Positions 1 to 64,000 of a stretch of DNA of 64,000 bases are shown here, piece after piece. Origin of the DNA: Candidatus Bathyarchaeia archaeon (lineage in GTDB: Archaea; Thermoproteota; Bathyarchaeia; Bathyarchaeales; Bathycorpusculaceae); contig JBEKHN010000002.1 of the NCBI GenBank assembly GCA_050012255.1, forward strand, positions 64,001 to 128,000, read 5' to 3'. A program made the position numbers and the translations under genes. The notes beneath the pieces are model-generated. The model was not told the origin of the DNA and ran no database searches. It saw nothing but the letters and a program-made list of their open reading frames with translations. Each line of letters starts with the position of its first letter. Positions within the stretch are counted from its first letter, which is position 1.

Positions 1-70
1 GGTAGCTCAGTACGGATAGAGCACCAGCCTCCTAAGTTGGTGGTCGTGGGTTCAAATCCCACCCCGCCCG
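1..70 (+). tRNA. tRNA-Arg(CCT), 5' end cut off by the window edge
   Basis: D-arm TAGCTCAGTACGGATAGAGC; anticodon stem CCAGC/GTTGG around loop CTCCTAA; T-arm GTGGG-TTCAAAT-CCCAC; acceptor 3' strand CCCGCCC+G; CCA not encoded. Confidence 0.93.
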
Positions 71-98
71 CTACGGCACTCAGGCCAAGACTTGTGAG

Positions 99-1121
99 TT
101 AAGTCTTTCTCGCTCGCACTTTTCCATTTACGAGTTTCCTTATAATCTTCTGCTTGTTTCTGTGGTACCATTGAGCAATTCGAGAGTACAATTTCAATCT
201 GTATAGTTTGGCTCTTTTGGGATCGTTGACAAGCATCCAATATGCGTAGCTGAAGTCTTCAATTGAGCCCGCTGTTGTTACGTCTGGTATAAACTCTATC
301 TCTTTAATTGACAATTGATGATGTTTTTTGTATTCCCTTAGAAAGAAATCGGCGCGCTCCAAATCCAGCTTGTGTTTCTGCCTTCTATCCCTGCAAGAGT
401 ACTGCAACAATATAGAAATGTCTTTTATCAATGTGTCATTCCCCGCACCTACATTTTCGAAGTCAATCAACCCTACCAATCTCTTGTTTTTCCATAGCGT
501 ATTTTCTGGATTGATGTCTCTGTGTAATGGATATGTTGGAAGTTTAGAATACTCTCGGCCATCCAAGCTTTTGATCAACGGAACGAGAATTGATGATTCT
601 TCAAGAAAAATCTGGTCTTTTCTGTCTTGCTTGTCCTTTCCTAAAATTTGTGCAGTGAACCTCTCTAACTCCTTCAAAACGGGTCTTCTGTTGAATACGT
701 CTCCAACACCTTTCTTGTTGTCCAAATCAGAGCTCTCAATCATCTTGTGATAAATCGCCATCATCTTTGCGCATTCCTTGAGTTCTGGATAGTCAAATTG
801 TTTGATATTCCTTCCTTCAATGTATTCATAAACCCAGAAACGGGAACCTTTGAACCTCAAAACGAACTTGCCATTTTTCGTTCTTATTGGGGCGGGGGTT
901 CTATAAGGAAATCCATGGTCTTTCAAATAAGTCAAATAGCTCAGTTCAAATCCCAAATCACTCGTTCGCACAAATCGGGAAACTTGCTTTAGAACATATC
1001 TCGATTTTGTAGTCTCAAGAATCCAATTGATATTTACTACGCCTCTTGTTGCTTGTTCATAACTAATAAAGTCTCCGATATCCCAATGTTCAAGAAGCGT
1101 TTCGATTTCTTTTTTATCCAT
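99..1121 (-). CDS. APH/homoserine kinase type II-like phosphotransferase
   Basis: 340 aa; Brenner motif HRDINPEN and downstream IDFE. Confidence 0.85.
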   Translation of the reverse strand: MDKKEIETLLEHWDIGDFISYEQATRGVVNINWILETTKSRYVLKQVSRFVRTSDLGFELSYLTYLKDHGFPYRTPAPIRTKNGKFVLRFKGSRFWVYEYIEGRNIKQFDYPELKECAKMMAIYHKMIESSDLDNKKGVGDVFNRRPVLKELERFTAQILGKDKQDRKDQIFLEESSILVPLIKSLDGREYSKLPTYPLHRDINPENTLWKNKRLVGLIDFENVGAGNDTLIKDISILLQYSCRDRRQKHKLDLERADFFLREYKKHHQLSIKEIEFIPDVTTAGSIEDFSYAYWMLVNDPKRAKLYRLKLYSRIAQWYHRNKQKIIRKLVNGKVRARKT

Positions 1122-1268
1122 TCTATTTCTCTTTTGCGCTCTTATGAGACAGGAATTAACGGAGACACGTCAAGAGACCTTCATCCTAATATCTGTGTCC
1201 TCGTTGAAGGGGGTGAATAGATATCGAGATTAAACAGGGTGCAAAAGAGTCGCTCGCCAGATAAGTGT

Positions 1269-1341
1269 GGATAGGGAGAAAAATGGGAGTCGCGGGAGAT
1301 ATCTCCATGTGGTATGGAGTTCAAATCCCACTCCGCCCGCC
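1269..1341 (+). repeat. att-like repeat copy A (arm + tRNA-Arg 3' fragment)
   Basis: 1319-1340 GTTCAAATCCCACTCCGCCCGC matches tRNA 50-71 at 21/22 nt. Confidence 0.85.
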
Positions 1342-1785
1342 TCGAAGTATACGTTGCCTTGCAGTGAGTCTCATGCCTAGACTGACTACATCATCTTCTT
1401 TGAAACCAATATGTTTGTAGAAGTCGATCACCTTAGCATTGCTTTTGCGAATCTGCAGGTTTACCTTCTGGCAACCTATCTTCTTTAGCTCATGTATGGC
1501 TTTTTGAACCAGTTTTCTGCCGTAGCCGTGTCGCTGTTCTTGAGGAGTGATGGCAAGGTAGTTTATCCAGCCTCTGTGACCTTCGTAACCGACCATGATG
1601 GAACCCATCACCTTCCCATCCAATAGACCTACGAGGAAAAGATTCGGTTGGAAACGCATCTTTTTCTCTATGTCTTCCACGGGGTCATTCTGGGGAACGA
1701 CTAGGTTACATGTTCGCCACAGCTCGATGACGGCATCCCGATATTCAGTTCTATATCTCACTATTCTGTATGCCAATCTCAGCAT
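1321..1785 (-). CDS. GNAT acetyltransferase (YpeA-like)
   Basis: GYEGHRGWINYLA, QRHGYG acetyl-CoA motif, NAKVIDFYKHIGF. Confidence 0.9.
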   Translation of the reverse strand: MLRLAYRIVRYRTEYRDAVIELWRTCNLVVPQNDPVEDIEKKMRFQPNLFLVGLLDGKVMGSIMVGYEGHRGWINYLAITPQEQRHGYGRKLVQKAIHELKKIGCQKVNLQIRKSNAKVIDFYKHIGFKEDDVVSLGMRLTARQRILRGGRSGI

Positions 1786-1979
1786 CTCCCTGGAACACGA
1801 AGGACGGCATTCCCAAATAAGTTCTCTTTTCCAAAATCTTCAAGTCTCTCTGCAAATACGCCCTTTCTTCAGACCCTATATTCTTGAAACTGAGCGCGCG
1901 CTAAGCAGAAAAAACTGAAAGTTTTTTAGCACCAGATCATTGTATTGGATTGGCATAGCGAAAGGCAGGAGAATGATTC

Positions 1980-2501
1980 TTGAAGGACGTTGAGTTGAGG
2001 CTTGTTGCTGAGCTTCTGAAGGACAGTCACAGGAGTGACAGGGAATTGGCAAAAGCGATCGGAGTTTCTCAGCCTACAGTCAGCAGAATGATTGGCAAAT
2101 TGAGGAAGGGTGGTTTCATTAGAGAATACACGATCATTCCCGATTTCAACAAGATCGGATACCACATTTGTGCCTTGACTTTCGCAAATTTTGAAACGCC
2201 GAAGGACTTGCAAGCTATGAGGAAGCTTGTTGAAGAACAGGGAAAAAGATTGTCGGAAATTCCTCAAGCCGTGATGATTGAGAGAGGCATAGGCGAAGGA
2301 GCTAATGGCGTAGTGATTTCTCTTCATCAGACCTATTCTGACTTTGTAGAGTTCCAACAGTGGCTGAAGCAGTTCGGTTCTTTAAGCAAGTACGGCCTTC
2401 ATCATTTCATCATAGATCTTGATGATAAAGTCCACTACCGCTACCTAACCTTCTCAACCCTCGCCAAACATCTGCTGGAAATGAAGGAAAAGAAGGAATA
2501 G
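1980..2501 (+). CDS. Lrp/AsnC family winged-helix transcriptional regulator
   Basis: N-terminal HTH RSDRELAKAIGVSQPTVSR; TTG start. Confidence 0.88.
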   Translation: MKDVELRLVAELLKDSHRSDRELAKAIGVSQPTVSRMIGKLRKGGFIREYTIIPDFNKIGYHICALTFANFETPKDLQAMRKLVEEQGKRLSEIPQAVMIERGIGEGANGVVISLHQTYSDFVEFQQWLKQFGSLSKYGLHHFIIDLDDKVHYRYLTFSTLAKHLLEMKEKKE

Positions 2502-2740
2502 GCTGCCTTCGCTTTAACCCTGGTCTGTACATTTTCCAGAAATGTTGTTTTGGCAAACGCCTTTGACTTTCAAACTCGAATTTTCATTTTGGATGACGAA
2601 TCTTGCTTTTACCCGCCGAAACCGAAAGGTTCGCGCGTTGCATCGTAGTGGCAATCGATCGTTCCTAGGTTTGTTGCTTTGAAGTCTTAGTCGCGAAACT
2701 TGGAGAGAAATATATCAGCCATATTATCTCGGATAAGGTG

Positions 2741-2863
2741 GTGAGACCTATTCCAAGTGAAATGGATACGATTCGAAAAAGGCTAGGCGAGTTAGAAGAA
2801 AGGATAAGGAAGATTGATAGGGCTCGACAAGTTGGAAGGGCAGAAGAAACAATAGCGCGCTAG
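2741..2863 (+). CDS. possible 40-aa charged, coiled-coil-like small ORF or gene relic
   Basis: GTG start after AAGGTG; peptide ..IRKRLGELEERIRKID..; below the ORF-track cutoff. Confidence 0.3.
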   Translation: MRPIPSEMDTIRKRLGELEERIRKIDRARQVGRAEETIAR

Positions 2864-2980
2864 GCAGATTGATCTAAGGCAGAAAGCAGAAGGCGTGTCA
2901 AGTTCGCCGATACTCTGCGGCCCACATCAGAAGTTTGTAGGAAACCTGACCATTCGGCCCGTGGCTTCAATGTTTTTACG

Positions 2981-3997
2981 GTGCCATCTGCATTTCCGAA
3001 AGAACACTGCAGGATTTGCGGGTCAACTCTTCACGGCAGGCTCTCTGGAAATATGTTCCCATCGGGTTGCAGTCACAACGTTTTAAAACTCGGAGCATCG
3101 CGCTATCATTGGTGTTCTGCTGTGTCACCCGGTGAAGGAATAGGGAAGATTACGAGCAACCCGTTTGCGACAGATGGAAAAGTCCTTCTGAGCAAAGTTG
3201 CGACGACTGGAAACCTGAAAGAGGACATCCTTAAAGCCGTTGATTTGATTGGCGGTTTCAACAAGGCCATCGACAAGGGCGACCAAGTCTTGCTGAAACC
3301 CAATTTTAACAGCACGGATTCTCCGCCCGCTTCAAGCGAACCGCAGTTTCTCAAAGCGATAGTTGAGTTGCTGTTCGAACATGGCGCCGGGAGAGTTGTC
3401 GTTGGAGAATCTTCTTGGCAAGCGCTTTCCACGAGGAAGGCTCTGGAACGAACTGGGACACTTGCCGCGCTTAAGGATTCAGGGGCAGAGATGGCGTTTT
3501 TCGATGAGGAAAAATACGTCAAAGTCAACGTTGGGGGCGAATACCTGAAAAGCGTCAGCTTATCAGAGAGGGCCATGCGAGTTGACAAGTTAGTTTATTC
3601 CTGCTGCATGAAGACACATTTCCGCGCTGACTTCTCCTTAAGCTTGAAATTGGCCTTCGGGTTCACGAAGAAGAGCGAAAGGAACGGGTTTCACATCAGG
3701 CATCTGAAAGAGAAACTTATCGATCTAAACCTAGTCGTGCATCCGAACCTGATAATCATGGACGGAAGAAAATGTTTCATAACCGGAGGACCATTCAGCG
3801 GCGAGGTGCGGAACCCAAACGTCATTCTTGCTTCCGGAGACCGAGTGGCCATGGACGTTGAATCCATCAAAGTTCTTGAAAGTTTCGAAGGTTCCAAACT
3901 GAAGAACAACCCTTGGAGCTATACTCAGATCCGCCGCGCAACCGCTCTCGGGCTTGGAGTAAGAAACGAGGATGAGTACACGGTTGTTTCCAACTGA
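2981..3997 (+). CDS. DUF362 domain protein (true start probably near 3140)
   Basis: VLLKPN, VVVGES, KTH, SLSLK and IMDG motifs; the first ~53 codons look non-coding. Confidence 0.85.
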   Translation: MPSAFPKEHCRICGSTLHGRLSGNMFPSGCSHNVLKLGASRYHWCSAVSPGEGIGKITSNPFATDGKVLLSKVATTGNLKEDILKAVDLIGGFNKAIDKGDQVLLKPNFNSTDSPPASSEPQFLKAIVELLFEHGAGRVVVGESSWQALSTRKALERTGTLAALKDSGAEMAFFDEEKYVKVNVGGEYLKSVSLSERAMRVDKLVYSCCMKTHFRADFSLSLKLAFGFTKKSERNGFHIRHLKEKLIDLNLVVHPNLIIMDGRKCFITGGPFSGEVRNPNVILASGDRVAMDVESIKVLESFEGSKLKNNPWSYTQIRRATALGLGVRNEDEYTVVSN

Positions 3998-4150
3998 CAT
4001 CACATCAAAAGTGCACGCATCATCCAGCGTCTAATCCTCTAACTTCACTTACCGCATGCTGTATCATGTGTGCCGCAGTTGCAATTACAAAACCCAGGGA
4101 ACCTCTTGATGTGAAGCTCAAAGCGCGCGCGAAGTGCAGCGAGCCCCAAA

Positions 4151-4215
4151 GGACAAAGAAAAGGGAGACTTGCACGATATCGTCGTTTAGTTTGGGGGCA
4201 AACCCACCCCGCTCG
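4151..4215 (+). repeat. att-like repeat copy B
   Basis: GGACAAAGAAAAGGGAGACT..GATATC arm, then CAAA-CCCACCCCGCTCG versus tRNA CAAATCCCACCCCGCCCG (16/18 with one gap). Confidence 0.6.
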
Positions 4216-4455
4216 TTGCAGAAAGATCGGACTGTTTGCAATTCCTCTTTAGCCGGGTTCCTTTCAAGTTCCTCATGCGAGTGGCTTCGTTAGCGCGCTG
4301 GTTTGTCCCTAAGCTATTTAATGCTCATTTTTGGCACGTGGGGTCTCTTATTTTGTGGCTTGCGTCCAAGCCTAGGAGATGGGTTCTTCTGGCGCTAAGC
4401 TATTGCAACCCATAATGCATATTAGCTGATGTAGAAAATTACGTTCGATTGAAAC

Positions 4456-5157
4456 ATGAAGCTGTTGTCGACGAAGGTTGTGGCGTTCACTGGGGTTTTT
4501 GCGGCTTTTCATGCCACGTTGTATTTGATTTCGCCCGCGTTTTTATGGCGAAATTGGGCTATCTATTTATCGCCTATCGAGGGGATGGTTCTGGGTCCTT
4601 GGGCAGGGTTCATAGCCGCCTTGATTGGCAGCACGATCGGCAGAGTGCTGCTTCCCAGTCCTTTGTGGATGTTCGGGATAATTGCAGAGCCGTTGAGTGT
4701 GATGTCCGCAGGCTTCTTGACAAGAGGCAAGTGGCAGCCGGTCATAGTTCTTTACGCCGTCATGCTTGCCGCATACTTCATCAGTCCCTTGGGCCAGTCG
4801 CTTCCGCTTTGGCCTATGCTGGACATTATTGCTGCTGTTTGTTTAGTGTATCCTGCATGTAGGTTGAGTAAGAACCTGTTCAGCAAAAACATGAACCTTC
4901 TCCCCGTATCCCTGGTTATCGTGTCGCTCATAACAGTGGCTACGGACGGTCTGATCAGAGTATTCCTGTTCATACCAGCCGGGCTGTACAGCAGCGTTCT
5001 AGGCTTATCTCCTGAGGCCACCGTAGTTGCGTTTGTAGGCGGCGGGGTTGACTCTTTCATTGAAGATGCCTTTGTCGTGTTGATCGCTCTCCTTGTCGGT
5101 GTTCCAATTCTTTTGGCCTTACGGAAGGTTTTAGACCTAAGAAAACCGTTAAGTTAA
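4456..5157 (+). CDS. integral membrane protein, ECF S-component-like
   Basis: 233 aa, about 6-7 hydrophobic helices, GMVLGPWAGFIAALIG motif. Confidence 0.65.
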   Translation: MKLLSTKVVAFTGVFAAFHATLYLISPAFLWRNWAIYLSPIEGMVLGPWAGFIAALIGSTIGRVLLPSPLWMFGIIAEPLSVMSAGFLTRGKWQPVIVLYAVMLAAYFISPLGQSLPLWPMLDIIAAVCLVYPACRLSKNLFSKNMNLLPVSLVIVSLITVATDGLIRVFLFIPAGLYSSVLGLSPEATVVAFVGGGVDSFIEDAFVVLIALLVGVPILLALRKVLDLRKPLS

Positions 5158-5390
5158 AAGAAGAGCACAGAGACCTCGCTGTCTGGAAACCCGGGAAGCT
5201 CTCTGAGTGCTCTCCCAATCTCTGACACTGCGTTTTGATATCTATGAACAAGGCCCAATGACTGTTTTCTAACCCGCCGCCTTGGCTGCGGGCCCATACC
5301 CAACTGGCTTCCTAAAGAAAACTCTAAGGATCGCGCTGGGTCTTGACGAGGAAGATGCCTTTATAAAACGAGGCGTTTTAGTCACCTGCT

Positions 5391-6071
5391 ATGAGAGTCG
5401 GAGTGCTTTTCTCAGGGGGAAAAGACTCGTGTTTGGCGTTGCACAAATCGCGGAGTTTTCATGATGCAGTTTGTCTGATAAGCTTGATCTCCGAAAGTGA
5501 GGAGAGCTACATGTTTCATGTTCCCAACATAGAATTGACTGATAAACAGGCTGAAGCCATTGGGTTGCCGCTGGTTCAGAGGAGAACGGAAGGCAAGAAA
5601 GAGAAGGAACTCGAAGATCTGAAAAGAGCCATTTGTACGGCCAAAGCTGATTTTGACTTGGAAGGAATAGTGACGGGCGCCGTAAGATCAATCTATCAGT
5701 CAACACGGGTGCAAAGAATCTGTAAACAGCTCGGTTTGTGGTGCTTCAACCCCTTATGGCTAAAGGATGAGATAGAGCTTCTGAACGAGGTTGTCAAGAG
5801 TAAATATGAAGTTATCATATCTGGCGTATTCGCTTTTCCCTTGGACAGAGAATTCTTGGGAAAAAACTTGGATAATGAACTGATTCAGAAGCTCGCAAGA
5901 TTGAAGGAAGAGTATGGTTTAAGCCCTGCTGGGGAAGGTGGGGAAATAGAGACGACTGTGACGGACGCCCCTTTTTTTAAGAAAAGGCTAGAAATCCTGG
6001 ACTCTGAGGTCTCTTACAAGGACTACTCGGGCATGTTCAGGATAAAAAGTCTGAGGCTAATCGACAAATGA
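5391..6071 (+). CDS. dph6: diphthine--ammonia ligase (PP-loop ATPase, DUF71)
   Basis: SGGKDS PP-loop, SYMFH, PLW and GEGGEIET motifs. Confidence 0.9.
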   Translation: MRVGVLFSGGKDSCLALHKSRSFHDAVCLISLISESEESYMFHVPNIELTDKQAEAIGLPLVQRRTEGKKEKELEDLKRAICTAKADFDLEGIVTGAVRSIYQSTRVQRICKQLGLWCFNPLWLKDEIELLNEVVKSKYEVIISGVFAFPLDREFLGKNLDNELIQKLARLKEEYGLSPAGEGGEIETTVTDAPFFKKRLEILDSEVSYKDYSGMFRIKSLRLIDK

Positions 6072-6631
6072 TTCTGATAGTAAATGTGTGTTCAGACAAG
6101 CTAAGCTATCTGGAGTTTGTCAAGCCCGTCGAAGACATTCTGAAAAAGGCTGGAGCAGAATCCTTCACAAGACACTTCCTGCGCGTGAATCATCGTGACA
6201 TCAGCCGAGCAGAAAAAGTGATCATATGCGGAACAGCCTTGAAGGATTTCAAGTATTTGGGTAGCACAAGAAAATTCGCGTGGATAAATGAATCGCGCAA
6301 ACCGATCCTTGGCATCTGCGCAGGAATGCAGATCCTTGCGAAACTCTTCAATGGTCACATCATTGAAAGAACAAGAATCGGAAGATACAAGGTGAAGATT
6401 ATCCGAAAAAGCATTGTTGCATCCAAGGATGAATTCTATTCCTATTTCTTGAATTCTAAGGCGGTGGAACCGACCGAAGACTTTGAGACACTCGGCGAAT
6501 CGGGCAACTTGAAATGCATAATCAAACACAAACATAGAAGATTCTACGGATGTTTATTCCATCCAGAAGTCCTGAACCCAGAAATCATAACAAACTTCCT
6601 AAAGGAGCCAATGCCAGAGAGTCAGTGCTAA
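6068..6631 (+). CDS. class I glutamine amidotransferase subunit
   Basis: PILGICAGMQ nucleophile elbow and FHPE dyad; ATGA overlap with dph6. Confidence 0.85.
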   Translation: MILIVNVCSDKLSYLEFVKPVEDILKKAGAESFTRHFLRVNHRDISRAEKVIICGTALKDFKYLGSTRKFAWINESRKPILGICAGMQILAKLFNGHIIERTRIGRYKVKIIRKSIVASKDEFYSYFLNSKAVEPTEDFETLGESGNLKCIIKHKHRRFYGCLFHPEVLNPEIITNFLKEPMPESQC

Positions 6632-6763
6632 GGTAACCACGACAGACTCTGAAAACGAATAGAACTTCGAGGCAGGTGCAGGTCTTCAAATTATAAATAT
6701 GTGCTACGCATAATTGCAATCGTCGTCTAGTGATATCGCCAAAAATAGATGTGAGGTTAGCCA

Positions 6764-7444
6764 ATGGGAAAATTAAGTATGGACGATGTCTTTAAAGCCT
6801 TGGCAAAGCCGCTTCCTGACTTCAAAATAAAGCCTGGAAAGACAGCCTTACTTCTGATCGACATTCAAAACCTCGTGAGCTCAAAACCACTGCTTCAAGA
6901 AGCACTGGACGCAGGGCTGCCTGAAAGACAAGTGAAAGAAGCTTTGCAAGAATATGATGAAAGGGTCAAGAAAGCGGTGAAAAATGCCCGTAGGATACTG
7001 CAAGTCTGCAGGAAGAAAGGCTATGACATAGTGCACATTAAGTTAGGAGCACAGACCAGCAACCCCAGGCATACAGCCAAGATAAACAGAAAAGCTGACT
7101 TCATCGTGCCCATGGACGCGGAAAAGGGTAGATTCTTGGATGAAGTCAAACCAGTAAAGGGAGAATTGATTTTCCCAAAGACAAACGGAGGAGCGTTTAC
7201 GGGAACCAATCTGGACTTCGTTCTGAGGAACATGGATATTGACAGTATCATCGTCACGGGATTCCTAACTGACCAATGCGTTCTCGCAACCGCAATCTAC
7301 GGCGGAGACATAGGGTACGACGTTCTCTTAGTTGAGGATGCATGCACCGGAACCACCAAAGAGAATCACGATGCAGTAGTAAGGCTCGCAAGAGACGTGT
7401 TCTTGAAGATCAAATCAACTGCGGAACTAATACGAATTCTCTGA
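6764..7444 (+). CDS. isochorismatase-family cysteine hydrolase
   Basis: TALLLIDIQN, catalytic K in FPKT, GFLTDQCV. Confidence 0.9.
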   Translation: MGKLSMDDVFKALAKPLPDFKIKPGKTALLLIDIQNLVSSKPLLQEALDAGLPERQVKEALQEYDERVKKAVKNARRILQVCRKKGYDIVHIKLGAQTSNPRHTAKINRKADFIVPMDAEKGRFLDEVKPVKGELIFPKTNGGAFTGTNLDFVLRNMDIDSIIVTGFLTDQCVLATAIYGGDIGYDVLLVEDACTGTTKENHDAVVRLARDVFLKIKSTAELIRIL

Positions 7445-7521
7445 CAAGAAATATTCTTGGGTTTTTGCACCTGCCTCCAGATTATTTGGTGCATCCAAAA
7501 AGGAGAGTTGTGCTCGGATGC

Positions 7522-8340
7522 TTAATGTGGCATGAATACTCCGGCGAACACGAGCCAGGCTAGGAGTGTTTTCGCTGCGAAACTGAGGATTATGTAGGCT
7601 CTTTCGCCGTACAGGTAGTCTTTCCAGCGTCCGATGCTCTTGTACTGTAGAACCATGTTGACTGCGAAGACCATGAAGAGAGCGAAGTAAGTGAAGAGTA
7701 TGAAGTACACGAATGTAGGCGGACCCGAGGTTGAGGAGTTGACGGCGGCTACGAAATAGGCGAAAATCACGACCCATGGGAGGCCGCCAGAGATGCAGCC
7801 TAGGCTGAATGCGGACCAGTTCGTCTTCTCGGTCTTCTGATTCACCAGCTCCATCAGGTATCCGAACATTATCATCATCGCGTTCAACACAAAAATCATT
7901 GAGAGGGACCAGAAATCCCAGATGCCGACAAAGGTTGCTATCAACGCTATCATTATGGAGCTTGAGAAGGCATACTCGTACCAGCGGTAAGGGTTCATAC
8001 CCTTCTTCAGATTCTCATCATAGCTTTTGTTCTTAGGATAAGCAATCGCAAAATGCGCTATCGCAGAAATCAGAGGAAAAGTCGCTAGTATGACTCCTAG
8101 ATTGTTGAACGTGAAGAGGATCTGAGGGTTAGGCATCCACAGTAAACCGCCGGCTTTTAGGTAGAACGTGTGCACCTTTATGGGCCAATTCAATAAGAAA
8201 CCCAAAGTCAACATTAGGATTCCTTGAATCAGATGCAGAACACCTGCAGCAGCATTGAACCTCTTCAGATAGGCAAAAGAAATAGGCGAACGAGCGATTA
8301 TCTCCTGTCTTTCTATATAGTTCATGAAACGACTTATCAT
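7522..8340 (-). CDS. heR: heliorhodopsin
   Basis: LHLIQG, SAIAH, NPYRWYEYAFSSSIM (counterion E) and GERAYIILSFAAKTLLAW with the retinal-binding Lys; 7 TM. Confidence 0.95.
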   Translation of the reverse strand: MISRFMNYIERQEIIARSPISFAYLKRFNAAAGVLHLIQGILMLTLGFLLNWPIKVHTFYLKAGGLLWMPNPQILFTFNNLGVILATFPLISAIAHFAIAYPKNKSYDENLKKGMNPYRWYEYAFSSSIMIALIATFVGIWDFWSLSMIFVLNAMMIMFGYLMELVNQKTEKTNWSAFSLGCISGGLPWVVIFAYFVAAVNSSTSGPPTFVYFILFTYFALFMVFAVNMVLQYKSIGRWKDYLYGERAYIILSFAAKTLLAWLVFAGVFMPH

Positions 8341-8390
8341 CAGAGAACGCTAATAGGCTTTTGCAGACTTTTGCCAAGAGAATGACGACT

Positions 8391-8458
8391 GGATAAGAAG
8401 AGGGGACTCGCGGGAGACATCGCCACTAGGTGCAGTTCTAAATCCAGTCTTCCCCGCC
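8391..8458 (+). repeat. att-like repeat copy C
   Basis: 8403-8425 matches 1285-1307 at 20/23, followed by degenerate GTTCTAAATCC..CCCGCC. Confidence 0.6.
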
Positions 8459-9388
8459 GGAGAAACGCCTCGCCCGTATGGTCTCTTGAGGCACATTGAA
8501 AGGGTCATGGTCTTTTCTACTTCCCCTCTGAATGTATAGCAAAAATGCAACGATTATTCCTAGCAGTATCATGAATGCTCTGAGACCTCCGCCGACACTT
8601 GTAGAAGTTGCCACGCCGACGAATGCTGTCGCATCATACGCTCCATGGATCAAAGCTGGGGCAAACAGATTACCACCTGAGAGATAATACGTTGCCGCCA
8701 TAGCCATCCCGAAAGTAACAAGATCGGCAAATTGAACCAACGAAGCTGGCCCATACACAACAGCATAGTAGAGATGTGTAGCACTGAAAAGGAGAGAAGA
8801 AACGAAGGCGAGGATCAACCAATGGCGATTCTTGAAAACGTCCAGTAATCCCCCGAACACAAAACCTCTGAAGATATACTCTTCAGCTGGCCCCGTCACC
8901 AGAAGGGAGACGCCCACCATGATCCAAGCAAAATCGCGAGAAACGTTCAGCACAGGATTCGGTTTATCCAGCAGTCTTGCGGTGGAAGGGTCAAGCGCAA
9001 CCAAGAAAACAAGAATCACCACAGCCAAAACTATTCCCAAGACCGTGAAAACCCCGAATAACCCTAAACCCAGCTTTAACCCGGAATAGGTGTTCTTGAA
9101 GAATCTCCTTATTATCGCTGTTCCCCAGAGCAAGGTAATAGCCAGTACCGGCACTCCGTAAACAAGTAGAGACCCAACAATCAGCCCGAGATGCACCCCC
9201 AAATATTGAAATAGATATTGAGAGTACACAGCCACGAACACTATGACTAACCCGAGAACGTAAAACTTCTTTCCCTTAGGCTCGCGTTTCGAGTTGCTGC
9301 CCATGCTTTCCGAAAGTCGGCTTTGGTCCTTTTCGTCTGATGTTTTCATGGAACCACTGGCGTTTTCTATTTTAGGCATTTCCAGCAA
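8438..9388 (-). CDS. CPBP/Abi (CAAX-type) intramembrane glutamic protease
   Basis: EEYIFRG, FSATH and HGAYD motifs. Confidence 0.9.
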   Translation of the reverse strand: MLEMPKIENASGSMKTSDEKDQSRLSESMGSNSKREPKGKKFYVLGLVIVFVAVYSQYLFQYLGVHLGLIVGSLLVYGVPVLAITLLWGTAIIRRFFKNTYSGLKLGLGLFGVFTVLGIVLAVVILVFLVALDPSTARLLDKPNPVLNVSRDFAWIMVGVSLLVTGPAEEYIFRGFVFGGLLDVFKNRHWLILAFVSSLLFSATHLYYAVVYGPASLVQFADLVTFGMAMAATYYLSGGNLFAPALIHGAYDATAFVGVATSTSVGGGLRAFMILLGIIVAFLLYIQRGSRKDHDPFNVPQETIRARRFSGGEDWI

Positions 9389-9422
9389 CCCGTGTGCGTG
9401 CTCAGATCGGTTTGGTCTTGTT

Positions 9423-10718
9423 TTATTCGTATCTTAGGGCTTCTACTGGTTTAAGCTTTGAAGCACGCCAAGCTGGGTAAAGTGCAAAGATTGCACTGAC
9501 CCCTACGCCGAAGACTAATGCCAGTATGGTTACTGTCGGAGTTAAAAGAGGGGTTATCGTCATTCCACCTGTGTTCGCAGCTCGGTTTCCCCCGAACACG
9601 CCGCCTCCGCGAAAGACTAATGCAACCACGTTTGCTAGGACCCAACCTGAGCCTATGCCAATCGCTGCGCCGATCAAACCAATTATCACCGATTCGCACA
9701 AGAAAATCAAGAGCACTGTTTGACCTTTCATCCCCAACGCTTTCAGTATGCCTATCTCTCTCGTGCGCTCCATCAAAGACACGATCATGATGTTCATTAT
9801 GCCTATCCCTGCGACCAGAAGCGAGATGGCGGCGATTCCACCTAAGAAGAGTTGTATCACGGAGAAAACATTCGAAAGAATGCTAAGCACTGCTGTTGCA
9901 GAGGTTACCGAGACTTCGTTGCTGAAAGCCGCCTTTATGGCCTGAGTAGCATTGTCAATCGATGCTTGATCATCGCTTGCCAATTTCACAATTATCGAAT
10001 TACATTCCTCAGTTCCAAAGAAGCTTTGAGCTTGAGAAATTGGAATGTAAACATCGGTGTCAGAAGGCCCGATGATGCCGAAGCCTCCGATCTCTTTGAG
10101 AACAGCCGTGACTTTCCCAGCATAAGTCTCATTTGTCGGTGGAATTTTCGTTGCGTTAGTCCAAATCATTTCAACTGTGTCATTTACACTGCAGAACAAG
10201 GTGTCATTGTTCCCGGGAGCACTTACGCGTTTTCCAACCACGATCATTTCGTTTTCTGGATTCGTTGGTATGGTTCCATTCTCGGGTACAAAAGTGCTGC
10301 TGTATATGCTTGCGTATTCAGCGAAGTCCACACCTACTATGGTAACATTCTGGACTGTTTGATTGAACTCAATGCGGCCTGTCCTTTGAATTATCGCCAT
10401 TGACGTTTCGACATTTGTTAGATTGTTGATCATCTGCGTATAGTTGACCAACAGTTTGAAGCCTGAATTCGCGCCCGTCCCGCCTTGGGCGCCGGCGCCG
10501 AAGCCTCCAAAGCCTCCTCCAGTTGAGACAATTAGCGTGTCGGTGGCGAATCCTGTTTTGAGCTGATCAGTTATGGCGGCCTGCAGACCCTGAGTGATTG
10601 AGAGCAAGGCAACGATGGCTGCAATGCCGATGACCACTCCTAAGGTGGTCAAACCAGCTCGAAGCTTTCTCAGTTTGATCGCGCTGAAAGAATAAGACAG
10701 GATATCCTGGGCTTTCAT
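9423..10718 (-). CDS. ABC transporter permease, MacB/FtsX family
   Basis: LTTLGVVIGI, ERTREIGILKALG, PVEALRYE. Confidence 0.93.
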   Translation of the reverse strand: MKAQDILSYSFSAIKLRKLRAGLTTLGVVIGIAAIVALLSITQGLQAAITDQLKTGFATDTLIVSTGGGFGGFGAGAQGGTGANSGFKLLVNYTQMINNLTNVETSMAIIQRTGRIEFNQTVQNVTIVGVDFAEYASIYSSTFVPENGTIPTNPENEMIVVGKRVSAPGNNDTLFCSVNDTVEMIWTNATKIPPTNETYAGKVTAVLKEIGGFGIIGPSDTDVYIPISQAQSFFGTEECNSIIVKLASDDQASIDNATQAIKAAFSNEVSVTSATAVLSILSNVFSVIQLFLGGIAAISLLVAGIGIMNIMIVSLMERTREIGILKALGMKGQTVLLIFLCESVIIGLIGAAIGIGSGWVLANVVALVFRGGGVFGGNRAANTGGMTITPLLTPTVTILALVFGVGVSAIFALYPAWRASKLKPVEALRYE

Positions 10719-10719
10719 G

Positions 10720-11430
10720 TCAATTCACGACCTCCTGAACTATCAAGCCATCGAACATCTGCACAATTCTCTTCGCTTGGCCCGCCAGACGTTGGTCGTG
10801 AGTGACCATTATTATGGTCACGGTTTTCTCTTCGTTGAGTCTCTTGATCAGACCGATTATTTCGCCGGCAGCTTTTGAGTCTATGTTCCCCGTGGGCTCG
10901 TCCATCAGAAGAAACTTGGGATTGTTCGACAAAGCCCTCGCAATGGCTACGCGTTGTTGTTCGCCGCCGCTCAGTTCGGTTGGCCTGTGATTCATTCTTT
11001 CTTTCAGTCCCACTGTTTCCAGGAGATTCTCTGCGTGCTTTCTTCTTTCTGCTTTGCCGAGACCTGCGATAGCCATTGACAACTCAACATTTTCTCTTGC
11101 TGTGAACCGTGGGATCAAGTTGAAAAACTGAAACACGAAGCCTATCCGACATCTAAGATCCGCTAATTGGCCGTCATTGAGCGTGGAAACGTCAACGCCC
11201 TCGATCCGCAATTTGCCTTCTGTTGGTTTGTCCAGGGCTCCGATCAGATTTAGCAGCGTTGACTTCCCGCTTCCGGAGGGGCCCAGAACGGCGAGGAAAT
11301 CGCCGCTCTCGACCTTCAGGTTCACGCCATCCAAGGCGTTGACTGGAATCTTTCCAAGCATGTAAGTTTTCTTCAGGTTGACTGCTTCAACTGTCGTCGT
11401 CGCAGGTGCCATCTTCGTTTTCTCGTCCAT
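10720..11430 (-). CDS. ABC ATP-binding protein, LolD/MacB type
   Basis: GPSGSGKS, LSGGEQQRVAIARA, DEPTGN, VTHD. Confidence 0.95.
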   Translation of the reverse strand: MDEKTKMAPATTTVEAVNLKKTYMLGKIPVNALDGVNLKVESGDFLAVLGPSGSGKSTLLNLIGALDKPTEGKLRIEGVDVSTLNDGQLADLRCRIGFVFQFFNLIPRFTARENVELSMAIAGLGKAERRKHAENLLETVGLKERMNHRPTELSGGEQQRVAIARALSNNPKFLLMDEPTGNIDSKAAGEIIGLIKRLNEEKTVTIIMVTHDQRLAGQAKRIVQMFDGLIVQEVVN

Positions 11431-11436
11431 CCTTGG

Positions 11437-12357
11437 CTACCTGCTAAGATATCTCCATGATAGAGCTATGCCTATCGTTGCGACTACGATTGCAAAGATT
11501 CCAACGTACAAGAAGTCCAATCCAACTTGCCCGAAGTCAGGTGTGCTGTATATCAAGAGCTGTCTTACCGCATCTGTAGTATACGTCATCGGGTTGACCG
11601 ATGCTACTGCTTGGAGCCAAGAAGGCATGATGCTCGTTGGGAAAAAGGCGTTGCTTGCAAACATCAGCGGCAGCGTTATCAGGTTCATAACGGCCATTGG
11701 AGTCTCTATTCTTGTTGACCTTATCGTAATCGCGATGAACATTGAAGACAAGCCTACGCATATTAGGAACAGGATCGCGAATAGGCCCAGTATGAACACT
11801 GGATTGAAGCTAGCCCCAAACTGGAGACCGAATGCAATAGCGATCAGTATTATTATGCCTGCCTGAAACATTGATCGCAGAGTTGCAGAAAGAACTTTGG
11901 AGAACACTATTACTGCTCTGGATACAGGCGTGCTCAGAGCCTTGTTAAGGAAGCCCAAGCGTCTGTCCCAAACCACTGACATGCCGCTGAATGCCGTTGT
12001 GAAGAGGGCTGTGAAAGCAATCATACCAACAGCCATAAAGGAAAAGTAATCACTCGTATGGAACGTATTCTGCATGATACTTGTCTGCAGACCTTGAAAG
12101 AACACACCTAATTGTTGAGATTGCGTTAGGGTCAGAGGTGGGATCAAAACTATTTTGCTCATTAATTGCTCCATTGAACCGCTTGAGAAAATAGCACCGA
12201 GGTTCATAGCTTTTCCGAGCAGACCCATCCAAATAATCGGCTGAATTATGGAAAGTGTGAATATTACGGGGGCTTTGTACCATTTCTTAAGCTCTCTGTT
12301 GGTCAAGGCCCAGAGACCGTGTAATTTGTTTTTTGAATTGTCGTTGGTTTCGCTCAT
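11437..12357 (-). CDS. ABC-2 type permease (DrrB-like)
   Basis: 6 TM; DRRLGFL..STPVSR and NPMTY motifs. Confidence 0.9.
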   Translation of the reverse strand: MSETNDNSKNKLHGLWALTNRELKKWYKAPVIFTLSIIQPIIWMGLLGKAMNLGAIFSSGSMEQLMSKIVLIPPLTLTQSQQLGVFFQGLQTSIMQNTFHTSDYFSFMAVGMIAFTALFTTAFSGMSVVWDRRLGFLNKALSTPVSRAVIVFSKVLSATLRSMFQAGIIILIAIAFGLQFGASFNPVFILGLFAILFLICVGLSSMFIAITIRSTRIETPMAVMNLITLPLMFASNAFFPTSIMPSWLQAVASVNPMTYTTDAVRQLLIYSTPDFGQVGLDFLYVGIFAIVVATIGIALSWRYLSR

Positions 12358-13364
12358 TGCCTGGCCCTCCTCATCATCATCCTTTGGGCAGCAAAAGCCT
12401 CCCTGGATTCTTCTGCATCGCGCAGCGATTTCCCTGTGTATTCCAAGTAGACTTCGTTCAACGTAGGTTCTGTGAGCATGAGCTTCGCAACAGTATACCC
12501 TTTTCTTCGCAAGGCTTCAATAATAAACGGAGCCGTCACTTCTCCATTCTCAGCTTTGATTCGGTATGAGCCATTCTCCTTCTTAACTTCTTTCACATTC
12601 TCAACTTTGCTGATGAGCTCGCTCACTTCAGCGTCTTCTTTGATGCCTATGGTTATGATGTCGCCGCCCAAGCTGTGCTTTAGATCCTCAGGCGTGCCGA
12701 CCACGACTATTTTTCCATGATCAATTATTGCGACGCGGTCGCAGAGTGAATCAGCCTCTTCAAGATAGTGTGTTGTCATGAAGAGTGTCATGCCATATTC
12801 CTTTTTCAGTTTTCTGATGTAGTTCCAAGTTGCAGTCCTCGTTTGAACATCTAAGCCCAGAGTGGGCTCGTCTAGGAAGAGTATTTTTGGCCTGTTGACT
12901 AGTCCACATGCAAGTTCAAGTCTGCGGCGCATTCCACCGGAAAAGGTTTGAACCCTCTTATCCTTAAAATCGGTTAGCTCAACGAGCTTCAGCAGATCCA
13001 ACGCGCGCTCATTTGCGACTTTCCGTGGGATTCCGTACATATCAGCGCACAAGAGAATGTTCTCTAGGCCGGTCAGGTCTTCATCTGCCGTGTATTCTTG
13101 GGGCACGACGCCGATGACGTTTCTAACGTCATTGTTTTGCTTCTGAATATCGAAACCCAAGACAGTGGCTCTTCCTTCTGTGGGCTTCAAAATGGTTATC
13201 AACATGTTGATCGTTGTGGTTTTTCCAGCGCCGTTGGGTCCTAGGAAACCGTATATTTCTCCTCTTTTGATCTCGAAGTTCACGTGGTCAACGGCTACCA
13301 ACTGATGATTAAAGACCTTGGTCAGTCCTTCAGCCTTGATAATGTCTTCACTCATCCCTCTCAC
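12354..13364 (-). CDS. ABC ATP-binding protein (DrrA-like)
   Basis: GPNGAGKTT, FSGGMRRRL, DEPTLGLD, TTHYLEEA. Confidence 0.95.
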   Translation of the reverse strand: MRGMSEDIIKAEGLTKVFNHQLVAVDHVNFEIKRGEIYGFLGPNGAGKTTTINMLITILKPTEGRATVLGFDIQKQNNDVRNVIGVVPQEYTADEDLTGLENILLCADMYGIPRKVANERALDLLKLVELTDFKDKRVQTFSGGMRRRLELACGLVNRPKILFLDEPTLGLDVQTRTATWNYIRKLKKEYGMTLFMTTHYLEEADSLCDRVAIIDHGKIVVVGTPEDLKHSLGGDIITIGIKEDAEVSELISKVENVKEVKKENGSYRIKAENGEVTAPFIIEALRRKGYTVAKLMLTEPTLNEVYLEYTGKSLRDAEESREAFAAQRMMMRRARQ

Positions 13365-13941
13365 CCTTCAGTTTCTGATTTATCTCCTCAAGCTTTTCAG
13401 CCGTGTTATTTAAGAGTTTCAACGCTTCATCAAAAGCTTCATCGGACGCATGCTCACTTAAACTGCGTCCCAACTCGAAGAAAGCAGCAACAAGCTTGTG
13501 CATCGTCTTTCTTGCTTCAACCAGCTTTTCCTCAGGCAAACCCGAGAGAAACTCGCCTATGAAAGGGGGGCCGAAGAACCTTTCTCTCCTGAATCCCACG
13601 CGGTTCCTGGTATACTCTTTCATCTTTTTCCTCTGCTCTGCCATTATCTTCTTCTGCTCCGCAAGCAGAGCCCTGCCGCTTTCGGTCAGCTCGTACCTTT
13701 TCATCCCGCTCTGTTCAACGGGCAACTCCTTGACGTGGCCATTGTCCTGTAGCCAAGCTAAGAGCGGATAAATTGAGCCTGGGCTTGGCTTCCATCGACC
13801 GTTTGTCCTGCTTTCTATTTCATCTATTATTTCGGAACCAGACATGGGCTTCTCACCTAGAGATTCAAGAACCTGGTAGCGTATGAAGCCCTTCGGAACC
13901 ATTGCCGTGTGTTTCATCCAATGTTTGCGAAATTCGTGCAT
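13348..13941 (-). CDS. PadR family transcriptional regulator
   Basis: WKPSPGSIYPLL..L..G, YELTESG. Confidence 0.92.
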   Translation of the reverse strand: MHEFRKHWMKHTAMVPKGFIRYQVLESLGEKPMSGSEIIDEIESRTNGRWKPSPGSIYPLLAWLQDNGHVKELPVEQSGMKRYELTESGRALLAEQKKIMAEQRKKMKEYTRNRVGFRRERFFGPPFIGEFLSGLPEEKLVEARKTMHKLVAAFFELGRSLSEHASDEAFDEALKLLNNTAEKLEEINQKLKGERDE

Positions 13942-13968
13942 AGTATATCACCATTGAGGTCAACCGTG

Positions 13969-13984
13969 ATATCATATGTGATAT
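13969..13984. promoter_or_regulatory. putative PadR operator beside a TATA-like box
   Basis: inverted repeat ATATCA-TATG-TGATAT about 30 bp upstream of the padR start. Confidence 0.55.
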
Positions 13985-14146
13985 TTAAGCATATCGGGTC
14001 AAAACATGAAGTCCTCAATGCTTTGATCTTGCGCCACTCGTAATTGCACGAACCGGGAACCTGAACTAGGTGTACTCATCTGGTAATTCCTTGCATCAGG
14101 AAAGCGTAATAAGAAAGCGACAAGTTATTGGCTGTGGGGTCCTCGA

Positions 14147-14599
14147 ATGGCACATGAAGCTGTGTGTTTGGAAAGAAAGCTGTTCATTCCAGAAGCCAAG
14201 GTCGACGATGTGGCTTTGGCCTGCCGAAAAGCCTTCAAGGAAATGGGCTTAAAGGTCATGAAGGAAGAAAAAACCAAAGAGGCCAGCACAACCGTGCTGG
14301 CCGGGGAAGGCGCGCTGGTGCCGTTGACACTGAGAACCCTGCTGTATCCGTTCAGTCTGCAACAGTACATTAAAGCGGCGCAGAGATCAGGCGTGCACGT
14401 AGTGATCTCACCATCAGAAGAGGGGGTCATCGTATACTCGTGCGGGCTCGCACTCGACGAACTGACCGGAAAACCCGCTGAATACGCCTCTGACGAGGAT
14501 GTGGAAGAGATTACCGACACGATGGAAGCCCTTGACTTTGAAAACAAGTTCATAATGAAAATAAAGGCAACCTTTCCAAAAACAAAAGAGATAGAATAG
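14147..14599 (+). CDS. hypothetical protein
   Basis: 150-aa ORF, protein-like composition, no motif recognised. Confidence 0.6.
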   Translation: MAHEAVCLERKLFIPEAKVDDVALACRKAFKEMGLKVMKEEKTKEASTTVLAGEGALVPLTLRTLLYPFSLQQYIKAAQRSGVHVVISPSEEGVIVYSCGLALDELTGKPAEYASDEDVEEITDTMEALDFENKFIMKIKATFPKTKEIE

Positions 14600-14667
14600 C
14601 CACGATTAGAATTGGGAAAAAACGCGCGATTGGGAGGTTGCTCGTCACACCGGCGCGACCACCATAA

Positions 14668-14934
14668 TTGTTATCAACACAAAGATGGGCTTATCCTAGC
14701 GGTGACGTTTTGAGCTCCAAACATAGAATGTTCAAGAAGAATTTTGAGACCGAGATGCGGGTTAACAACGTAAGATTGCCCCTGAACCATTTTGTGCAAG
14801 AAACCTTGGCCAACATAGTGATCGGTTTCTTGAAAACCCTCAGGGAAGTTGGGGAAGAAGCTCCGCTAAGCATGGAGATAAGAATCAAAAAGCTTCCGAA
14901 ACAGGTTGAAGTGGATGCCCACACTTACCCTTGA
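14668..14934 (+). CDS. small hypothetical protein (resembles the short domain found with MobB/ModE; start likely 14710)
   Basis: VNNVRLPLNHFVQETLANIVIGFLKTL; GGTGA at 14701 precedes TTG. Confidence 0.55.
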   Translation: MLSTQRWAYPSGDVLSSKHRMFKKNFETEMRVNNVRLPLNHFVQETLANIVIGFLKTLREVGEEAPLSMEIRIKKLPKQVEVDAHTYP

Positions 14935-15184
14935 GATGGGCACGTTAAAGATGACCTGACCTCGCATCCACATTTTTCTGCTAGTCATTTCCCTTTTTCT
15001 TCAGATTTTATGGGCACTCGCCCTAAAATTCTAGTTTACTTCATTTGCAGTTGAATGTAAACTCAAGTAGTTACGCTTGTTTTTGGAGATTTGCCGAATT
15101 AGCGGCGGAGATGTCGGCTTTTTTCATTCTAGCCTTCGCTAGCAAACAAAATTCTTCAGCAGGCGCGATTCTTTATTTCCGCGG

Positions 15185-17653
15185 TTAACTCTCAGTTTTC
15201 TTCCTTTCTTCCGTGAAATACTGTGGAAATTCTCTGAGTTTTTCGGCCATTTCTCCAAGTCGTTTATCCACTCTGTAGTTAACGGTTCCTTTCTCGAAAG
15301 ATCCATCTTCTTGCCTTTGGCCGGCTTTGACCCCTGTTAGAATTTCTATTCCTTCATCGATGGTTTTAACGGGGTATACGTGGAATTTCTCCTGTTGAGC
15401 TGCTTGCACTACTTCCTCTTTCAGCATCAGGTTCTGCACGTTGCTCTCCGGTATCATCACTCCCTGTTTGCCGGTGAATCCTTTTGCCTTGCAGACTTCG
15501 AAGAAGCCTTCGATTTTTTCGTTCACTCCGCCGATGGCTTGAACCTCGCCCTTCTGGTTCACTGAGCCAGTGACGGCAACGTTTTGCTTTATAGGCAGGT
15601 CAGACAGGGCGGACAGGATAGCGTAGAGTTCGGTGCTTGAGGCGCTGTCACCCTCCACTCCTTCATAGTTCTGTTCAAAAACAAGACGGGCTGAGAGACT
15701 GAGAGGCTTGTCCTGCGCGTACTTCTCATTGAGGTAGCCGCTTAGAATAAGGACCCCTTTTGTGTGGATGGGTCCTCCCATCTTGGCCTCCCTTTCAATA
15801 TCGACCACGCCTTCTCGACCCAGACCCACGCTGGTCGTTACTCGCGAAGGACTGCCAAAGGCGAAGTCACCCAGCCCTATCACCGAAAGGCCGTTGACTT
15901 GACCCACATTCTCTGCGTCCGTATCGATGAGGAGGAACCCTCTCTTGATCATCTCTTCAATCTTTTCTTGAATGAGTTTTGAACGGTAGACCTTCTCTTC
16001 GATAGCTTTTTTCACGTGAGTTCCAGTAACAAAATCTGAGTTATCTTGCGTCGCGTAGAAGTTAGCTTCGCGAATGATGTCAGCAACCTCAGCAAACCTG
16101 GTGGAGAGTTTTTGCTGGTCTTCAGCCAGTCTTGAGCTATGTTCGACCAATTTGGCCAGGCCTGAGCCGTCAAGGTGTTTCAGATTCTCCTTCTTACACA
16201 ACGTGCAAACAAAAACTGCGTATTGCTGTATGCTCTCTTCTGTCCGATCCATGGTTGTGTCAAAATCTGCCTTAACCTTGAAGAGTTGATTAAACTCCAT
16301 GTCCAAGATGAACAATTCCTGATAGAGGTAGGGGTCTCCAATTAGAATCACCTTGACGCCCAGAGGAATCGGCTCAGGTTTCAAGCTCTTCGTCGTAATG
16401 AAACCCAAACGTTCTTCTGCCTCTTCAATGACGATTTGCTCATTCTTGAGGGCCCTTTTCAAGCTATCATATGAGAAAGGATTACGCAGCAACTCTTCAA
16501 CTGGAAGAATCAGATAGCCGCCATTGGCCTTGTGTAAGGAACCCCCACGGATCATGGTGAAGTCCGTCACAAGCGCTCCAAACTGAGCCTCCTTTTCCAC
16601 TCGACCAAAAAGGTTCTGATAAGTGGGGTTAGATTCCATTACCACAGGAGCTCCCTTAACATCCGAGTTATCAACGATGATCTTTGCCTCGTACTTCCTG
16701 AAGGGAGTCTCTCTCATCCAAGGAACTGGGAAAGGAGTCTGTGGTTGCTCTTCCGACCCTTTTATGAACCGGGATAGGTTGTCGAGGATGTCATTCTGCA
16801 CGTCGTCTACGTGAGCGACGACATCAGGGAAATCCTTGTATTCTTCTTTCAAGTCAGTCACTATGTGCCCGATGGCGAAAAGGGCAACCTCACGATTCAG
16901 TTTTTTGAGCTCTGCGTCGGCTTTCCCCTCTAATTCTCTGAGTTGTCTCATAGTGTTCAGGAATTGCTCGCTCAGCTGTTCTCTCTTCTTCTCGATTCCT
17001 TCTCGAGTTTTCTGGTCTAATTTCATGAATTCTTCGTCGTTCACAGGTTTTCCTTTGATTACTGGAATCATGAGCCAACCCACAGGTGACGCTTGCAGAA
17101 TGAAGCCTTCCTCTTGGGCCCGTTTCGTAAGTTGCCCGATGAGTTTCTGCCTTTCCTCTTCAACAGTCTTAACAGTGTTCGCTCTTCTTACGCCGTAATC
17201 CTCGCTTTCAAAGGATTTTGGCAGAATTCTCAATGCTTCGTTGATGAAGGTGGCCATGTCGTCTCGAAAGTGTTTGCCTTTGCCAGCAGGCAGCTTTATG
17301 GCTTTAGGCTCGTACGGGTTGCGAAAGTTGTACACGTAACACCAGTCTGAGGGCACCGGCTTGGTTTGAGCCGTTTCTTCCAAGAAGTTTCTAACGGCCG
17401 TTGTCCTCCCTGTTCCGGGGAAGCCTGCAACATAGATGTTAAATCCGCGTTCCCTGATGCCTAACCCGAACTTGAGCGCTCTGACAGCCCTTTCTTGGCC
17501 AATAATCTCTTGAAGGGGGACTAGCTCCTGCGTGGTCTCACAGTGCATAAGATTAGGGTCGCATTCTCTTCTCAGCCTTTCTGCAGGCAGCTCGTTTACC
17601 ATCTCATACATCCTCCTCACTGTGAAATGATGTTCATATATTACGAAGCGCAA
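15185..17653 (-). CDS. lonC: Lon-like protease, LonC type (AAA-like + S16 domain)
   Basis: IIGQERA, variant Walker A GFPGTGRTT, EGDSAS catalytic Ser and NEKIEGF Lys; start likely 17603-17612. Confidence 0.88.
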   Translation of the reverse strand: MRFVIYEHHFTVRRMYEMVNELPAERLRRECDPNLMHCETTQELVPLQEIIGQERAVRALKFGLGIRERGFNIYVAGFPGTGRTTAVRNFLEETAQTKPVPSDWCYVYNFRNPYEPKAIKLPAGKGKHFRDDMATFINEALRILPKSFESEDYGVRRANTVKTVEEERQKLIGQLTKRAQEEGFILQASPVGWLMIPVIKGKPVNDEEFMKLDQKTREGIEKKREQLSEQFLNTMRQLRELEGKADAELKKLNREVALFAIGHIVTDLKEEYKDFPDVVAHVDDVQNDILDNLSRFIKGSEEQPQTPFPVPWMRETPFRKYEAKIIVDNSDVKGAPVVMESNPTYQNLFGRVEKEAQFGALVTDFTMIRGGSLHKANGGYLILPVEELLRNPFSYDSLKRALKNEQIVIEEAEERLGFITTKSLKPEPIPLGVKVILIGDPYLYQELFILDMEFNQLFKVKADFDTTMDRTEESIQQYAVFVCTLCKKENLKHLDGSGLAKLVEHSSRLAEDQQKLSTRFAEVADIIREANFYATQDNSDFVTGTHVKKAIEEKVYRSKLIQEKIEEMIKRGFLLIDTDAENVGQVNGLSVIGLGDFAFGSPSRVTTSVGLGREGVVDIEREAKMGGPIHTKGVLILSGYLNEKYAQDKPLSLSARLVFEQNYEGVEGDSASSTELYAILSALSDLPIKQNVAVTGSVNQKGEVQAIGGVNEKIEGFFEVCKAKGFTGKQGVMIPESNVQNLMLKEEVVQAAQQEKFHVYPVKTIDEGIEILTGVKAGQRQEDGSFEKGTVNYRVDKRLGEMAEKLREFPQYFTEERKKTES

Positions 17654-17707
17654 TATATCGAAGTAAAATATAAATATTCCGATTACATCCAGTAAGGCTG
17701 AAAGACG

Positions 17708-18316
17708 ATGACTTCAGAAGAAGAAAAGACGGCTGCACATTGGCTTAAGGAAACCCAGAAGGGCTACATCCGAATTGCGGTTCTGATTCTTCTAAGTAAG
17801 AAGCCATATCATGGCTACGAAATAATGAGAGAGATTAAAGAGAGGACTGGGGGCTTCTGGAGGCCGACGGCTGGCGGCATCTATCCCATACTTCAAAACT
17901 TGGAAAAGTCCGGGTACATAGAGGGAGAATGGGATGTTCAAAAGAAGAGACGACGAAAAACATACGAGGTCACGGGGGCGGGCGAGTTGGTTCTTCAGCG
18001 AGCCCTTGGCAAAGAAAGTCAGATCGCCAACAGCATGAGCGACTTGCTCAGAGAGTTCATGAAAGACGTGTTGGACATAAGAATGAACCCGATTCCAGTG
18101 CCCAGGATACCGAACTTTTTCTCAGTCTTTCTCGAAGAGAGGAAGAGAAAACCTGAAGATACAGCCAGCGTTTTAGAGGGCAAGCGAGCACAGATTGAAG
18201 ATATGATAAAGAAGCTGCAAAAAGAGCGGGGAGCAATCAACAGAAGACTGACGCAGCTAAAGGAGCCGAAGAGAACAGAAACAATCAGCAAGGCCAGTCA
18301 TGGAAGGAGGCAGTGA
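17708..18316 (+). CDS. PadR family transcriptional regulator
   Basis: HGYEIM, WRPTAGGIYPIL. Confidence 0.9.
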   Translation: MTSEEEKTAAHWLKETQKGYIRIAVLILLSKKPYHGYEIMREIKERTGGFWRPTAGGIYPILQNLEKSGYIEGEWDVQKKRRRKTYEVTGAGELVLQRALGKESQIANSMSDLLREFMKDVLDIRMNPIPVPRIPNFFSVFLEERKRKPEDTASVLEGKRAQIEDMIKKLQKERGAINRRLTQLKEPKRTETISKASHGRRQ

Positions 18317-18451
18317 AGGTGTCCTTGATTCCGGATTCAAACCTTATCGGCGCAATAGTGAACATGACTTTTCTCCTTACATTGGGCAACACGATAGTAT
18401 CGCACAATAGTAATGGAGAAGTCTGATTGGAAATTTCCTATGAATTAAGTC

Positions 18452-19093
18452 ATGAAGGTGACAACGGCAACCTTGAATGCTGACTGGGACGACCTCACCA
18501 AGTCTTCGTTCAGTGAACGAGACGTTGACGTTCTAGATTTGATAACCGAAGAGGACTTGGTCCTGTTTACGTTCGATGGGCTTAAGAGAAGAATGGGTCT
18601 GCATCCTGAGACACTTTCCAGGATCCTTGGCAGGTTAGAGCAGGAGGGCATAGTGGAGAAGGGGCATGGAGGTTACAGGGTTACATCGAAGCTCAATGAA
18701 TTTCTAGGGCCACATTCGACCTGCAGCGATGAGTCTCGTGTTCCTTTGCTTCAGACATTTCTACCTTCTGATATGTCAGTTCAGAATCTGACCTCACAAC
18801 TAAGGGGAAGATGGTTCGGTCTGCTTCGTTGGCTAGGCCTCTCAGAGGGAAACGCACGCGAAGAGGTTACTTTGAAGTGGATCACGGAAGATGGCGGCAT
18901 TCAAGTTGACGCTAAAGTATCGGACAGAGCGCTGACGATTGAGGCCAAGTTTTTGCATGATAAGGACTTGAACATGGCTTTGAGGGCCTCTTATCAGCTT
19001 GTGGCTTACATAGGCAAACTCTGTTCAAGCTCGCGGTTGATCAGACGTGTGGCCTACGTGGGCGATTTCGACGTGCATCTGACGCCAGCGTAG
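18452..19093 (+). CDS. winged-helix domain hypothetical protein
   Basis: GLHPETLSRILGRLEQEGIV helix-turn-helix. Confidence 0.65.
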   Translation: MKVTTATLNADWDDLTKSSFSERDVDVLDLITEEDLVLFTFDGLKRRMGLHPETLSRILGRLEQEGIVEKGHGGYRVTSKLNEFLGPHSTCSDESRVPLLQTFLPSDMSVQNLTSQLRGRWFGLLRWLGLSEGNAREEVTLKWITEDGGIQVDAKVSDRALTIEAKFLHDKDLNMALRASYQLVAYIGKLCSSSRLIRRVAYVGDFDVHLTPA

Positions 19094-19164
19094 TGTGACC
19101 GACTTTCTGCTTTCCTTAGTCAACAAATACGACGCCGGCTTCTCATATTTTGAGGTGAAAAAGT

Positions 19165-20094
19165 ATGAGTCAGTCAATTAATCCTTTGCAGGTGTTGAAG
19201 TCGCTCTCTGACGCTACTACTGAACTCGTGCGAAAACTGACACCGTCCTTGGTCAGCGTGAACACAACGATGACAAGAGGCACAGGCGTCGTCTTCAGTT
19301 CGGAGGGCTACATAGTGACGTGCAACCATGTTCTCGGAAGAAGCGCCTCCATCAGAATCGGCTCTGGAGAAAAAATCCTTGAAGCCAAGACAGTGGGTGT
19401 TGACCCCTATTCCGACATAGCACTGCTCAAGGCAGAACAGGCAAACCTCAAACCAATAGAACTCGGCGATTCCGAAACACTGAGCACAGGCCAGTTCGTA
19501 CTAGCCCTAGCCAACCCGTTCAACAGACAACCAAGCGCAACAACCGGCATAATCACAAACGTGGGAAGCACACTCAGAGGATGGAGAGGAACAGCGATGG
19601 AAGATGTAATAGCCACCGATGCTAGGCTCAATCCAGGCTTTTCTGGTGGGCCGTTGGTCGACGTTTCTGGCAAGATGATAGGCCTCAACACAGCATTCGT
19701 CTGGTCTCGTGGCATAGCGATTCCAGTCAACAAGGTGAAAGGCATCATCGACAGGCTCATGACTGGAGGAAAAATCAGAAGAGCATACTTGGGCATAGTG
19801 TCGAACACTGTTTTAATCCCGCAGGAAATCGCGAGTCAATCACGTATCAACCAGAACGCAGGAGTCATGGTTTTCTCAGTCGAGCAGGGTACACCAGCGA
19901 AAAAAGCCGGTCTAGCAATGGGCGACGTGATAGTGAAGTTCAACGAAAGCCCCGTCACAAGCTTCTACGACCTTCCGAGACTTCTGACCGAAAATGTGAT
20001 CGGAAAAAGGACAAAGCTCTCGATCCTTCGCGGAGAGAAACTGATGGAGCTCACCGTCCTTCCAAGCGCGGCTGAGGGTGAAGAAGATGCATGA
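19165..20094 (+). CDS. HtrA/DegP-like trypsin serine protease with PDZ domain (no signal peptide)
   Basis: TCNHV, DIALL and NPGFSGGPL triad; C-terminal PDZ (AYLGI..PAKKAGL..GDVI). Confidence 0.92.
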   Translation: MSQSINPLQVLKSLSDATTELVRKLTPSLVSVNTTMTRGTGVVFSSEGYIVTCNHVLGRSASIRIGSGEKILEAKTVGVDPYSDIALLKAEQANLKPIELGDSETLSTGQFVLALANPFNRQPSATTGIITNVGSTLRGWRGTAMEDVIATDARLNPGFSGGPLVDVSGKMIGLNTAFVWSRGIAIPVNKVKGIIDRLMTGGKIRRAYLGIVSNTVLIPQEIASQSRINQNAGVMVFSVEQGTPAKKAGLAMGDVIVKFNESPVTSFYDLPRLLTENVIGKRTKLSILRGEKLMELTVLPSAAEGEEDA

Positions 20095-20319
20095 GAGGTT
20101 CTCAATGAATTCGGAGAGCGAACTGGAACCCTCACCGCTTCCACGGCCCAGACCGCTCCGTCCTTTTCCCTCGCCGCTACCACACATTAGCGCCAGTTCA
20201 ACTTCACAACTTTCCTTTCGCATATTCCTGCGGAAAGACTGGAACTAGTAGAAGGCGAAGCTGAAGGTTTTAGCCCCGATGAATGGACAGCTCTGAAGTC
20301 GAAGATAGGCATTAAGTAG
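20087..20319 (+). pseudogene. small Pro-rich ORF, apparently frameshifted near 20190
   Basis: ATG after GAGGGTGA; a protein-like continuation RQFNFTTFLSHIPAERLELV..KIGIK* lies in the -1 frame. Confidence 0.35.
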
Positions 20320-20388
20320 CACCCACATTTCACCGTTACACTCAGGACACTTCATTCATTCAAGAACGACATTTGTCTTTTGCGTGTG

Positions 20389-22335
20389 CTAGACATTTAC
20401 GCGCTTTAGGCGTAAGGTGTTCAGAAGCACCAGCAAGGTCAAACCGTCATCGCCTGAGGCTACTGCAAACCATAGAGGAGTCAAGCCGATCAGCCCCAGC
20501 GCACCCAAGACCACCTTAACGGCAATGGACGCAACAATATTCTGTTTTGCGATCTTGACGGTCTTATCGCTTAACTTGATCATGTATGGAATCTGGATCA
20601 GCTTGTCTTTGACTAGAACAACGTCAGCAGACTCCAGAGCGACATCGACGCCTCTGCCTCCCATTGCAATGCCCACGTCAGAGGCGGCCAGCGCCGGAGC
20701 ATCGTTAACTCCGTCGCCCACCATTGCCACCTGTCCATGCCTAGCTCTTATCTCGCTTAGAACTGTCAGCTTGTCTTCGGGAAGAAGCTCCGCATGGACC
20801 TCATTCATGCCCAGTCTCGCAGAGATTTCACTGGCGATCTCAGTCTTGTCTCCGGTGAGCATCGCTGTGTGGATACCAGCTCTTTTCAAAGCTTCTACTG
20901 TTTCAACAGCATCGTTTCGAATTTCATCAGTCACGCAGATGGTTGCCACGGCAGACTTGTCAATCGACACACAGATGAACGTGTGTTCATCGTTCTCGTA
21001 GATCTCAGCTATCTGGTCACAGTTGCAAACGTTTTCTTCCATTAGTTCCATGTTTCCAACGGCCACGTGAGCGTCATCAACGTAGCCGATGAGCCCCTTG
21101 CCTGGAACCTCCTTCACTTCCCTAACTTCCAGTTTACTGAAATCCAAGTTGCGCTCAGCTGCCTTTCTCACGATGGTCTGAGCAAGGGGGTGGTGAGAAT
21201 ACTGTTCGAGGGCAGCAGCGTACATCAGCGCACGCGACCCTGCAGGCTCAACGTCGTTCACGTTGTGCACTGTGGGCTCGCCGAAGGTCAGTGTTCCAGT
21301 CTTGTCGAAAACAACCGACTTGACCTTAGCCAATTTCTCGATGTAGATGCCGCCCTTGACGATCACTCCCTTTCTCGCGGCAATCGTTACTGCCGTGAAA
21401 ACGGTTGCTGGAACCGAGATGATGAATGCACTCGGGCATGCGATCACCAGAAGCGTTAAGGATCTGTAGAGCCAGGTTTCGAATGGCCCACCAAAAACTC
21501 TCGGAAACACCAGCGCCGTCAGGACGGCTAAGGATATGACTATAGGGATGTAGATGCGGGCAAACTTGTCAACTAGTTTTTCGACGGATGCCTTTCTTTT
21601 CCTAGATTCGATGACAAGCCTACCAATCCTCGAAGCCAAAGTATCTTGAGACCCAGTCTTCACAATGACCTTAAGAACACCATTCAAGTTCAACGTGCCC
21701 GCGTAAACATAGTCATTGACCGCTTTTGTCATAGCAACTGATTCCCCTGTGATGAGAGACTGATCAACAAGAGAGTTGCCATCGACCACAACCCCATCGA
21801 GAGGTATCCTCTCACCGGGCTTCAGAAGGACAATCATACCTGGCTGAACTTCCTTCACACCAACGCTCGTCTCAGCGCCACCGACTAACACTGTTGCCTT
21901 ATCCGGCATAAACTGCGAAAGTCTCTCAACCGTCTTCCGAGCCCTGTCTTCGATAAAACCCTCAAAATACTCGGCCAACGCGTAAAGAAAAAGCACGGTC
22001 ACAGCTTCGAAGAGAAAACCCAGATAAGCAGCACCAAACGCAGCTGCTGACATTAGAAACTCGACCGAGAACCTCTTCTCGGCAACCAGCTCTTTTAACG
22101 CTAAAAGCCCTACGTATACGCCTGCGCTAATGATTGCCAAATAATACATTATCCTTGAGATCGTTGCAGGCTCGTTGAGCAAAGGTAAGCTGAAGCCCAA
22201 CGGAATTCCATGAAACAAGAGATCAAGCGCAGTAGTTGCTAGGATAGTGAGACCCAACGCTACAGCAAGCAACATCCACTTCTGTCTGTTCGTTCCTTTG
22301 TAAACCATTGTCTGCTCTTCATCCCTGCAAGCCAT
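20389..22335 (-). CDS. heavy-metal P1B-type ATPase
   Basis: TGES, CPS, DKTGT, HP and [10 protein letters not shown]; no N-terminal HMA domain. Confidence 0.93.
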
Positions 22336-22405
22336 CTGCTGTCAGCCTTAAGTCATGAAGGCCCAATTCGCGATATTAATCTAGTGCTGATGAATACGAG
22401 CAAAA

Positions 22406-22421
22406 TATTAATATATTAATA
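22406..22421. promoter_or_regulatory. palindrome in the divergent ATPase/nikR promoter
   Basis: perfect 16-bp palindrome TATTAATATATTAATA in an AT-rich spacer. Confidence 0.45.
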
Positions 22422-22443
22422 ATATCATTGTGCTAAGTTAATA

Positions 22444-22860
22444 TTGCAGAGGGTGAAAAACATCACCGTGATTAGCATTACGCTTCCAAACGACCTTCTC
22501 ATTAGGTTCGACGACTTCATGAAAGCTCGAGGTTACTACAGTCGGTCAGAAGCCTTTCGAGACGCCGTGAGAAACTTGATTGCTGAGGCTGACATTGCAA
22601 AACTGGAAACTGGCGTCGTGGCTGCAACGATAATGATCACCTCTGACTACGCGAGAAGAGATGTTGATCTAAGAATGACTGAAGTCAGACATGAATTTGA
22701 CGACGTAGTAGTAGAAAACGTTCACAGACACATTGACGACAAGTATTGCCTAGAAATCTTCATAGCGCAGGGAAAAAACGAAAGAATACTTGACCTGATC
22801 GGAAGAGTCAGAGGAATGCGCGGCATTCAGCAGGTCAAAGCGATGTTCATGTCCTTATAG
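22444..22860 (+). CDS. nikR: NikR-family ribbon-helix-helix metal-responsive regulator
   Basis: ISITLP..GYYSRSEAFRDAVR; C-terminal H..HRH..CLE metal site. Confidence 0.85.
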   Translation: MQRVKNITVISITLPNDLLIRFDDFMKARGYYSRSEAFRDAVRNLIAEADIAKLETGVVAATIMITSDYARRDVDLRMTEVRHEFDDVVVENVHRHIDDKYCLEIFIAQGKNERILDLIGRVRGMRGIQQVKAMFMSL

Positions 22861-22946
22861 CTATTGCCACAGCGTGGAGCGCGCGCTGAAGATCGAACAA
22901 CTTATATTTTGATTAAATCAACCAAGCATAAAATGAGGTTTCTGTT

Positions 22947-23669
22947 ATGACTTGCATTGTTGGAGTCGTTTGCCAAGACGGGATAGTGATAGTCGGTGAC
23001 AAGAAGGTGAAGGCTGGCGAGATGACTTACTATGAGAACAAGATAATCTCGGTTGAAAAATATGAGAACTTGGTGGTCGCCGCCGCTGGATTCTTGGATA
23101 TACGTGAGAAGTTTGTCCAAGACATAAGAAACTTGCACGTCCTAGAGAAAAAGGGGGTGGTGAAGAAAGACCCGTCAAGAGGATTCGTTGGCCTGACTGA
23201 GGATGTTGCTCACAGAATATACGAGATCTACGGTCCTCGCTACAAGGCTGAGGGCTTTGACTACGAGTCTGAGGCTTTTGAAGCGCTTGTGTGTCATAAG
23301 CCCAAGTTGGCTCGCCCCTTCTTGTATTGCGTCGATGCGGTGGGAACATCAAGCAAAGTTAACGACTACAAAGTCATAGGAACTGGGGCACAGTATGCCT
23401 ACGTTTTCATCAAACCATCCTATTCCAGCAAATCAGTTATGGACGACATGGCAGTTATCACCACGTTCATCATTCGCCTAATAGACGAGTGCAAAATAGA
23501 CGATTCGATCGGAGCAGACGAAGAGGGCAAGGTTCAAATCTGGAAATTCCCGAACCGGGCTGATCCATACGAGGTCGACGGTTCAGAGCTCAAGAAGCTC
23601 TTGGATGATGCTGAAAATCGGCTAAAGAGGTTCAGCAATTTCCTGATTCAAGGAAGAATGGGCTCCTGA
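22947..23669 (+). CDS. proteasome beta-subunit-like Ntn hydrolase
   Basis: MTCIVGV..DGIVIVGD..ENKI (Thr1/Asp17/Lys33 equivalents) and IGTG. Confidence 0.75.
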   Translation: MTCIVGVVCQDGIVIVGDKKVKAGEMTYYENKIISVEKYENLVVAAAGFLDIREKFVQDIRNLHVLEKKGVVKKDPSRGFVGLTEDVAHRIYEIYGPRYKAEGFDYESEAFEALVCHKPKLARPFLYCVDAVGTSSKVNDYKVIGTGAQYAYVFIKPSYSSKSVMDDMAVITTFIIRLIDECKIDDSIGADEEGKVQIWKFPNRADPYEVDGSELKKLLDDAENRLKRFSNFLIQGRMGS

Positions 23670-23706
23670 AAAAGCTCTGATAAACGCGCGTTGCTCAGAA
23701 CGTGCC

Positions 23707-24243
23707 CTAGGAAGGAAATGCCTCCTTCAGAAAACTGTACGTTCTTTCTCCTTTTCTCAACAGCCTAAACAGTCCTCTATTTGTGATTTTTGAAATTATC
23801 TCGTGCTCTTTCATGTGATGGTCGCTGAACGACAAGACTCCATCTGGCTTCAAAACACGGTTCAGTTCTTCCAACACGCCGTTCGGATCCACTAAGTCGT
23901 GAAAGGTATCGTACAGCAAAACCACGTCTATGCTCTCCTCCGGCAACCCAGTCTTGCGGTCGGAGAGAATCGTTTCCACGTTTGCGAGGCCGTGCTTTTC
24001 CGCAATTTTCTTAACGCTCTCAACGGCAAGCGGCTCGATGTCCAAGGCATAAACCTTTCCAGACTCGCCAACGACCTCAGAGACAGCTCTCACATAGCTG
24101 CCTGGTCCACAACCATAATCAAGCACGTGAAAACCTTCTTTTGCCCCTGCTTCCTTCACAATGTCACTGCGCGGCCTCAAGAAATCCCGTATCCTGAAAG
24201 TGAAAGCCATAGCCTTGAAACCAAAGTCGGACATTAGCCTCAC
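23707..24243 (-). CDS. class I SAM-dependent methyltransferase
   Basis: VLDYGCGPG, YALDI, RVLKPDG. Confidence 0.9.
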   Translation of the reverse strand: MRLMSDFGFKAMAFTFRIRDFLRPRSDIVKEAGAKEGFHVLDYGCGPGSYVRAVSEVVGESGKVYALDIEPLAVESVKKIAEKHGLANVETILSDRKTGLPEESIDVVLLYDTFHDLVDPNGVLEELNRVLKPDGVLSFSDHHMKEHEIISKITNRGLFRLLRKGERTYSFLKEAFPS

Positions 24244-24408
24244 GCCACCATCGTCAGTTTAACACGAATGTCAGGTCAATTCGACGATAAAGCTCTTCAC
24301 TCCTTTTTCTATCTTATTTCTGATCTCCGCAAGGCTGCCAAAATTGCGGAATAATTGGATAGCATTTCTCAGATGAAGTAGTCGCTGACGAGTGTCGACA
24401 AATATGAA

Positions 24409-24447
24409 TGTATATGCAAAGTGTAAATGCAAAATGTATTTGCAAAG
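24409..24447 (+). repeat. 3 x 13-bp degenerate tandem repeat
   Basis: TGTATATGCAAAG / TGTAAATGCAAAA / TGTATTTGCAAAG. Confidence 0.75.
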
Positions 24448-24664
24448 ACCCCGTGCATCCGCAGAATCGTAGCACCTGCTTCTGGACGCCTGCGGCATGC
24501 CGAAAACAAGAGAACACTCCTCGTCAGCCTGTTGCTAACTCCTTCGGCTCTTTCCCTCCTAGCTGAAGCACTGGATTGATACAAGTTTGTTAAACAGCCC
24601 TTCTCTAAGGGGCACTGCTTAATTAGGAACAAGCGCGCAAGTTGTTGCGCGTGGAGGGCACCTG

Positions 24665-25915
24665 TTGAAGGTTGGTTTTTTTGTCTGGGAGTATCCGCCA
24701 CAGCTCGTAGGCGGGCTCGGAACTTACGCTGAGTACATAACTCACGAGTTTGTTGAAATGGGCCATGATGTGGCCGTTTTTACTCTAAACCCGGGAGAAT
24801 TGAAGACACGTGAAATTATGAAAGGGGTAGAAGTTCATCGTCCCATGATAGCCGACGCAAGCAACGTCTTCCCGATGTTCGTCACGGAAGACTTGGTAAA
24901 ATGGGGAACCAACATCCGGTTCTTCAGCGACATTTTCATGTACAACGTTCTGAGCGCCACCAAATTCATCAATGGGCTGATCAAGAAAGAAGGCAGCAAA
25001 TTCGATGTCGTCTGCGTTCACGACTGGCTGAGTAGCATCGCCGGCATCATAACCAAGAATGAGACGAGAATCCCCGTGGTCTTTCACGTTCACAGCACCG
25101 AGTGGGGAAGAAGCGGAGGACAGGGCTCGGAAGTGGTTTCTCATTTTGAGCAGGCAACAGCGCAACTGGCCGACCACATAATAACCGTAAGCTACGCGAT
25201 GCACGACGACCTTACTCGCCACGGGTGGAATGAATCCAAGATCAGCGTCGTCTGGAACGGTGTCGACGAGGAACGCTACAATCCCAAGAACTGTAGTCAA
25301 GAAGCAATCGATGGATTAAGAGAAAAGTATGGCGTTCAAAAGGATTGGAATCTGCTGTTGTTCGTCGGTAGGCTCACCTGGGTTAAAAGCGTCAGGAACT
25401 TGGTGCAGGCTATTCCGATGGTTCTAAAGGAGTACCCGAAAACCAAGCTTGTCATTTTGGGCAGGGGAGAAGAGCAAAAGGACATATTGGAGATGGCGGC
25501 CAGGCTTGGAATCAGAGAGAACGTTAGCTGCCGCTTCGAATTTGTTCCAGAAGACGAAAGAATTCTGCACTACGCAGCGGCTGACCTCTGCGTTTTTCCC
25601 TCCGTGTACGAACCGTTCGGCATCGTAAGCCTTGAAGCGATGGCCATGGAGAAACCAATAGTCGTCGGCGCCCATGGAGTGGTTGGGTTCCGAGAGCAGG
25701 TCATCCCTTCTGGTCCCAATCAAACTGGAATTCACATAAACGGTGAAGAACCAACCGACATAGCCTGGGGAATAAAAGAGACGCTAAAGGACCCACAGAG
25801 GGCAAAAACATGGGGCGAAAACGGACGAAGAAGAGCTCTTGAATTCTTCACCTGGAGAAAGGTTGCAGAACAAACAATTGACATTTACAAGTCCGTTATT
25901 AGTAACAAGAGCTAG
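24665..25915 (+). CDS. GT4 glycosyltransferase (glycogen synthase-like)
   Basis: WEYPP..GGLG, HDW, EPFGIVSLEAM. Confidence 0.92.
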   Translation: MKVGFFVWEYPPQLVGGLGTYAEYITHEFVEMGHDVAVFTLNPGELKTREIMKGVEVHRPMIADASNVFPMFVTEDLVKWGTNIRFFSDIFMYNVLSATKFINGLIKKEGSKFDVVCVHDWLSSIAGIITKNETRIPVVFHVHSTEWGRSGGQGSEVVSHFEQATAQLADHIITVSYAMHDDLTRHGWNESKISVVWNGVDEERYNPKNCSQEAIDGLREKYGVQKDWNLLLFVGRLTWVKSVRNLVQAIPMVLKEYPKTKLVILGRGEEQKDILEMAARLGIRENVSCRFEFVPEDERILHYAAADLCVFPSVYEPFGIVSLEAMAMEKPIVVGAHGVVGFREQVIPSGPNQTGIHINGEEPTDIAWGIKETLKDPQRAKTWGENGRRRALEFFTWRKVAEQTIDIYKSVISNKS

Positions 25916-25965
25916 ACTGGCCCTCCTGTCATGCGCGCGACCTCATAGAGAGAGAAAGCAGTTTG

Positions 25966-27339
25966 TTATGTATCGGTAAGCTGTACAAGTTCCCTAATGC
26001 TATGTATCTCGATCAGATTGCTCGAATGCGGCTTGGAGGTTCTGAAGGCTGCGGTGAAGAGAACTGTGTCCTGGTCGTGGATAAGGCCTATTGAATGAAG
26101 CTTGTTCGCTGTGGCCAGAATTCGGTCATCTTCTTTGAGGTAGTCAAAGTGCACTGGGTGGACGCCGTAGGACAGTTCAAGTTGCTTCTTGACGCGGTTG
26201 ACAGGTGTGACGGCGATTATTTGTTGAGGGATCTTAAACCTTGAGATCATTCGAGCTGTGTAGCCTGACCTAGTCAGCGTGACGACTTTGTGCACGGGCA
26301 TTTCTTGGCATATCCTTTGAACCGCCTTGCTTACCGTGTCTGAGATGTTGACGAACCCCTCGTCTTCGACGTGACTTTCCACTGCCTTTTCAGTTTCTTT
26401 CGCAATTCTGGACATCATCAGGACAGATTCCACAGGGTACTGCCCCACTGCTGTCTCTCCTGAGAGCATCGTTACCTCTGTCCCATCAATTATTGCGTTG
26501 GCAACATCGCTGACTTCAGCCCTAGTCGGGATCGGCTGGTGCGTCATGGATTCAAGCATTTCCGTCGCCGTTACGACGATTTTTCCTCTCTGATTGCATT
26601 TTCTGATTATTGATTTCTGAACATGCGGGACCTTTTCAGGTTCTATTTCAACGCCCAGGTCGCCTCTTGCCACCATGATTCCGTCTGAGGCGTCAAGGAT
26701 CTCATTGAATTTGTCGACACCTTCAGAATTCTCGATCTTGGCGATGATTGCACCCTTAAAACCGTTGGCCTCTTTCCTCAGTTTAATGATGTCCTGGGCA
26801 CTTCTTGTGAACGAGAGAGCCATGAATTCAACATCGTTCTCTTTTGCAAAACCTATTATTTGAAGATCTTTTCTTGAGAGAGTTGGGACTGCGAGCTTCT
26901 TGTTCGGAATGTTGACTCCCTTTCCATCATCTACTTCGCCGCTTGTCTTTGCGAGCAGTTTCAAGACTTCTTTCTGTTTTTCCACGACCTGCGTTCTCAG
27001 CCTACCGTTGTCAACAAGAACAGTGTCTCCGACATCCACGTCTTCATAGATGTCGTTGTTGAAGCTTATTTTCTTGCCCTTGCCCAGTTCGAAAACGTCT
27101 CCCACGTTGACGATTTTCTTGCCCTTTGCTCTGAGCCTTATCTCAGGCCCTTTTAAGTCGACAACTATGGGAATGTCTGCGACTTCCCGCAGACGGCTAA
27201 CCATTATGCTGTACTCTTTGAGTGTCCCATAAGCCGTGTTTATTCTAGCACCGTTCATTCCCGCACGGTACATTTTCCTGAGCGTGTTTCGGGAAATGCT
27301 AGCTGGACCGATCGTGCAGATGATCTTGGTTTTTTTCAC
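25966..27339 (-). CDS. pyk: pyruvate kinase
   Basis: KTKIICTIGPAS, AKIE, MVARGDLGVE, PTRAEVSDVANA. Confidence 0.97.
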   Translation of the reverse strand: MKKTKIICTIGPASISRNTLRKMYRAGMNGARINTAYGTLKEYSIMVSRLREVADIPIVVDLKGPEIRLRAKGKKIVNVGDVFELGKGKKISFNNDIYEDVDVGDTVLVDNGRLRTQVVEKQKEVLKLLAKTSGEVDDGKGVNIPNKKLAVPTLSRKDLQIIGFAKENDVEFMALSFTRSAQDIIKLRKEANGFKGAIIAKIENSEGVDKFNEILDASDGIMVARGDLGVEIEPEKVPHVQKSIIRKCNQRGKIVVTATEMLESMTHQPIPTRAEVSDVANAIIDGTEVTMLSGETAVGQYPVESVLMMSRIAKETEKAVESHVEDEGFVNISDTVSKAVQRICQEMPVHKVVTLTRSGYTARMISRFKIPQQIIAVTPVNRVKKQLELSYGVHPVHFDYLKEDDRILATANKLHSIGLIHDQDTVLFTAAFRTSKPHSSNLIEIHSIRELVQLTDT

Positions 27340-27446
27340 TTACTCATGCTCCGATGTCTAGTTCAAAGGGACCGCTGCGAATTCACAGTGAAGAAGAGCG
27401 ATAAGTCCTATTTAGAAGATTGCGCTAGCTCGTATGGAGGAAGCCT

Positions 27447-28139
27447 TTGATGATCTGCAATCTGTTTGTCTTTAGACATGCTGAAACCACTGACAACAGC
27501 CGTGGAATATTCTCGGGCTGGCGCGACCCAGTGCTCACCTTGAAAGGGTTTTCGCAGGCACGGGAGATTGCAGAGCAACTTGGGAGAGACAAGATTGACT
27601 ATGCGTTTACCTCGCACCTTAAGAGAGCTCGAAAAACTCTTGAAATCGTTCTTGAGAAGCATCCTGCGATTCATGTTTTCACGGACGACCGCCTCATCGA
27701 ACGTTGCTACGGCTTGCTTCAGGGTAAAAGCAAGAGAAAGATTGCCGAGGAAAGGCCTGAATGGTTCGCTCAAATTCACAGGGGTTATGATTTTCCACCG
27801 CCGGAGGGAGAAAGTCTGAAGATGGTTGAAAATCGAACGTTGCCCTTCTTATTGCAGCTTGAAGAATGGCTCCGACAGAACCCGGGTAACGTGGCAATCT
27901 CGTGCCACGGTAACTCTCTGCGCCCAATTCGTCGAGTCTTTGAGCACCTAAGCTTAAAACAGATGCTTCAGATCGAGAACCCTCAAGACCGTGCAATGGC
28001 TTACGCGCTTCATGTGCACAGTATCAGTATTGAAAGCGCCAGGAAGAGCACCGCTGGAGTGGATTGGCAGGGCATATCTGTTCCGCGACAAGTGAAATTG
28101 GCAACAGATCAGCGAAACCCGTTGAAGAGATATTACTAA
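27447..28139 (+). CDS. histidine phosphatase, cofactor-dependent phosphoglycerate mutase-like
   Basis: RHAET, FSGWRD, ERCYGLLQG, PPEGESL, HGNSLR. Confidence 0.85.
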   Translation: MMICNLFVFRHAETTDNSRGIFSGWRDPVLTLKGFSQAREIAEQLGRDKIDYAFTSHLKRARKTLEIVLEKHPAIHVFTDDRLIERCYGLLQGKSKRKIAEERPEWFAQIHRGYDFPPPEGESLKMVENRTLPFLLQLEEWLRQNPGNVAISCHGNSLRPIRRVFEHLSLKQMLQIENPQDRAMAYALHVHSISIESARKSTAGVDWQGISVPRQVKLATDQRNPLKRYY

Positions 28140-28167
28140 TTCTAAACAGGTAACGCGCCAAACAGTG

Positions 28168-31100
28168 TCAGCTCCGTTTTATTCGAACTGTTCTGATATC
28201 AAACGGGCGCAGTGACAAGTTCAGTTTGTTTCCTTGGGTTTTTAAGATGGCTAGTTTCTTCTCCATTAGGTCAGTTTCGTATGCTTCCTTAGTGTGGAAA
28301 CCAAAGAGGATCTCTGCTTTGGCGCCCTTACCAGAGGCGTCATAGATTCTGATGATGTAGTCGTCTGATTCCTCAGCCAGCTTGACGCACGAAACTACTA
28401 CATTGTTCGGCTTGACTTGGATGAAGCTTGCTATTTCACGGTCAGATCCGTCCGATCGAGACGATCTCGCGACCATTACAGTTTCAAGCGGATGGTTCAA
28501 TTCGTAGCCTTTCCTGAAAGTCAGGGCTTCCTTCCAGCCGCCTTTGTGTGGGAAAACGGAGTATCTAATCTCATGCACTCTTTGGTCGGGCTTCGGGTCT
28601 GGGCTGTAGCTGGTCCTGACCAATGTCATCCTTACCGTATTGCCCTTGACATCGAACCCGTACTTAGAGTCGTTGAGAAGGCTCAGTCCGTACTCTCCGT
28701 CTGAAAGGTCAACCCATCTCAGCGCGGGTGTCTCAGTGCCGTCAGCCACTCTTTCGACGTAGCCGAAGGGGATTTCAAACGTTGCTTTGGAGTCTCCCAG
28801 TATGGGCGTAAAGGAGACCTTCAGCATGGGAGCTTCTGTCTGGTCGTCGGAAACCATTCTCCAGTCTATCACGGTTTCGAAGTCTACTCTGGGAATGCCC
28901 TTCAGAAGCGAGATGCGCTGTGTGATCATGGATTTACTGTGCTTATGGGTAACCTTGAATGAAGCTCTCACTGGTCCAGACTCTATGAGTTCGACTTCAG
29001 CGCCTCTTATGAGGTTCTCTGTTCGACTTATCTCGCCGATGATCCAGGCGGACATGTCGTGCGGAAGCTCGTACAAGACCTGCAGCAGGTTACTAAAAAC
29101 GGGAGTAGTAGATTTGAATCTGTCCTTTTTGAAGACAAACCTGTCAGAAGCCTTGTCATAAAGAGACGTTATAGTACCAGAGTTCTTCTCAATTTCAAGC
29201 CTGAAGAATTCGTTCTCAACCGAGTTTTCACTGGCTGACAGCCCTGTTAGGTCTTCTTCTGCACAACTGCCCTCGACGAGGTAGTAAACTCTGTAACCTA
29301 TTGATGGCACTTTGGCCAAGAACAGGACCTCGTCTCCGGCGACTTGCACCAGTGATTTTTCCTGGCCGCCAGCTGAAACGACGATCGGGTTTCGTGGAAT
29401 CGCGCGCTTGGGAACTTTGATTTTCACGAGGTCTGTTCGATCCCAAGACAATGAGTTGAAGACAACAATCGGGATGCCATTCCCGGAGAACTTTATCCTT
29501 TCTGCAAGTGCCCTGACAGAACCCTTCAAGATATCGTCAGCGATCCTTAGTGCTTCTTTCGCAAGTTTGACAGGAAGAACGTACCCTTCGGGGGCTCCGC
29601 TTCCGTCAAGGATGTCGTGGAACTGGTTGAAAAGCATGTTCAACCAGGCCTTTCGAAGATAATCCCTTGGATACTTGCCCGAGAGCACCGCGAACCGTTC
29701 AGCGTCTACGAGCAGCCTCTCACAAAGCCTGTTGTAACGCTTGATGTCACTGTGTGTGGTGTAGCAGCCGTCAAATGTGAACTGCAGCTCGTCATTAATG
29801 ACGGGAAGGGCCTTGATGCTTGGTTGTCTTTCAACTTCCTCAAAGAACCTGTGAGTTGAGCTGAAGGCGATTGTAGGCAAGACCTGTTTCTTCTGAATCT
29901 CGTGGGCTGCTTCAACATCTTCGATTGTGGCTCCGCCACCGTGGTCGCCAACCCCGTAGACGAACATGCTCGTCTTGAGTCCGTAGCGACTGTGAAGGTC
30001 GATGGCTACGTCAACTATGTTCTTTGGGGTAACGGAATTGTTGTAAACGCTCGTGAAGGCTAGGGCTCTCGTTCCGTCGGGCGATTGCCACCAGAAGATG
30101 GGATGGCCTTTGCCGCACCTCATGAAGTAGTAGTATTTCAAGCCGGCTTTACTTGCGACTTGAGGGAGCGTCCAAATGTGACCGAAGGTGTCGGGCATCC
30201 AACAAACCTTAGGCTCGAACCCGAATTTCTCCTTCACGTATCGTTTGGCTTCTAGGAACTGCCTGACCAGTGCTTCTGTTCCAACCATGTTTAGGTCAGC
30301 TTCGGTCCACATCGAGGCTGTTATGTCCCAGTTGCCCCGTTTCACATGTCTTCTTATCGCTTCGAAGAGCTCAGGATACTCCTGCTCGACGGCTCTGTAC
30401 GTGGCGGCTTGGCTCTGGGAAAAGCAGAAGTCAGGGTACTTGTCCATCAGTTTGACCATCGTGCTGAAGGTTTCCTTAATGGTGTTAAGGGTGTCTTCCC
30501 ATGGCCAAAGCCAATTCATATCTATGTGGGCGTGAGCAACGAGGTATACCTTAAATTCCTTAGCTTTCTGGGATAGGATGGTCAGTTTGGCTCGGGCCTT
30601 GTTTATCTCTTCAAGAAGGGCTGAGGGCTTTCCATTGAAAGCCTCTAGTCTGAAGTCTTGACAAGCCTTTTGAGTCAATTTCTCATCAAGAAACTTGGCA
30701 AACCTAAGTTCTTGGATAAACGAGTCTATCTCAAACGCAGTTCTCTCTACGAGGCTGTAGGATATGCTGAAAGACGGGACGCCGACGGGTTCGTATTTTG
30801 GATGTAGGTGAATGGCGACGACATGGCTTTTGCCGGGTGTCGCCTTTTCATCCAACAATATCTTGTATTCTCCTAGATCCGCCCAGTAGTCTGCGCTGAA
30901 TATTTTCTCAGAATCCAAGTAGATCTCTATCTTGTCAAGGATTACTGACGAGAACATCTTCGCGACCGAGCCTGAGACTTCTATCCCAGCGATCTGTTTG
31001 GGAATCGCGATTCTGGTTCTGAGCCAAGCGTCTCCTATTCTAGCATCGACAGTCTTGGGCAGGCTGACGGTTTCCCATGTTGAATCGTCAAAACTGTGCT

Positions 31101-31245
31101 TACTGGCTTCGGGGGCTTGTCCTTGAATGAATTTCCAGCGAATATTTTGCCTGTATCCCGTCAGCTCCTTGTGCTTTTCCTGAAGTTTTGAGACGAGAAG
31201 AAGGTAACCATCGTTGGATTTGTTGCTCATGACTGTTCGCTTCAC
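28168..31245 (-). CDS. GH38 alpha-mannosidase
   Basis: HAHIDMNWLW, WMPDTFGH, GVGDHGGG, NQFHDIL. Confidence 0.93.
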   Translation of the reverse strand: MKRTVMSNKSNDGYLLLVSKLQEKHKELTGYRQNIRWKFIQGQAPEASKHSFDDSTWETVSLPKTVDARIGDAWLRTRIAIPKQIAGIEVSGSVAKMFSSVILDKIEIYLDSEKIFSADYWADLGEYKILLDEKATPGKSHVVAIHLHPKYEPVGVPSFSISYSLVERTAFEIDSFIQELRFAKFLDEKLTQKACQDFRLEAFNGKPSALLEEINKARAKLTILSQKAKEFKVYLVAHAHIDMNWLWPWEDTLNTIKETFSTMVKLMDKYPDFCFSQSQAATYRAVEQEYPELFEAIRRHVKRGNWDITASMWTEADLNMVGTEALVRQFLEAKRYVKEKFGFEPKVCWMPDTFGHIWTLPQVASKAGLKYYYFMRCGKGHPIFWWQSPDGTRALAFTSVYNNSVTPKNIVDVAIDLHSRYGLKTSMFVYGVGDHGGGATIEDVEAAHEIQKKQVLPTIAFSSTHRFFEEVERQPSIKALPVINDELQFTFDGCYTTHSDIKRYNRLCERLLVDAERFAVLSGKYPRDYLRKAWLNMLFNQFHDILDGSGAPEGYVLPVKLAKEALRIADDILKGSVRALAERIKFSGNGIPIVVFNSLSWDRTDLVKIKVPKRAIPRNPIVVSAGGQEKSLVQVAGDEVLFLAKVPSIGYRVYYLVEGSCAEEDLTGLSASENSVENEFFRLEIEKNSGTITSLYDKASDRFVFKKDRFKSTTPVFSNLLQVLYELPHDMSAWIIGEISRTENLIRGAEVELIESGPVRASFKVTHKHSKSMITQRISLLKGIPRVDFETVIDWRMVSDDQTEAPMLKVSFTPILGDSKATFEIPFGYVERVADGTETPALRWVDLSDGEYGLSLLNDSKYGFDVKGNTVRMTLVRTSYSPDPKPDQRVHEIRYSVFPHKGGWKEALTFRKGYELNHPLETVMVARSSRSDGSDREIASFIQVKPNNVVVSCVKLAEESDDYIIRIYDASGKGAKAEILFGFHTKEAYETDLMEKKLAILKTQGNKLNLSLRPFDIRTVRIKRS

Positions 31246-31321
31246 GTTGTATCCTCTTTAATGTTGCCGTTTGAGAACGTGAAGAAGTTAACTCTTGCGA
31301 TTGGCGAGGCCAACGCCCTCG

Positions 31322-31403
31322 CTGTTCTCTTTTCTGTTGCATTGATGTTTGAAACTTGGATGAGGGTTTGAGTTCTACACTTGTTGGGGAATATTTATCA
31401 AGT
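31322..31403 (+). repeat. 82-bp direct repeat, copy 1
   Basis: 71/82 ungapped identity with 33038-33119. Confidence 0.9.
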
Positions 31404-31404
31404 A

Positions 31405-31598
31405 GCGCGCTGGCTTGTCCCCTAATTCGCTGATAGCGCGCGCGTGAGAGCATATACGTTTTGCATATACGTTTTGCATATACGTTTTGCATATATAGTT
31501 GGCGAGCATTGTTGAGAACGGTGAGGCTGTTCAAGTTGGATGCGGAGCTACGTGGCTGTTCAAGTGCGCACGGATAATGAAGGGACAAGGCAGCGCGC
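31405..31598. repeat. MITE-like unit with 17-bp inverted ends and internal 13-bp tandem repeats
   Basis: GCGCGCTGGCTTGTCCC (31405-31421) versus GGGACAAGGCAGCGCGC (31582-31598), 16/17; (CATATACGTTTTG)x3 at 31451-31489. Confidence 0.55.
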
Positions 31599-31958
31599 GA
31601 GCCATCAACGGTGCTATTAGATTGATCGTTGTTGAACATTTTTCGACGAAAAGAGTACAGTAACCAGCGTGACAAGCGGTCAACGGTGCTATCGGAGATC
31701 AACGCCTGGCTTCGAACTCTACGAAGGTGTCGAAGGTTTAGGTATAGTCTCTGACCTATCCTGCTACTACTGATGTAGCGCGTGCTTATTCAAGACCCTG
31801 GTGAGTTTAAAACAGCGCGAGGACGAGATGAAGTGTGCGCAACTATTCGGTGGTTTGAAAAGTTGAAAGAGGTCATTCAGTGCGAGCACTAGGAAAGGTT
31901 TTTCTCTAGTAGGCCATTGTACTTCTTTTTAACAGATTTCAATCTGAAGCTGGCATGA

Positions 31959-32819
31959 ATGAAAAGATCGCTTTTCATCGATATGTTGCGTATAATTGCC
32001 ATAACGCTGGTTGTAGTACAGCACATAATTTCCACCTCTTCGTTATCGCAACAATTGCAGCCCTTCTATTTCAGTTTGAACTTTTTCGACATTTTTCATG
32101 TTTACTATGGAAATATAGGCATCTGGTTGTTCATATTTGCAAGTGGTTGCTCTTTGGCTCTCAACTACCCAAACGTTGACACGATTGAAGCCTTGAAGAA
32201 CTTTTTCGCAAAAAGAGCGCTACGCATTTACCCCGCCTACTGGGCAGCAATACTTTTCAACATCACAATATTCAACGCGGTCATTCCGTCTCTTTCGCTC
32301 ATAGATATCGCAAAACTGGTTTCGGGGTTCCAAGCCTTCTTCGCGTCGACACTTGAGGACTTCTACGGAAAAGTCAACGGGACCTTTTGGTTCATAGGAG
32401 TAATAATTTCACTGTATTTGTTATATCCGATTGTTCTTAAGATGATTAGAAAACGTCCAAATGTGTCACTCTTCATATTGCTGATTATTGAGATCAGTAC
32501 TCGAATAATCTTCAGCCACATTCCCGGAATCGTCAGAGGATATGATTGGTTTCCTTTGTGTAGAATTTTCGATTTCGGCCTAGGAATATACGTTGTCCAA
32601 AGAAACCTCTTTTGGAAAGCTTCCAATCTTTCTGAACCTGTAACGTTTTTGGCAAATATTAGTTTCCCGATATATCTAGTACATATCCCACTGCTGGTTC
32701 TAGTTAACTATAACATCGCCCTTTTCTTGTTAGCACTTGTCGTAATCTCAGCAATGCTGTACACCTTTGACGTTGCGCTAAGACAACGAATTAAGAAAGC
32801 GTACCCTCAGATAGCATGA
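31959..32819 (+). CDS. acyltransferase-3 family membrane O-acyltransferase
   Basis: IDMLRIIA..H, FIFASG, KRALRIYPAYW, FWFI, SFPIYLVH. Confidence 0.9.
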   Translation: MKRSLFIDMLRIIAITLVVVQHIISTSSLSQQLQPFYFSLNFFDIFHVYYGNIGIWLFIFASGCSLALNYPNVDTIEALKNFFAKRALRIYPAYWAAILFNITIFNAVIPSLSLIDIAKLVSGFQAFFASTLEDFYGKVNGTFWFIGVIISLYLLYPIVLKMIRKRPNVSLFILLIIEISTRIIFSHIPGIVRGYDWFPLCRIFDFGLGIYVVQRNLFWKASNLSEPVTFLANISFPIYLVHIPLLVLVNYNIALFLLALVVISAMLYTFDVALRQRIKKAYPQIA

Positions 32820-33037
32820 TTCAAAATGCTCATTTCGGTTTTGCGTGGTGCCTTCTGTTGCAGTGCTTTCGTCCCACAGATAGACTTTTGAAAGGTTTGA
32901 GTGTTGAGCAAAAGGCAACGCTTTTACAAAACTTAAACGCGGGCTCTGCGGTGTCATGAATGCAACTGTGACACAGGGATTACAGAAATCTTCAGATCCT
33001 ATTTTTGGATCTTCAATGCAATTAGCGCACGCGCTCA

Positions 33038-33119
33038 CTGTTCCCTTTTCTGTTGCATTGGCGTATTAAACGTGGATCAGTGTTTGAGTTCTACACTTGT
33101 TGGGGAAGGTTTATTAAGT
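33038..33119 (+). repeat. 82-bp direct repeat, copy 2 (contains a TATA-like TTTATTAAG upstream of the next gene)
   Basis: matches 31322-31403, including a perfect 26-bp core. Confidence 0.9.
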
Positions 33120-33162
33120 CGCAAGATACACGTCACGAGCAAGGTTTAACGGTGAAACAAGA

Positions 33163-33597
33163 ATGAAAAAAACCATGCCTCCAAGAAACAAGAACAAGCC
33201 AAAAAGCAGGAACACACAGAATCCATGGGTTCACACAGAAGCTGTAAAAGTTCTGAGAACGGTAGGAGACCAAGAAGCTTTCTATTTCTACGAAGCTGTT
33301 GGAAAACCAACTGGCGAAGTTGCAAGAAACCTCTCTGATTTTCTCGATAGGGTCAAGTCTATCAAGTCAGAGAGCCTGATGTTCCATCTTCAGAGAAGAG
33401 ACTTTCAAAACTGGGTCGAGAAAATTCTCGGTGACTCCAAACTTTCGGAAGAACTAGACAGGCTTTCTCCTTTAAACAGCAATGACATCCGAGCGAAGAT
33501 TCACGAAACCGTCGAGAATCACGTGAGAGAACTAAGAGAATCATCTGCACAGATCTCGGTTGCCGAGAACGCCGTCGTCCTCCTGCCTTACCCTTAG
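33163..33597 (+). CDS. DUF5752-like protein
   Basis: AFYFY..G.PTG..A.NL..F, SLMFHLQRRDFQNWV..LGD. Confidence 0.75.
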   Translation: MKKTMPPRNKNKPKSRNTQNPWVHTEAVKVLRTVGDQEAFYFYEAVGKPTGEVARNLSDFLDRVKSIKSESLMFHLQRRDFQNWVEKILGDSKLSEELDRLSPLNSNDIRAKIHETVENHVRELRESSAQISVAENAVVLLPYP

Positions 33598-33791
33598 AAT
33601 TTGCCACTTTCTATATCGAGCCCATGCACAGGGCTCTTTTTTGTTGCATTAGTGTCTAGATTTCAGTTACTTCGCCGCCATTTCCCAAAAAATAGCGTTC
33701 CACAACTACTTTCGGGTCAGGATTCCTGCCCCGGTGATTTATCCTTCACCCAAAATGTCGCGGCGGTCTCTAGACGGATAAGCTGCACCTG

Positions 33792-35945
33792 TTATCGCCC
33801 ATTCAATAGTTCCAGCATAGTGAGAAAATCTGTTGTTGGCCGGTTGCAGACGTGGCTTCGGCACACAAACGCCGTTACCTTATCTCCCTCACCGTGCAGG
33901 CTCTCTGTGAATTTGGCAATGTCAGTTATTTCTTGAGACTTCTCGGCTGAGGAGCGGAGTATCACGACTTTTCTGGGAAGAAACTTGCTCCAAAGAGTTT
34001 GCAGCATCCTGGCCGTGTCTTCTTTCTGCGGGTCTCCCACAACTACTACTTCACTTGAGGGCCCCAGTGCGAAATCAAGGACGCTCATTAATTGGGTATG
34101 GGCAGAAGGATCCTTTATCACTTCAGTTGAGAAGGCACGCATCAACTGTGCTGCTTTCTCTTCAAACCGTGTTTCGCCCGTCATTCGCGCCAGGTAGATC
34201 AAATCCAAGACTGCAGCAGAATTGCCTGATGGATAGGCACAATCACAGATCTCTTTGCTTCTCACGATGGCTGTCTCCGAATAGTCGGCAGTCTGATAGA
34301 AGCCTCCAAGGTCTTTGTCCCAGAAGTGTGCAAGCATCCTGTCTGCTAGGTCGATGGCGTACCGGAGGTATTTCGTTTCAAAGACCGCTTCGTAGAGTTC
34401 TATGAGACCCCAAGTGAAGAAAGCGTAATCGTCCAAGAAACCGTCTATACTTGCTTCTCCTTCTCGGTAACGGTGAAGGAGCTTTCCTTCTGCGTCGCAT
34501 AAGTTTCCGATTATGAAGTCAGCGGCCTTTCTCGCTGCTGCCGAGTACTCAGGCCCATCGAAAACCTGGCTAGCCTTTGCCAATGCCACGATCATTAAGC
34601 CGTTCCAGTCAGTGAGAATCTTGTCATCTTTGCTTGGGTGAACGCGTTTCTGGCGAACGGCAAGAAGCTTTTGACGGGCTTCTTCGATTAGTTTCTGAAG
34701 TTTTTCTGGCGAAAAGTGCAAGTCCACTGCTAGTTCAGCGGGCGGTTTTCTCAGGTAGAGAACATTCTTTCCAGTCTCCTTGTCAGTTGTTGCTTCCACA
34801 AAGTTGCCTTCTTCTTCAGTGCCGAAGACCTTTTTAACGAGTTCCGCTTCGTCTTCAGGCAACGCTTGCCTGATTTCTCGTTCAGTCCAAAGGTAGAATT
34901 TTCCCTCCTCACCTTCGGTGTCAGCATCTTCAGCCGAATAGAAGCCGCCTGTTGGGTCGGTCATGTTGCGCAGGACGTATGCGATTACTTCGCGAGCTGT
35001 CTGCTTGTAATCTTCTTTTCCTGTCACCTGATAAGCCTCGGTGTAAGCTGTGACGAGCATTGCTTGGTCGTAGAGCATTTTCTCAAAGTGGGGGACACGC
35101 CATTTCGTATCTGTGGAATAGCGGTGAAAGCCGAAGCCTAAGTGGTCGTAGATGCCTCCCAGCCGCATGGCGTCGAGGGTTTTTTCAACTATTTGCAGGG
35201 CTTTGTCGTGTCGAGTTCGCTTCCAGTATCTTAGAAGGAAGCTCAGGTTGTGAGGTGAGGGAAATTTCGGTGCGTTCCCGAAGCCGCCGTTGCCTTCGTC
35301 AAAGTTCTCTGCAAGGGGCAAGTATGCTTCGTCCAAGGTAGATTCAGCAAGTTCTTCAGTTGGCTGCAGGCTTCTTGATTCATTTTCTCTCCCTTTGAGA
35401 AGCGCTGTGATCTTCTCTGCAGAGTCGATGAGCTCGTTTCTTTTCGACGCCCAGAGTTGCTTGATTTGCGGTACAAGTTGTTTCATTCCCAACTGCTCGA
35501 ACCTGTTTTCTCTAGGGATGTAGGTTGCAGCGAAGAACGGCTTCTTGTCAGCAGTCATGATTATGTGCAGAGGCCATCCGCCTGTTCCCGTGATCGCTTG
35601 GCAAACTTTCATGTAGGCAGCGTCCAAATCTGGCCTTTCTTCGCGGTCCACTTTTATGCATACAAAAGTGTCATTGAGCATTCTGGCGACTTCTGGGTCT
35701 TCAAACGATTCTCTCTCCATCACATGGCACCAGTGGCATGCTGAGTAGCCGATGGACAGGAAGACAGGTTTGTCTTCCGCGCCGGCCTTTCGAAAGGCTT
35801 CAGCACCCCAAGGATACCAATCCACCGGATTGTGGGCATGCTGCAAAAGGTAAGGGCTCTTCTCACAGATCAGCCTGTTAGACGTTGAATCCTTTCCAGA
35901 GGTCATCGTCAACATTACCCCTGTGTACTCAGAGCAGGAGTACAA
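33792..35945 (-). CDS. thioredoxin-domain protein, YyaL/DUF255 family
   Basis: [35 protein letters not shown]. Confidence 0.95.
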
Positions 35946-35951
35946 AATAAC

Positions 35952-37049
35952 TTATCCAGTAGGCGCGGTTTTGAGTAGTCTGTATGCTTGTTCCTCAATC
36001 TCGGCTATTTCCACCAAGCTGTTCGATGCTTCCTGCCTGTTCTGCTTCAGAGCTGCCTCACAAAGTTTCTTAATCTTCTCTCCGGATCGTCTGAAAAGAG
36101 CCGATGCCTCAGTCCAAACGTCTACGCCGTACTTGGCTCCTAAAACGTTGAGCACATCTGCTTGCCAGAACCGCATTCCATGACTGTTTTCGAAAGTCTT
36201 AGGTAGCAGCGGAGGGGTTGTCGCATAAGTGACCATATGTTCAAAGCACTTCTTGTTATCCCATTCAAGAATCTCATCGGCAAGCCTGCGCATCGCAGGG
36301 ATGCCAAACAGCTTCACAGGCGGGTTCAAGAACCGTTCAGCCTTGTAGCAGAAACCCTTCTCGGCAACTTCGAACTCAGACGGCAATCTTTCAGGAAAGT
36401 TAAACTTCCTTATCGTGTTTCTCTTACTCATCCCTAGTACGTTGACGTCCAAAGATTTCTCAAACTCATCGTATGGTACCCGCTGGACACCTTCACGGCT
36501 ACAATCATGCACGAAGACAAAGCGTTCCTCATCATCGTATCCAATGACGAGAACATAATGAATGGGAACGTGGAGTTTCTTGTAGAGATCTGGGTAGTAT
36601 CGCAGATAGTACATGTCAAGAGCTCCGGCCACAACGGGATGTCCATCGTCAATGAACTCTTTCAGCTTCGGAAACGTGTTCTTGAACGTCTTCCCCTCGA
36701 TCACAGTCTCTTCGAAACCAATTATTCTGGCGAGATCCTTCATCAGGTACTTGGGATTGGCACCCCAAAACACCATGCAGGGCGGGTCTGCCCTCTTGAA
36801 GCGAAGATAAGTAAAACCCGCCATACCACCAACAACAGAAAGCAAGAAATCAGTATAGCGCGCTCCCCTCCACGAAACGAGATCTTCCAGTCCGTTGACA
36901 TAGCATGTGGATTCACACACTCTATGTGGTAATGTGTGCAGCTTTTTCACACGACCCACCCAGTTCCATTGAGCAGAGGCTGAATAAGCCCAGGCCCAAA
37001 ATAAATAGCTACTGTGACAATCCTCAGCTACATAGTCATCCAAAAACAC
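35952..37049 (-). CDS. BtrH_N / papain-like peptidase domain protein (start probably near 36950)
   Basis: HRVCES Cys, HYVLVIGYD, FVHD. Confidence 0.7.
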   Translation of the reverse strand: MFLDDYVAEDCHSSYLFWAWAYSASAQWNWVGRVKKLHTLPHRVCESTCYVNGLEDLVSWRGARYTDFLLSVVGGMAGFTYLRFKRADPPCMVFWGANPKYLMKDLARIIGFEETVIEGKTFKNTFPKLKEFIDDGHPVVAGALDMYYLRYYPDLYKKLHVPIHYVLVIGYDDEERFVFVHDCSREGVQRVPYDEFEKSLDVNVLGMSKRNTIRKFNFPERLPSEFEVAEKGFCYKAERFLNPPVKLFGIPAMRRLADEILEWDNKKCFEHMVTYATTPPLLPKTFENSHGMRFWQADVLNVLGAKYGVDVWTEASALFRRSGEKIKKLCEAALKQNRQEASNSLVEIAEIEEQAYRLLKTAPTG

Positions 37050-37263
37050 CAGCCTGTTCCATTTCGTACGTCAGGTCAGAGTGCTGCTCGCCCAACCTTG
37101 TGTTGAAACAGGAAAATAGGGGAATTGCGGGAGCAAACGGTCATTAAACGACTGATATCTGAATTGAAGTTTCTTCCACAAGCCACAAAAAAGCCGCAAA
37201 GCAAAACTATGAAGTATGTGAGGTATTTGTCTGGGTAAGGAAGCGGGTCGTATAAAGATCACG

Positions 37264-37542
37264 GTGCTCAAACGGTTTGACACTAAAGAGGTATTCAAAG
37301 ATCCTCCAGTCAAGGCAAAGTATAGTGGTCCATGCTCCATCTTCAAGGAAGGACAGGTGTTCTATGTTGATGACAGCATGCCAAGCGGGTTTTGCCCTTA
37401 TGCTTGGGGCGCAATCTTCTTGGCAGTTATAACGCTCAAGTCAAATGGCAACTTCAGCGAGTGGTATGATGAACGTGGAGTTGCAGTAGGGTGCTGCACA
37501 GACGGATTAAGACCAGTGGTCTTCAAGCTAGAGCGAAAATAG
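37264..37542 (+). CDS. TIGR04076-like small Cys protein
   Basis: C..FKEGQ.F, GFCPYAW, CCTDGLRPVVFKLER. Confidence 0.85.
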   Translation: MLKRFDTKEVFKDPPVKAKYSGPCSIFKEGQVFYVDDSMPSGFCPYAWGAIFLAVITLKSNGNFSEWYDERGVAVGCCTDGLRPVVFKLERK

Positions 37543-37732
37543 CGCGCGCTTTCCAACTCCTCTCACTCATAGTCTCTCTTACAGACGCACAGATACACGC
37601 ATAGCGCGCGATTTCTGAAATAATGCAGAATTGGATGCAAGTTGAATTGATATGCACGATCAAATGCCAAAGAAGACTTGTCAACAAACTATATATGCCG
37701 ATTTCACCATCACAGGTCAGGGGAAAAGGAGA

Positions 37733-37814
37733 TTGTTAAGGAAAGCATTTTTCTGCAGTCATGTTCATCATGCTTCTGATGAGTGTGTTGACTGTGGCAT
37801 TCGACATCCAACCG
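37733..37814 (+). pseudogene. frameshifted relic of a surface-protein signal peptide
   Basis: MLRKAF/SAVMFIMLLMSVLTVAFDIQP parallels MKRKMVSTIALTLLLTSLLTLAFNIQP of the next gene. Confidence 0.55.
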
Positions 37815-37843
37815 TGCGCGTTAGTTGAATTGGAGAAGGGAGA

Positions 37844-40312
37844 ATGCTGTTTATGAAGAGAAAGATGGTTTCAACAATAGCGCTCACACTGCTGTTAACC
37901 AGCCTGTTGACATTGGCATTTAACATTCAACCGACTAAAGCAGAACCGCGAACATGGACTGTGGATGATGATGGACCAGCAGATTTTCACACAATACAAG
38001 AGGCCATGGACGCGTCAAGCGACGGAGACACGGTATTCGTGTACAACGGGACTTACTATGAAAATGTCGTTGTCAGGAGTAATGTTTCGCTTGTCGGAGA
38101 AAACCGTATCGGTACGATCATTGACGGAAATGCAAGCGCACACGATCTGTGGGCTCAGTCTGCGGTACGACTATGGACCAGTTCTAATGTGACTGGATTC
38201 ACAATACGAAATGGAGGCTTTGGTGTTGAAGATCAACGGGTTGTGGGTTTCTTTCCTGTATTTACTGGCAATAGAATAGAAGACAATCTGATCGTAAACA
38301 ATGTTGTCGGAGCTATTTTTCTGAGGGGCTGTGCAAACGATACCGTATCCAACAATGTCATAGCAAACAATGCGCTGTTCGGCATTCATCTGTGGAACGC
38401 CGGCAACAACACAATAACGAACAATACCGTGGTAGAAAATGGGTATGGCATTGACCTCTATGGCAACTGTTACGACAACACCCTAAGAAACAACAACATG
38501 ACCGATAACGATTACAATTTTGGGCTGATCCTGCTCGAACAGACATGGAACTGGATTTTTGGTTTGGGAGAGAAGCCTGGGCTCTACAACGACGTGGATG
38601 CCTCGAACACCGTCAACGGAAAGCCCATATACTACTGGGTAAACCGGAGAAATGAGCAGGTTCCATCAGACGCCGGATACGTTTGGTTGAACAATTGTAC
38701 AGGCATCACAATCGACGGGGTCAATCTGTCAGGCAATCTCCAAGGCATACTACTTCATTCTACAAACAACACATCAGTCAGAAATTGTACTATTGACAAT
38801 AATGTATGCGGCATATATCTATTGATAGGCAACAACAACACACTTGTTGGAAACACACTCAACGACAATTTGGAAGGCATTTACCCTGGTGATTTTTCAA
38901 TGTTCACAACCATGAGAAACAACAGTATTAGCGGTGGCCAAATGAACTTTGGCCTACCCCCGAAAACAATAAGTCGCTCGCCCAACATGGATCCGCTAGC
39001 TGAATTCCTGAATGACATCGACATGTCTAACACTGTTGATGGCAAGCCAATAATCTATTGGATAAATCAGCACGACCAAAAGGTTCCAACGGACGCTGGA
39101 TGCGTGATACTGATAAACTGCACAAACATATCGGTTGAGGATTTGAACCTGACGAAAAACGTTCAAGGCGTTCTTGCGGTAGCTTCAAACAACACGATCA
39201 TAGCAAACAACTCGATAAGTGACACCGTTTATGCTATTGATGCCAAAGGCTATCGCTACTTGTCGCGCGCGGACGATGAGTGGCTGTTCGTCGATTATAC
39301 TTCTTTCAACACCACGGTCAAGAGAAACATGATAGTTGATAACGGAGTGGGAATGCGGATCTCGAGCAACAGTAGCATCATAACAAACAATACGGTTTTG
39401 AGAGATCCACTTGGAATCTACCTCCCCGATGCATTCGGTAGCATCATCTCAGGGAATTTGGTGAATGGGAGCGACATCTGGTCTCTCATAGAAATGCATC
39501 GCTTTCCTGAATTGGCCCCCTTTTTCCCCGAGGAGGCTTGGGTGGAACTTTCACCCGAACTGAGAATGTTGGAAGTTGGAGCGATGATTTTGGGGGGCAG
39601 CTATAATCTTGTTCAAGACAACACCTTTGCTGACAGCTTTATCGGCATATCAACAGGCGCGATCTATGAATACGGCAGCGGTAACCTCATTTTCCACAAC
39701 AACTTGATCAATGATACGTCTCCCGCCGCGCAAGCGCCAGGGATCAACTTCTGGAACACCGCTTATCCTTCTGGCGGCAACTACTGGAGTAAGTACAACG
39801 GCACTGACTTCTACAGCGGTCCTTATCAGAACGAAACTGGAAGCGACGGCGTAGGCGACACTTCCTTCAGCGTTTTTGTAGGTAATATAGATCTTTATCC
39901 GCTTATGGCTCCATGTGGCACGTTTGATGCTGGAAGTTGGAATGAAACGGCCTGCAACGTTTACGTGGTGAGCAACTCTTCTGTTTCAGGCTTTCAGGCT
40001 GACATCACCCAGAAAACGCTGAGTTTCAACGTTACCGGCTCCGAGTCTACAGCCGGCTTCTCCAGAGTAGCCATCCCCAACATTATCGTTCAAGACTTGT
40101 GGCAGGGCAACTACACCGTTCTTCTGAACGGAGAGCCATGCCCATTCAGAAACTGGACAGACACCACGAACACATACATATACGTAAACTACACCCACTC
40201 ACAACACCAAATAACAATAGTACCAGAGTTTCCATCATTACTCATTCTACCACTATTTATGATAGTAACACTGCTTGCAGTCATAGCCTACAAAAGGAAA
40301 AAAAGCAAATAG
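37844..40312 (+). CDS. secreted NosD-type right-handed beta-helix surface protein with PEF-CTERM tail
   Basis: signal peptide, VDDDGPADF..IQEA, Asn-rich PbH1 repeats, GNYWS, and VPEFP + TM + basic tail. Confidence 0.9.
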   Translation: MLFMKRKMVSTIALTLLLTSLLTLAFNIQPTKAEPRTWTVDDDGPADFHTIQEAMDASSDGDTVFVYNGTYYENVVVRSNVSLVGENRIGTIIDGNASAHDLWAQSAVRLWTSSNVTGFTIRNGGFGVEDQRVVGFFPVFTGNRIEDNLIVNNVVGAIFLRGCANDTVSNNVIANNALFGIHLWNAGNNTITNNTVVENGYGIDLYGNCYDNTLRNNNMTDNDYNFGLILLEQTWNWIFGLGEKPGLYNDVDASNTVNGKPIYYWVNRRNEQVPSDAGYVWLNNCTGITIDGVNLSGNLQGILLHSTNNTSVRNCTIDNNVCGIYLLIGNNNTLVGNTLNDNLEGIYPGDFSMFTTMRNNSISGGQMNFGLPPKTISRSPNMDPLAEFLNDIDMSNTVDGKPIIYWINQHDQKVPTDAGCVILINCTNISVEDLNLTKNVQGVLAVASNNTIIANNSISDTVYAIDAKGYRYLSRADDEWLFVDYTSFNTTVKRNMIVDNGVGMRISSNSSIITNNTVLRDPLGIYLPDAFGSIISGNLVNGSDIWSLIEMHRFPELAPFFPEEAWVELSPELRMLEVGAMILGGSYNLVQDNTFADSFIGISTGAIYEYGSGNLIFHNNLINDTSPAAQAPGINFWNTAYPSGGNYWSKYNGTDFYSGPYQNETGSDGVGDTSFSVFVGNIDLYPLMAPCGTFDAGSWNETACNVYVVSNSSVSGFQADITQKTLSFNVTGSESTAGFSRVAIPNIIVQDLWQGNYTVLLNGEPCPFRNWTDTTNTYIYVNYTHSQHQITIVPEFPSLLILPLFMIVTLLAVIAYKRKKSK

Positions 40313-40588
40313 AGGATAGTTCCATAACAGTTTGTTAGACTTCAGCAAACATCAATAATGTTGGAAGTCACTCCTTAGATAGGGCTACTTCGGGAGAAGT
40401 GTCCACTTACGAACGCACAATTCGCTCTAGGTTGCCGTTAGAAGCTGAGAAAGAGAGAGTGGCAAAGCGCTAGTGTCTTCCGACCTTTTTCTCTGAAAAA
40501 CGCGCGGGCTATTGTTGTGAATTCTCCGTTGTATTGAAGTGCCTGCACCTAATTGGGGGCGGTGTTCTCACTGCTCGATTATGGATAT

Positions 40589-41986
40589 CTATTTGCCCGC
40601 TATTTGGACACCTTCAAATCTGATGTGAGGTGTTATGCATCTGCCCGAGATTTGGGCTTTCTGGGAGATGCCAGAGATTTGATTGAGCAGACCGCTTGTT
40701 TTGTGACCTTTCGTATCTTGGCTATCGAGCAGGAATCCGTTGATCTGGCCGCCTTTCAGCGGTGTTGAGAGTTCTCCTTTCTTGATGAGGTACGCGTTTC
40801 TAATCTCCGAACCGAAAGAGGTGGTAACAGAATCGGAACCACCACTAGACAGTTGTTCCAGGTAAATCCCTTCCTTCGTCGTTTCGATCATCTCGTCTAA
40901 ACTCATGTCTCCCGGTTCAACGATGATATTCGTTGGCTGCACAGAAGGCAACATCGCGTACTTGAGGTCAACTCTGGTGAATGCCAATGAAAACGCTGGG
41001 AGCTTTTGGCCGTTCCCAGTTGAGTCAACGTTAAACACGGCCGCATACATTGCGTCGTAGAGAAAACTCTTGTGTATTCCCTTTTCGATGAGGGTCGTTC
41101 TTGATTGGGGTGTTCCCTCGTCGTCGAAGCTCGACGACCCAAGGGCGTAATCGAAGACTCCATCATCGTGGACAGTGAGTTCCCTAGAGCCTACTTGTTC
41201 TCCTTTTTTGAACCTGGAGATTCCTCTGAAAACAGAGGATCCAAGACAGTGAAAGCCCACGGTGCTAGGAAGTATGCTTCCCAGGATTTGAGGAGGAAAA
41301 ATAACTGCTGTCTTCATGGTTTTCGGAACCTTCGCCTTCAAGGCGTCCTCAGCCAGCTTCACCCATTTTGGAATCTCCTCGCTCAGGTGCAAGTCATCTG
41401 CTCTTCTGACAATATGCATTGGCCAATACTCTGCAAGCTTTCCTTCCTGTTCCGCTTTCAACGCTAGCTCAATGTAGAAGAAGGTTTCTTTTTTCTCTGC
41501 GTGCAATCCCTCGCTGTTGCGGATCACAGTTGACACGTTGTATGTTCGAACCTTCCCGAACGTTGGCAGAACCGTTTTTGACTTTCTTAGGAGTGAAATC
41601 AGTTCCTCAGTCTTGTCTTTGACGACTGTCTCGGCGTCTGAAGTGATCTTGGCGTCCGCGACTTTCACTGTCGGATACTTTGCGGGTTTTGGCAGTGTGT
41701 AACCCGGGTATTCAGTGATTCTGGCTCCGATGGAAGCAGTCTCTAGACATCTCTTTATGTGCGCGGGTCGCAGGGAATTTCCACTTCCGATGCCGATGCC
41801 GACTTTCTTGTTCTTTGGTTTTATTACTCTGACAGCGTACCCTGAGTTTGTTATCGGACCCCTTACAGTTTCGACGTCGAAGTTGCGGAGCTGAACATCG
41901 TATTCTTCAGCGGTTTCAACGTAGATGTCCCATTGGCCGATGCGTTCTTCTCTCAGAATTTTCTGGATCGAGTTGATTTCGCTCAT
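40589..41986 (-). CDS. pmbA: TldE/PmbA family protein
   Basis: FDDEG, STGNG, PTN..VEPGD; lacks HExxxH. Confidence 0.88.
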   Translation of the reverse strand: MSEINSIQKILREERIGQWDIYVETAEEYDVQLRNFDVETVRGPITNSGYAVRVIKPKNKKVGIGIGSGNSLRPAHIKRCLETASIGARITEYPGYTLPKPAKYPTVKVADAKITSDAETVVKDKTEELISLLRKSKTVLPTFGKVRTYNVSTVIRNSEGLHAEKKETFFYIELALKAEQEGKLAEYWPMHIVRRADDLHLSEEIPKWVKLAEDALKAKVPKTMKTAVIFPPQILGSILPSTVGFHCLGSSVFRGISRFKKGEQVGSRELTVHDDGVFDYALGSSSFDDEGTPQSRTTLIEKGIHKSFLYDAMYAAVFNVDSTGNGQKLPAFSLAFTRVDLKYAMLPSVQPTNIIVEPGDMSLDEMIETTKEGIYLEQLSSGGSDSVTTSFGSEIRNAYLIKKGELSTPLKGGQINGFLLDSQDTKGHKTSGLLNQISGISQKAQISGRCITPHIRFEGVQIAGK

Positions 41987-43383
41987 CCTTGACCCACCAC
42001 TGCTTCAGCTCGGATGTAAACGCCACCGTCTCCGACCGGTACCATATCTTCGTAACCTTTGCCGCAGGTTCCCTGCTCCATGTGAAACTGGTCCTTCTTT
42101 CCTACGGCGTCTATTGACGCGATGAAATCAGGAACGTTTTCAGTCAGCGTAAGCATCGAAAGAACGTTGCCCACTCTTCCTTTTTCTATCACGTAACCCT
42201 TTTTGGACTTCAGCTCCATTCCGCCTGCAAGCGGGTCCTCCATTCCTGAAAAAGAGTGCGCGAACATAACGCCGTAGTCGATCTCTTCTACCAATTCGTC
42301 AAAGCTGTAGTCGCCTGGCTCAACGTACGTGTTAGTCATGCGAACAAAGAGCTTGCGGAGAAAGTTTTCTCTTCTTCCGTTCCCCGTTGGCTCAGCGTTC
42401 ATCAACGATGCTGAGTATCTCTCGTGCAGAAAACCCTTGAGAATGCCGCTCTTCAAGATGTAGTTCTTATTGCTTCTTACTCCTTCATCGTCAAAAAGGA
42501 AGGAACCATTTCCGCCCGGAAGCGTTCCATCGTCACAGATGTTGAGTTTCTCGAATCCGATGCGCTTGCCAAAATACGGCACGAGATACGACCTTTTCCT
42601 CACTATTTGATCAGCTTCACAACCATGCCCAAAGGATTCGTGCGCAAACGTCCCCGTCATCCCTGGGTCAAGAATCACCTTGAAATGTCCTGAGGGCGGA
42701 GCAGACGCTTTCAAGAGGCTGATTGAACTGTCCACAGTTTCCTTCACAGACTTTTCTTCCAAGTCCTTCACAATTTCAAACCCTGCAGTCCCTCCACAGG
42801 ACAGATAATCATAATCCATCTTGCCCGATTCTCTGACGATCGGTACGATTTGAAGAGATATCCGCGGAACTACCTGCCGCAGCACACTGCCCTCAGTGTT
42901 TGCAAAAACCCTTTCCAACACGGTGTCCGAGTAGAAGACTCTTGCATTGACGACCCTCTTGTCGTGGCTCACGACTTCATTGTGAAGCCTTCGAACGTGC
43001 TTGAGCTTCTCTTCAACATCCACTTCAGAAGGGCTGATCTTTACGTTCAACTCTTCATCCAGTTCCCAAGGCTTGAGTTCCTGCAGTTTGACAGAATTCC
43101 TAGACAGTGGTTCAAACCGGGCAAGTTTCCTCGCCATTTCCACCACTCGTGCAGCTGAAAGATCATAAGTGCTTGTCTCTCTCCATTGTCCCAGTTTGTA
43201 AGCTCTGAGGACAATGCCCTGAAAAGCTGCAGGCGTCGAAACGCGTTCCTCAGCATTATCTTTAGCTACTGAGACACCTCCAGCTCTTTCGCAGAGTACA
43301 TCCGCGTATTCAACACCTTTTTCCATTGCTTCAACTGCTTTGATTGACAGTTCCTTTGCCTGGTCAGCAGAGATCTCATCCAC
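41983..43383 (-). CDS. tldD: TldD metalloprotease
   Basis: HESFGHGCEAD, FDDEG, GNGRR, RMTNT, CGK. Confidence 0.92.
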   Translation of the reverse strand: MDEISADQAKELSIKAVEAMEKGVEYADVLCERAGGVSVAKDNAEERVSTPAAFQGIVLRAYKLGQWRETSTYDLSAARVVEMARKLARFEPLSRNSVKLQELKPWELDEELNVKISPSEVDVEEKLKHVRRLHNEVVSHDKRVVNARVFYSDTVLERVFANTEGSVLRQVVPRISLQIVPIVRESGKMDYDYLSCGGTAGFEIVKDLEEKSVKETVDSSISLLKASAPPSGHFKVILDPGMTGTFAHESFGHGCEADQIVRKRSYLVPYFGKRIGFEKLNICDDGTLPGGNGSFLFDDEGVRSNKNYILKSGILKGFLHERYSASLMNAEPTGNGRRENFLRKLFVRMTNTYVEPGDYSFDELVEEIDYGVMFAHSFSGMEDPLAGGMELKSKKGYVIEKGRVGNVLSMLTLTENVPDFIASIDAVGKKDQFHMEQGTCGKGYEDMVPVGDGGVYIRAEAVVGQG

Positions 43384-43550
43384 GGTAAAGCCTCCTCGAA
43401 ACTATGCACAGTCGTGAATTTAAAGAAATACGCGGTATCACAAGGATGTCCTGAGGCACTCTAACCTCTCCTCCCTTCTCGCCCCACGTTATTAGCTGCT
43501 GATACAAAATGTTCAGCTATTAAACTTTAATTACCTCTGACACGGCTATA

Positions 43551-44477
43551 TTGACCTCTCTTGGAAGCCTCAGGCGTATGAGCGCTCTTATCAGCAGATA
43601 CTTGACGCCGTTAACCATAGTTCTAAGCATAGCACTGGGCTTCTCTCTTCCTCAGGTCGGAGTGATTTGGAAACCGTACCTGTCTCTTTTGCTGATGCTC
43701 TTGATGTTCTTCGTCGCGTTAAGCATAGAACCGAACGAAATCGCACGAGCAACGAGGAATTATCCAGTCATAATCATGGGCTTGTTCACAGCGTTTGTCC
43801 TGGTGCCTGCGCTGGCGCTTTCCGCAAAACCCTTTTTCTCATCCATCGTTTACGCTGGGATCATCCTCGCACTCTGCTGCCCATCTGCGATCGTCTCTGC
43901 TTTCTGGGCCAAGGCTTTCAAAGGAGACGTCGCCACCGCCCTAGTCATGAGCATAACCACAAACCTGCTTTCCATAATCACAGTACCTGCAACAATGCTG
44001 ATTGCTATCGGCACAGTCCTCAATGTTGACATTGCAAGCATGATGTTGAATCTGGCAGAGATAATCTTGGTTCCGTTGGCCGCCTCCTTCTTAGTGAGGA
44101 GATTTGTCCACCTTGACTGGAACAGAGCCAGCCTTTTCAGTTCTAAAGCTGAACTGTGCATACTCGCCCTTTTGGTTTGGGGGTCCATCGCGCCAGGAGT
44201 TGAATACGTCAGAAACGACATTGCAGAATTTGTATTACTGAACGCTTTCATACTTGGAATACTCGCATTTGCGTTCACGTTAACCCATTTTCTTACTAGG
44301 GGATTCGGACACAGAAAAGCAGTATCACTTGAGATTGCGACAACAGTGAAAAACGCAGCCCTCTCCCTGGTTGTAGGCCTCGCGGCATTTGGCCCGCAGG
44401 TACTCCCACCACTAATTGCAAACCTTATCGCACAAAACCTGCTTCTCATCCCAGCAAAGGCATTGACAAAAGAATGA
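43551..44477 (+). CDS. bile acid:sodium symporter (BASS) family
   Basis: CCPSA..S, KGDVATAL, E...KNAAL; multiple TM. Confidence 0.85.
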   Translation: MTSLGSLRRMSALISRYLTPLTIVLSIALGFSLPQVGVIWKPYLSLLLMLLMFFVALSIEPNEIARATRNYPVIIMGLFTAFVLVPALALSAKPFFSSIVYAGIILALCCPSAIVSAFWAKAFKGDVATALVMSITTNLLSIITVPATMLIAIGTVLNVDIASMMLNLAEIILVPLAASFLVRRFVHLDWNRASLFSSKAELCILALLVWGSIAPGVEYVRNDIAEFVLLNAFILGILAFAFTLTHFLTRGFGHRKAVSLEIATTVKNAALSLVVGLAAFGPQVLPPLIANLIAQNLLLIPAKALTKE

Positions 44478-44850
44478 CCAAGAACGCGCCACGCTGACTC
44501 CTGCACTGGCCAGAGACGAAAAGGAGATTGCGGGAGCAGTATCCCGATTGAGCGCGCGCGCAGGGTTTTTCATTTGGAAATCACGGTTTGGAGGCTGTCT
44601 ACTCTTTTTTGATACAACTTCATACCTCATACTGGCAATAATAGTTTTCAACGTGTCGACCTTGATATTTTTCTTTGGCAGACCTGGAAAGGCTTCTAGC
44701 TGGGTTGGCGCGCGCTTGCAGTCGGTCATGTGATGACTGATTTCCGACTTCCAGAGCGCGCGCGTTTATCCTTGTGTCTCTTGAAGCGCGCGTCGAGTAC
44801 CACAAGGTATAAATCAACCGGTCGCTCGTTCGGTTGGAAGATGATCAAGT

Positions 44851-45120
44851 TTGCCAAGACTTCTCGCCTTCATAGACATCTTCGTAGAATCAGCAGAAAT
44901 GGACAATGTAGTGGCAGCTCTTTCCAAGCTTGAAAATCTCGAAGAACTTTTCGAAGTAACGGGCGAGTTTGACATTGTGACCCTGTTTTCAGCGTCTGAC
45001 ATTGAGGAGTTCAGGGACATTCTCAAGAACAGGGTGATGAAGATCAAGGGTGTTAAGAGCACGGTGAGCTCCATCATTCTTAAGACACACAAAGGACCTC
45101 GCGCCCGCTCACGCCAGTAG
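44851..45120 (+). CDS. stand-alone Lrp/AsnC ligand-binding (RAM) domain, copy 1
   Basis: EVTGEFDIV..IKGVKST; no HTH. Confidence 0.85.
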   Translation: MPRLLAFIDIFVESAEMDNVVAALSKLENLEELFEVTGEFDIVTLFSASDIEEFRDILKNRVMKIKGVKSTVSSIILKTHKGPRARSRQ

Positions 45121-45175
45121 GCAGGACTGGGGCTAAAGTATTTGGTGGAGGGGCAAGCCATAACCGAAAGAGGTT

Positions 45176-46840
45176 TTGAAAAAGTTGATCGATGCCATTC
45201 AAGTCCTGTGCGTTGTTCTCGTTCTCGGTGTCACAATAGTCATAGCGCGGCTCCTCGCTTCGTACATTACCAGAGTCTTCACTCGTAGACCAACTCGCCT
45301 CGATAAGATTCTGAATCCGATCGAAAACTGGATCTTCAGAATAGGAGGTGTGGACCCCAACCATTCGATGGGCTGGAAGGAATATTTCGTTGCTGCGCTC
45401 CTGCTCAACGTCGCCCAGATGATCTTGGCGTTTCTGATATTGATATTCCAAGGCAAGTTACCTCTGAATCCGCAGGGATTCCCAGGCATGTCATTGGATC
45501 TTGCCTTCCAAACCGTGGTATCTTTCGGAACAAACACCAACCTGCAGCACTACAGCGGGGAACAAACACTTTCGATTCTCAGCCAGATGACGGCAATCCA
45601 GTTTCTCCAGTTTACGTCCGCTGCCACAGGAGTCTGCGTCGCGATAGCCATGGTACGCGGTTTCACAGATAGCTCAAAAGACCTGGGGAACTTCTACGTT
45701 GATTTTGTGAAAGCACTGACAAGGTTGCTCCTACCTCTGTGCTTGATAGCTTCAATAGCACTGGTCGCGCTTGGCGTGCCCCAGACCCTTACTGGATACA
45801 CAACGGTGCAGACCGTTGAAGGAGCGACACAATCGATCCTTATCGGACCCGTGGCCTCACTCGCATCAATAATGCAGATCGGAACAAACGGTGGAGGATA
45901 CTACGGAGCCAATTCCGCCTATCCCTTCCAAAACCCCAGCCCCTTCTCGAATATCTTCGAGATGTTCCTGATGCTGCTTCTCCCGACAGCCTTGATCTTC
46001 GTCTTCGGCCAGTTACTGGGAAAGCGCAGGGAGGCGAGACCCATACTCATCGGGGCGTACGCGTTGTTCGCGATAGACCTCCTAATCGCATTTATTCCAA
46101 CAACGCCTCTGGGGCCCGGCATCGAAGTTAGAATCGGAGGTTTCTTCTCAAGCTTCTGGACCGTCGTCACGACCGCTGTGACCACTGGCTCACTGAACGC
46201 TTCACTCTCCGCCATGCATCCGCTAACCATAACCTCCGGTTTCATGGGGATGCTGATTCAATCGACCCCAGGAGGAAAGGGTGTAGGTTTGATGTACATG
46301 ATCATGTACATCGTGATCACCGTTTTCATAGTTGGACTCATGTCCGGAAGGACTCCTGAATATCTGGGAATAAAGATAACCGCAAGGGACGTGAAGCTTG
46401 TCATGGTCGCGTTTCTAGTTCATCCCATAACAATACTGATTCCCACTGTACTCGCATATGCAACGGGGGCAGCTGGTGCAATCGGTGTCAGCGGCAACTC
46501 GATTGGCTTCACCAAGATACTGTGGGAATTCACAAGCAGCGCCGCGAACAACGGGGCAGACTTTCTCGGCGCATCCGCCAACACACCCTTCTTTAACATC
46601 GCGACGGCCATCGTGATGTTCGTTGGACGGTACGCTCCAATAGCGCTTCTACTGGCTCTAGCGGGGTCTATGATTGGAAGGAGACGCGGCGGTGAAGTGG
46701 GCCTCAAGACGGACAGCATCACGTTCTCCATCGTGCTTGTCGCAAGCATTCTGCTGCTTGTCGTGCTCACATTCCTTCCGTTCCTTGCATTAGGCCCAAT
46801 ACTATCGTACTTCAAAGGACTCGTGAATGGATTTGGCTAG
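45176..46840 (+). CDS. kdpA: K+-transporting ATPase subunit A
   Basis: TNTNLQHYSGE, GTNGGG, GLMSGRTPEYLG, SAANNG. Confidence 0.96.
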   Translation: MKKLIDAIQVLCVVLVLGVTIVIARLLASYITRVFTRRPTRLDKILNPIENWIFRIGGVDPNHSMGWKEYFVAALLLNVAQMILAFLILIFQGKLPLNPQGFPGMSLDLAFQTVVSFGTNTNLQHYSGEQTLSILSQMTAIQFLQFTSAATGVCVAIAMVRGFTDSSKDLGNFYVDFVKALTRLLLPLCLIASIALVALGVPQTLTGYTTVQTVEGATQSILIGPVASLASIMQIGTNGGGYYGANSAYPFQNPSPFSNIFEMFLMLLLPTALIFVFGQLLGKRREARPILIGAYALFAIDLLIAFIPTTPLGPGIEVRIGGFFSSFWTVVTTAVTTGSLNASLSAMHPLTITSGFMGMLIQSTPGGKGVGLMYMIMYIVITVFIVGLMSGRTPEYLGIKITARDVKLVMVAFLVHPITILIPTVLAYATGAAGAIGVSGNSIGFTKILWEFTSSAANNGADFLGASANTPFFNIATAIVMFVGRYAPIALLLALAGSMIGRRRGGEVGLKTDSITFSIVLVASILLLVVLTFLPFLALGPILSYFKGLVNGFG

Positions 46841-49007
46841 AGAAACTGATCGACTGACCGCTAAAGTGCCTATTGTTGAGCGACGAGCATCTCTCTTTTC
46901 TGGAAAGGTGCTCTTAGACTCCGTTGTGAGACTTAACCCGCAGTCACTTCTTTCAAACCCAGTCATGTTTCTCGTAGAGGTAACCTTCTTCATCGTTGCG
47001 GCGATGGCAGTATACCCGCAAGGTTTCGTGCCAGTAGCAAGCCCAAGCGAGAGAATTTTCTACGTCCAAGTCTCGATTATCCTCATCGTCACGGTTTGGT
47101 TCAGCACTCTGTCTGATGCACTTGCTGAGAGGCAGGCGAAGAACACGGCGAGCAGCCTGCGAAAGCTCGAGACGGAGGCTCCGAGCAAGAAGATCGTGAC
47201 CGAAGGATGGACTAGGAAAGTCGTCCCCACCTCATCAAAGGAGCTGCGCAGGGGCGACCTGCTTTCTCTGGAGAAGAATGACATTATCCCCACAGATGCT
47301 GAAGTGCTTGAAGGCATCGCCATGGTCGATGAATCTCTCCTCACGGGAGAATCCACGCCCGTTCGCAAGGCACCGGGTGACGCGCTGATAGGAGGTTCAA
47401 GGGTCATCAGCGACAACCTGACCGCAAAAGTCACCGTAAACCCTGAGGAGAGCTACATCAACCAGATGATAATGATGGTGGAGTCATCCAAGAGACCGAA
47501 GACGGCAAACGAGCAAGCAGTAACCATGGTCCTCATCGGACTCACGGCCATATTCAGCATAATCATTCTATCACTTCTCGGACTTTCCGTAACTCTCAGT
47601 CTCGGAGGCGACCTTTCCGTGCTCATCGCACTCTACGTCTGTCTTCTTCCAACCACTATAGGGGCCCTTCTGCCCGCGATCGGACTCTCAGGAATATCCA
47701 GGTTGTACGGAAGAAAGATCGTTGCAAAGTCCGGCAAAGCGGTAGAAACGGCGGGGGACGTAGACGTGATTATCATGGACAAAACGGGCACGATCACGGT
47801 TGGTAACAGGCAGGCGATACAGATCATACCCCTTGAAGGGCACACGGAGAGAGAAGTAGGCGAGGCCGCATTTCTCTCCTCTTGGCACGATGACACTCCC
47901 GAGGGCCGCAGCATAATCAGGCTAGCCCACGAAAAGGGTTTCATACCGGGAGAGCTTAACGCTCTTGCCCTCTCGGAAGTGTACGAGTTCTCCGCCAGCA
48001 CCCGCACCAGCGGTGTGAAGATAACGCAGAACGTGCGCTTCATACTGCCAAAAGGCGGCAAGTCAGGCCGGTTGCGGGGAAGGTTCAGGCGGAAATCTGC
48101 CGAGGAAGTCTTGGCAGAGGGGACCCATCTGACGTCGGAGTCTGAGATTGTGGTGATGAAGGGTGCTCCCAACTCTATCTTGAAGATGATTCAATCAATT
48201 CCCCCCGGCTTCGAAAGCACCGTGGAGAGCATCTCGTCGGCAGGTGACACTCCGATCGCTATGGAACGGAACGGAGAGGCGATCGGGATGATCAGGTTGA
48301 AAGACGTTCTGAAGCCCGACATCAAAGAGAAGGTACATTCCATCAAGCTGATGGGGATAAGACCTGTAATGATAACCGGAGACCAGCCCTTGACTGCGAA
48401 AAGCATCGCCGCCGAAGTGGGCATCGAAGAGTACGTGCCCCAAGCCAAACCTGAAGACAAGTACGACATTGTCCTGAGAGAGCAGGCTCATACAAGAACC
48501 GTCGCGATGATAGGGGACGGCACAAACGATGCCCCAGCACTGGCAAAGGCGGACGTTGGACTCGCAATGAACTCGGGCACTCAGCCTGCGAAGGAGGCGG
48601 CAAACATGATTGACCTTGAGTCGAATCCCGCGAAGATAATCGATGTCGTCATGCTCGGCAAGCAGCTTCTCATGACTCGCGGAGCCGTGACGGCGTTCAG
48701 CATAGCAAACGACGTGTCCAAGTACTTCGCGATAGTGCCCGTCATGTTCGCGACGATTGAGGCGCTGAAGAACCTGAACGTGCTTCAACTTTCAACAGTA
48801 CACAGCGCGGTTCTTTCAGCGCTGATATTCAACGCCATTATCATTCCACTCCTGATTCCTCTGGCGATGAGAGGAGTGGCGTTCAAGCCCTCAAGCACTA
48901 TGACGCTCTTCTTGAAGAACACGTTGATTTACGGAGTGGGAGGCGTCATAGTCCCGTTCGTGGGAATCAAGCTGATAGACATCTTGCTTTCAGTCTTTCA
49001 CGTATAG
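46827..49007 (+). CDS. kdpB: K+-transporting ATPase subunit B
   Basis: NPVMF, TGES, CLLPTTIG, DKTGT, GDGTNDAPAL, FSIANDV. Confidence 0.97.
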   Translation: MDLARETDRLTAKVPIVERRASLFSGKVLLDSVVRLNPQSLLSNPVMFLVEVTFFIVAAMAVYPQGFVPVASPSERIFYVQVSIILIVTVWFSTLSDALAERQAKNTASSLRKLETEAPSKKIVTEGWTRKVVPTSSKELRRGDLLSLEKNDIIPTDAEVLEGIAMVDESLLTGESTPVRKAPGDALIGGSRVISDNLTAKVTVNPEESYINQMIMMVESSKRPKTANEQAVTMVLIGLTAIFSIIILSLLGLSVTLSLGGDLSVLIALYVCLLPTTIGALLPAIGLSGISRLYGRKIVAKSGKAVETAGDVDVIIMDKTGTITVGNRQAIQIIPLEGHTEREVGEAAFLSSWHDDTPEGRSIIRLAHEKGFIPGELNALALSEVYEFSASTRTSGVKITQNVRFILPKGGKSGRLRGRFRRKSAEEVLAEGTHLTSESEIVVMKGAPNSILKMIQSIPPGFESTVESISSAGDTPIAMERNGEAIGMIRLKDVLKPDIKEKVHSIKLMGIRPVMITGDQPLTAKSIAAEVGIEEYVPQAKPEDKYDIVLREQAHTRTVAMIGDGTNDAPALAKADVGLAMNSGTQPAKEAANMIDLESNPAKIIDVVMLGKQLLMTRGAVTAFSIANDVSKYFAIVPVMFATIEALKNLNVLQLSTVHSAVLSALIFNAIIIPLLIPLAMRGVAFKPSSTMTLFLKNTLIYGVGGVIVPFVGIKLIDILLSVFHV

Positions 49008-49008
49008 G

Positions 49009-49485
49009 ATGGAGACGATCTTGACAACAAAGACTAAGGAAAAATGGAGCTACAGACCGTTAGTGACACTAGCACTACTCTCATTCCTAATTTGCGGACT
49101 GTTCTTCCCGCTTCTCATCACCGGGCTGGCTCAGCTACTCTTTCCGTACCAGGCAAATGGCGAGATCATCAAACTCAACGGCCAGAATATTGGTTCGAAC
49201 CTGATCGCCCAGAATTTCACCAAACCTATCTATTTCCATCCTAGGGACACGCCTACGCCTGTCTCAGCTTCAGGCGTCGACCCAGACATCACGCTTGACG
49301 ACGCGTACTCTCAGATACCTAGAATACACAACGCCACGGGTATTCCGACGGATTCTCTGAGAAGCATCGTGAACCAGAACGAGGAGGGCACACTATGGAT
49401 CTTCGGCAACCCCTACGTGAACGTGCTACAAATCAATCTGGCGCTGATAAGGACATATCCTTCTATTTACAACAGCTTCCCGTGA
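49009..49485 (+). CDS. kdpC: K+-transporting ATPase subunit C
   Basis: QANG, GS.LIAQ.F, YFHPR, SASGVDPDI, VNVL..N.AL. Confidence 0.95.
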   Translation: METILTTKTKEKWSYRPLVTLALLSFLICGLFFPLLITGLAQLLFPYQANGEIIKLNGQNIGSNLIAQNFTKPIYFHPRDTPTPVSASGVDPDITLDDAYSQIPRIHNATGIPTDSLRSIVNQNEEGTLWIFGNPYVNVLQINLALIRTYPSIYNSFP

Positions 49486-49600
49486 ACTAGAAACCCACAT
49501 CCAAGCAATAGAGCTCTTTGGCAACATCTTTTTCCAACAGACGGATTTCATCTCCACCGCGCCCGTGCGTGCTACCAGTCCTGTTTACCGAAACGTTTAA

Positions 49601-49621
49601 AGGGACACGGCGCGTGTCCCT
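49601..49621. promoter_or_regulatory. 9-bp inverted repeat directly after a TTTAAA box
   Basis: AGGGACACG-GCG-CGTGTCCCT about 20 bp upstream of Lrp copy 2. Confidence 0.45.
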
Positions 49622-49640
49622 GTGAGAAAGATGACTATAC

Positions 49641-49904
49641 ATGTCCCGCCTACTCGCATTCGTCGACATCTTCGTAGAATCAGCAGAAATGGACAATGTA
49701 GTGGCAGCTCTTTCCAAGCTTGAAAATCTCGAAGAACTTTTCGAAGTAACGGGCGAGTTTGACATTGTGACCCTGTTTTCAGCGTCTGACATTGAGGAGT
49801 TCAGGGACATTCTCAAGAACAGGGTGATGAAGATCAAGGGTGTTAAGAGCACCGTAAGCTCCATCGTTGCCCGCGCTGGTCAAAGACGAAAAGTCTCCAC
49901 TTGA
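49641..49904 (+). CDS. stand-alone Lrp/AsnC ligand-binding domain, copy 2
   Basis: 188 bp (49665-49852) identical to 44875-45062. Confidence 0.85.
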   Translation: MSRLLAFVDIFVESAEMDNVVAALSKLENLEELFEVTGEFDIVTLFSASDIEEFRDILKNRVMKIKGVKSTVSSIVARAGQRRKVST

Positions 49905-50327
49905 GAAATCCCCTTTGATACACAACCAATTCTGACAGGACCTTAGTCGTAAGTGAAGGGGTCTGGAACGAAAAAGAAGGAACGACGTCACTATCTAGCA
50001 GCGCGCGCATCATTTCAAGAGGGACAGAATTTGGCCTCATTCGGCTGTGCCTTCTATCCTGTTTTCGCGCGCTGGTCTTTCAAAACCGCACAGAGAACAT
50101 CCTAGAAATAGCTTCCTTTTGCGTGAGACGTGGCGTAGCGTTCTAAAATGAGAAAGACCCCTGCTTGAAAACATGGCAGATTTGTAGTTAGCACGCGGTT
50201 ACATTCTGAAATGCGCGCGCCCCTTAGTTCTGGCTGTTCGGGAGATGTCCATTGGTTGTGAAAATCGTAGACCGGGCTTCTAAGATAATGATATATGAAA
50301 GCTCTGCCACACGAATAGACGATCCAT

Positions 50328-50705
50328 ATGAAGTCAAAATTCACGTATGCTGGAATAAGAGTCACAAATCTGCAAAGATCCATTGATTTTTACACGAAAG
50401 TGCTTGGCATGAAGGTCAAAGGTCGGGGCAAGATTGACCAAACCAAAGGCGAAACTGTCGGCCTCGAAAGCGAGAAGGATGGTTTCACTTTGGAACTCAA
50501 CTATTACGAAAAAGACAGCCCGTTTAACACGAAATACTTTGTGGGAGAAGGGTTAGACCATCTTGCCTTCAACGTAGACAATCTAGGGAAGGCCTTGGAG
50601 GAAGCGAAAAAAGCAGGGTACAAAACCATCCTGGAAATGAAAGCAGACGGCGGTCGATGGGCCTACATAGAAGACCCAGACGGGATCTGGATCGAACTCT
50701 TCTAG
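50328..50705 (+). CDS. VOC/glyoxalase family protein
   Basis: IRVTNLQRSIDFYTKVLG, LELNY, HLAF, DPDGIWIEL. Confidence 0.92.
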   Translation: MKSKFTYAGIRVTNLQRSIDFYTKVLGMKVKGRGKIDQTKGETVGLESEKDGFTLELNYYEKDSPFNTKYFVGEGLDHLAFNVDNLGKALEEAKKAGYKTILEMKADGGRWAYIEDPDGIWIELF

Positions 50706-50857
50706 ACCTTTGATGCATACGAAAATCCTGACCAAAAATTCACAAGTCAAAGGGCATATGCTACACAGCTTGGAACAGGTCTATCTCCTCGTCTCACTCG
50801 GACAAGGCAACTCTTTATTTCGTTAAAGCTTTATACTCAGAGAAGCTGTCACCGAAA

Positions 50858-50960
50858 CAGGCGGTTGGAAAGGCCAATGCCGAAGCGGGCGAAGACTCAG
50901 ATTAGTGTTCCATTCTGAAATACTGCACCCCTAGCCGTGAGGCTAGACTATGGAGATGGG
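50858..50960 (+). ncRNA. candidate structured non-coding RNA
   Basis: upstream TTTATA box, three stems including CTAGCC-GTGA-GGCTAG (GNRA loop); no family recognised. Confidence 0.3.
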
Positions 50961-50962
50961 TT

Positions 50963-52849
50963 TCACACAAGTTGCGACATTGCAAAGGCGCATCTGAGAG
51001 CATAGTTCAAGCTCACCAACAACGCGGACAATATTATTAGAGTGCCGATCGACGATGATTTATCCGGGTGAGAATACCTTCGAACTACGCTGCTTGCGGC
51101 GATAAGGCCGAATGATTCGAAAACCGGCAGAGGGATGTTGAACAAGATGCTGCTCTGTATCACTGAAGCGGAGCCTAAGACAAAGAAGATGGATGAGCAA
51201 ACCAGCCAAGACATAAGATACCGATTCAGAGGTCTATCACTGTGAACTGCGACAAACCCGCCCAAGACCGCTAACGATAAAGCCATCGGGTTCACAAAAA
51301 AGCCATACATTGCCTGGAAAAACGTGTAGAGCGTGTTCGTCCAAAAAGACGTTAATGAGCCAATTGAAACTGTGCTCTGGGCAACTTGTAAGGTTTCAAA
51401 ATTTCCGACCGACCATCCTAAGGCGATATTTCTCAGCGCACCTACTATGATGTTAACCAAGATTATCACGAGTAAACCTTGAATTTCAAACCGTGAATCG
51501 CCTCCGAATCTTGCTCTGAAAAGTGTGAGGAGCAAGTACACGAACAGTATGCCCAGAGTCATCCCCCAAGTCAACGAATGTGTGAAAAGCAGAGAAATCG
51601 ACAGCAGAAGTGCGGTCAGCATTCTCGGATGCGATTTTTTCCTGAGAGAGCCGAAAAAGAAGCCCATAAACAGGTACGATTCGATGATTGCCATCCAATT
51701 CGACAGAGAGCCTGCGTACATTCCAACTGAAACGTTGAAAGAAGAAACCGACAGGAAGGCTGCTAAAGAAGCGACGAGATCGGAACCCAGTGCTTCTCGA
51801 GTGAAAAAATATGCTGCCAGAACCAACAGCGGCGCCAAAACCACTGGAAAGAACTCAGCGACCGTCAAGGCTGAGAGACCGCTAACATATTTTGCAAGAT
51901 ACATGGTAAATAGGCTTAGCGGTCGGTCCGGATTTTGGAAAAAGGAGTTCTTGAGAGCATTGAGCAGTCCTTCGTTCCCAAGGTTCAGCAGCCAAGTTCT
52001 ATAAGCATGTACGTCAACCCCGATTGGATGCATGTCCCCGTTTAATTCTGGCAGGTATGGGTAAACAGTCACTAGAAAAGAGAGGACAAAAGAGCACACG
52101 AGCAGAAGATACACGAGACGCTTGAGGTTGCGAACATTGGTCGGCCGGTCAATGTTTGGAGTAACCGGATCAAAAGAAAATCGCTTTGAGAACTTGTAAT
52201 GAAAGAAGGGCTTGGCGACCCATGAGAACAGGAATAGCACGGCTAATAACGGGGCCAGAGAACCGGTTAAGAGGAACATTTTGGTTTCCAAGTCTACTAC
52301 ATATCTGTAGCTTCCACCTTGGCTTAATTGCGGAAAAACTGGAAAAATAAGCCAGCAGATCAGGGATAAGAGTTCTATGACGATTATGATCAGAATCAAA
52401 TAGAAAACGATCATAGAGAGCGCTCTTCTGCGACTTGTTGACACAAATGGTTTAGGGCTGGTCAACCACCATGTTAACGCAAAAAAGCTGCCCAATACTA
52501 CCAGCAAATCCACCACTTGCATGAACGTGAAATACCCGGCAAAAAGTGCAAGAAGCGAAAGAAGAGAAATCGACTTGCGGGGCAACCGAATTGTTACGTA
52601 GACAATTGCTATGAAGTTGAGCGCATAAACCATCACACGATCATAGGTGCCGTTTATGAATTCAAAGTAGAGTCCGATGTCGGGACCGACAGTTAAGCTG
52701 ATGAGAATGTTGGCCACATGCGCCGCCCCGAAAAAGAAAAACAAGGCGACTAAGAACAAGTAAAGATCGGGTTTCCACGCTTTGCACGAGGCTAAAAACC
52801 CTCTACTCTGCATTTCTAACCCTGCGCCCCATGCTGGATATGCATCCAC
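50963..52849 (-). CDS. polytopic membrane protein, possibly GT-C-fold
   Basis: 628 aa, many TM helices, loop motifs IGVDVHAY and DRPLS. Confidence 0.65.
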   Translation of the reverse strand: MDAYPAWGAGLEMQSRGFLASCKAWKPDLYLFLVALFFFFGAAHVANILISLTVGPDIGLYFEFINGTYDRVMVYALNFIAIVYVTIRLPRKSISLLSLLALFAGYFTFMQVVDLLVVLGSFFALTWWLTSPKPFVSTSRRRALSMIVFYLILIIIVIELLSLICWLIFPVFPQLSQGGSYRYVVDLETKMFLLTGSLAPLLAVLFLFSWVAKPFFHYKFSKRFSFDPVTPNIDRPTNVRNLKRLVYLLLVCSFVLSFLVTVYPYLPELNGDMHPIGVDVHAYRTWLLNLGNEGLLNALKNSFFQNPDRPLSLFTMYLAKYVSGLSALTVAEFFPVVLAPLLVLAAYFFTREALGSDLVASLAAFLSVSSFNVSVGMYAGSLSNWMAIIESYLFMGFFFGSLRKKSHPRMLTALLLSISLLFTHSLTWGMTLGILFVYLLLTLFRARFGGDSRFEIQGLLVIILVNIIVGALRNIALGWSVGNFETLQVAQSTVSIGSLTSFWTNTLYTFFQAMYGFFVNPMALSLAVLGGFVAVHSDRPLNRYLMSWLVCSSIFFVLGSASVIQSSILFNIPLPVFESFGLIAASSVVRRYSHPDKSSSIGTLIILSALLVSLNYALRCAFAMSQLV

Positions 52850-53019
52850 CGCGCTACGTTAAGAGGCTTTCTAACATTTGAAAAGAGCATGGTGGCAAGA
52901 ACTAAAAGCCCTCTCTTTCCTTTCGGCTGAATTTTTGCAATCAACAGAAGACTTGATCGAACCAGAAATGGCAATACTTAAATACAATAAAGGTTGATAA
53001 CAGCACCCTGTGAGGAATC

Positions 53020-53256
53020 ATGCGAAGAAAACTGATACTCCTTGCAGTTGCGGCTGCTTTGTTTATGCTCTCAATCATAGCAAGCGTGCACGCCGCGGGA
53101 AGACAAGAGGATCATGAAATCGTAGTTTCTCCGACGGTTGGGGGAGAAGTCAGTCCAGCGAGCAGCGTAATGACGCTTACACTGGCGGCAGTCTTGGGCA
53201 TCGCTAGTGTCACATTTATGGTTGTGACTGCACTGATCCGCATTAAGAAAACTTAG
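53020..53256 (+). CDS. small exported/anchored protein (signal peptide + VGG motif + TM + basic tail)
   Basis: MRRK-hydrophobic-VHA, PTVGGEV, C-terminal TM and RIKKT. Confidence 0.6.
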   Translation: MRRKLILLAVAAALFMLSIIASVHAAGRQEDHEIVVSPTVGGEVSPASSVMTLTLAAVLGIASVTFMVVTALIRIKKT

Positions 53257-53631
53257 TCATCACACTCTAGTCTCAAGCGTTGCAAGATAGGCGCGCGCGA
53301 GTCCTCAACGGGCTCTGACTACGTAATTCTTTGCCAAACTCAACTCGCATGTCAGCTCAAGATGTAAATCGGGTAAATCCCATGGTCGTCTTGAGGCGCC
53401 TTGTGTTGGTAAAGTAACTCGCGCTGTGAACTCCATGTTGGAAACGGTGCTCCAGCTAACAAAAAACCACATGAGTATCCATTAAAGACAGCGTCAACGG
53501 TACTTGCTGCAGAAAAACCCTATTGGGTAGGCGTGTTAGACTGGTGAAAACGCGGAACAGGGAACTAACGTGCAGCCTGACTGTGCGCAGCTATATATGT
53601 CAGAGTCTAAGAATCCTAGTGAGGTTCAACT

Positions 53632-54402
53632 TTGCCCCTTCCACTGGTTGAGCGATCTAAAGAAGAGATAGCTAAAGCTATTCGAAAGAAAGTTGAAGCC
53701 ATAAACCGGGTCAGAGGGATTCGCCACCTCGATGTTCGAATAAGTGGGAAAAGACTTGACGTGGATATTCACGCGTTCTTGGACAATGCCCTCACAAGCG
53801 AGGACATGCACGGGGTTGCTCTTGACATTGAGAGAGTCGTGAGAAACGAGTATCCCAATGCGCGGGTTTCAGTCGACACGGAACCTCTTGGACCAGGCCA
53901 AAATGGTGTCTGGAAGGCCGTGAAGGATGCAGCGGAAGAAACAGCGGGTTCAAGGGGGGTTCACAACATTCACATTCAAAGAATTGACGGAAAACTGTAC
54001 GTCGATCTTCATCTGGAGGTAAGCGCGAACATGACGGTGAAAGAAGCGCACGATGTTGCTGAACAGGTCGAGGGCAAGATAAGGATAACTAAGCCAGAAA
54101 TATCAGAAGTAACTGTTCACATCGAATCAGCATCAGACCGCATCTCAAGAGAGTTGGCAGGGGTCGAAACCGAGCTGGAATCATCCATTAAGCATGTCGC
54201 GAAGCAATTTCCCGAAATCCAGAGTGTCTCAGGAATCAGGATTCGCAAAGCTGGCGAGGGCATACACTTGACTCTTCACTGTCGTTTCGAGCCTGAACTT
54301 GGCATAAAAAAAGCGCATGAAATCTCCAGCAAGCTTGAGAAAGCACTCAGAACTGCTTACCCAAAGATAACTAGAATAGATGTCCATGAAGAGCCGGCTT
54401 AG
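53632..54402 (+). CDS. soluble protein of three cation-efflux dimerisation (ZT_dimer) domains
   Basis: three repeats of the H..R..G..VD.H..H..A..IE..VH.EP pattern; no TM. Confidence 0.8.
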   Translation: MPLPLVERSKEEIAKAIRKKVEAINRVRGIRHLDVRISGKRLDVDIHAFLDNALTSEDMHGVALDIERVVRNEYPNARVSVDTEPLGPGQNGVWKAVKDAAEETAGSRGVHNIHIQRIDGKLYVDLHLEVSANMTVKEAHDVAEQVEGKIRITKPEISEVTVHIESASDRISRELAGVETELESSIKHVAKQFPEIQSVSGIRIRKAGEGIHLTLHCRFEPELGIKKAHEISSKLEKALRTAYPKITRIDVHEEPA

Positions 54403-54484
54403 ATCACACCGATTTTTCTTCAATGCTCCGCATCGTTGCGGGTTGCGGATACTGTTAACTTAAAGGACATGAGTTCATAAGTGC

Positions 54485-57025
54485 TTAGCTTAGAAATTTC
54501 TGCATGGAACTTTGATCCTGAAGTTTGAAGTCACTCAGTCGAACTAGTCTATTACTTAATGCTTGAACAGTTTGTTTAGAAGGTTTCTCGTTCAGAAAAT
54601 CGCTTAGTTCATCATACGTTATCATGTACCAATTGTATTTTTCTATCTCTTCTTTGAGGATGGGTTCATGTATTCTAGCTCTCAAAAAGCGTTTTCGCTC
54701 ATCAGGTATAACAATCACACGCAACAAATTTTGACTAAGGATATTGCTACCTCTGATTATTGCTTCTGATATTCCCGTTGTGTTTTCGACCTCGAATATG
54801 GCATTTGCATTGTTCTTTGAATAGTAAATCACATCAATTTTCTTAAGTCGATTCTGATTGACTGCTTGAAAGGGAAAAGAAGCTTGTCTGTAGCCATCAA
54901 TATCCGCATGTACTTCATACCCTAGATGTTTGCCAAGTTCTGCAAGATTCTTTACTATTACATCGTGTTCTTTGACTCTCATTTTATACTTTGGCTTGAG
55001 CATCCATTTCTTATCAGGCGTTTTAGTCGCATATTCTTCTAAAACCTCTCTAACACTCTGCGTATTTGGTGTAAGTGCGTTTGGAAATCTGATGAAGATT
55101 TCTTGGAGTACATCATCAAAAGTGACTTTAACTTTGTCATTTAGGATGTTTATAACAAGCTTTTCTACTCGTTCACGAAGGGGAGTGCTTTCCAAGTACG
55201 GTATTGTGCTAGGGTCTTTAAACCACCATCCGACACCTACTGGCTTTCCTTTCTTGTCGGGAATTGGTTTAAGCACAAAATCGATGTTAAGTCTATTCTT
55301 GAGGACTTCCTCTATGCCTTTCGACCCTCTTTTGTCCACAAAAAAGACACCTTGTTTATCCAATTCAGGTATTATACCATTGAGAATAAACGTGAATGGT
55401 GTAGGTTCTCCACGCTCAGCTATTATTTTCTTGGTTGTTTCGATGACTACTCGAAAGTATTTCTCTTTGCTAGTTTGTTCCTCAGTTACTTCTTTCTTGC
55501 GTTCGGGCTTCCTAAATCGAATGTAGTAGTCCCCGACTGCGCTTCCATATGGCTGCAATGATGCCTTTGCTGACCTCACTGCGGGAGGTTGATATATGAT
55601 CTTCTCCAACTCGAAACCAGCCATTTTGATAGCTGAGATGATTGAGTTCCATACATCAATATCCGTGCTGTGAAATGTAACCGTCAAGAAGTGATTGGGT
55701 TTCAAGACTTTGTAGATTTGACCGAAAGACGTTGAGAGCATTCTGTGGTAGTATTCAAAGTCCTTGTTCTGACCCCGATTGATTGTTACTTCTTCTTTCC
55801 ACCATTGGTCTACTATATCGCTGTACTGTTTTCCTAATATCCAAGCGACACGGATTAAATCGAGTTCGAAATACTGAATTGCTCCGCCATATGGAGGGTC
55901 AGTGAAAACATAATCAACCGAGTTCGGTGGAACCCTCTGAGTCAACTCAATCGAATTTACGCGCTCAATGTAGTAGTGATCTTGGTTATTCAGCAATTGC
56001 TCGAATGATTTAGCGCAAATCAGGTTTGAAGGTATACGCTCGTTTCTATTCTCAACTCCCCTCTTCATTGAGTGAAATCGGTTTTCAAATCTTGACCAGA
56101 CATCGAATTCACAGTGAACTGGGAGAATTAGATATTCAGGGACCGTCCAAGCAGGTCCTCCTGTAACGAAACCTCCCCTCCAAGGCACGAGACGACTTGC
56201 TTGCGGAACCATTGACGAGAACACATATAGCATTGCTTGTTTGGAGATTTTGTCCTCAATCCTAGAAATCTCATCATAAAGAAGTGCCAAGGCGTAGAGA
56301 TTTCGGGCAGTGTAAAGTTCCTCAATGTCTCCTGCTCTCCTTTTTGTTCCGAAAGGTCTATCACCATTGTAGAAGAAACGAATTTTTGGATACCACACTG
56401 TGTCGAGTTGTACTCTAACGGGCTTCAACTTGGGATTGCTTACTTTGGAGGTTCGTTGACAGTGAAGACATGAGACTTGGAGAAAAATCGGTTCCTCTCC
56501 TACAATCGGGACGTTCGCATAACTGAAATCTTGTTTACAGTGCGGGCATTTGTATATGTTCTGCTGTTTGCCCTTTGGTCTCCTTGCCTCAGCCATGAGT
56601 ATGCGCTCTCTGCAAGTAGGGCAGTTGACTACGTAGGACCATACGACATAACGTGTTATGCCTTGCTTGTGGCATATTGGGCATTCAAAGTTGTAGAGTT
56701 TCTCAATCGTCTCTCTAACATCTGCTTTTATTGCCTCGAACGCGTGGTCAAGTGCCGTAGTGTCCGTTGTCTGGATGGTGGCTTTCATAGTTAAGATTGA
56801 GAGTGGGTCTAGGTCAAAGCCAACTGCTCGACGACCAAGACGCACAGCTTCAAAAAGGGTTACTCCACTTCCTGCGAAACCGTCGAGAACGATTTCTCCC
56901 TCTTTTGAGTAGTGTTCGATATAATCCGCGACAACATTATGCGGCTTTCTAGCCCAATACTTGTGGGTCAGGTACATGGGAGGATGAGTCCTAGGAACCA
57001 ACGCGTGATTGATGTGAGTGACCAA
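54485..57025 (-). CDS. amino-methyltransferase (probably N6-adenine) with Zn ribbons and a C-terminal nuclease-like domain
   Basis: HKYWARKP, motif I DGFAGSG, four CxxC, motif IV TDPPY, C-terminal IDVIYY..AIFEVE. Confidence 0.85.
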   Translation of the reverse strand: MVTHINHALVPRTHPPMYLTHKYWARKPHNVVADYIEHYSKEGEIVLDGFAGSGVTLFEAVRLGRRAVGFDLDPLSILTMKATIQTTDTTALDHAFEAIKADVRETIEKLYNFECPICHKQGITRYVVWSYVVNCPTCRERILMAEARRPKGKQQNIYKCPHCKQDFSYANVPIVGEEPIFLQVSCLHCQRTSKVSNPKLKPVRVQLDTVWYPKIRFFYNGDRPFGTKRRAGDIEELYTARNLYALALLYDEISRIEDKISKQAMLYVFSSMVPQASRLVPWRGGFVTGGPAWTVPEYLILPVHCEFDVWSRFENRFHSMKRGVENRNERIPSNLICAKSFEQLLNNQDHYYIERVNSIELTQRVPPNSVDYVFTDPPYGGAIQYFELDLIRVAWILGKQYSDIVDQWWKEEVTINRGQNKDFEYYHRMLSTSFGQIYKVLKPNHFLTVTFHSTDIDVWNSIISAIKMAGFELEKIIYQPPAVRSAKASLQPYGSAVGDYYIRFRKPERKKEVTEEQTSKEKYFRVVIETTKKIIAERGEPTPFTFILNGIIPELDKQGVFFVDKRGSKGIEEVLKNRLNIDFVLKPIPDKKGKPVGVGWWFKDPSTIPYLESTPLRERVEKLVINILNDKVKVTFDDVLQEIFIRFPNALTPNTQSVREVLEEYATKTPDKKWMLKPKYKMRVKEHDVIVKNLAELGKHLGYEVHADIDGYRQASFPFQAVNQNRLKKIDVIYYSKNNANAIFEVENTTGISEAIIRGSNILSQNLLRVIVIPDERKRFLRARIHEPILKEEIEKYNWYMITYDELSDFLNEKPSKQTVQALSNRLVRLSDFKLQDQSSMQKFLS

Positions 57026-57109
57026 ACTTTCCCCCTTGCTGATAATTGTATTGACAGCATAAACCTTTTATACTTGATATATCGTATCTGATATATAGGC
57101 GATACCTAT

Positions 57110-57994
57110 ATGATATGCAAATACTGTCAGTCTGAAAATGTCGTGAAGCATGGCAAGGCAAACGGCAAGCAGAGGTTTCTCTGTAAGAACTGTTGCCACA
57201 AGTTCTTCGAAGGTTCAGACTTTCCGAGAATGAGAAATAAATCACACATTATCTCTTCAAGTATTGACATGTACTTTGAAGGCTTGAGCGTCAGGAAAAT
57301 CCGAACTCAAGTTGAAAAATTATTTGGTGTGTCCGTTAGCCAAGTCGCAATTTGGAAATGGATAACTAAGTATTCGAGATTTGTCACTCGCTACGTTGAA
57401 ACGCTGAACCCTCAGCTTCAAGGTATCTATCATGTCGATGAAACCGCAATCAAATGCTCTGGGGTTCAAAAATGGTTTTGGGAAATCATAGACGAACAAA
57501 CAAAGTTTCTTGTAGCTGGTCATCTTTCAGCCTCTAGAACCACCGAGGACGCCGTGCAGTTATTTGAGAAGAGCATCAAGGTAGCTAAGAGGAAGCCAAT
57601 TTCGATTTACTGTGACGGATTGCCAGCTTACGTTGATGGCTACAACAAGGTTTTCTACACGATGAAGAAAGAAGGCAGACCCGAACTAATCAGAAGAGTA
57701 GGCATAAGAAACATACACAACCAAAACGCAGTAGAACGATTACACGGCACTCTCAAGGACAGAATCAAACCCGCTAGAGGGTTGAAAGGTGAAGAGACAG
57801 TTAGAACTCTTTTGGAAGGTTGGATTATCCATTATAATTACGTCCGCAAACATCAGACTTTGAAAATGACTCCAGCACAAGCTTGTGGCCTAAACATAAA
57901 GAACGATTGGCACTTGCTAGTGAAAGAAGCAACAAAGTATGATGCAACACACAAGGAATCAAATAGAAAACCAATAGAGGTAATGGCTACATGA
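57110..57994 (+). CDS. IS6-family DDE transposase with N-terminal Zn ribbon
   Basis: CKYC..VVKHG..QRFLCKNC; HTH GLSVRKI; DDE residues in VDET, CDG and N.VERLHGTLK. Confidence 0.92.
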   Translation: MICKYCQSENVVKHGKANGKQRFLCKNCCHKFFEGSDFPRMRNKSHIISSSIDMYFEGLSVRKIRTQVEKLFGVSVSQVAIWKWITKYSRFVTRYVETLNPQLQGIYHVDETAIKCSGVQKWFWEIIDEQTKFLVAGHLSASRTTEDAVQLFEKSIKVAKRKPISIYCDGLPAYVDGYNKVFYTMKKEGRPELIRRVGIRNIHNQNAVERLHGTLKDRIKPARGLKGEETVRTLLEGWIIHYNYVRKHQTLKMTPAQACGLNIKNDWHLLVKEATKYDATHKESNRKPIEVMAT

Positions 57995-58194
57995 AGAGAA
58001 TCTTGGTCAGTTTTCCAGAAGGAGTATTTGATATGGTTCATGGCTTGAAGGGCGAACTAGGCGAGAGCGATAGCGAAGTTGTACGAAACATAGTCGTAGC
58101 TTACCTTTCTGAACAAGGATTTTTTAGCAAAATCAGCATAAGAGGTGAAGGTAGCCAGTACAGGAGGAAAACAAATGAAGAAAAACAAAAGTGA
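57991..58194 (+). CDS. CopG/ribbon-helix-helix protein
   Basis: MKRILVSFP..GESDSEVVRNIVVAYLSE; ATGA overlap with the transposase stop. Confidence 0.75.
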   Translation: MKRILVSFPEGVFDMVHGLKGELGESDSEVVRNIVVAYLSEQGFFSKISIRGEGSQYRRKTNEEKQK

Positions 58195-58360
58195 AATCAG
58201 AGAGGCAGAAGATGAGATTGACTTACTAGACGACATGTTAACTTCATTGGTAGAACTGTTAGAAGAGAAAGGCATCCTAACTCAAGCGGAATGGGAAAGG
58301 AAAATCAAGGAAAGAATCAAGGGAAAACCCTCAACAAGCATCAGGGACCTCAAGGAATGA
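58175..58360 (+). CDS. small helical protein (61 aa)
   Basis: AGGAGG RBS before ATG at 58175; LTSLVELLEEKGILTQAEWE. Confidence 0.7.
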   Translation: MKKNKSEIREAEDEIDLLDDMLTSLVELLEEKGILTQAEWERKIKERIKGKPSTSIRDLKE

Positions 58361-58966
58361 TTCGTTCTGTTTTTCTTCTATCGGACAATTTGTGGAACAC
58401 AGACCGCCACAGGTCACTATTTCCTGCAAGACATCTCGTGTAAGCTTACAATCGTTTCTCGCGCAAACATGCTGGGCCAGACGATATTTTCTTACAGGTA
58501 TCATATGTCGGTCATCTGTTCCAAAAAAACGAGACAGACATTTTTTCTTCAAAGTTGCTACCGAGTAGAATCTTGGTTTGGTCGTAAATTTCTTAGCTTT
58601 TTTCAAGATAGTGACCGTCTGTTCTTCAACTTTGATTAATCCTACTTTACTAATCTCGAATTTTGGAGCATGCTTATCCGTTGCAACATATGCATAATCA
58701 ATGTAATCCATTATTCGATCTATTTGTTGTTCTGCTCTTGCAAGATTATCTCTTGATGATTTGACCTCAACATAGGTAAGTAATTGGTTCTTCAACAACA
58801 TCAAGTCAACATCAGACAAAACGCTTCCCCATGCAATGTTTAAGCTAGAGTGAGGGATCACTTCATAACCCCTCACTGAGAAGTATTCGGTCAGCGTCTT
58901 GATAATTTTTTCTTCATACTTACCCAGACGCTTGGTTGATTTGTGTATATTGCGAGCCAAGATCAT
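58331..58966 (-). CDS. PD-(D/E)xK nuclease-fold protein with Cys-rich C-terminus (Sce7726/MmcB-like)
   Basis: E..SDVDL..YVEVKSSRDNLARA..Q..Y.DY.YV; C-terminal C..C..CGGLC..NCP. Confidence 0.75.
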   Translation of the reverse strand: MILARNIHKSTKRLGKYEEKIIKTLTEYFSVRGYEVIPHSSLNIAWGSVLSDVDLMLLKNQLLTYVEVKSSRDNLARAEQQIDRIMDYIDYAYVATDKHAPKFEISKVGLIKVEEQTVTILKKAKKFTTKPRFYSVATLKKKCLSRFFGTDDRHMIPVRKYRLAQHVCARNDCKLTRDVLQEIVTCGGLCSTNCPIEEKQNESFLEVPDAC

Positions 58967-58968
58967 GA

Positions 58969-61209
58969 TTAACGGATAACCCCTAGTTGCTTGTTCAGAT
59001 CGTACACCTGTTGAGTGAGCGGTACATCACGTGCGAGAGTCTTCGAATTTATCAAAATTGCGCAACCATACCGTATTGTCGTTGCTTGTTGGTGTTCTGC
59101 TAGCATGTCTGCCGTAAGCCTAGGAGTTATGTAAAAATCCCAAGTGGCTTCCATGCTTTGTGATTCGTAAGCCCATTTGAAAATCTTCATGTTTGATTTT
59201 CTGTAAAGTTCTTTCTTGTTACTAGGGTCTGGACCACCATAGTCTCTGGCAGTCTTTCTCGCCCTAACTAAGAGGTAAGTATTGAGATGCGGCTTCGCCT
59301 CTCTAAAGTGGTTATCTGAGTGAACGAGAAACATCTTTATACAATTGACTAACTTAGGAACTGAAACTGAAATCTTGGCGGTAAAGTCAATGTTAAATTT
59401 GCTATCACTTAGCGTATCACGAAGGGGGATCGTTCCCTCAGCACAAACAAGTGCTTGAAGGTCATAGTTGAAATCATTAAGGGATTTTAGTTCGCCAAAT
59501 CCTCGGCATCCTTGTACTTCTCCGCTGGACAATGCCATAGCTATTGCTTTCAGAGTCTCGGCGTTCTCAAATCTGTGACCATACCGTGCATATATCTCTG
59601 CCAGATGATACACAAACAATGGTGCAGAAAAACTCGTCCCTAAGAAGCCATCAAAGCTTTGCCCATTTCTGTCAATGGATGCCACGCCCAACACCGTGCC
59701 GTCTTTACAATAATTCCCTCCATGTTCGATAAACTCAGGTTTTTGACAATCATATAGAAAACCATTATTGATCCCGCATCTCGTAAAAGGTGCCAATTCG
59801 TTCATTCGTGAGATTGAATTAGGTGCTTCTTTTTTGGCAATTGCCCCTATTGCTAAAGCGTTAACTGCTTGAGCAGGGTCTTTGACTGGATGGTGCAAAA
59901 TGTAAGATGCGCATGGGACTCCTTTGTATGCATAATCATTCACTACATCGGACTCAATGTTTCCTGTGGAAAATGCCGCACAAATGTTATTCTTTTGTAT
60001 CCATTTATCAATCGAAGCGGTAATCGCATCATTGTATCTTTCAAAGACTATCGACGAAACAAAGATGTGCGAACGCTTAGGGTTTGCCTCACTTGAATAT
60101 TTTGAAATCGCTAACTGATACCCCTCAGGATAAAGTCTCCTATCTGTGTCAGAGTAGATTTTATATGAAATTACCCTTGCTTTTGGAATAGACGAGTTTT
60201 CTCCGAATGCCGTCAAATACGCGATCGGCGTACCATGTCCTCGTTCTCCGAAATCATCGTTGAAATCTGGAAATCGCCTAAATCTGTCCCTTCCGATTAA
60301 CAATCCAGTAAGTTGCGGTATCTCGTTTACGCCAGAGTCGAGTACACATACTATCGGAAGATTATCATACGCGGTTCTATCAGAACCCACCGAAGATGCC
60401 CTGCCCCTAATACTCTGATTTGAGCGAGATCGTTTATTCTTTCTAGAAAGAGACATTTTCCCCAGCAAACCTTTGGGGATTTCGCTTACCCTAAACACAT
60501 AATTGGATACTTTCAACAACTGTTCGGTCGATTCTTGATTAAGAGAGGTCAATACGAAATCATTGTCACAACAACTTTGAGCATTGACATCCGAAAGTTT
60601 AAGGTTCTCCATTAGTTTGCTTGCGTATTCTTGTTTTTTCTCAGGCGAAAGGTTGGGAATCAACTCAATGATAACATCCTTTGGTTCTTTTGACCATTGA
60701 GAATCTCTCAGGTTTTCGGATACTTGTTCCTCCAAGAATAAAGGACTAACTCTTTTTATTGTTTTGAAGTAGACCCTAGAATAGTTTTTTCTCGCCACAA
60801 GACTCATCAACTTGGACAAAGGACAAGAGATAAGCAACTTAGTGTGTTCTAGATTCAAGTAGCAAAGTATTTCAGCAGAAAGATGCTCTAGAACAGTTAA
60901 CGTATTATCGTAAAAAACTTGTTTCCAGATTTCGGAAGGGTCATCTTTACGAACGAAATGACTCTCTACACCCAAAACGACATAAGCTGTATATTTATCT
61001 CGCAACTGTTTTGCTTCAATGGCTGAGACAGTATTCAAGATTTGTTCTCTCATTTCCTTATTGACCCATTCTTTCTCTTCATCCCTGACAGCTTCGTATT
61101 CAGCTTCAACAGGTCCTTTAATCCAAGCAGGTCTTTTCGGACTTTTTTCATCGTTTGTGGTTGCTTTCACAAAAATAAAGCTGTCAGAGTGAGAGGCACT
61201 ATCTACCAA
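58969..61209 (-). CDS. S8 subtilisin-like serine protease (Y4bN/IetS-like, no signal peptide)
   Basis: triad VCVLDSG / HGT / GTSFSAP, oxyanion STGN, PFTRCG, KPEF..GGN. Confidence 0.88.
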   Translation of the reverse strand: MVDSASHSDSFIFVKATTNDEKSPKRPAWIKGPVEAEYEAVRDEEKEWVNKEMREQILNTVSAIEAKQLRDKYTAYVVLGVESHFVRKDDPSEIWKQVFYDNTLTVLEHLSAEILCYLNLEHTKLLISCPLSKLMSLVARKNYSRVYFKTIKRVSPLFLEEQVSENLRDSQWSKEPKDVIIELIPNLSPEKKQEYASKLMENLKLSDVNAQSCCDNDFVLTSLNQESTEQLLKVSNYVFRVSEIPKGLLGKMSLSRKNKRSRSNQSIRGRASSVGSDRTAYDNLPIVCVLDSGVNEIPQLTGLLIGRDRFRRFPDFNDDFGERGHGTPIAYLTAFGENSSIPKARVISYKIYSDTDRRLYPEGYQLAISKYSSEANPKRSHIFVSSIVFERYNDAITASIDKWIQKNNICAAFSTGNIESDVVNDYAYKGVPCASYILHHPVKDPAQAVNALAIGAIAKKEAPNSISRMNELAPFTRCGINNGFLYDCQKPEFIEHGGNYCKDGTVLGVASIDRNGQSFDGFLGTSFSAPLFVYHLAEIYARYGHRFENAETLKAIAMALSSGEVQGCRGFGELKSLNDFNYDLQALVCAEGTIPLRDTLSDSKFNIDFTAKISVSVPKLVNCIKMFLVHSDNHFREAKPHLNTYLLVRARKTARDYGGPDPSNKKELYRKSNMKIFKWAYESQSMEATWDFYITPRLTADMLAEHQQATTIRYGCAILINSKTLARDVPLTQQVYDLNKQLGVIR

Positions 61210-61452
61210 GCGGTCTCCCTACTACATGTTAACCGATTGCTTTTAAAACTTATCACAGCAGTAGTAGCTGTGGTTTTCATTTTTCATGTCCCTTTAGTTA
61301 ACAGTGTCCGGGTTGCGAAATGCCTATATCTGTCTCTAGCCGTTAATGGAAGCTACAAACCCCATTATGCGCGATAAGGTGGTCCTGATCGAGGCGGATT
61401 CAATAATACGGCAAATGAGAAAACAATCGACGCACGTAAAGACTGCTGGTCT

Positions 61453-63993
61453 ATGTCCCCTGCGGATGCCTACCATTCCGTTGAAACCAATGAGAACGGT
61501 CTGTCTGAACAAGAAGCTCAACAACGCCTAAAGACATACGGATACAATGAGTTGGAAAGACCGAAATTCGGCTGGGCTCCGATTCTTATTAGACAATTCA
61601 AGAATCCGATATTTGTGATTCTAATCGCATGTGCCATCGTATCAGCGCTCTTCGCCACGCTTGAGCAGGCAATATCCATACTTTTGATGATTGCGATAGC
61701 CGTGGTCTTGGGCTTCGTTAACGAGTACAGAGCTGAGAAGACCGTTCACGACCTTCAAAAGCGCGTATCTATCAGGGCTGTCGTTATAAGAGACAGTAAG
61801 CCCTCCGAAATTGAATCGAGGCTTCTTGTCCCAGGCGACCTTGTCTCCTTCTACGTGGGAGACATCGTCCCAGCCGACATGAGAATAGTACAATCCATCG
61901 ACCTTCACGTTAATGAGGCAGCACTTACCGGAGAATCTTTTCCTGTTGAAAAGACGTCTGAAAGCCTCGATGTTCAACACCCCACGCCGCAGCAGTTGAC
62001 AAACTACATGTTCATGGGCAGCGTGGTGGCAAACGGGAGCGGTCGAGGCATCGTCGTGTCGACAGGAAAAAACTCGGAGTTCGGATCGATATCCAAGAGC
62101 CTAATCCGATCTCACCCTGAAACCCCCTTTCAAAAGGGTGTCAGGAGTTACGGAAACATGCTTCTCACACTGACACTGGCGCTAGTATTGGGAATATTCT
62201 CAATCAACGCCGCCATGGGTCATAACCCGGTCGATTCTCTGCTTTTCTCTCTCGCAGTTGCCGTCGGGCTCGTGCCCGAGCTGATGCCCGCCATCGTAAC
62301 GATCAGCCTCTCTCAAGGGGCGAGGAAAATGTCGAGGCTGAAGGTCATCGTGAAACGCCTAGTTTCGATAGAGGACTTCGGCAACATGGATGTCCTGTGC
62401 ACTGACAAAACAGGGACGCTCACAGAGGGCAAGATCTCCCTAAAGGACTACTGTTCGCCTGGCGCAGACAAAGATCCGAGAGTCATCCCCTATTCGCTGC
62501 TCTGCAACACCGCGATCCAAGGGGAGAAGATCACTGGCAACCCAATGGATGTGGCGATCTGGGAGTATGCTATCAAGAATGGCGCACAAGAAGGTGTGAC
62601 ATCCTACGGTAGGACGAGCGAGATTCCATTTGACTACCAGCGGAGAATGATGTCGGTGGTAGTTAGAAAGGATAGCGATTTCTTCCTCATCACTAAGGGT
62701 GCTCCAGAATCAGTTCTCTCCAGATGTGACTACTCTGAGACTCTGGGTAAGAAGGAACCAATAGGCGACGTTCTGAAGTCAATTCGTGCCAAGTTTTCCG
62801 ATCTCTCAATGCAGGGATACCGTGTTTTAGCAATCGCAAGTCGAAGCATAGACCAGAAGAAAGCGTACACGGTTGAAGACGAGGCGAACCTAACGTTTCT
62901 AGGCCTCCTAATATTCACTGACCCCTGTAAAGAGGATGCCCATCAAGCGATCATAAAGCTGAAGGAGATGGGGGTTGACGTCAAGATACTCACAGGCGAC
63001 AACGAGCTCGTAGCGAGAAAAATATGTGAGGAAGTAGATGTTCCCGTTAGAAAAATAGTATCTGGTTCAGAATTAACTCAGATGAGCTCGACCGAAATTA
63101 AGAAGGCAGCAGAAGAGGCCACAATTTTCGCTAGGATCACCCCAGAACAGAAGCTAGACATTATCAAAGCCCTAAAGGAGAACAAGCATGTGGTGGGCTT
63201 CATGGGTGACGGAGTGAATGATGCTCCAGCCCTCTACGAGGCAGACGTGGGCATATCGGTCGACACAGCGGTTGATGTTTCTAAAGACGCAGCGGACATT
63301 GTGCTTCTGGAAAAAGATCTGCCGGTGCTAGTAGACGGTATTAATGAGGGCAGAAAGATCTTCGGCAACACCATAAAGTATGTTCTAATGGGAACGAGTT
63401 CGAACTTTGGAAACATGTTCAGCGCCGCAGCAGCCTCTATCTTCCTTCCATTTCTCCCGATGTTGCCGATTCAGATACTCTTCATGAACCTGCTGTACGA
63501 CATGTCTAACATGACGATACCAACCGACAACGTTGATGAAGAGTACACCAAGACGCCAAGAAAATGGGACATGAGCTTCGTGCGAAAGTACACGCTGTTC
63601 TTCGGCCCATTCAGTTCCGTCTATGACTTTCTAACCTACGGCATCATGCTTTTCGTCTTCGGATGTTGGGCAGGAACAAATGGTAGCTACCTAGCAGCAC
63701 TGTTCCAAAGTGCATGGTTCGTAGAATCATTCTGGACAGAGGTCTTAATCATGTTCGTCATCAGGACTAGGCGCATCCCCTTCTTCACAAGCCGTCCAGG
63801 GAAGTGGCTAGCAGGATTCTTAATAGGGTTCGTCGCGTTCGGAACCATATTGCCATTCACACCTTTCGGCGGCTTCTTGGGAATGGTGCCGCTTCCAGCC
63901 GAATTCTGGGTTCTGGTCGCGCTTATGACAGTTACCTATCTGTTTCTTGTGGATGCAGGCAAAGTGTTCTTCTACAAGATATGCAAGTTTTAA
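61453..63993 (+). CDS. mgtA: Mg2+-translocating P-type ATPase
   Basis: TGESFPVEK, AVGLVPELMP, DKTGTLT, PFDYQRR, MGTSSNFGNMFS, NLLYD. Confidence 0.93.
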   Translation: MSPADAYHSVETNENGLSEQEAQQRLKTYGYNELERPKFGWAPILIRQFKNPIFVILIACAIVSALFATLEQAISILLMIAIAVVLGFVNEYRAEKTVHDLQKRVSIRAVVIRDSKPSEIESRLLVPGDLVSFYVGDIVPADMRIVQSIDLHVNEAALTGESFPVEKTSESLDVQHPTPQQLTNYMFMGSVVANGSGRGIVVSTGKNSEFGSISKSLIRSHPETPFQKGVRSYGNMLLTLTLALVLGIFSINAAMGHNPVDSLLFSLAVAVGLVPELMPAIVTISLSQGARKMSRLKVIVKRLVSIEDFGNMDVLCTDKTGTLTEGKISLKDYCSPGADKDPRVIPYSLLCNTAIQGEKITGNPMDVAIWEYAIKNGAQEGVTSYGRTSEIPFDYQRRMMSVVVRKDSDFFLITKGAPESVLSRCDYSETLGKKEPIGDVLKSIRAKFSDLSMQGYRVLAIASRSIDQKKAYTVEDEANLTFLGLLIFTDPCKEDAHQAIIKLKEMGVDVKILTGDNELVARKICEEVDVPVRKIVSGSELTQMSSTEIKKAAEEATIFARITPEQKLDIIKALKENKHVVGFMGDGVNDAPALYEADVGISVDTAVDVSKDAADIVLLEKDLPVLVDGINEGRKIFGNTIKYVLMGTSSNFGNMFSAAAASIFLPFLPMLPIQILFMNLLYDMSNMTIPTDNVDEEYTKTPRKWDMSFVRKYTLFFGPFSSVYDFLTYGIMLFVFGCWAGTNGSYLAALFQSAWFVESFWTEVLIMFVIRTRRIPFFTSRPGKWLAGFLIGFVAFGTILPFTPFGGFLGMVPLPAEFWVLVALMTVTYLFLVDAGKVFFYKICKF

Positions 63994-64000
63994 AGGAGGA

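Follow-up and report, generated by a model that had tools for sequence, protein, structure and literature searches.

The tRNA-Arg(CCT) island and its repeat units

The window analyzed here is a stretch of 64,000 nucleotides on contig C2 of a peat Bathyarchaeon genome (G000). ARAGORN, run on the whole genome, places a tRNA-Arg(CCT) gene at G000:C2:63996-64071, starting 5 nt ahead of the window; because the gene is cut by the window edge, ARAGORN made no tRNA call on the isolated window. The Rfam tRNA model RF00005 scores 54.1 bits on window positions 1-70. Behind this gene, short repeat units alternate with blocks of genes, which Pfam searches found to be those named in the preliminary description. 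The features are as follows.

1..71, plus strand: tRNA-Arg(CCT), the anchor on the putative attL side (ARAGORN on the whole genome; Rfam RF00005)
72..1268, no strand assigned: islet 1, with one APH-family phosphotransferase (kinase) gene at 99-1121, minus strand
1269..1341, plus strand: unit A, a family arm (A-run, G-run, GCGGGAGATATCTCCA) followed by a copy of the T-loop/acceptor 3' end of tRNA-Arg
1342..4150, no strand assigned: islet 2 (Pfam), with a GNAT gene at 1321-1785 (minus strand, stop within the core of unit A), a wHTH/AsnC-type regulator at 1980-2501 (plus strand) and a DUF362 gene at 2981-3997 (plus strand)
4151..4215, plus strand: unit B, a tRNA-Arg 3' copy (20/24 columns) after a weak arm (ACGATATCGT palindrome)
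4216..5234, plus strand: membrane-protein gene block (ORF 4456-5157)
5235..5283, plus strand: possible fourth, decayed junction (GATATC ... GTTTTCTAACCCGCCGCC), recognized by eye without a statistical test
5284..8390, no strand assigned: dph6 block (Pfam), with dph6 at 5391-6071, GATase at 6068-6631, an isochorismatase-family hydrolase at 6764-7444 and heliorhodopsin at 7522-8340 (minus strand)
8391..8458, plus strand: unit C, a family arm (GCGGGAGACATCGCCAC) followed by a decayed T-arm-like tail
8438-9388, minus strand: CAAX-protease gene, stop inside unit C
37108..37165, plus strand: weak, interrupted arm-like sequence (GAAAATAGGGGAATTGCGGGAG ... GATATC; independent profile 9.5 bits, E 0.022)

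All three units had been described as a non-tRNA arm joined to a tRNA copy. To assess the cores, each unit was locally aligned with the 3'-terminal 30 nt of the tRNA, and the null distribution came from 20,000 70-mers drawn at random from the window. Unit A matches in 24/26 columns (score 40) and unit B in 20/24 columns with one gap (score 26), and neither score was reached by any of the random 70-mers. The core of unit C (10/11 columns, score 15) is equaled or exceeded by 4.3% of random 70-mers and is therefore not significant alone. The reported 20/23 match between the arms of A and C was reproduced (score 31; 0/20,000 random), and the arms of A and B align with a score of 15, which is not significant because 4.8% of random sequences reach it. 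A profile made independently of G000, from 52 units of other genomes and with the orthologous loci left out, scores 42.9 bits on unit A (E 7e-13) and 30.5 bits on unit C (E 5.5e-9) and does not find unit B at E<=10. Its maximum over 50 shuffled 64-kb windows is 7.6 bits, just below the score of the arm-like sequence at 37108..37165. By these tests only A is complete: B has a tRNA-Arg 3' copy but a doubtful arm, and C has a family arm but a decayed core whose derivation from tRNA-Arg cannot be shown. The polarized series proposed to lead outward from this single tRNA is thus shown for A and B only.

The islet 1 phosphotransferase (Pfam PF01636, E 1.4e-18) lies in sequence of foreign composition, with a GC content of 0.397 versus 0.472 for the window. 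A homologue of this islet occurs in 1 of 120 other genomes of the family, there too as one gene flanked by a tRNA and a partial copy of that tRNA; single-gene islets of ~1.2 kb are found at two different tRNAs in two genera. The block before unit C contains the sole Diphthami_syn_2 match (dph6) in G000 and may therefore be old chromosome rather than an inserted cassette. Genes occupy both strands within and between islets.

The arm family and its boundaries in relatives

The arm consists of an A-run, a G-run and the palindrome GCGGGAGAYRTCKCCAC, over a conserved length of ~35 nt. There are 41 copies in G000, all non-coding and intergenic, and further copies in relatives; the arm is joined to several different tRNAs and to RNase P RNA at their 3' ends. 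It belongs to a mobile-element family spread through Bathyarchaeia and is not private to the tRNA-Arg locus: the attachment arm previously thought common to the islets is shared and element-derived, but it belongs to a genome-wide family at many tRNAs and RNase P RNA. Within G000, 13 of the 41 unit cores are of tRNA type and 3 correspond to the RNase P RNA 3' end. The 3' ends of tRNA and RNase P RNA genes are classic integration targets. An exact-pattern scan of genome contigs returned 17 loci titled Bathyarchaeia or Bathyarchaeota (two overlapping) and one titled Thermoproteota, all confirmed by the profile; its many bacterial matches were taken as chance and ignored. Neighboring units on the same strand (n=18 pairs) have a median spacing of 2.1 kb, with 7 pairs closer than 1.9 kb.

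Of the G000 units, 16 have a recognizable core, and in just 3 of these is the cognate gene found upstream on that contig. The 7 loci (8 units) examined in G001, a closed genome, have no tRNA within 3 kb, and the tRNA-type unit at 213044 has its nearest tRNA ~35 kb away on the opposite strand. Most units thus differ from a simple attR site next to its target gene. The unit at C8:29440 sits within an island inserted at an unrelated site, which counts against the explanation favored below.

Several other identities for the arm were considered. That it is coding, as the end of a recombinase gene, was rejected: no ORF crosses the arm, and no long ORF spans any of the 41 G000 arms in six frames. A CRISPR-like solitary repeat was also rejected, as a simple k-mer scan detected no array in G000, where arrays may be unassembled. 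A tRNA-like mini-helix with covariation was dropped after inspection by eye because the GCGGG of the arm is constant while acceptor ends vary.

The gene content beside tRNA-Arg(CCT), which the preliminary description proposed to compare, is not invariant in relatives. In G007 the tRNA is directly followed by the GNAT block: window positions 14-75 and 1309-1890 align to G007 positions that overlap, and 76-1308, i.e. the kinase islet, are missing precisely at the repeat, the behavior predicted for att junctions at a tRNA. At unit A, the place of the kinase islet is taken in G001 by a heliorhodopsin islet of 2.2 kb that has another arm variant. Homology restarts in the T-loop of unit A, at 1319 for G001 and at 1309 for G007, and islet 2 is present in both at ~90% identity with an internal indel at 2520-3040. 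Unit B lies at a synteny break, where homology to both relatives stops at 4121 and the B region is replaced by ~9 kb in each. The membrane-protein block is found elsewhere in G001, with no unit adjoining it, and inverted within the island in G007. In all three genomes the dph6 block has its left edge at the possible fourth junction (~5235-5283); this is the exact point at which homology to G001 and G007 sets in (boundaries 5277 and 5287), and in G001 CGGAGATATCCGCC is fused at the same point. G001 also lacks part of the heliorhodopsin region (7685-8354). Its orthologous C unit is 76% identical to that of G000, compared with 91-93% in the flanking genes, which fits a neutral scar. Where right flanks are orthologous in the sample, the left cassette differs at 3/3. 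Among the contigs of four runs (X1, X2, X3 and X5), none bridges the islet 1 site, and no circular or excised form was found or was callable. Cover of the kinase part (301-1200) is zero in X2, X3 and X5 except for 0.6 and 0.31 in bin 601-900, and, with the site unbridged, says nothing on absence. For the 'back' joints 1307->48 in these contigs, the simplest explanation is other units in other strains.

A host cis-element (promoter-operator, terminator or small RNA gene), spread or kept as such with the link to tRNA ends secondary, would also be intergenic in its 41 G000 copies and conserved in its palindrome throughout an order. The reverse strand of the arm ends in a T-run as a terminator would, ~14 of the ~25 units inspected by eye lie directly downstream of a convergent gene, and the orthologous C pair keeps 13/13 palindrome positions with ~60% identity around them. 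Against this, the arm is fused to tRNA and RNase P RNA 3' ends, marks exact presence/absence boundaries and ranges from 0 to 15 copies among genomes of one genus. The distance and orientation of the arm to neighboring genes vary, and Rfam finds only the tRNA in window 1-9000, with no RNA family matching the arm. We consider a host element very improbable.

Homologous recombination between conserved flanks could remodel a flexible island, with the repeats acting as homology anchors and no current site-specific recombination. Blocks are indeed swapped between conserved flanks in G000, G001 and G007, and imperfect repeats of 12-18 nt flank a 1.9-kb difference between loci L085 and L047, which come from two genomes. 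These same loci share 3,425 bp at 97.9% identity, which ends at TTCAA in the T-loop and gives way to two different tRNA 3' ends. A switch that falls within a loop of 7 nt and leads into different tRNA remainders is the signature of site-specific exchange, seen in this one pair among the 103 units compared. Together with the integrases linked to the arm, it makes remodeling by homologous recombination improbable.

Integrases and the origin of the islets

The reported lack of an integrase was corroborated: neither integrase nor remnant was detected in window 1-9000 (best E 0.04). A PF00589 search for tyrosine recombinases yielded 14 matches in the whole G000 genome, none of them on contig C2; no resolvase or serine recombinase in G000 reached the cut-off. 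By comparison of coordinates by eye, none of the 41 G000 units lies within 8 kb of these 14 matches. In three related elements of other Bathyarchaeia (L077, L147 and L150), the arm precedes a tyrosine integrase gene by ~30 nt. The L077 integrase scores 41.8 bits to PF00589 and has no match in a phage collection, and in-frame stops separate its start from the arm; those of L147 and L150 have 82% and 62% identity, the latter being a pseudogene. A fourth, intact arm copy (L155) adjoins a truncated homologue. Close homologues of the arm-linked integrase are absent from G000, G001, G003, G007, G008 and G024, several of which are unit-rich, and the best G000 match to the arm-linked integrases has 28-30% identity. 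Among 80 units of relatives, an integrase adjoins the arm in 1, and in 5 others an integrase or integrase fragment of another family lies alongside. ORF clustering over 31 sources revealed no recurrent family near units except the three-member integrase cluster.

With somewhat better than even confidence, we interpret the region as an additive genomic island formed by repeated site-specific integration at tRNA-Arg(CCT) and carrying integrase-less cargo. The units are very probably att junctions, and the crossover probably falls in the T-loop, which would explain how one element family uses many tRNAs. Each unit would be an attR-type junction made by what is most likely a tyrosine recombinase. 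Its element-derived part would comprise the A-run, G-run and palindrome GCGGGAGAYRTCKCCAC, ~8 nt and then the 5' T-stem strand; after strand exchange in the T-loop, the rest of the tRNA would derive from the target. The arm would come from an integrative-element family; in full-length members it precedes the integrase start by ~30 nt, on the opposite strand, where it may hold the integrase promoter or operator. Newcomers would insert at the intact tRNA or in the T-loop of an existing junction, and older junctions would be pushed outward. The islets would be cargo-only, most of them small modules without an integrase, which would be supplied from elsewhere in the manner of CIMEs; that they are modules mobilized in trans is possible, at somewhat less than even chances.

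The islets could instead be immobile leftovers of integrase-bearing elements that integrated serially at tRNA-Arg and then lost the integrase and most other genes. Integrase loss after integration has been observed in archaea, according to a review of archaeal recombinases (PMC8371274), and decay is visible here in the pseudogene of L150 and the truncated gene of L155, each beside an intact arm. Unit-rich genomes without a matching integrase and the faster evolution of orthologous unit C relative to its flanking genes also agree with decay. Against this, no integrase remnant remains beside the arm in the window or beside any of the 41 G000 units. Since intact elements have the arm 30 nt from the integrase start, repeated deletions would need to spare it each time. 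Single-gene islets of ~1.2 kb at two different tRNAs in two genera, and several arrays with ~1 kb spacing, likewise count against it. We regard serial decay as rather doubtful.

If the trans-mobilization of the favored reading is extended, Bathyarchaeia would possess a cassette economy like that of integrons but with no integron in residence; we consider this unlikely. Each cargo module would then carry a compact site formed of the arm (with promoter or operator) and the T-arm. The landing pad would be any T-loop, whether in a tRNA gene, at an RNase P RNA end or, harmlessly, in an existing junction, and recombinase would act in trans from rare arm-bearing integrase elements. Such an economy, if true, would account for arrays being dispersed, for cores being chimeric and for integrases being almost wholly missing beside units.

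Bathyarchaeia are abundant, uncultured archaea of sediment and peat in which gene exchange is hardly known. The ~35-nt arm is a signpost for the entry and exit of accessory genes, including heliorhodopsin and phosphotransferase, and offers a practical handle to map the flexible genome, find the responsible integrases and test the movement of integrase-less modules.

Comparison with known systems

Elements that target tRNA genes through tyrosine integrases are recognized by a direct repeat of the tRNA 3' end, which is found in A and B (C not being significant), by presence or absence exactly at the repeat, as in G007 and G001, and by an integrase within the element, which is seen in L077, L147 and L150 only. 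In SSV-type 'suicidal' integrases the att site lies inside the ORF and leaves Int(N) and Int(C) halves at the junctions, unlike here. Archaeal tandem integration and 'gene capture' are also among the closest parallels.

The integron-like platform first suggested for this locus is not sustained. As in integrons, small interchangeable gene modules form arrays, each bounded by a recombination site, with entry at one end. Integron cassettes are mostly promoterless and co-oriented, and attC sites are long imperfect palindromes with R/L boxes. In contrast, island genes here are in mixed orientation, no dedicated IntI-type integrase adjoins the array, the anchor is a tRNA gene, and each unit joins a palindrome of 12-17 nt to a tRNA 3' copy and is not a folded palindrome of the attC type. 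Our search of the literature on integrons or attC in Archaea/Bathyarchaeota, and on RNase P RNA as an archaeal integrase site, found nothing, and no account of a dispersed conserved arm family or of Bathyarchaeial arrays turned up among the papers searched.

Tycheposon islands of Prochlorococcus lie beside tRNA genes with partial tRNA copies between elements and older elements pushed inward (Hackl et al., bioRxiv 10.1101/2020.12.28.424599). The resemblance extends to side-by-side elements in a tRNA-adjacent island with partial tRNA copies as separators, degenerate remnants, scattered partial tRNAs and niche-gene cargo. Tycheposons belong to another domain of life, and none of their hallmark genes was apparent here. 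Unlike them, the Bathyarchaeial island has a ~35-nt conserved arm at its junctions, with RNase P RNA also a target and nearly all junctions without an integrase. Archaeal elements with tyrosine recombinases return to a single tRNA site, build up arrays and shed the integrase; the cases given in a review and in a study of Thaumarchaeota iMGEs, unlike the present one, are few, multi-gene elements (PMC8371274, PMC6563490).

CIMEs of Firmicutes, which take part in tandem accretion at ICE/IME attachment sites, keep their att sites and lose integration genes, and later elements enter the resident attR; mobilization by the integrase of a related element has been proposed and cis-mobilization shown experimentally, according to a review (PMC5704250). 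Islets 1 and 2 are similarly flanked by att sites without integration genes. CIMEs, as portrayed there, are decayed conjugative elements of several kb, whereas these are 1-4 kb archaeal cargo islets without conjugation genes, and the arm-linked integrases that might mobilize them were found in other genomes only, not in the same host. With tycheposon islands, CIME accretion and archaeal tandem integration already described, the general principle is known, and the tRNA-Arg region is a gene-swapping hotspot of this known kind in a group without an earlier description in the literature searched. Trans-mobilization, if true, would give archaea an equivalent of integron cassettes and CIMEs.

The tRNA-Arg locus and its units

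The locus is anchored by a tRNA-Arg(CCT) gene at positions 63996-64071 of contig C2 of the source genome (G000), 5 nt of which precede the window start. Gene identities downstream of it were assigned with Pfam.

Genes downstream of tRNA-Arg (window coordinates)
99-1121, minus strand, APH-family phosphotransferase
1321-1785, minus strand, GNAT acetyltransferase
1980-2501, plus strand, wHTH/AsnC-type regulator
2981-3997, plus strand, DUF362 protein
4456-5157, plus strand, membrane protein
5391-6071, plus strand, Dph6
6068-6631, plus strand, class-I glutamine amidotransferase
6764-7444, plus strand, isochorismatase-family hydrolase
7522-8340, minus strand, heliorhodopsin
8438-9388 onward, minus strand, CAAX protease, then ABC transporter genes

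Units A (1269-1341), B (4151-4215) and C (8391-8458) lie in intergenic DNA where the preliminary description had placed them, each said there to join a related arm to a copy of the tRNA-Arg end (the core). We aligned the last 30 nt of tRNA-Arg to each unit, with 20,000 random 70-mers of the window as the null. The cores of A (24/26 columns) and B (20/24 columns) gave scores reached by 0/20,000 of these, and the tail of C aligned over just 10/11 columns, with 4.3% of the random 70-mers scoring as high. The 20/23 match between arms A and C was reproduced, with 0/20,000 random segments as high; arm A versus arm B was not significant (4.8% of random segments reach the score). An independent profile of 52 units, all from genomes other than G000, scored A at 42.9 bits and C at 30.5 bits in the window and missed B, against a maximum of 7.6 bits in 50 shuffled windows. 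On these core, arm and profile tests, therefore, A is a complete unit, B copies the 3' end of tRNA-Arg but its arm is doubtful, and C has a genuine family arm with a core no longer assignable to a tRNA; the claim of three two-part units stands for both parts of A, the core of B and the arm of C, and is not supported for the arm of B and the core of C. A and B are in all likelihood att junctions at tRNA-Arg.

A further decayed junction is possible at 5235-5283, where homology to two relatives begins exactly and where, by eye, the arm palindrome is fused at the same point in the related genome G001. At 37108-37165, some 20 nt of other sequence separate a left arm half from GATATC; this interrupted arm-like stretch exceeds the highest shuffle score only slightly. 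On the minus strand of C2 at about 63720-63870, shortly before the window begins, a T-arm and acceptor end resemble a long-arm or intron-bearing tRNA, with no ARAGORN call.

Islets turn over between close relatives

G001 and G007, two close relatives sharing the locus, have about 90% DNA identity with G000 there, and the differences fall exactly at the units. Directly after tRNA-Arg, G000 carries a single-gene kinase islet (76-1308) that is absent from G007, in which the tRNA is joined straight to the GNAT block. G001 has in this place a 2.2-kb heliorhodopsin islet with its own arm variant (GCGAGTGATATCTCAC), and its homology to the window restarts at 1319, within the T-loop of unit A. The G001 heliorhodopsin gene by the tRNA (L003:2299-3151) is 80% identical to the window's 7522-8340 and in the other orientation, and at the position of the G000 gene G001 keeps a C-terminal remnant only; on this comparison, heliorhodopsin belongs to the pool of flexible genes. 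In the B region, G000 has B and the membrane protein gene, and G007 and G001 each have about 9 kb of other DNA; the left neighbour of the dph6 block is different in each of the three genomes. Where right flanks were orthologous in our sample, the left-hand cassette differed in 3/3 cases. The kinase islet has a GC content of 0.397, versus 0.472 for the window. Across 120 further genomes of the family it has one homologue, 70% identical and from another genus; this too is a lone gene, with a tRNA on one side and part of the same tRNA's 3' end repeated on the other.

Islets therefore turn over between close relatives, and gene content between the repeats, on whose variability the preliminary description had staked its reading, is not syntenic and invariant, G000, G001 and G007 differing at the units. 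The stack would have grown by repeated integration, the latest islet lying closest to the tRNA. A 520-640 bp indel that separates the regulator and DUF362 genes (window 2520-3040) is missing from G007 and from contigs of three wetland runs, with 11 nt of shared sequence at one joint.

The dispersed arm family and its integrase

A profile scan of the genome and its relatives, as had been proposed, recovered 41 arm copies across many contigs of G000 (E<=0.05) and found the arm again in relatives. The consensus consists of an A-run, a G-run and GCGGGAGAYRTCKCCAC, and no long ORF spans the motif in the six frames examined in G000. An exact 14-mer of the arm is present in 24 of 41 genomes sampled from the genus, family and order (0-15 copies each), and its reversal, taken as a control, turned up a single time in the whole sample. 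A scan of species-representative genomes yielded 17 loci with Bathyarchaeia or Bathyarchaeota record titles, two of them overlapping, and one titled Thermoproteota, all profile-confirmed; bacterial matches were chance-like. L025, a 4.4-kb contig in an acidobacterial bin (record title Candidatus Acidoferrum MAG), has a good arm unit with A-run context and may be a misbinned Bathyarchaeial contig. Several further arrays like the window's occur in G000, and others in the relatives G008 (three units, spaced 2.6 and 3.1 kb) and G024 (three units, 1.0-1.2 kb) and on the Bathyarchaeial contig L085 (five units inside 6 kb); 18 same-strand neighbouring pairs within 8 kb were counted among 105 units, with a median spacing of 2.1 kb.

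At locus L077, a 313-aa tyrosine recombinase (PF00589, 41.8 bits) is encoded on the strand opposite to the core, and the arm precedes its start by about 30 nt. A homologue with 82% identity (L147) and a pseudogene with 62% (L150) have the arm in the same place, a truncated homologue sits beside an intact arm (L155), and more distant homologues (<=59% identity) are without the arm. The arm derives from integrated elements, and a family of tyrosine integrases is linked to it. Its T-run precedes the predicted start of the arm-linked integrase genes by about 25-35 nt, for which a promoter role is conceivable, and the arm would carry integrase control signals. Among 80 units of relatives, the L077-type arrangement is found in one, and 5 more have beside them an integrase, or a piece of one, from other families; the geometries there differ from that of L077 and would fit neighbouring elements.

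The array is without an integrase, as first described, and window 1-9000 holds no integrase remnant. Tyrosine recombinases do exist elsewhere in G000 (14 PF00589 matches), with 0/41 units within 8 kb of them (coordinates compared by eye), and no close homologue of the arm-linked integrase was found in G000, G001, G003, G007, G008 or G024. That islets are merely decayed full elements is unlikely, and still a substantial rival; that most are integrase-less modules, with the integrase acting in trans, is put forward tentatively.

On contig C5 of G000 (14985-15852), a partial tRNA 3' copy with no ARAGORN call overlaps the beginning of an oppositely oriented ORF for a tyrosine recombinase. The first 20 residues of this ORF resemble the antisense of a tRNA end (E 0.076 only), and the locus may be an SSV-type split integrase. 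On C28, a low-GC 16-kb contig with three units, a solitary cas1 (9903-10999; locus L006) ends 9 nt before an arm unit and may mark a casposon-like element; no CRISPR array was found in the G000 assembly.

Targets, crossover point and known systems

Cores of the 41 G000 units were scored against a 99th-percentile random threshold. In 13 the arm is followed by the 3' end of a G000 tRNA, of several different kinds, in 3 by the archaeal RNase P RNA 3' end, and in 25 by nothing recognisable. The RNase P RNA gene itself (C13:7910-8216, minus strand; Rfam RF00373, 191 bits) is directly followed by a tyrosine integrase-bearing element (C13:279-8000) whose integrase gene starts about 30 nt past the RNA gene; 7.6 kb away on C13 the 3' end of that RNA gene (GGGTTACGACCAACACGCC) recurs as a direct repeat, without the family arm. 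In this archaeon the RNase P RNA gene serves as a target for integration.

The Bathyarchaeial contigs L047 and L085 have 3,425 bp in common at 97.9% identity, ending at ...AGGATTCAA in the T-loop of the unit. Past the T-loop, one has a tRNA-Cys-like remainder and the other a different tRNA's remainder with CCA, and the two are homologous again about 2 kb beyond the switch. A switch of this kind is expected from strand exchange in the T-loop, and it probably maps the exchange there; no second such pair turned up among the 103 units compared, so this is a single clean event and carries no statistic.

Several observations fit a simple picture poorly. Of the 16 G000 units with an assignable core, only 3 have the cognate gene upstream of them on their own contig. 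The genome of G001 is closed, and there the 7 unit loci examined (8 units) have no tRNA within 3 kb; its tRNA-type unit at 213044 is separated by about 35 kb from the closest tRNA, which is on the other strand. One arm unit (C8:29440) lies inside a strain-specific island of G000 inserted at a second hot spot, unrelated to tRNAs (C8 at about 26197, L014:1197), where at least 8 kb follow ...GGCAAAGTTTTAT; G001 has there a 1-kb insert at the same point (L225:4369-5377), flanked by an 18-nt imperfect direct repeat, and in G007 the site is empty. The dph6 gene in the block before C is the sole dph6 of G000, and the unit C orthologue in G001 has diverged to 76% identity. Given the distant cognates, the C8 island unit, the sole dph6 and the diverged C, units either move within larger mosaics or serve as landing pads themselves, and some of them are no more than scars.

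In the literature searched, neither the arm family nor arrays in Bathyarchaeia were described, and no paper reported integration at RNase P RNA in archaea. The general principle is already in print, in work on tycheposon islands (bioRxiv 10.1101/2020.12.28.424599), on CIME accretion (PMC5704250) and on archaeal tandem integration with integrase loss (PMC8371274, PMC6563490).

What the first reader, a model, noticed from the sequence alone, without database searches (positions are those of the whole stretch)
54439..61317. Intact single-transposase IS6-like transposon carrying defence-type cargo on both sides
Seen: left end GGATACTGTTAACTTAAAGGACATGA (54447-54472) and right end, reverse-complemented, GGACACTGTTAACTAAAGGGACATGA (61284-61309) match 23/26. 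CGGGTTGCG is duplicated at both junctions, giving a 9-bp TSD if the ends are 54448/61308 or 7 bp if 54447/61309. The 294-aa transposase sits in the middle, ~2.6 and ~3.3 kb from the ends, with five passenger genes inside the TIRs. Established: IS6 members such as IS26 are ~0.8 kb, have ends beginning GGCACTGTT, make 8-bp TSDs and usually move cargo as two-copy composite structures. Inference: an archaeal unit-transposon class that shuttles defence genes; the perfect TSD implies a recent insertion.
Basis: partly seen in the sequence, partly recalled or inferred. Interest (0 to 1): 0.9.

Follow-up and report, generated by a model that had tools for sequence, protein, structure and literature searches.

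The report
Archaeal IS6-like cargo transposon, promoter-seeking
This 6.9-kb stretch is a real jumping gene in a Bathyarchaeia genome; it belongs to a large family of archaeal transposons that I found in no paper I could search, which carry changing sets of mostly defence-type genes and land just upstream of gene promoters.

Summary
A 6,861-bp element (54448-61308) has 25-nt inverted ends (22 of 25 match) and an exact 9-bp duplication, CGGGTTGCG. A same-genus genome has the empty site with one CGGGTTGCG. Public contigs of all 4 runs laid also join the flanks across the element.

The single transposase is IS6-like. It has an N-terminal zinc ribbon and an intact DDE-K motif, and is 27% identical to IS26 and to a clostridial IS6-family transposase.

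I examined 99 related loci from Bathyarchaeia and methanogens.
- 71 have an end pair 2.0-8.4 kb apart, and 59 of those have an exact 9-bp duplication. They make 67 distinct insertions.
- None has ends hugging the transposase alone.
- The rest is fast-changing cargo on both arms. Named cargo is mostly restriction-modification, toxin-type nuclease or other conflict genes, and most is unnamed.

New here: a TATA-like box lies 5-6 nt beyond the duplication on exactly one side (43 of 55 sites). In the window it precedes mgtA.

The scan noted similar families before in other archaea. I found no description in the papers searched. Transposition itself is untested.

The parts
53632..54402 (+). Left flanking host gene, a cation-efflux-type protein with ZT_dimer domains. 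It is not part of the element.
   Evidence: Pfam PF16916, E 2e-47. It is contiguous with mgtA in G001.
54439..54447 (.). Left copy of the 9-bp target-site duplication, CGGGTTGCG.
   Evidence: It is present once in the empty site of G001.
54448..54472 (+). Left terminal inverted repeat, GATACTGTTAACTTAAAGGACATGA.
   Evidence: This subtype is close to the ends of L040 and L045, which are perfect pairs.
54485..57025 (-). Left-arm cargo: an 846-aa DNA methyltransferase with a long C-terminal part of unknown role.
   Evidence: Pfam N6_N4_Mtase, E 1.3e-20. PADLOC MTase_II, E 1.7e-66 over residues 10-515, and PglX-like, E 1.8e-53. The same cluster is the left arm of L047 and L049.
57066..57109 (+). 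Start of the nucleotide block conserved across the family, about 44 nt upstream of the transposase ATG. It is the left-arm breakpoint and presumably holds the transposase promoter.
   Evidence: blastn blocks start at element positions 2603-2632. In runs X3 and X4 the homology of related copies starts at about 57050-57078.
57110..57994 (+). IS6-like DDE transposase, 294 aa. It has an N-terminal CxxC...CxxC zinc ribbon (C3, C6, C25, C28) and catalytic residues D110, D169, E209 and K216.
   Evidence: Pfam PF13610, 72.3 bits. NCBIfam NF033587, 124 bits against a cut-off of 125. tblastn to IS26, 26.8% identity, E 5e-7. Invariant columns including IS26. Invariants over 33 family members.
57991..58194 (+). 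Core accessory gene 1: a small ribbon-helix-helix-like protein of 67 aa that overlaps the transposase stop codon. The fold label rests on sequence appearance only.
   Evidence: The family HMM hits 61 of 67 elements, always directly downstream of the transposase gene. No Pfam match was found.
58175..58360 (+). Core accessory gene 2: a 61-aa two-helix SHOCT-like protein.
   Evidence: The family HMM hits 67 of 67 elements. Alignment A1. Weak Pfam SHOCT match on the L035 copy, E 8.5e-5, 22.6 bits, below the cut-off of 27. Model with helices at residues 2-31 and 37-48, pLDDT 84.7.
58331..58966 (-). Right-arm cargo: a 211-aa protein with weak similarity to the sce7726 and YraN families (nuclease-like).
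   Evidence: NCBIfam NF033832, E 1.1e-11, below its cut-off. It is always paired with the S8 peptidase, in 6 elements.
58969..61209 (-). Right-arm cargo: a 746-aa S8 (subtilase) peptidase, IetS-like.
   Evidence: Pfam PF00082, E 1.1e-17. PADLOC IetS, E 1.9e-28. NCBIfam IteS, 76.9 bits against a cut-off of 900.
61284..61308 (-). Right terminal inverted repeat. Its reverse complement reads GACACTGTTAACTAAAGGGACATGA.
   Evidence: Contigs of related copies in X3 and X4 diverge exactly after 61308. This subtype forms a perfect pair in L048.
61309..61317 (.). Right copy of the 9-bp target-site duplication, CGGGTTGCG.
61318..61329 (+). Host sequence aaatgcCTATAT. This is the BRE/TATA-like motif that the family's insertions abut, and it is probably the mgtA promoter.
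   Evidence: The motif's position is enriched across the family. That it is a working promoter is inferred.
61453..63993 (+). Right flanking host gene, a P-type cation ATPase (mgtA-like). It is not part of the element.
   Evidence: Pfam E1-E2_ATPase, E 7.4e-45, and related domains.

Best explanation
Window 54448-61308 is one intact copy of a TIR-bounded DDE transposon, a 'unit transposon' or transporter IS. Its transposase is a zinc-ribbon-bearing relative of the IS6 family.

Inferred mechanism. The transposase binds the roughly 25-nt ends, which start G(A/G)YACTGTT and are homologous to the IS26 end GGCACTGTTGC. It joins their 3' ends to target DNA cut with a 9-nt stagger, and repair of the gaps gives the 9-bp duplication.

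The element has a fixed core, tnp-rhh-shoct, which begins about 44 nt before the tnp ATG. It also has two free arms between the core and the ends, and these hold cargo. In the window the left arm holds an 846-aa DNA methyltransferase and the right arm holds a nuclease-like protein plus an S8 peptidase. Arms are exchanged independently between related elements, most simply by homologous recombination within the shared core.

Insertion is aimed at a spot 5-6 nt from a TATA-like box, on its AA-rich (BRE-like) side. That is the upstream edge of a host promoter, so host genes are not broken.

Shown: the boundaries, the duplication, the empty site, the family-wide architecture, the cargo turnover and the position of the site motif. 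Inferred: the catalysis, the way cargo is gained, the roles of the two small core proteins (probably regulation or assembly), the defence function of the cargo, and whether targeting reads DNA sequence or a bound TBP/TFB complex.
For: - Boundaries and insertion: end pair and duplication; empty site in G001; joints skipping 6,870-6,871 nt in contigs of 4 of 4 runs laid; G+C drop inside the element.
- Family: of 99 loci with a related transposase (19 genome, 80 metagenome), 71 have an end pair. Of these, 59 have an exact 9-bp duplication and 2 (L023, L096) an 8-bp one. There are 67 distinct insertions of 2,021-8,421 bp, median 4,050. Of the 28 loci without a pair, 25 have under about 2.3 kb of flank on at least one side.
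- Own genome: a second complete element lies at C21:713-3576 (ends 24 of 24, duplication CTTTCAACA). A 6,570-bp element surrounds a 41%-identical transposase on C1. Transposase-less end pairs lie on C16, C13 and C1.
- Transposase: PF13610, 72.3 bits. All 25 rows sampled evenly down the ranking of the 5,000 best plasmid records are annotated IS6-family. D110, D169, E209 and K216 are invariant, including in IS26.
- Ends: the IS26 end read from L118 is GGCACTGTTGCAAA, against GATACTGTTGCGTT in L030 and GATACTGTTAACTT in the window. The end class follows the transposase tree, with 13 changes against 34 or more in 500 shuffles.
- Core genes: the SHOCT-like gene is in 67 of 67 elements, the RHH-like gene in 61 of 67, and an AbrB/MazE-like gene replaces it in 4 of 67.
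- Cargo: 455 ORFs fall into 206 clusters, 166 of them singletons. Among 149 pairs of elements with transposases 85-95% identical, 51 share a left-arm cluster, 31 a right-arm cluster and only 4 share both. The S8 arm occurs with 5 different left arms.
- Target: a TATA-like hexamer lies 3-8 nt beyond the duplication in 45 of 107 flanks (relaxed list) or 26 of 107 (strict list). Any other 6-nt window from offset 12 to 89 has 0-7. The motif is on one side in 43 of 55 sites, on both in 1 and on neither in 11. An outward ORF starts within 25-260 nt on 26 of 35 motif sides against 21 of 48 other sides, Fisher p 0.007.
Against: - No experiment or read-level evidence of movement exists. All runs laid were assembled contigs, and the empty alleles differ from the window by about 5-10% in the flanks, so they belong to other strains or species.
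- The element is single-copy in this genome, so current activity is unproven.
- NCBIfam's IS6 model scores 124 bits, just under its cut-off of 125. The 9-bp duplication and the size do not fit the IS6 definition.
- 6 of 71 end pairs have no duplication, and 2 have 7 or 8 of 9 matching.
- The relaxed TATA list was drawn up after looking at the flanks. 11 of 55 sites lack the motif, and promoters were not mapped.
- Cargo ORFs come from my own simple ORF caller. Some short ones may be spurious, and most cargo clusters have no family match.
- The end-versus-tree test is expected for any linked trait and does not by itself prove that the transposase acts on these ends.
Confidence: 0.87

Rival explanations
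1. The family is better filed with IS1-like elements than with IS6. It has a zinc-ribbon N-terminus and a 9-bp duplication, and would work like IS1.
For: NCBIfam IS1 model, E 4e-19 (69.3 bits), and the IS1/IS1595 zinc-binding domain, 42.3 bits against a cut-off of 28. Pfam Zn_ribbon_InsA, E 3.3e-5. The duplication is 9 bp; that IS1 typically makes 9 bp is recalled, not tested.
Against: The IS1 model is below its cut-off of 100, while the IS6 model scores 124. Pfam's best DDE match is DDE_Tnp_IS240, and no IS1 DDE domain was listed. All 25 listed rows of the tblastn search are annotated IS6-family. The ends align with the IS26 end.
Confidence: 0.08
2. The position next to TATA-like boxes does not come from aiming at promoters. 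It reflects a plain DNA-sequence preference of the transposase for an A/T-rich motif, plus survival of only those insertions that break no gene.
For: The motif is a short A/T-rich string, and no transcription start data were available. 21 of 48 non-motif sides also have an outward ORF nearby. 11 of 55 sites lack the motif.
Against: The spacing is fixed at 5-6 nt. The motif is on one side only in 43 of 55 sites and on both in 1, which is unlike the palindromic preference expected of a symmetric transpososome. Outward ORFs are enriched on the motif side, p 0.007. Selection alone would not set a fixed distance.
Confidence: 0.3
3. The copy in the window is a fixed, no longer mobile island. The ends and the duplication are relics, and the genes are kept for host benefit.
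For: It is single-copy in the genome. The two ends differ at 3 of 25 positions. No read-level evidence of excision or new insertions was found.
Against: The transposase ORF is full length with all invariant residues of the family. The duplication is perfect. Both end subtypes occur as working-looking perfect pairs elsewhere. Many metagenome contigs are an element plus about 125 nt on each side, which is the shape of an assembly bubble at a polymorphic insertion (this is inference).
Confidence: 0.15
4. The segment is a chance or composite arrangement. Two unrelated solo ends flank a genomic island that was integrated by some other means, and the transposase is only a passenger.
For: The transposase lies far from both ends, which is unusual for IS6.
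Against: The same architecture with an exact 9-bp duplication recurs in 59 loci. No other transposase or integrase family appears among the 25 most frequent Pfam families of the cargo, except one DDE_3 hit. The end class tracks the transposase tree. The empty site is exact.
Confidence: 0.02

Closest known systems
IS6 family, long zinc-finger branch (clade VII of Harmer & Hall 2019, PMC6807381; clade h of Varani et al. 2021, PMC7986276), e.g. ISCbo1 and ISCpe7
   Same: Both have a DDE transposase with an added N-terminal zinc-binding domain, and ends related to GGCACTGTT. The best plasmid hit of the window's transposase is an IS6-family gene on a clostridial plasmid (27.1% identity over residues 3-267, E 1e-22).
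   Different: By the table passages I read, those IS are 1.2-1.35 kb, have transposases of 340-353 aa and make 8-bp duplications. ISDsp3 is the only IS6 member with a passenger gene. Here the elements are 2.0-8.4 kb, make 9-bp duplications, have two conserved small accessory genes, always carry cargo, and occur in archaeal hosts.
IS26 and the IS6/IS26 family in the strict sense
   Same: The catalytic D, D, E and K columns are shared. The end core ACTGTT(G/A)(C/A) is shared.
   Different: IS26 is 820 bp with 14-bp ends starting GG (read in L118). It makes 8-bp duplications and moves cargo as two-copy pseudo-compound transposons through cointegrates (PMC7986276, passages). Identity to the window's transposase is only 26.8%. 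Harmer & Hall argue that long and archaeal forms should not be in this family.
Transporter IS (tIS) and unit transposons such as the Tn3 family, and defence-laden Tn7-like transposons (Benler et al. 2021, PMC8649781; abstract seen in the search listing only)
   Same: One transposase module and passenger genes lie inside one pair of inverted ends. The cargo is rich in defence genes.
   Different: There is no resolvase and no multi-protein Tns machinery. The transposase family differs. Cargo sits on both sides of the core. The target is the promoter edge, not an attTn7-type or CRISPR-guided site.
   Same: Both integrate at a fixed spot relative to the transcription initiation machinery or its DNA signature, which spares coding sequence.
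   Different: These are DNA transposons in archaea. Any contact with TBP or TFB is pure inference.
IetAS defence system (for the right-arm cargo only)
   Same: An S8 peptidase matches IetS models (PADLOC, E 1.9e-28).
   Different: No IetA ATPase gene is present. The partner is a 211-aa nuclease-like protein. The NCBIfam IteS score of 76.9 is far below the cut-off of 900.

Membership tests
IS6 family as kept by ISfinder (Varani et al. 2021) | The transposase is homologous to IS6-family DDE transposases. | tested here: met
   PF13610, 72.3 bits against a cut-off of 27. NF033587, 124 bits against 125, just under. tblastn to IS26, E 5e-7, and to a clostridial IS6-family gene, E 1e-22.
IS6 family as kept by ISfinder (Varani et al. 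2021) | A DDE triad followed by K/R. | tested here: met
   D110, D169, E209 and K216 are invariant in the alignment with IS26 and in 33 family members.
IS6 family as kept by ISfinder (Varani et al. 2021) | Short terminal inverted repeats related to GGCACTGTTGCAAA. | tested here: met
   The IS26 end was read in L118. Family ends are G(A/G)YACTGTT..., with G at position 7 kept, but run to about 24-25 nt.
IS6 family as kept by ISfinder (Varani et al. 2021) | An 8-bp target duplication. | tested here: not met
   59 of 71 end pairs have an exact 9-bp duplication, and 2 (L023, L096) have 8 bp. The more distant C1 element fits 8 bp.
IS6 family as kept by ISfinder (Varani et al. 2021) | A compact IS of about 0.7-1.8 kb with one ORF and no passenger genes (the one exception is ISDsp3). 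| tested here: not met
   The 67 distinct insertions are 2,021-8,421 bp, and all have at least one non-core ORF of 100 aa or more. The sizes and the ISDsp3 statement come from PMC7986276 passages.
IS6 family as kept by ISfinder (Varani et al. 2021) | Moves by cointegrate formation. | not testable with these tools
   Only contigs were available. 6 of 71 pairs lack a duplication, which is compatible with intramolecular or recombination events but not diagnostic.
IS6/IS26 family in the strict sense (Harmer & Hall 2019) | Ends start with GG, and the transposase is short without extra N-terminal domains. | tested here: not met
   Most ends start GA and some GG. The transposase has an N-terminal four-cysteine zinc ribbon. 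The criteria come from PMC6807381 passages.
Long zinc-finger IS6 branch (clade VII / clade h) | An N-terminal zinc-finger extension on an IS6-like DDE core. | tested here: met
   C3, C6, C25 and C28 are invariant. NF050000 zinc-binding domain, 42.3 bits against a cut-off of 28. No tree with clade VII sequences was built, so placement in that clade is untested.
IS1 family | The transposase matches IS1 models. | tested here: not met
   NF033558, 69.3 bits against a cut-off of 100. No Pfam IS1 DDE domain was listed.
Transporter IS / unit transposon (structural class) | One pair of inverted ends encloses one transposase gene plus passenger genes, flanked by a target duplication. | tested here: met
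.
IetAS defence system (cargo) | An IetS peptidase together with an IetA ATPase. | tested here: not met
   An IetS-like peptidase is present. No ATPase gene lies in the element.

The most novel reading that the evidence does not exclude
This is one branch of a large, undescribed archaeal transposon superfamily derived from zinc-finger IS6-like transposases. Its members always carry cargo and keep a DNA-binding protein plus a SHOCT-like protein as obligatory partners. They integrate at the upstream edge of BRE/TATA promoters by reading the transcription pre-initiation complex or its DNA signature. That would make it a prokaryotic counterpart of promoter-targeting retroelements, and a main shuttle that reshuffles restriction-modification, toxin and other conflict modules among Bathyarchaeia, methanogens and, per earlier scan notes, DPANN and Nitrososphaeria.
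Probability: 0.4. Interest if true: 0.85.

Novelty: new variant of a known kind. Interest (0 to 1): 0.74.

Why it matters
IS6 elements are textbook examples of tiny insertion sequences that move cargo only as two-copy composites. By the review passages I read, only one member carries a passenger gene. Here a relative of that transposase runs a whole family of single-copy transposons in uncultured archaea, with exchangeable cargo arms.

- It gives a concrete vehicle for the horizontal spread and reshuffling of restriction-modification and other conflict genes in Bathyarchaeia and methanogens, where mobile elements are poorly known.
- The boundaries can be called automatically (end motif plus 9-bp duplication). 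The variable arms are therefore a ready catalogue of candidate archaeal defence genes, most of them without any family name.
- The fixed position next to TATA-like boxes makes archaeal target-site choice directly testable.
- An element that lands next to promoters without breaking genes, together with its small core proteins, could become a genetic tool for archaea.

Tried and rejected
I used the scan of metagenome contigs instead.
- Complex prediction of transposase plus SHOCT-like protein gave no answer (score 0.00). It says nothing either way.
- The fold search of the SHOCT-like model against the PDB gave no match at E 0.001 or better. The best was E 5.5.
- Pfam gave no match for the window's two small core proteins at E up to 1 beyond noise.
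- Rfam found nothing in 54000-61800 at E up to 1. The sigma-70 promoter and terminator scan was at shuffle level and is not suited to archaea.
- The viral-contig scan found only 2 distant relatives, at 37% and 42% (partial) identity. No end pair was found around L119 with my end pattern, so I found no sign that viruses carry this family.
- A search for 'ISMhu11' gave 0 papers. Filée et al. 2007 was not held under the id I recalled. The Asgard mobile-element paper has no mention of IS6.
- Not-in-print claim. Searches found no description of IS6-like archaeal cargo transposons with 9-bp duplications or TATA-adjacent targets. ISfinder itself and the supplements of PMC7986276 and PMC6807381 (closed) could not be checked and may list members.
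- The joint 54470>61285 in X3 and X4 (side 21) was set aside as an alignment effect of the inverted ends.
- The joint 54470>57078 in X4 (side 26, one contig) hints at a variant without left cargo, but it is below the tool's side limit of 30.
- G010 has both flanks about 1.6 kb apart on one contig. I did not examine it.
- I did not follow up the cargo biology: the methylase's C-terminal part and the S8-plus-nuclease module.
- Loci without an end pair despite flanks above about 2.2 kb on both sides (L065, L077, L116) were not examined further.

Full report
**Observation.** The window holds GATACTGTTAACTTAAAGGACATGA at 54448-54472 and its imperfect inverted copy at 61284-61308. The 26-nt degenerate pattern has only these two matches in 64 kb, with none in 100 shuffles. 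CGGGTTGCG flanks both ends (54439-54447 and 61309-61317). Six ORFs lie between the ends:
- an 846-aa DNA methyltransferase (54485-57025, minus strand);
- a 294-aa transposase (57110-57994, plus strand);
- two small plus-strand ORFs (57991-58194 and 58175-58360);
- a 211-aa ORF (58331-58966, minus strand);
- a 746-aa S8 peptidase (58969-61209, minus strand).

G+C falls from about 0.48-0.53 in the flanks to about 0.37-0.47 inside.

**It is an insertion.** The window is contig C2 of a 2.35-Mb, 38-contig genome. Relatives' record titles name Bathyarchaeia or Bathyarchaeota MAGs.

I searched 41 genomes, the window's own included, with the region plus flanks.
- The complete same-genus genome G001 matched the left flank (95% identity) and the right flank (92%) as two pieces that overlap by 9 nt. 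The sequence reads ...gcatcgttgCGGGTTGCGaaatgcctatatc..., the predicted empty site.
- G004, G008 and G009 have the two flanking genes about 100 nt apart.
- G007 has 373 nt of unrelated sequence at the spot.

Logan contigs of four public runs were laid on 54000-61800. All four hold contigs that join about 54439/54441 to 61311/61312, skipping 6,870-6,871 nt. In the run that may be the source (X1), the occupied form is a 7,134-nt contig without differences (depth 14.6). The empty form there is a 262-nt contig with 21 differences (depth 4.3), so it comes from another strain. In X3 and X4 the transposase and right arm occur at about 97% identity. They have other left arms and other flanks, and their homology ends exactly at 61308.

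**The family, and the size of the duplication.** The transposase has two further relatives in its own genome, at 73% (C21) and 41% (C1) identity. It has 19 relatives in GTDB species genomes: Bathyarchaeia at 63-81%, and Methanobacterium, Methanoperedens and Methanolobus at about 50%. There are 151 in JGI metagenome contigs, of which 80 were kept. The word-indexed protein search found 668 proteins at E 0.001 or better. Most are singleton clusters, and one is named 'IS6 family transposase' by NCBI.

A script looked for a 24-nt inverted pair with at least 17 matches, starting G[AG]N[AT][CT]TG, on either side of each transposase gene.
- It found a pair in 71 of 99 loci.
- 59 of the 71 have an exact 9-bp duplication.
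- L023 and L096 have 8 bp, L110 has 8 of 9 matching and L073 has 7 of 9. Six pairs have none, and 2 could not be judged because they lie at a contig or record end.
- After removing repeats of the same insertion there are 67 distinct insertions of 2,021-8,421 bp, median 4,050.
- Of the 28 loci without a pair, 25 have less than about 2.3 kb of flank on at least one side. L065, L077 and L116 are the exceptions.

It therefore belongs to the duplication, and the element is 54448-61308. No element has ends close to the transposase alone, and all 67 have 1-5 non-core ORFs of 100 aa or more.

The window's own genome also holds:
- a complete 2,864-bp element at C21:713-3576;
- a 6,570-bp element at C1:265763-272332 around the 41% relative, with GGTTCTGTTAAC ends that fit an 8-bp duplication;
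- transposase-less end pairs at C16:52865-53802 (938 bp, exact 9-bp duplication, a truncated SHOCT-like gene), C13:30574-32946 and C1:250560-251194.

**The transposase.**
- Pfam gives DDE_Tnp_IS240 (72.3 bits) and a weak InsA-type zinc ribbon.
- NCBIfam gives IS6 at 124 bits (cut-off 125), IS1 at 69 bits (cut-off 100), and an IS1/IS1595-type zinc-binding domain above its cut-off.
- tblastn against 72,556 plasmids hit at least 5,000 records. All 25 rows listed, sampled evenly down the ranking, are annotated IS6-family. The best row is 27.1% identical over residues 3-267 (E 1e-22) on a clostridial plasmid. IS26 is 26.8% identical over residues 33-237 (E 5e-7).
- In an alignment with IS26 (from L118), D110, D169, E209 and K216 are invariant.
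- Over 33 family members, C3, C6, C25 and C28 are also invariant.
- The IS26 end read in L118 is GGCACTGTTGCAAA. Family ends such as GATACTGTTGCGTT (L030) and GATACTGTTAACTT (window) share the core and the G at position 7.
- On a FastTree of 66 transposases, the end class (positions 8-13) changes 13 times against 34 or more in each of 500 label shuffles. This is expected for linked traits, but it is consistent with the ends being the transposase's own substrate.

By the passages I read, Varani et al. 2021 (PMC7986276) give 14-bp ends and 8-bp repeats, and name one member with a passenger gene, ISDsp3. Harmer & Hall 2019 (PMC6807381) list the long zinc-finger clostridial clade VII: 1.2-1.35 kb, 340-353 aa and 8-bp duplication. 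They argue that the long and the archaeal forms should leave the IS6/IS26 family.

**Core and cargo.** HMMs built from the two small ORFs were searched against all ORFs of the 67 elements.
- The second ORF is in 67 of 67. Its consensus is ...EIDxLDxMLxxLVExLEEKGILTQEEWExKIK... (alignment A1).
- The first, which looks like a ribbon-helix-helix protein, is in 61 of 67, always directly after the transposase gene.
- In 4 Methanobacterium-type elements an AbrB/MazE-like ORF (weak Pfam match, E 0.0065) takes its place. There the pair sits upstream on the other strand.

The 61-aa protein is weakly SHOCT-like (E 8.5e-5 on the L035 copy, below the cut-off). Its model is two helices with pLDDT 84.7.

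Everything else varies. My ORF caller gave 455 ORFs in 206 clusters, 166 of them singletons. Per-protein Pfam scans and per-member scans of 118 cluster representatives of 100 aa or more name:
- N6_Mtase and Eco57I (6 members each), Methylase_S (3), PIN (3), N6_N4_Mtase (2; fused to Mrr_cat in the three proteins scanned one by one), and MmeI-type (2);
- a type ISP enzyme (E 1e-82) and type IIG enzymes (PADLOC E 1e-198);
- PAPS_reduct, an ABC-3C set (DUF2326 plus CTD10-HNH), MazF/PemK, NYN, HATPase_c_3, AAA_14/DUF4143, SocA/Panacea, Hypoth_Ymh, and S8, trypsin-like and C39-like peptidases.

By my cluster labels, 23 of 67 elements carry a restriction-modification-type methylase or specificity gene. 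Many clusters have no match at all.

The arms are shuffled.
- The nuclease-like plus S8 arm occurs in 6 elements with 5 different left arms.
- The 846-aa methylase arm occurs with the S8 arm (window, L047) and with a different right arm (L049).
- Among 149 element pairs with transposases 85-95% identical, 51 share a left-arm cluster, 31 a right-arm cluster and 4 share both.
- Nucleotide homology between elements starts about 30-60 nt (mostly 44) before the tnp ATG and ends within the small-gene region. The breakpoints seen in other runs agree.
- The window's two ends are of two subtypes, each found as a perfect pair elsewhere. This fits a recombinant origin.

**Target site (new observation).** I reconstructed the empty sites of the 55 insertions with an exact duplication and enough flank. 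They show an A/T-rich block at a fixed distance.
- Strict TATA-like hexamers peak at 5-6 nt from the duplication, with 35 hits against 2 or fewer at any other distance up to 54.
- Per flank, a motif starts at offset 3-8 in 26 of 107 flanks (strict list) or 45 of 107 (relaxed list). Any other 6-nt window from offset 12 to 89 has 0-5 or 0-7.
- The motif is on one side in 43 sites, on both in 1 and on neither in 11. The left side carries it 23 times and the right side 22 times by my count of that table, so the element's orientation is free.
- The oriented flank consensus is nAAnnYTTAWAW. From memory, this is what an archaeal BRE plus TATA box looks like.
- On the motif side an ORF reading away from the element starts within 25-260 nt in 26 of 35 flanks of 300 nt or more, against 21 of 48 on the other side (Fisher p 0.007).
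- In the window the motif is aaatgcCTATAT at 61318-61329, and the mgtA-like ATG is at 61453.
- All four own-genome elements whose flanks I printed show the motif on one side.

The relaxed list was made after seeing the data, and promoters are not mapped. I rate active promoter-edge targeting at about 0.7. I cannot tell DNA readout from recognition of a bound initiation complex.

**Comparison and novelty.** The element works like a transporter IS or unit transposon. Its enzyme and ends are IS6-like, nearest the zinc-finger long branch. It fails the IS6 definition on duplication length, size and gene content, and it adds two obligatory small genes and a distinctive target.

In the searchable library I found no description of such elements. 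ISfinder and the closed supplements could not be checked.

After I had made these observations, the scan's own index showed earlier AI reports of cargo-carrying, promoter-seeking IS6-like transposons in DPANN and soil archaea. The scan has therefore met the kind before on other DNA. Those notes also pointed me to the Harmer & Hall paper.

I class this as a new variant of a known kind.

**Limits.**
- No experiment was done, and only contigs (no raw reads) could be laid.
- ORFs come from a simple caller.
- The census covers at most the 80 best metagenome loci of 151.
- The family tree was a quick FastTree.
- The roles of the small proteins and of most cargo are inferred or unknown.

Noticed in passing
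L009 about 2990-3375 (genome G007, the same site between the ZT_dimer gene and mgtA): In G007 the intergenic spot where the window has its transposon holds 373 nt of unrelated sequence. It ends just before gcggttgcgaaatgcc. The site may have been hit by something else there.
   Followed up: no
G000 C16:52865-53802, C13:30574-32946 and C1:250560-251194: These are transposase-less pairs of family ends in the same genome. One is a 938-bp element with an exact 9-bp duplication, a 188-aa ORF and a truncated SHOCT-like gene. One is a 2,373-bp pair (22 of 24 match). One is a 635-bp pair of the GGTTCTGTT type. They are probably non-autonomous derivatives.
   Followed up: partly
G000 C1:265763-272332: A 6,570-bp element surrounds a 41%-identical, 390-aa transposase. 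Its GGTTCTGTTAAC ends match 23 of 24, its duplication fits 8 bp (TGATAAAG), and it holds a 1,038-aa ORF. The family HMMs found neither the RHH-like nor the SHOCT-like gene. This is a second, more distant cargo-carrying clade.
   Followed up: partly
Metagenome loci L047, L074, L091, L092 and L097 (both sides); L045, L049, L057, L068, L069, L071, L088 and L102 (at least one side): Many metagenome contigs are an element plus only about 100-131 nt (mostly 123-127) of flank. This is the shape expected of an assembly bubble where occupied and empty alleles coexist in the sample.
   Followed up: no
L075, right flank directly after its 9-bp duplication: The flank begins with the end sequence of another subfamily (gatactgtccactt...). 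One element therefore sits right against the end of another. L056 also holds a second, partial transposase ORF.
   Followed up: no
L024 (G001) and L029/L089: Two different elements, of 3,094 and 4,376 bp, have reverse-complementary duplications (TGTCGAAAG and CTTTCGACA) and similar flanks. C21/L108 and L045 share CTTTCAACA. The same promoter-edge sites seem to be hit repeatedly.
   Followed up: no
window 58331-61209: The S8 peptidase plus 211-aa nuclease-like pair travels as a fixed two-gene arm in 6 elements without any ATPase gene. This fits a self-contained module, as other first-stage notes on this stretch suggest.
   Followed up: partly
window 57060-57109: The conserved block upstream of the transposase ATG holds several TATA-like strings (cttttatac, gatatatcg, gatatatagg). 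It is a likely place for the element's own promoter and for binding of the RHH-like protein.
   Followed up: no
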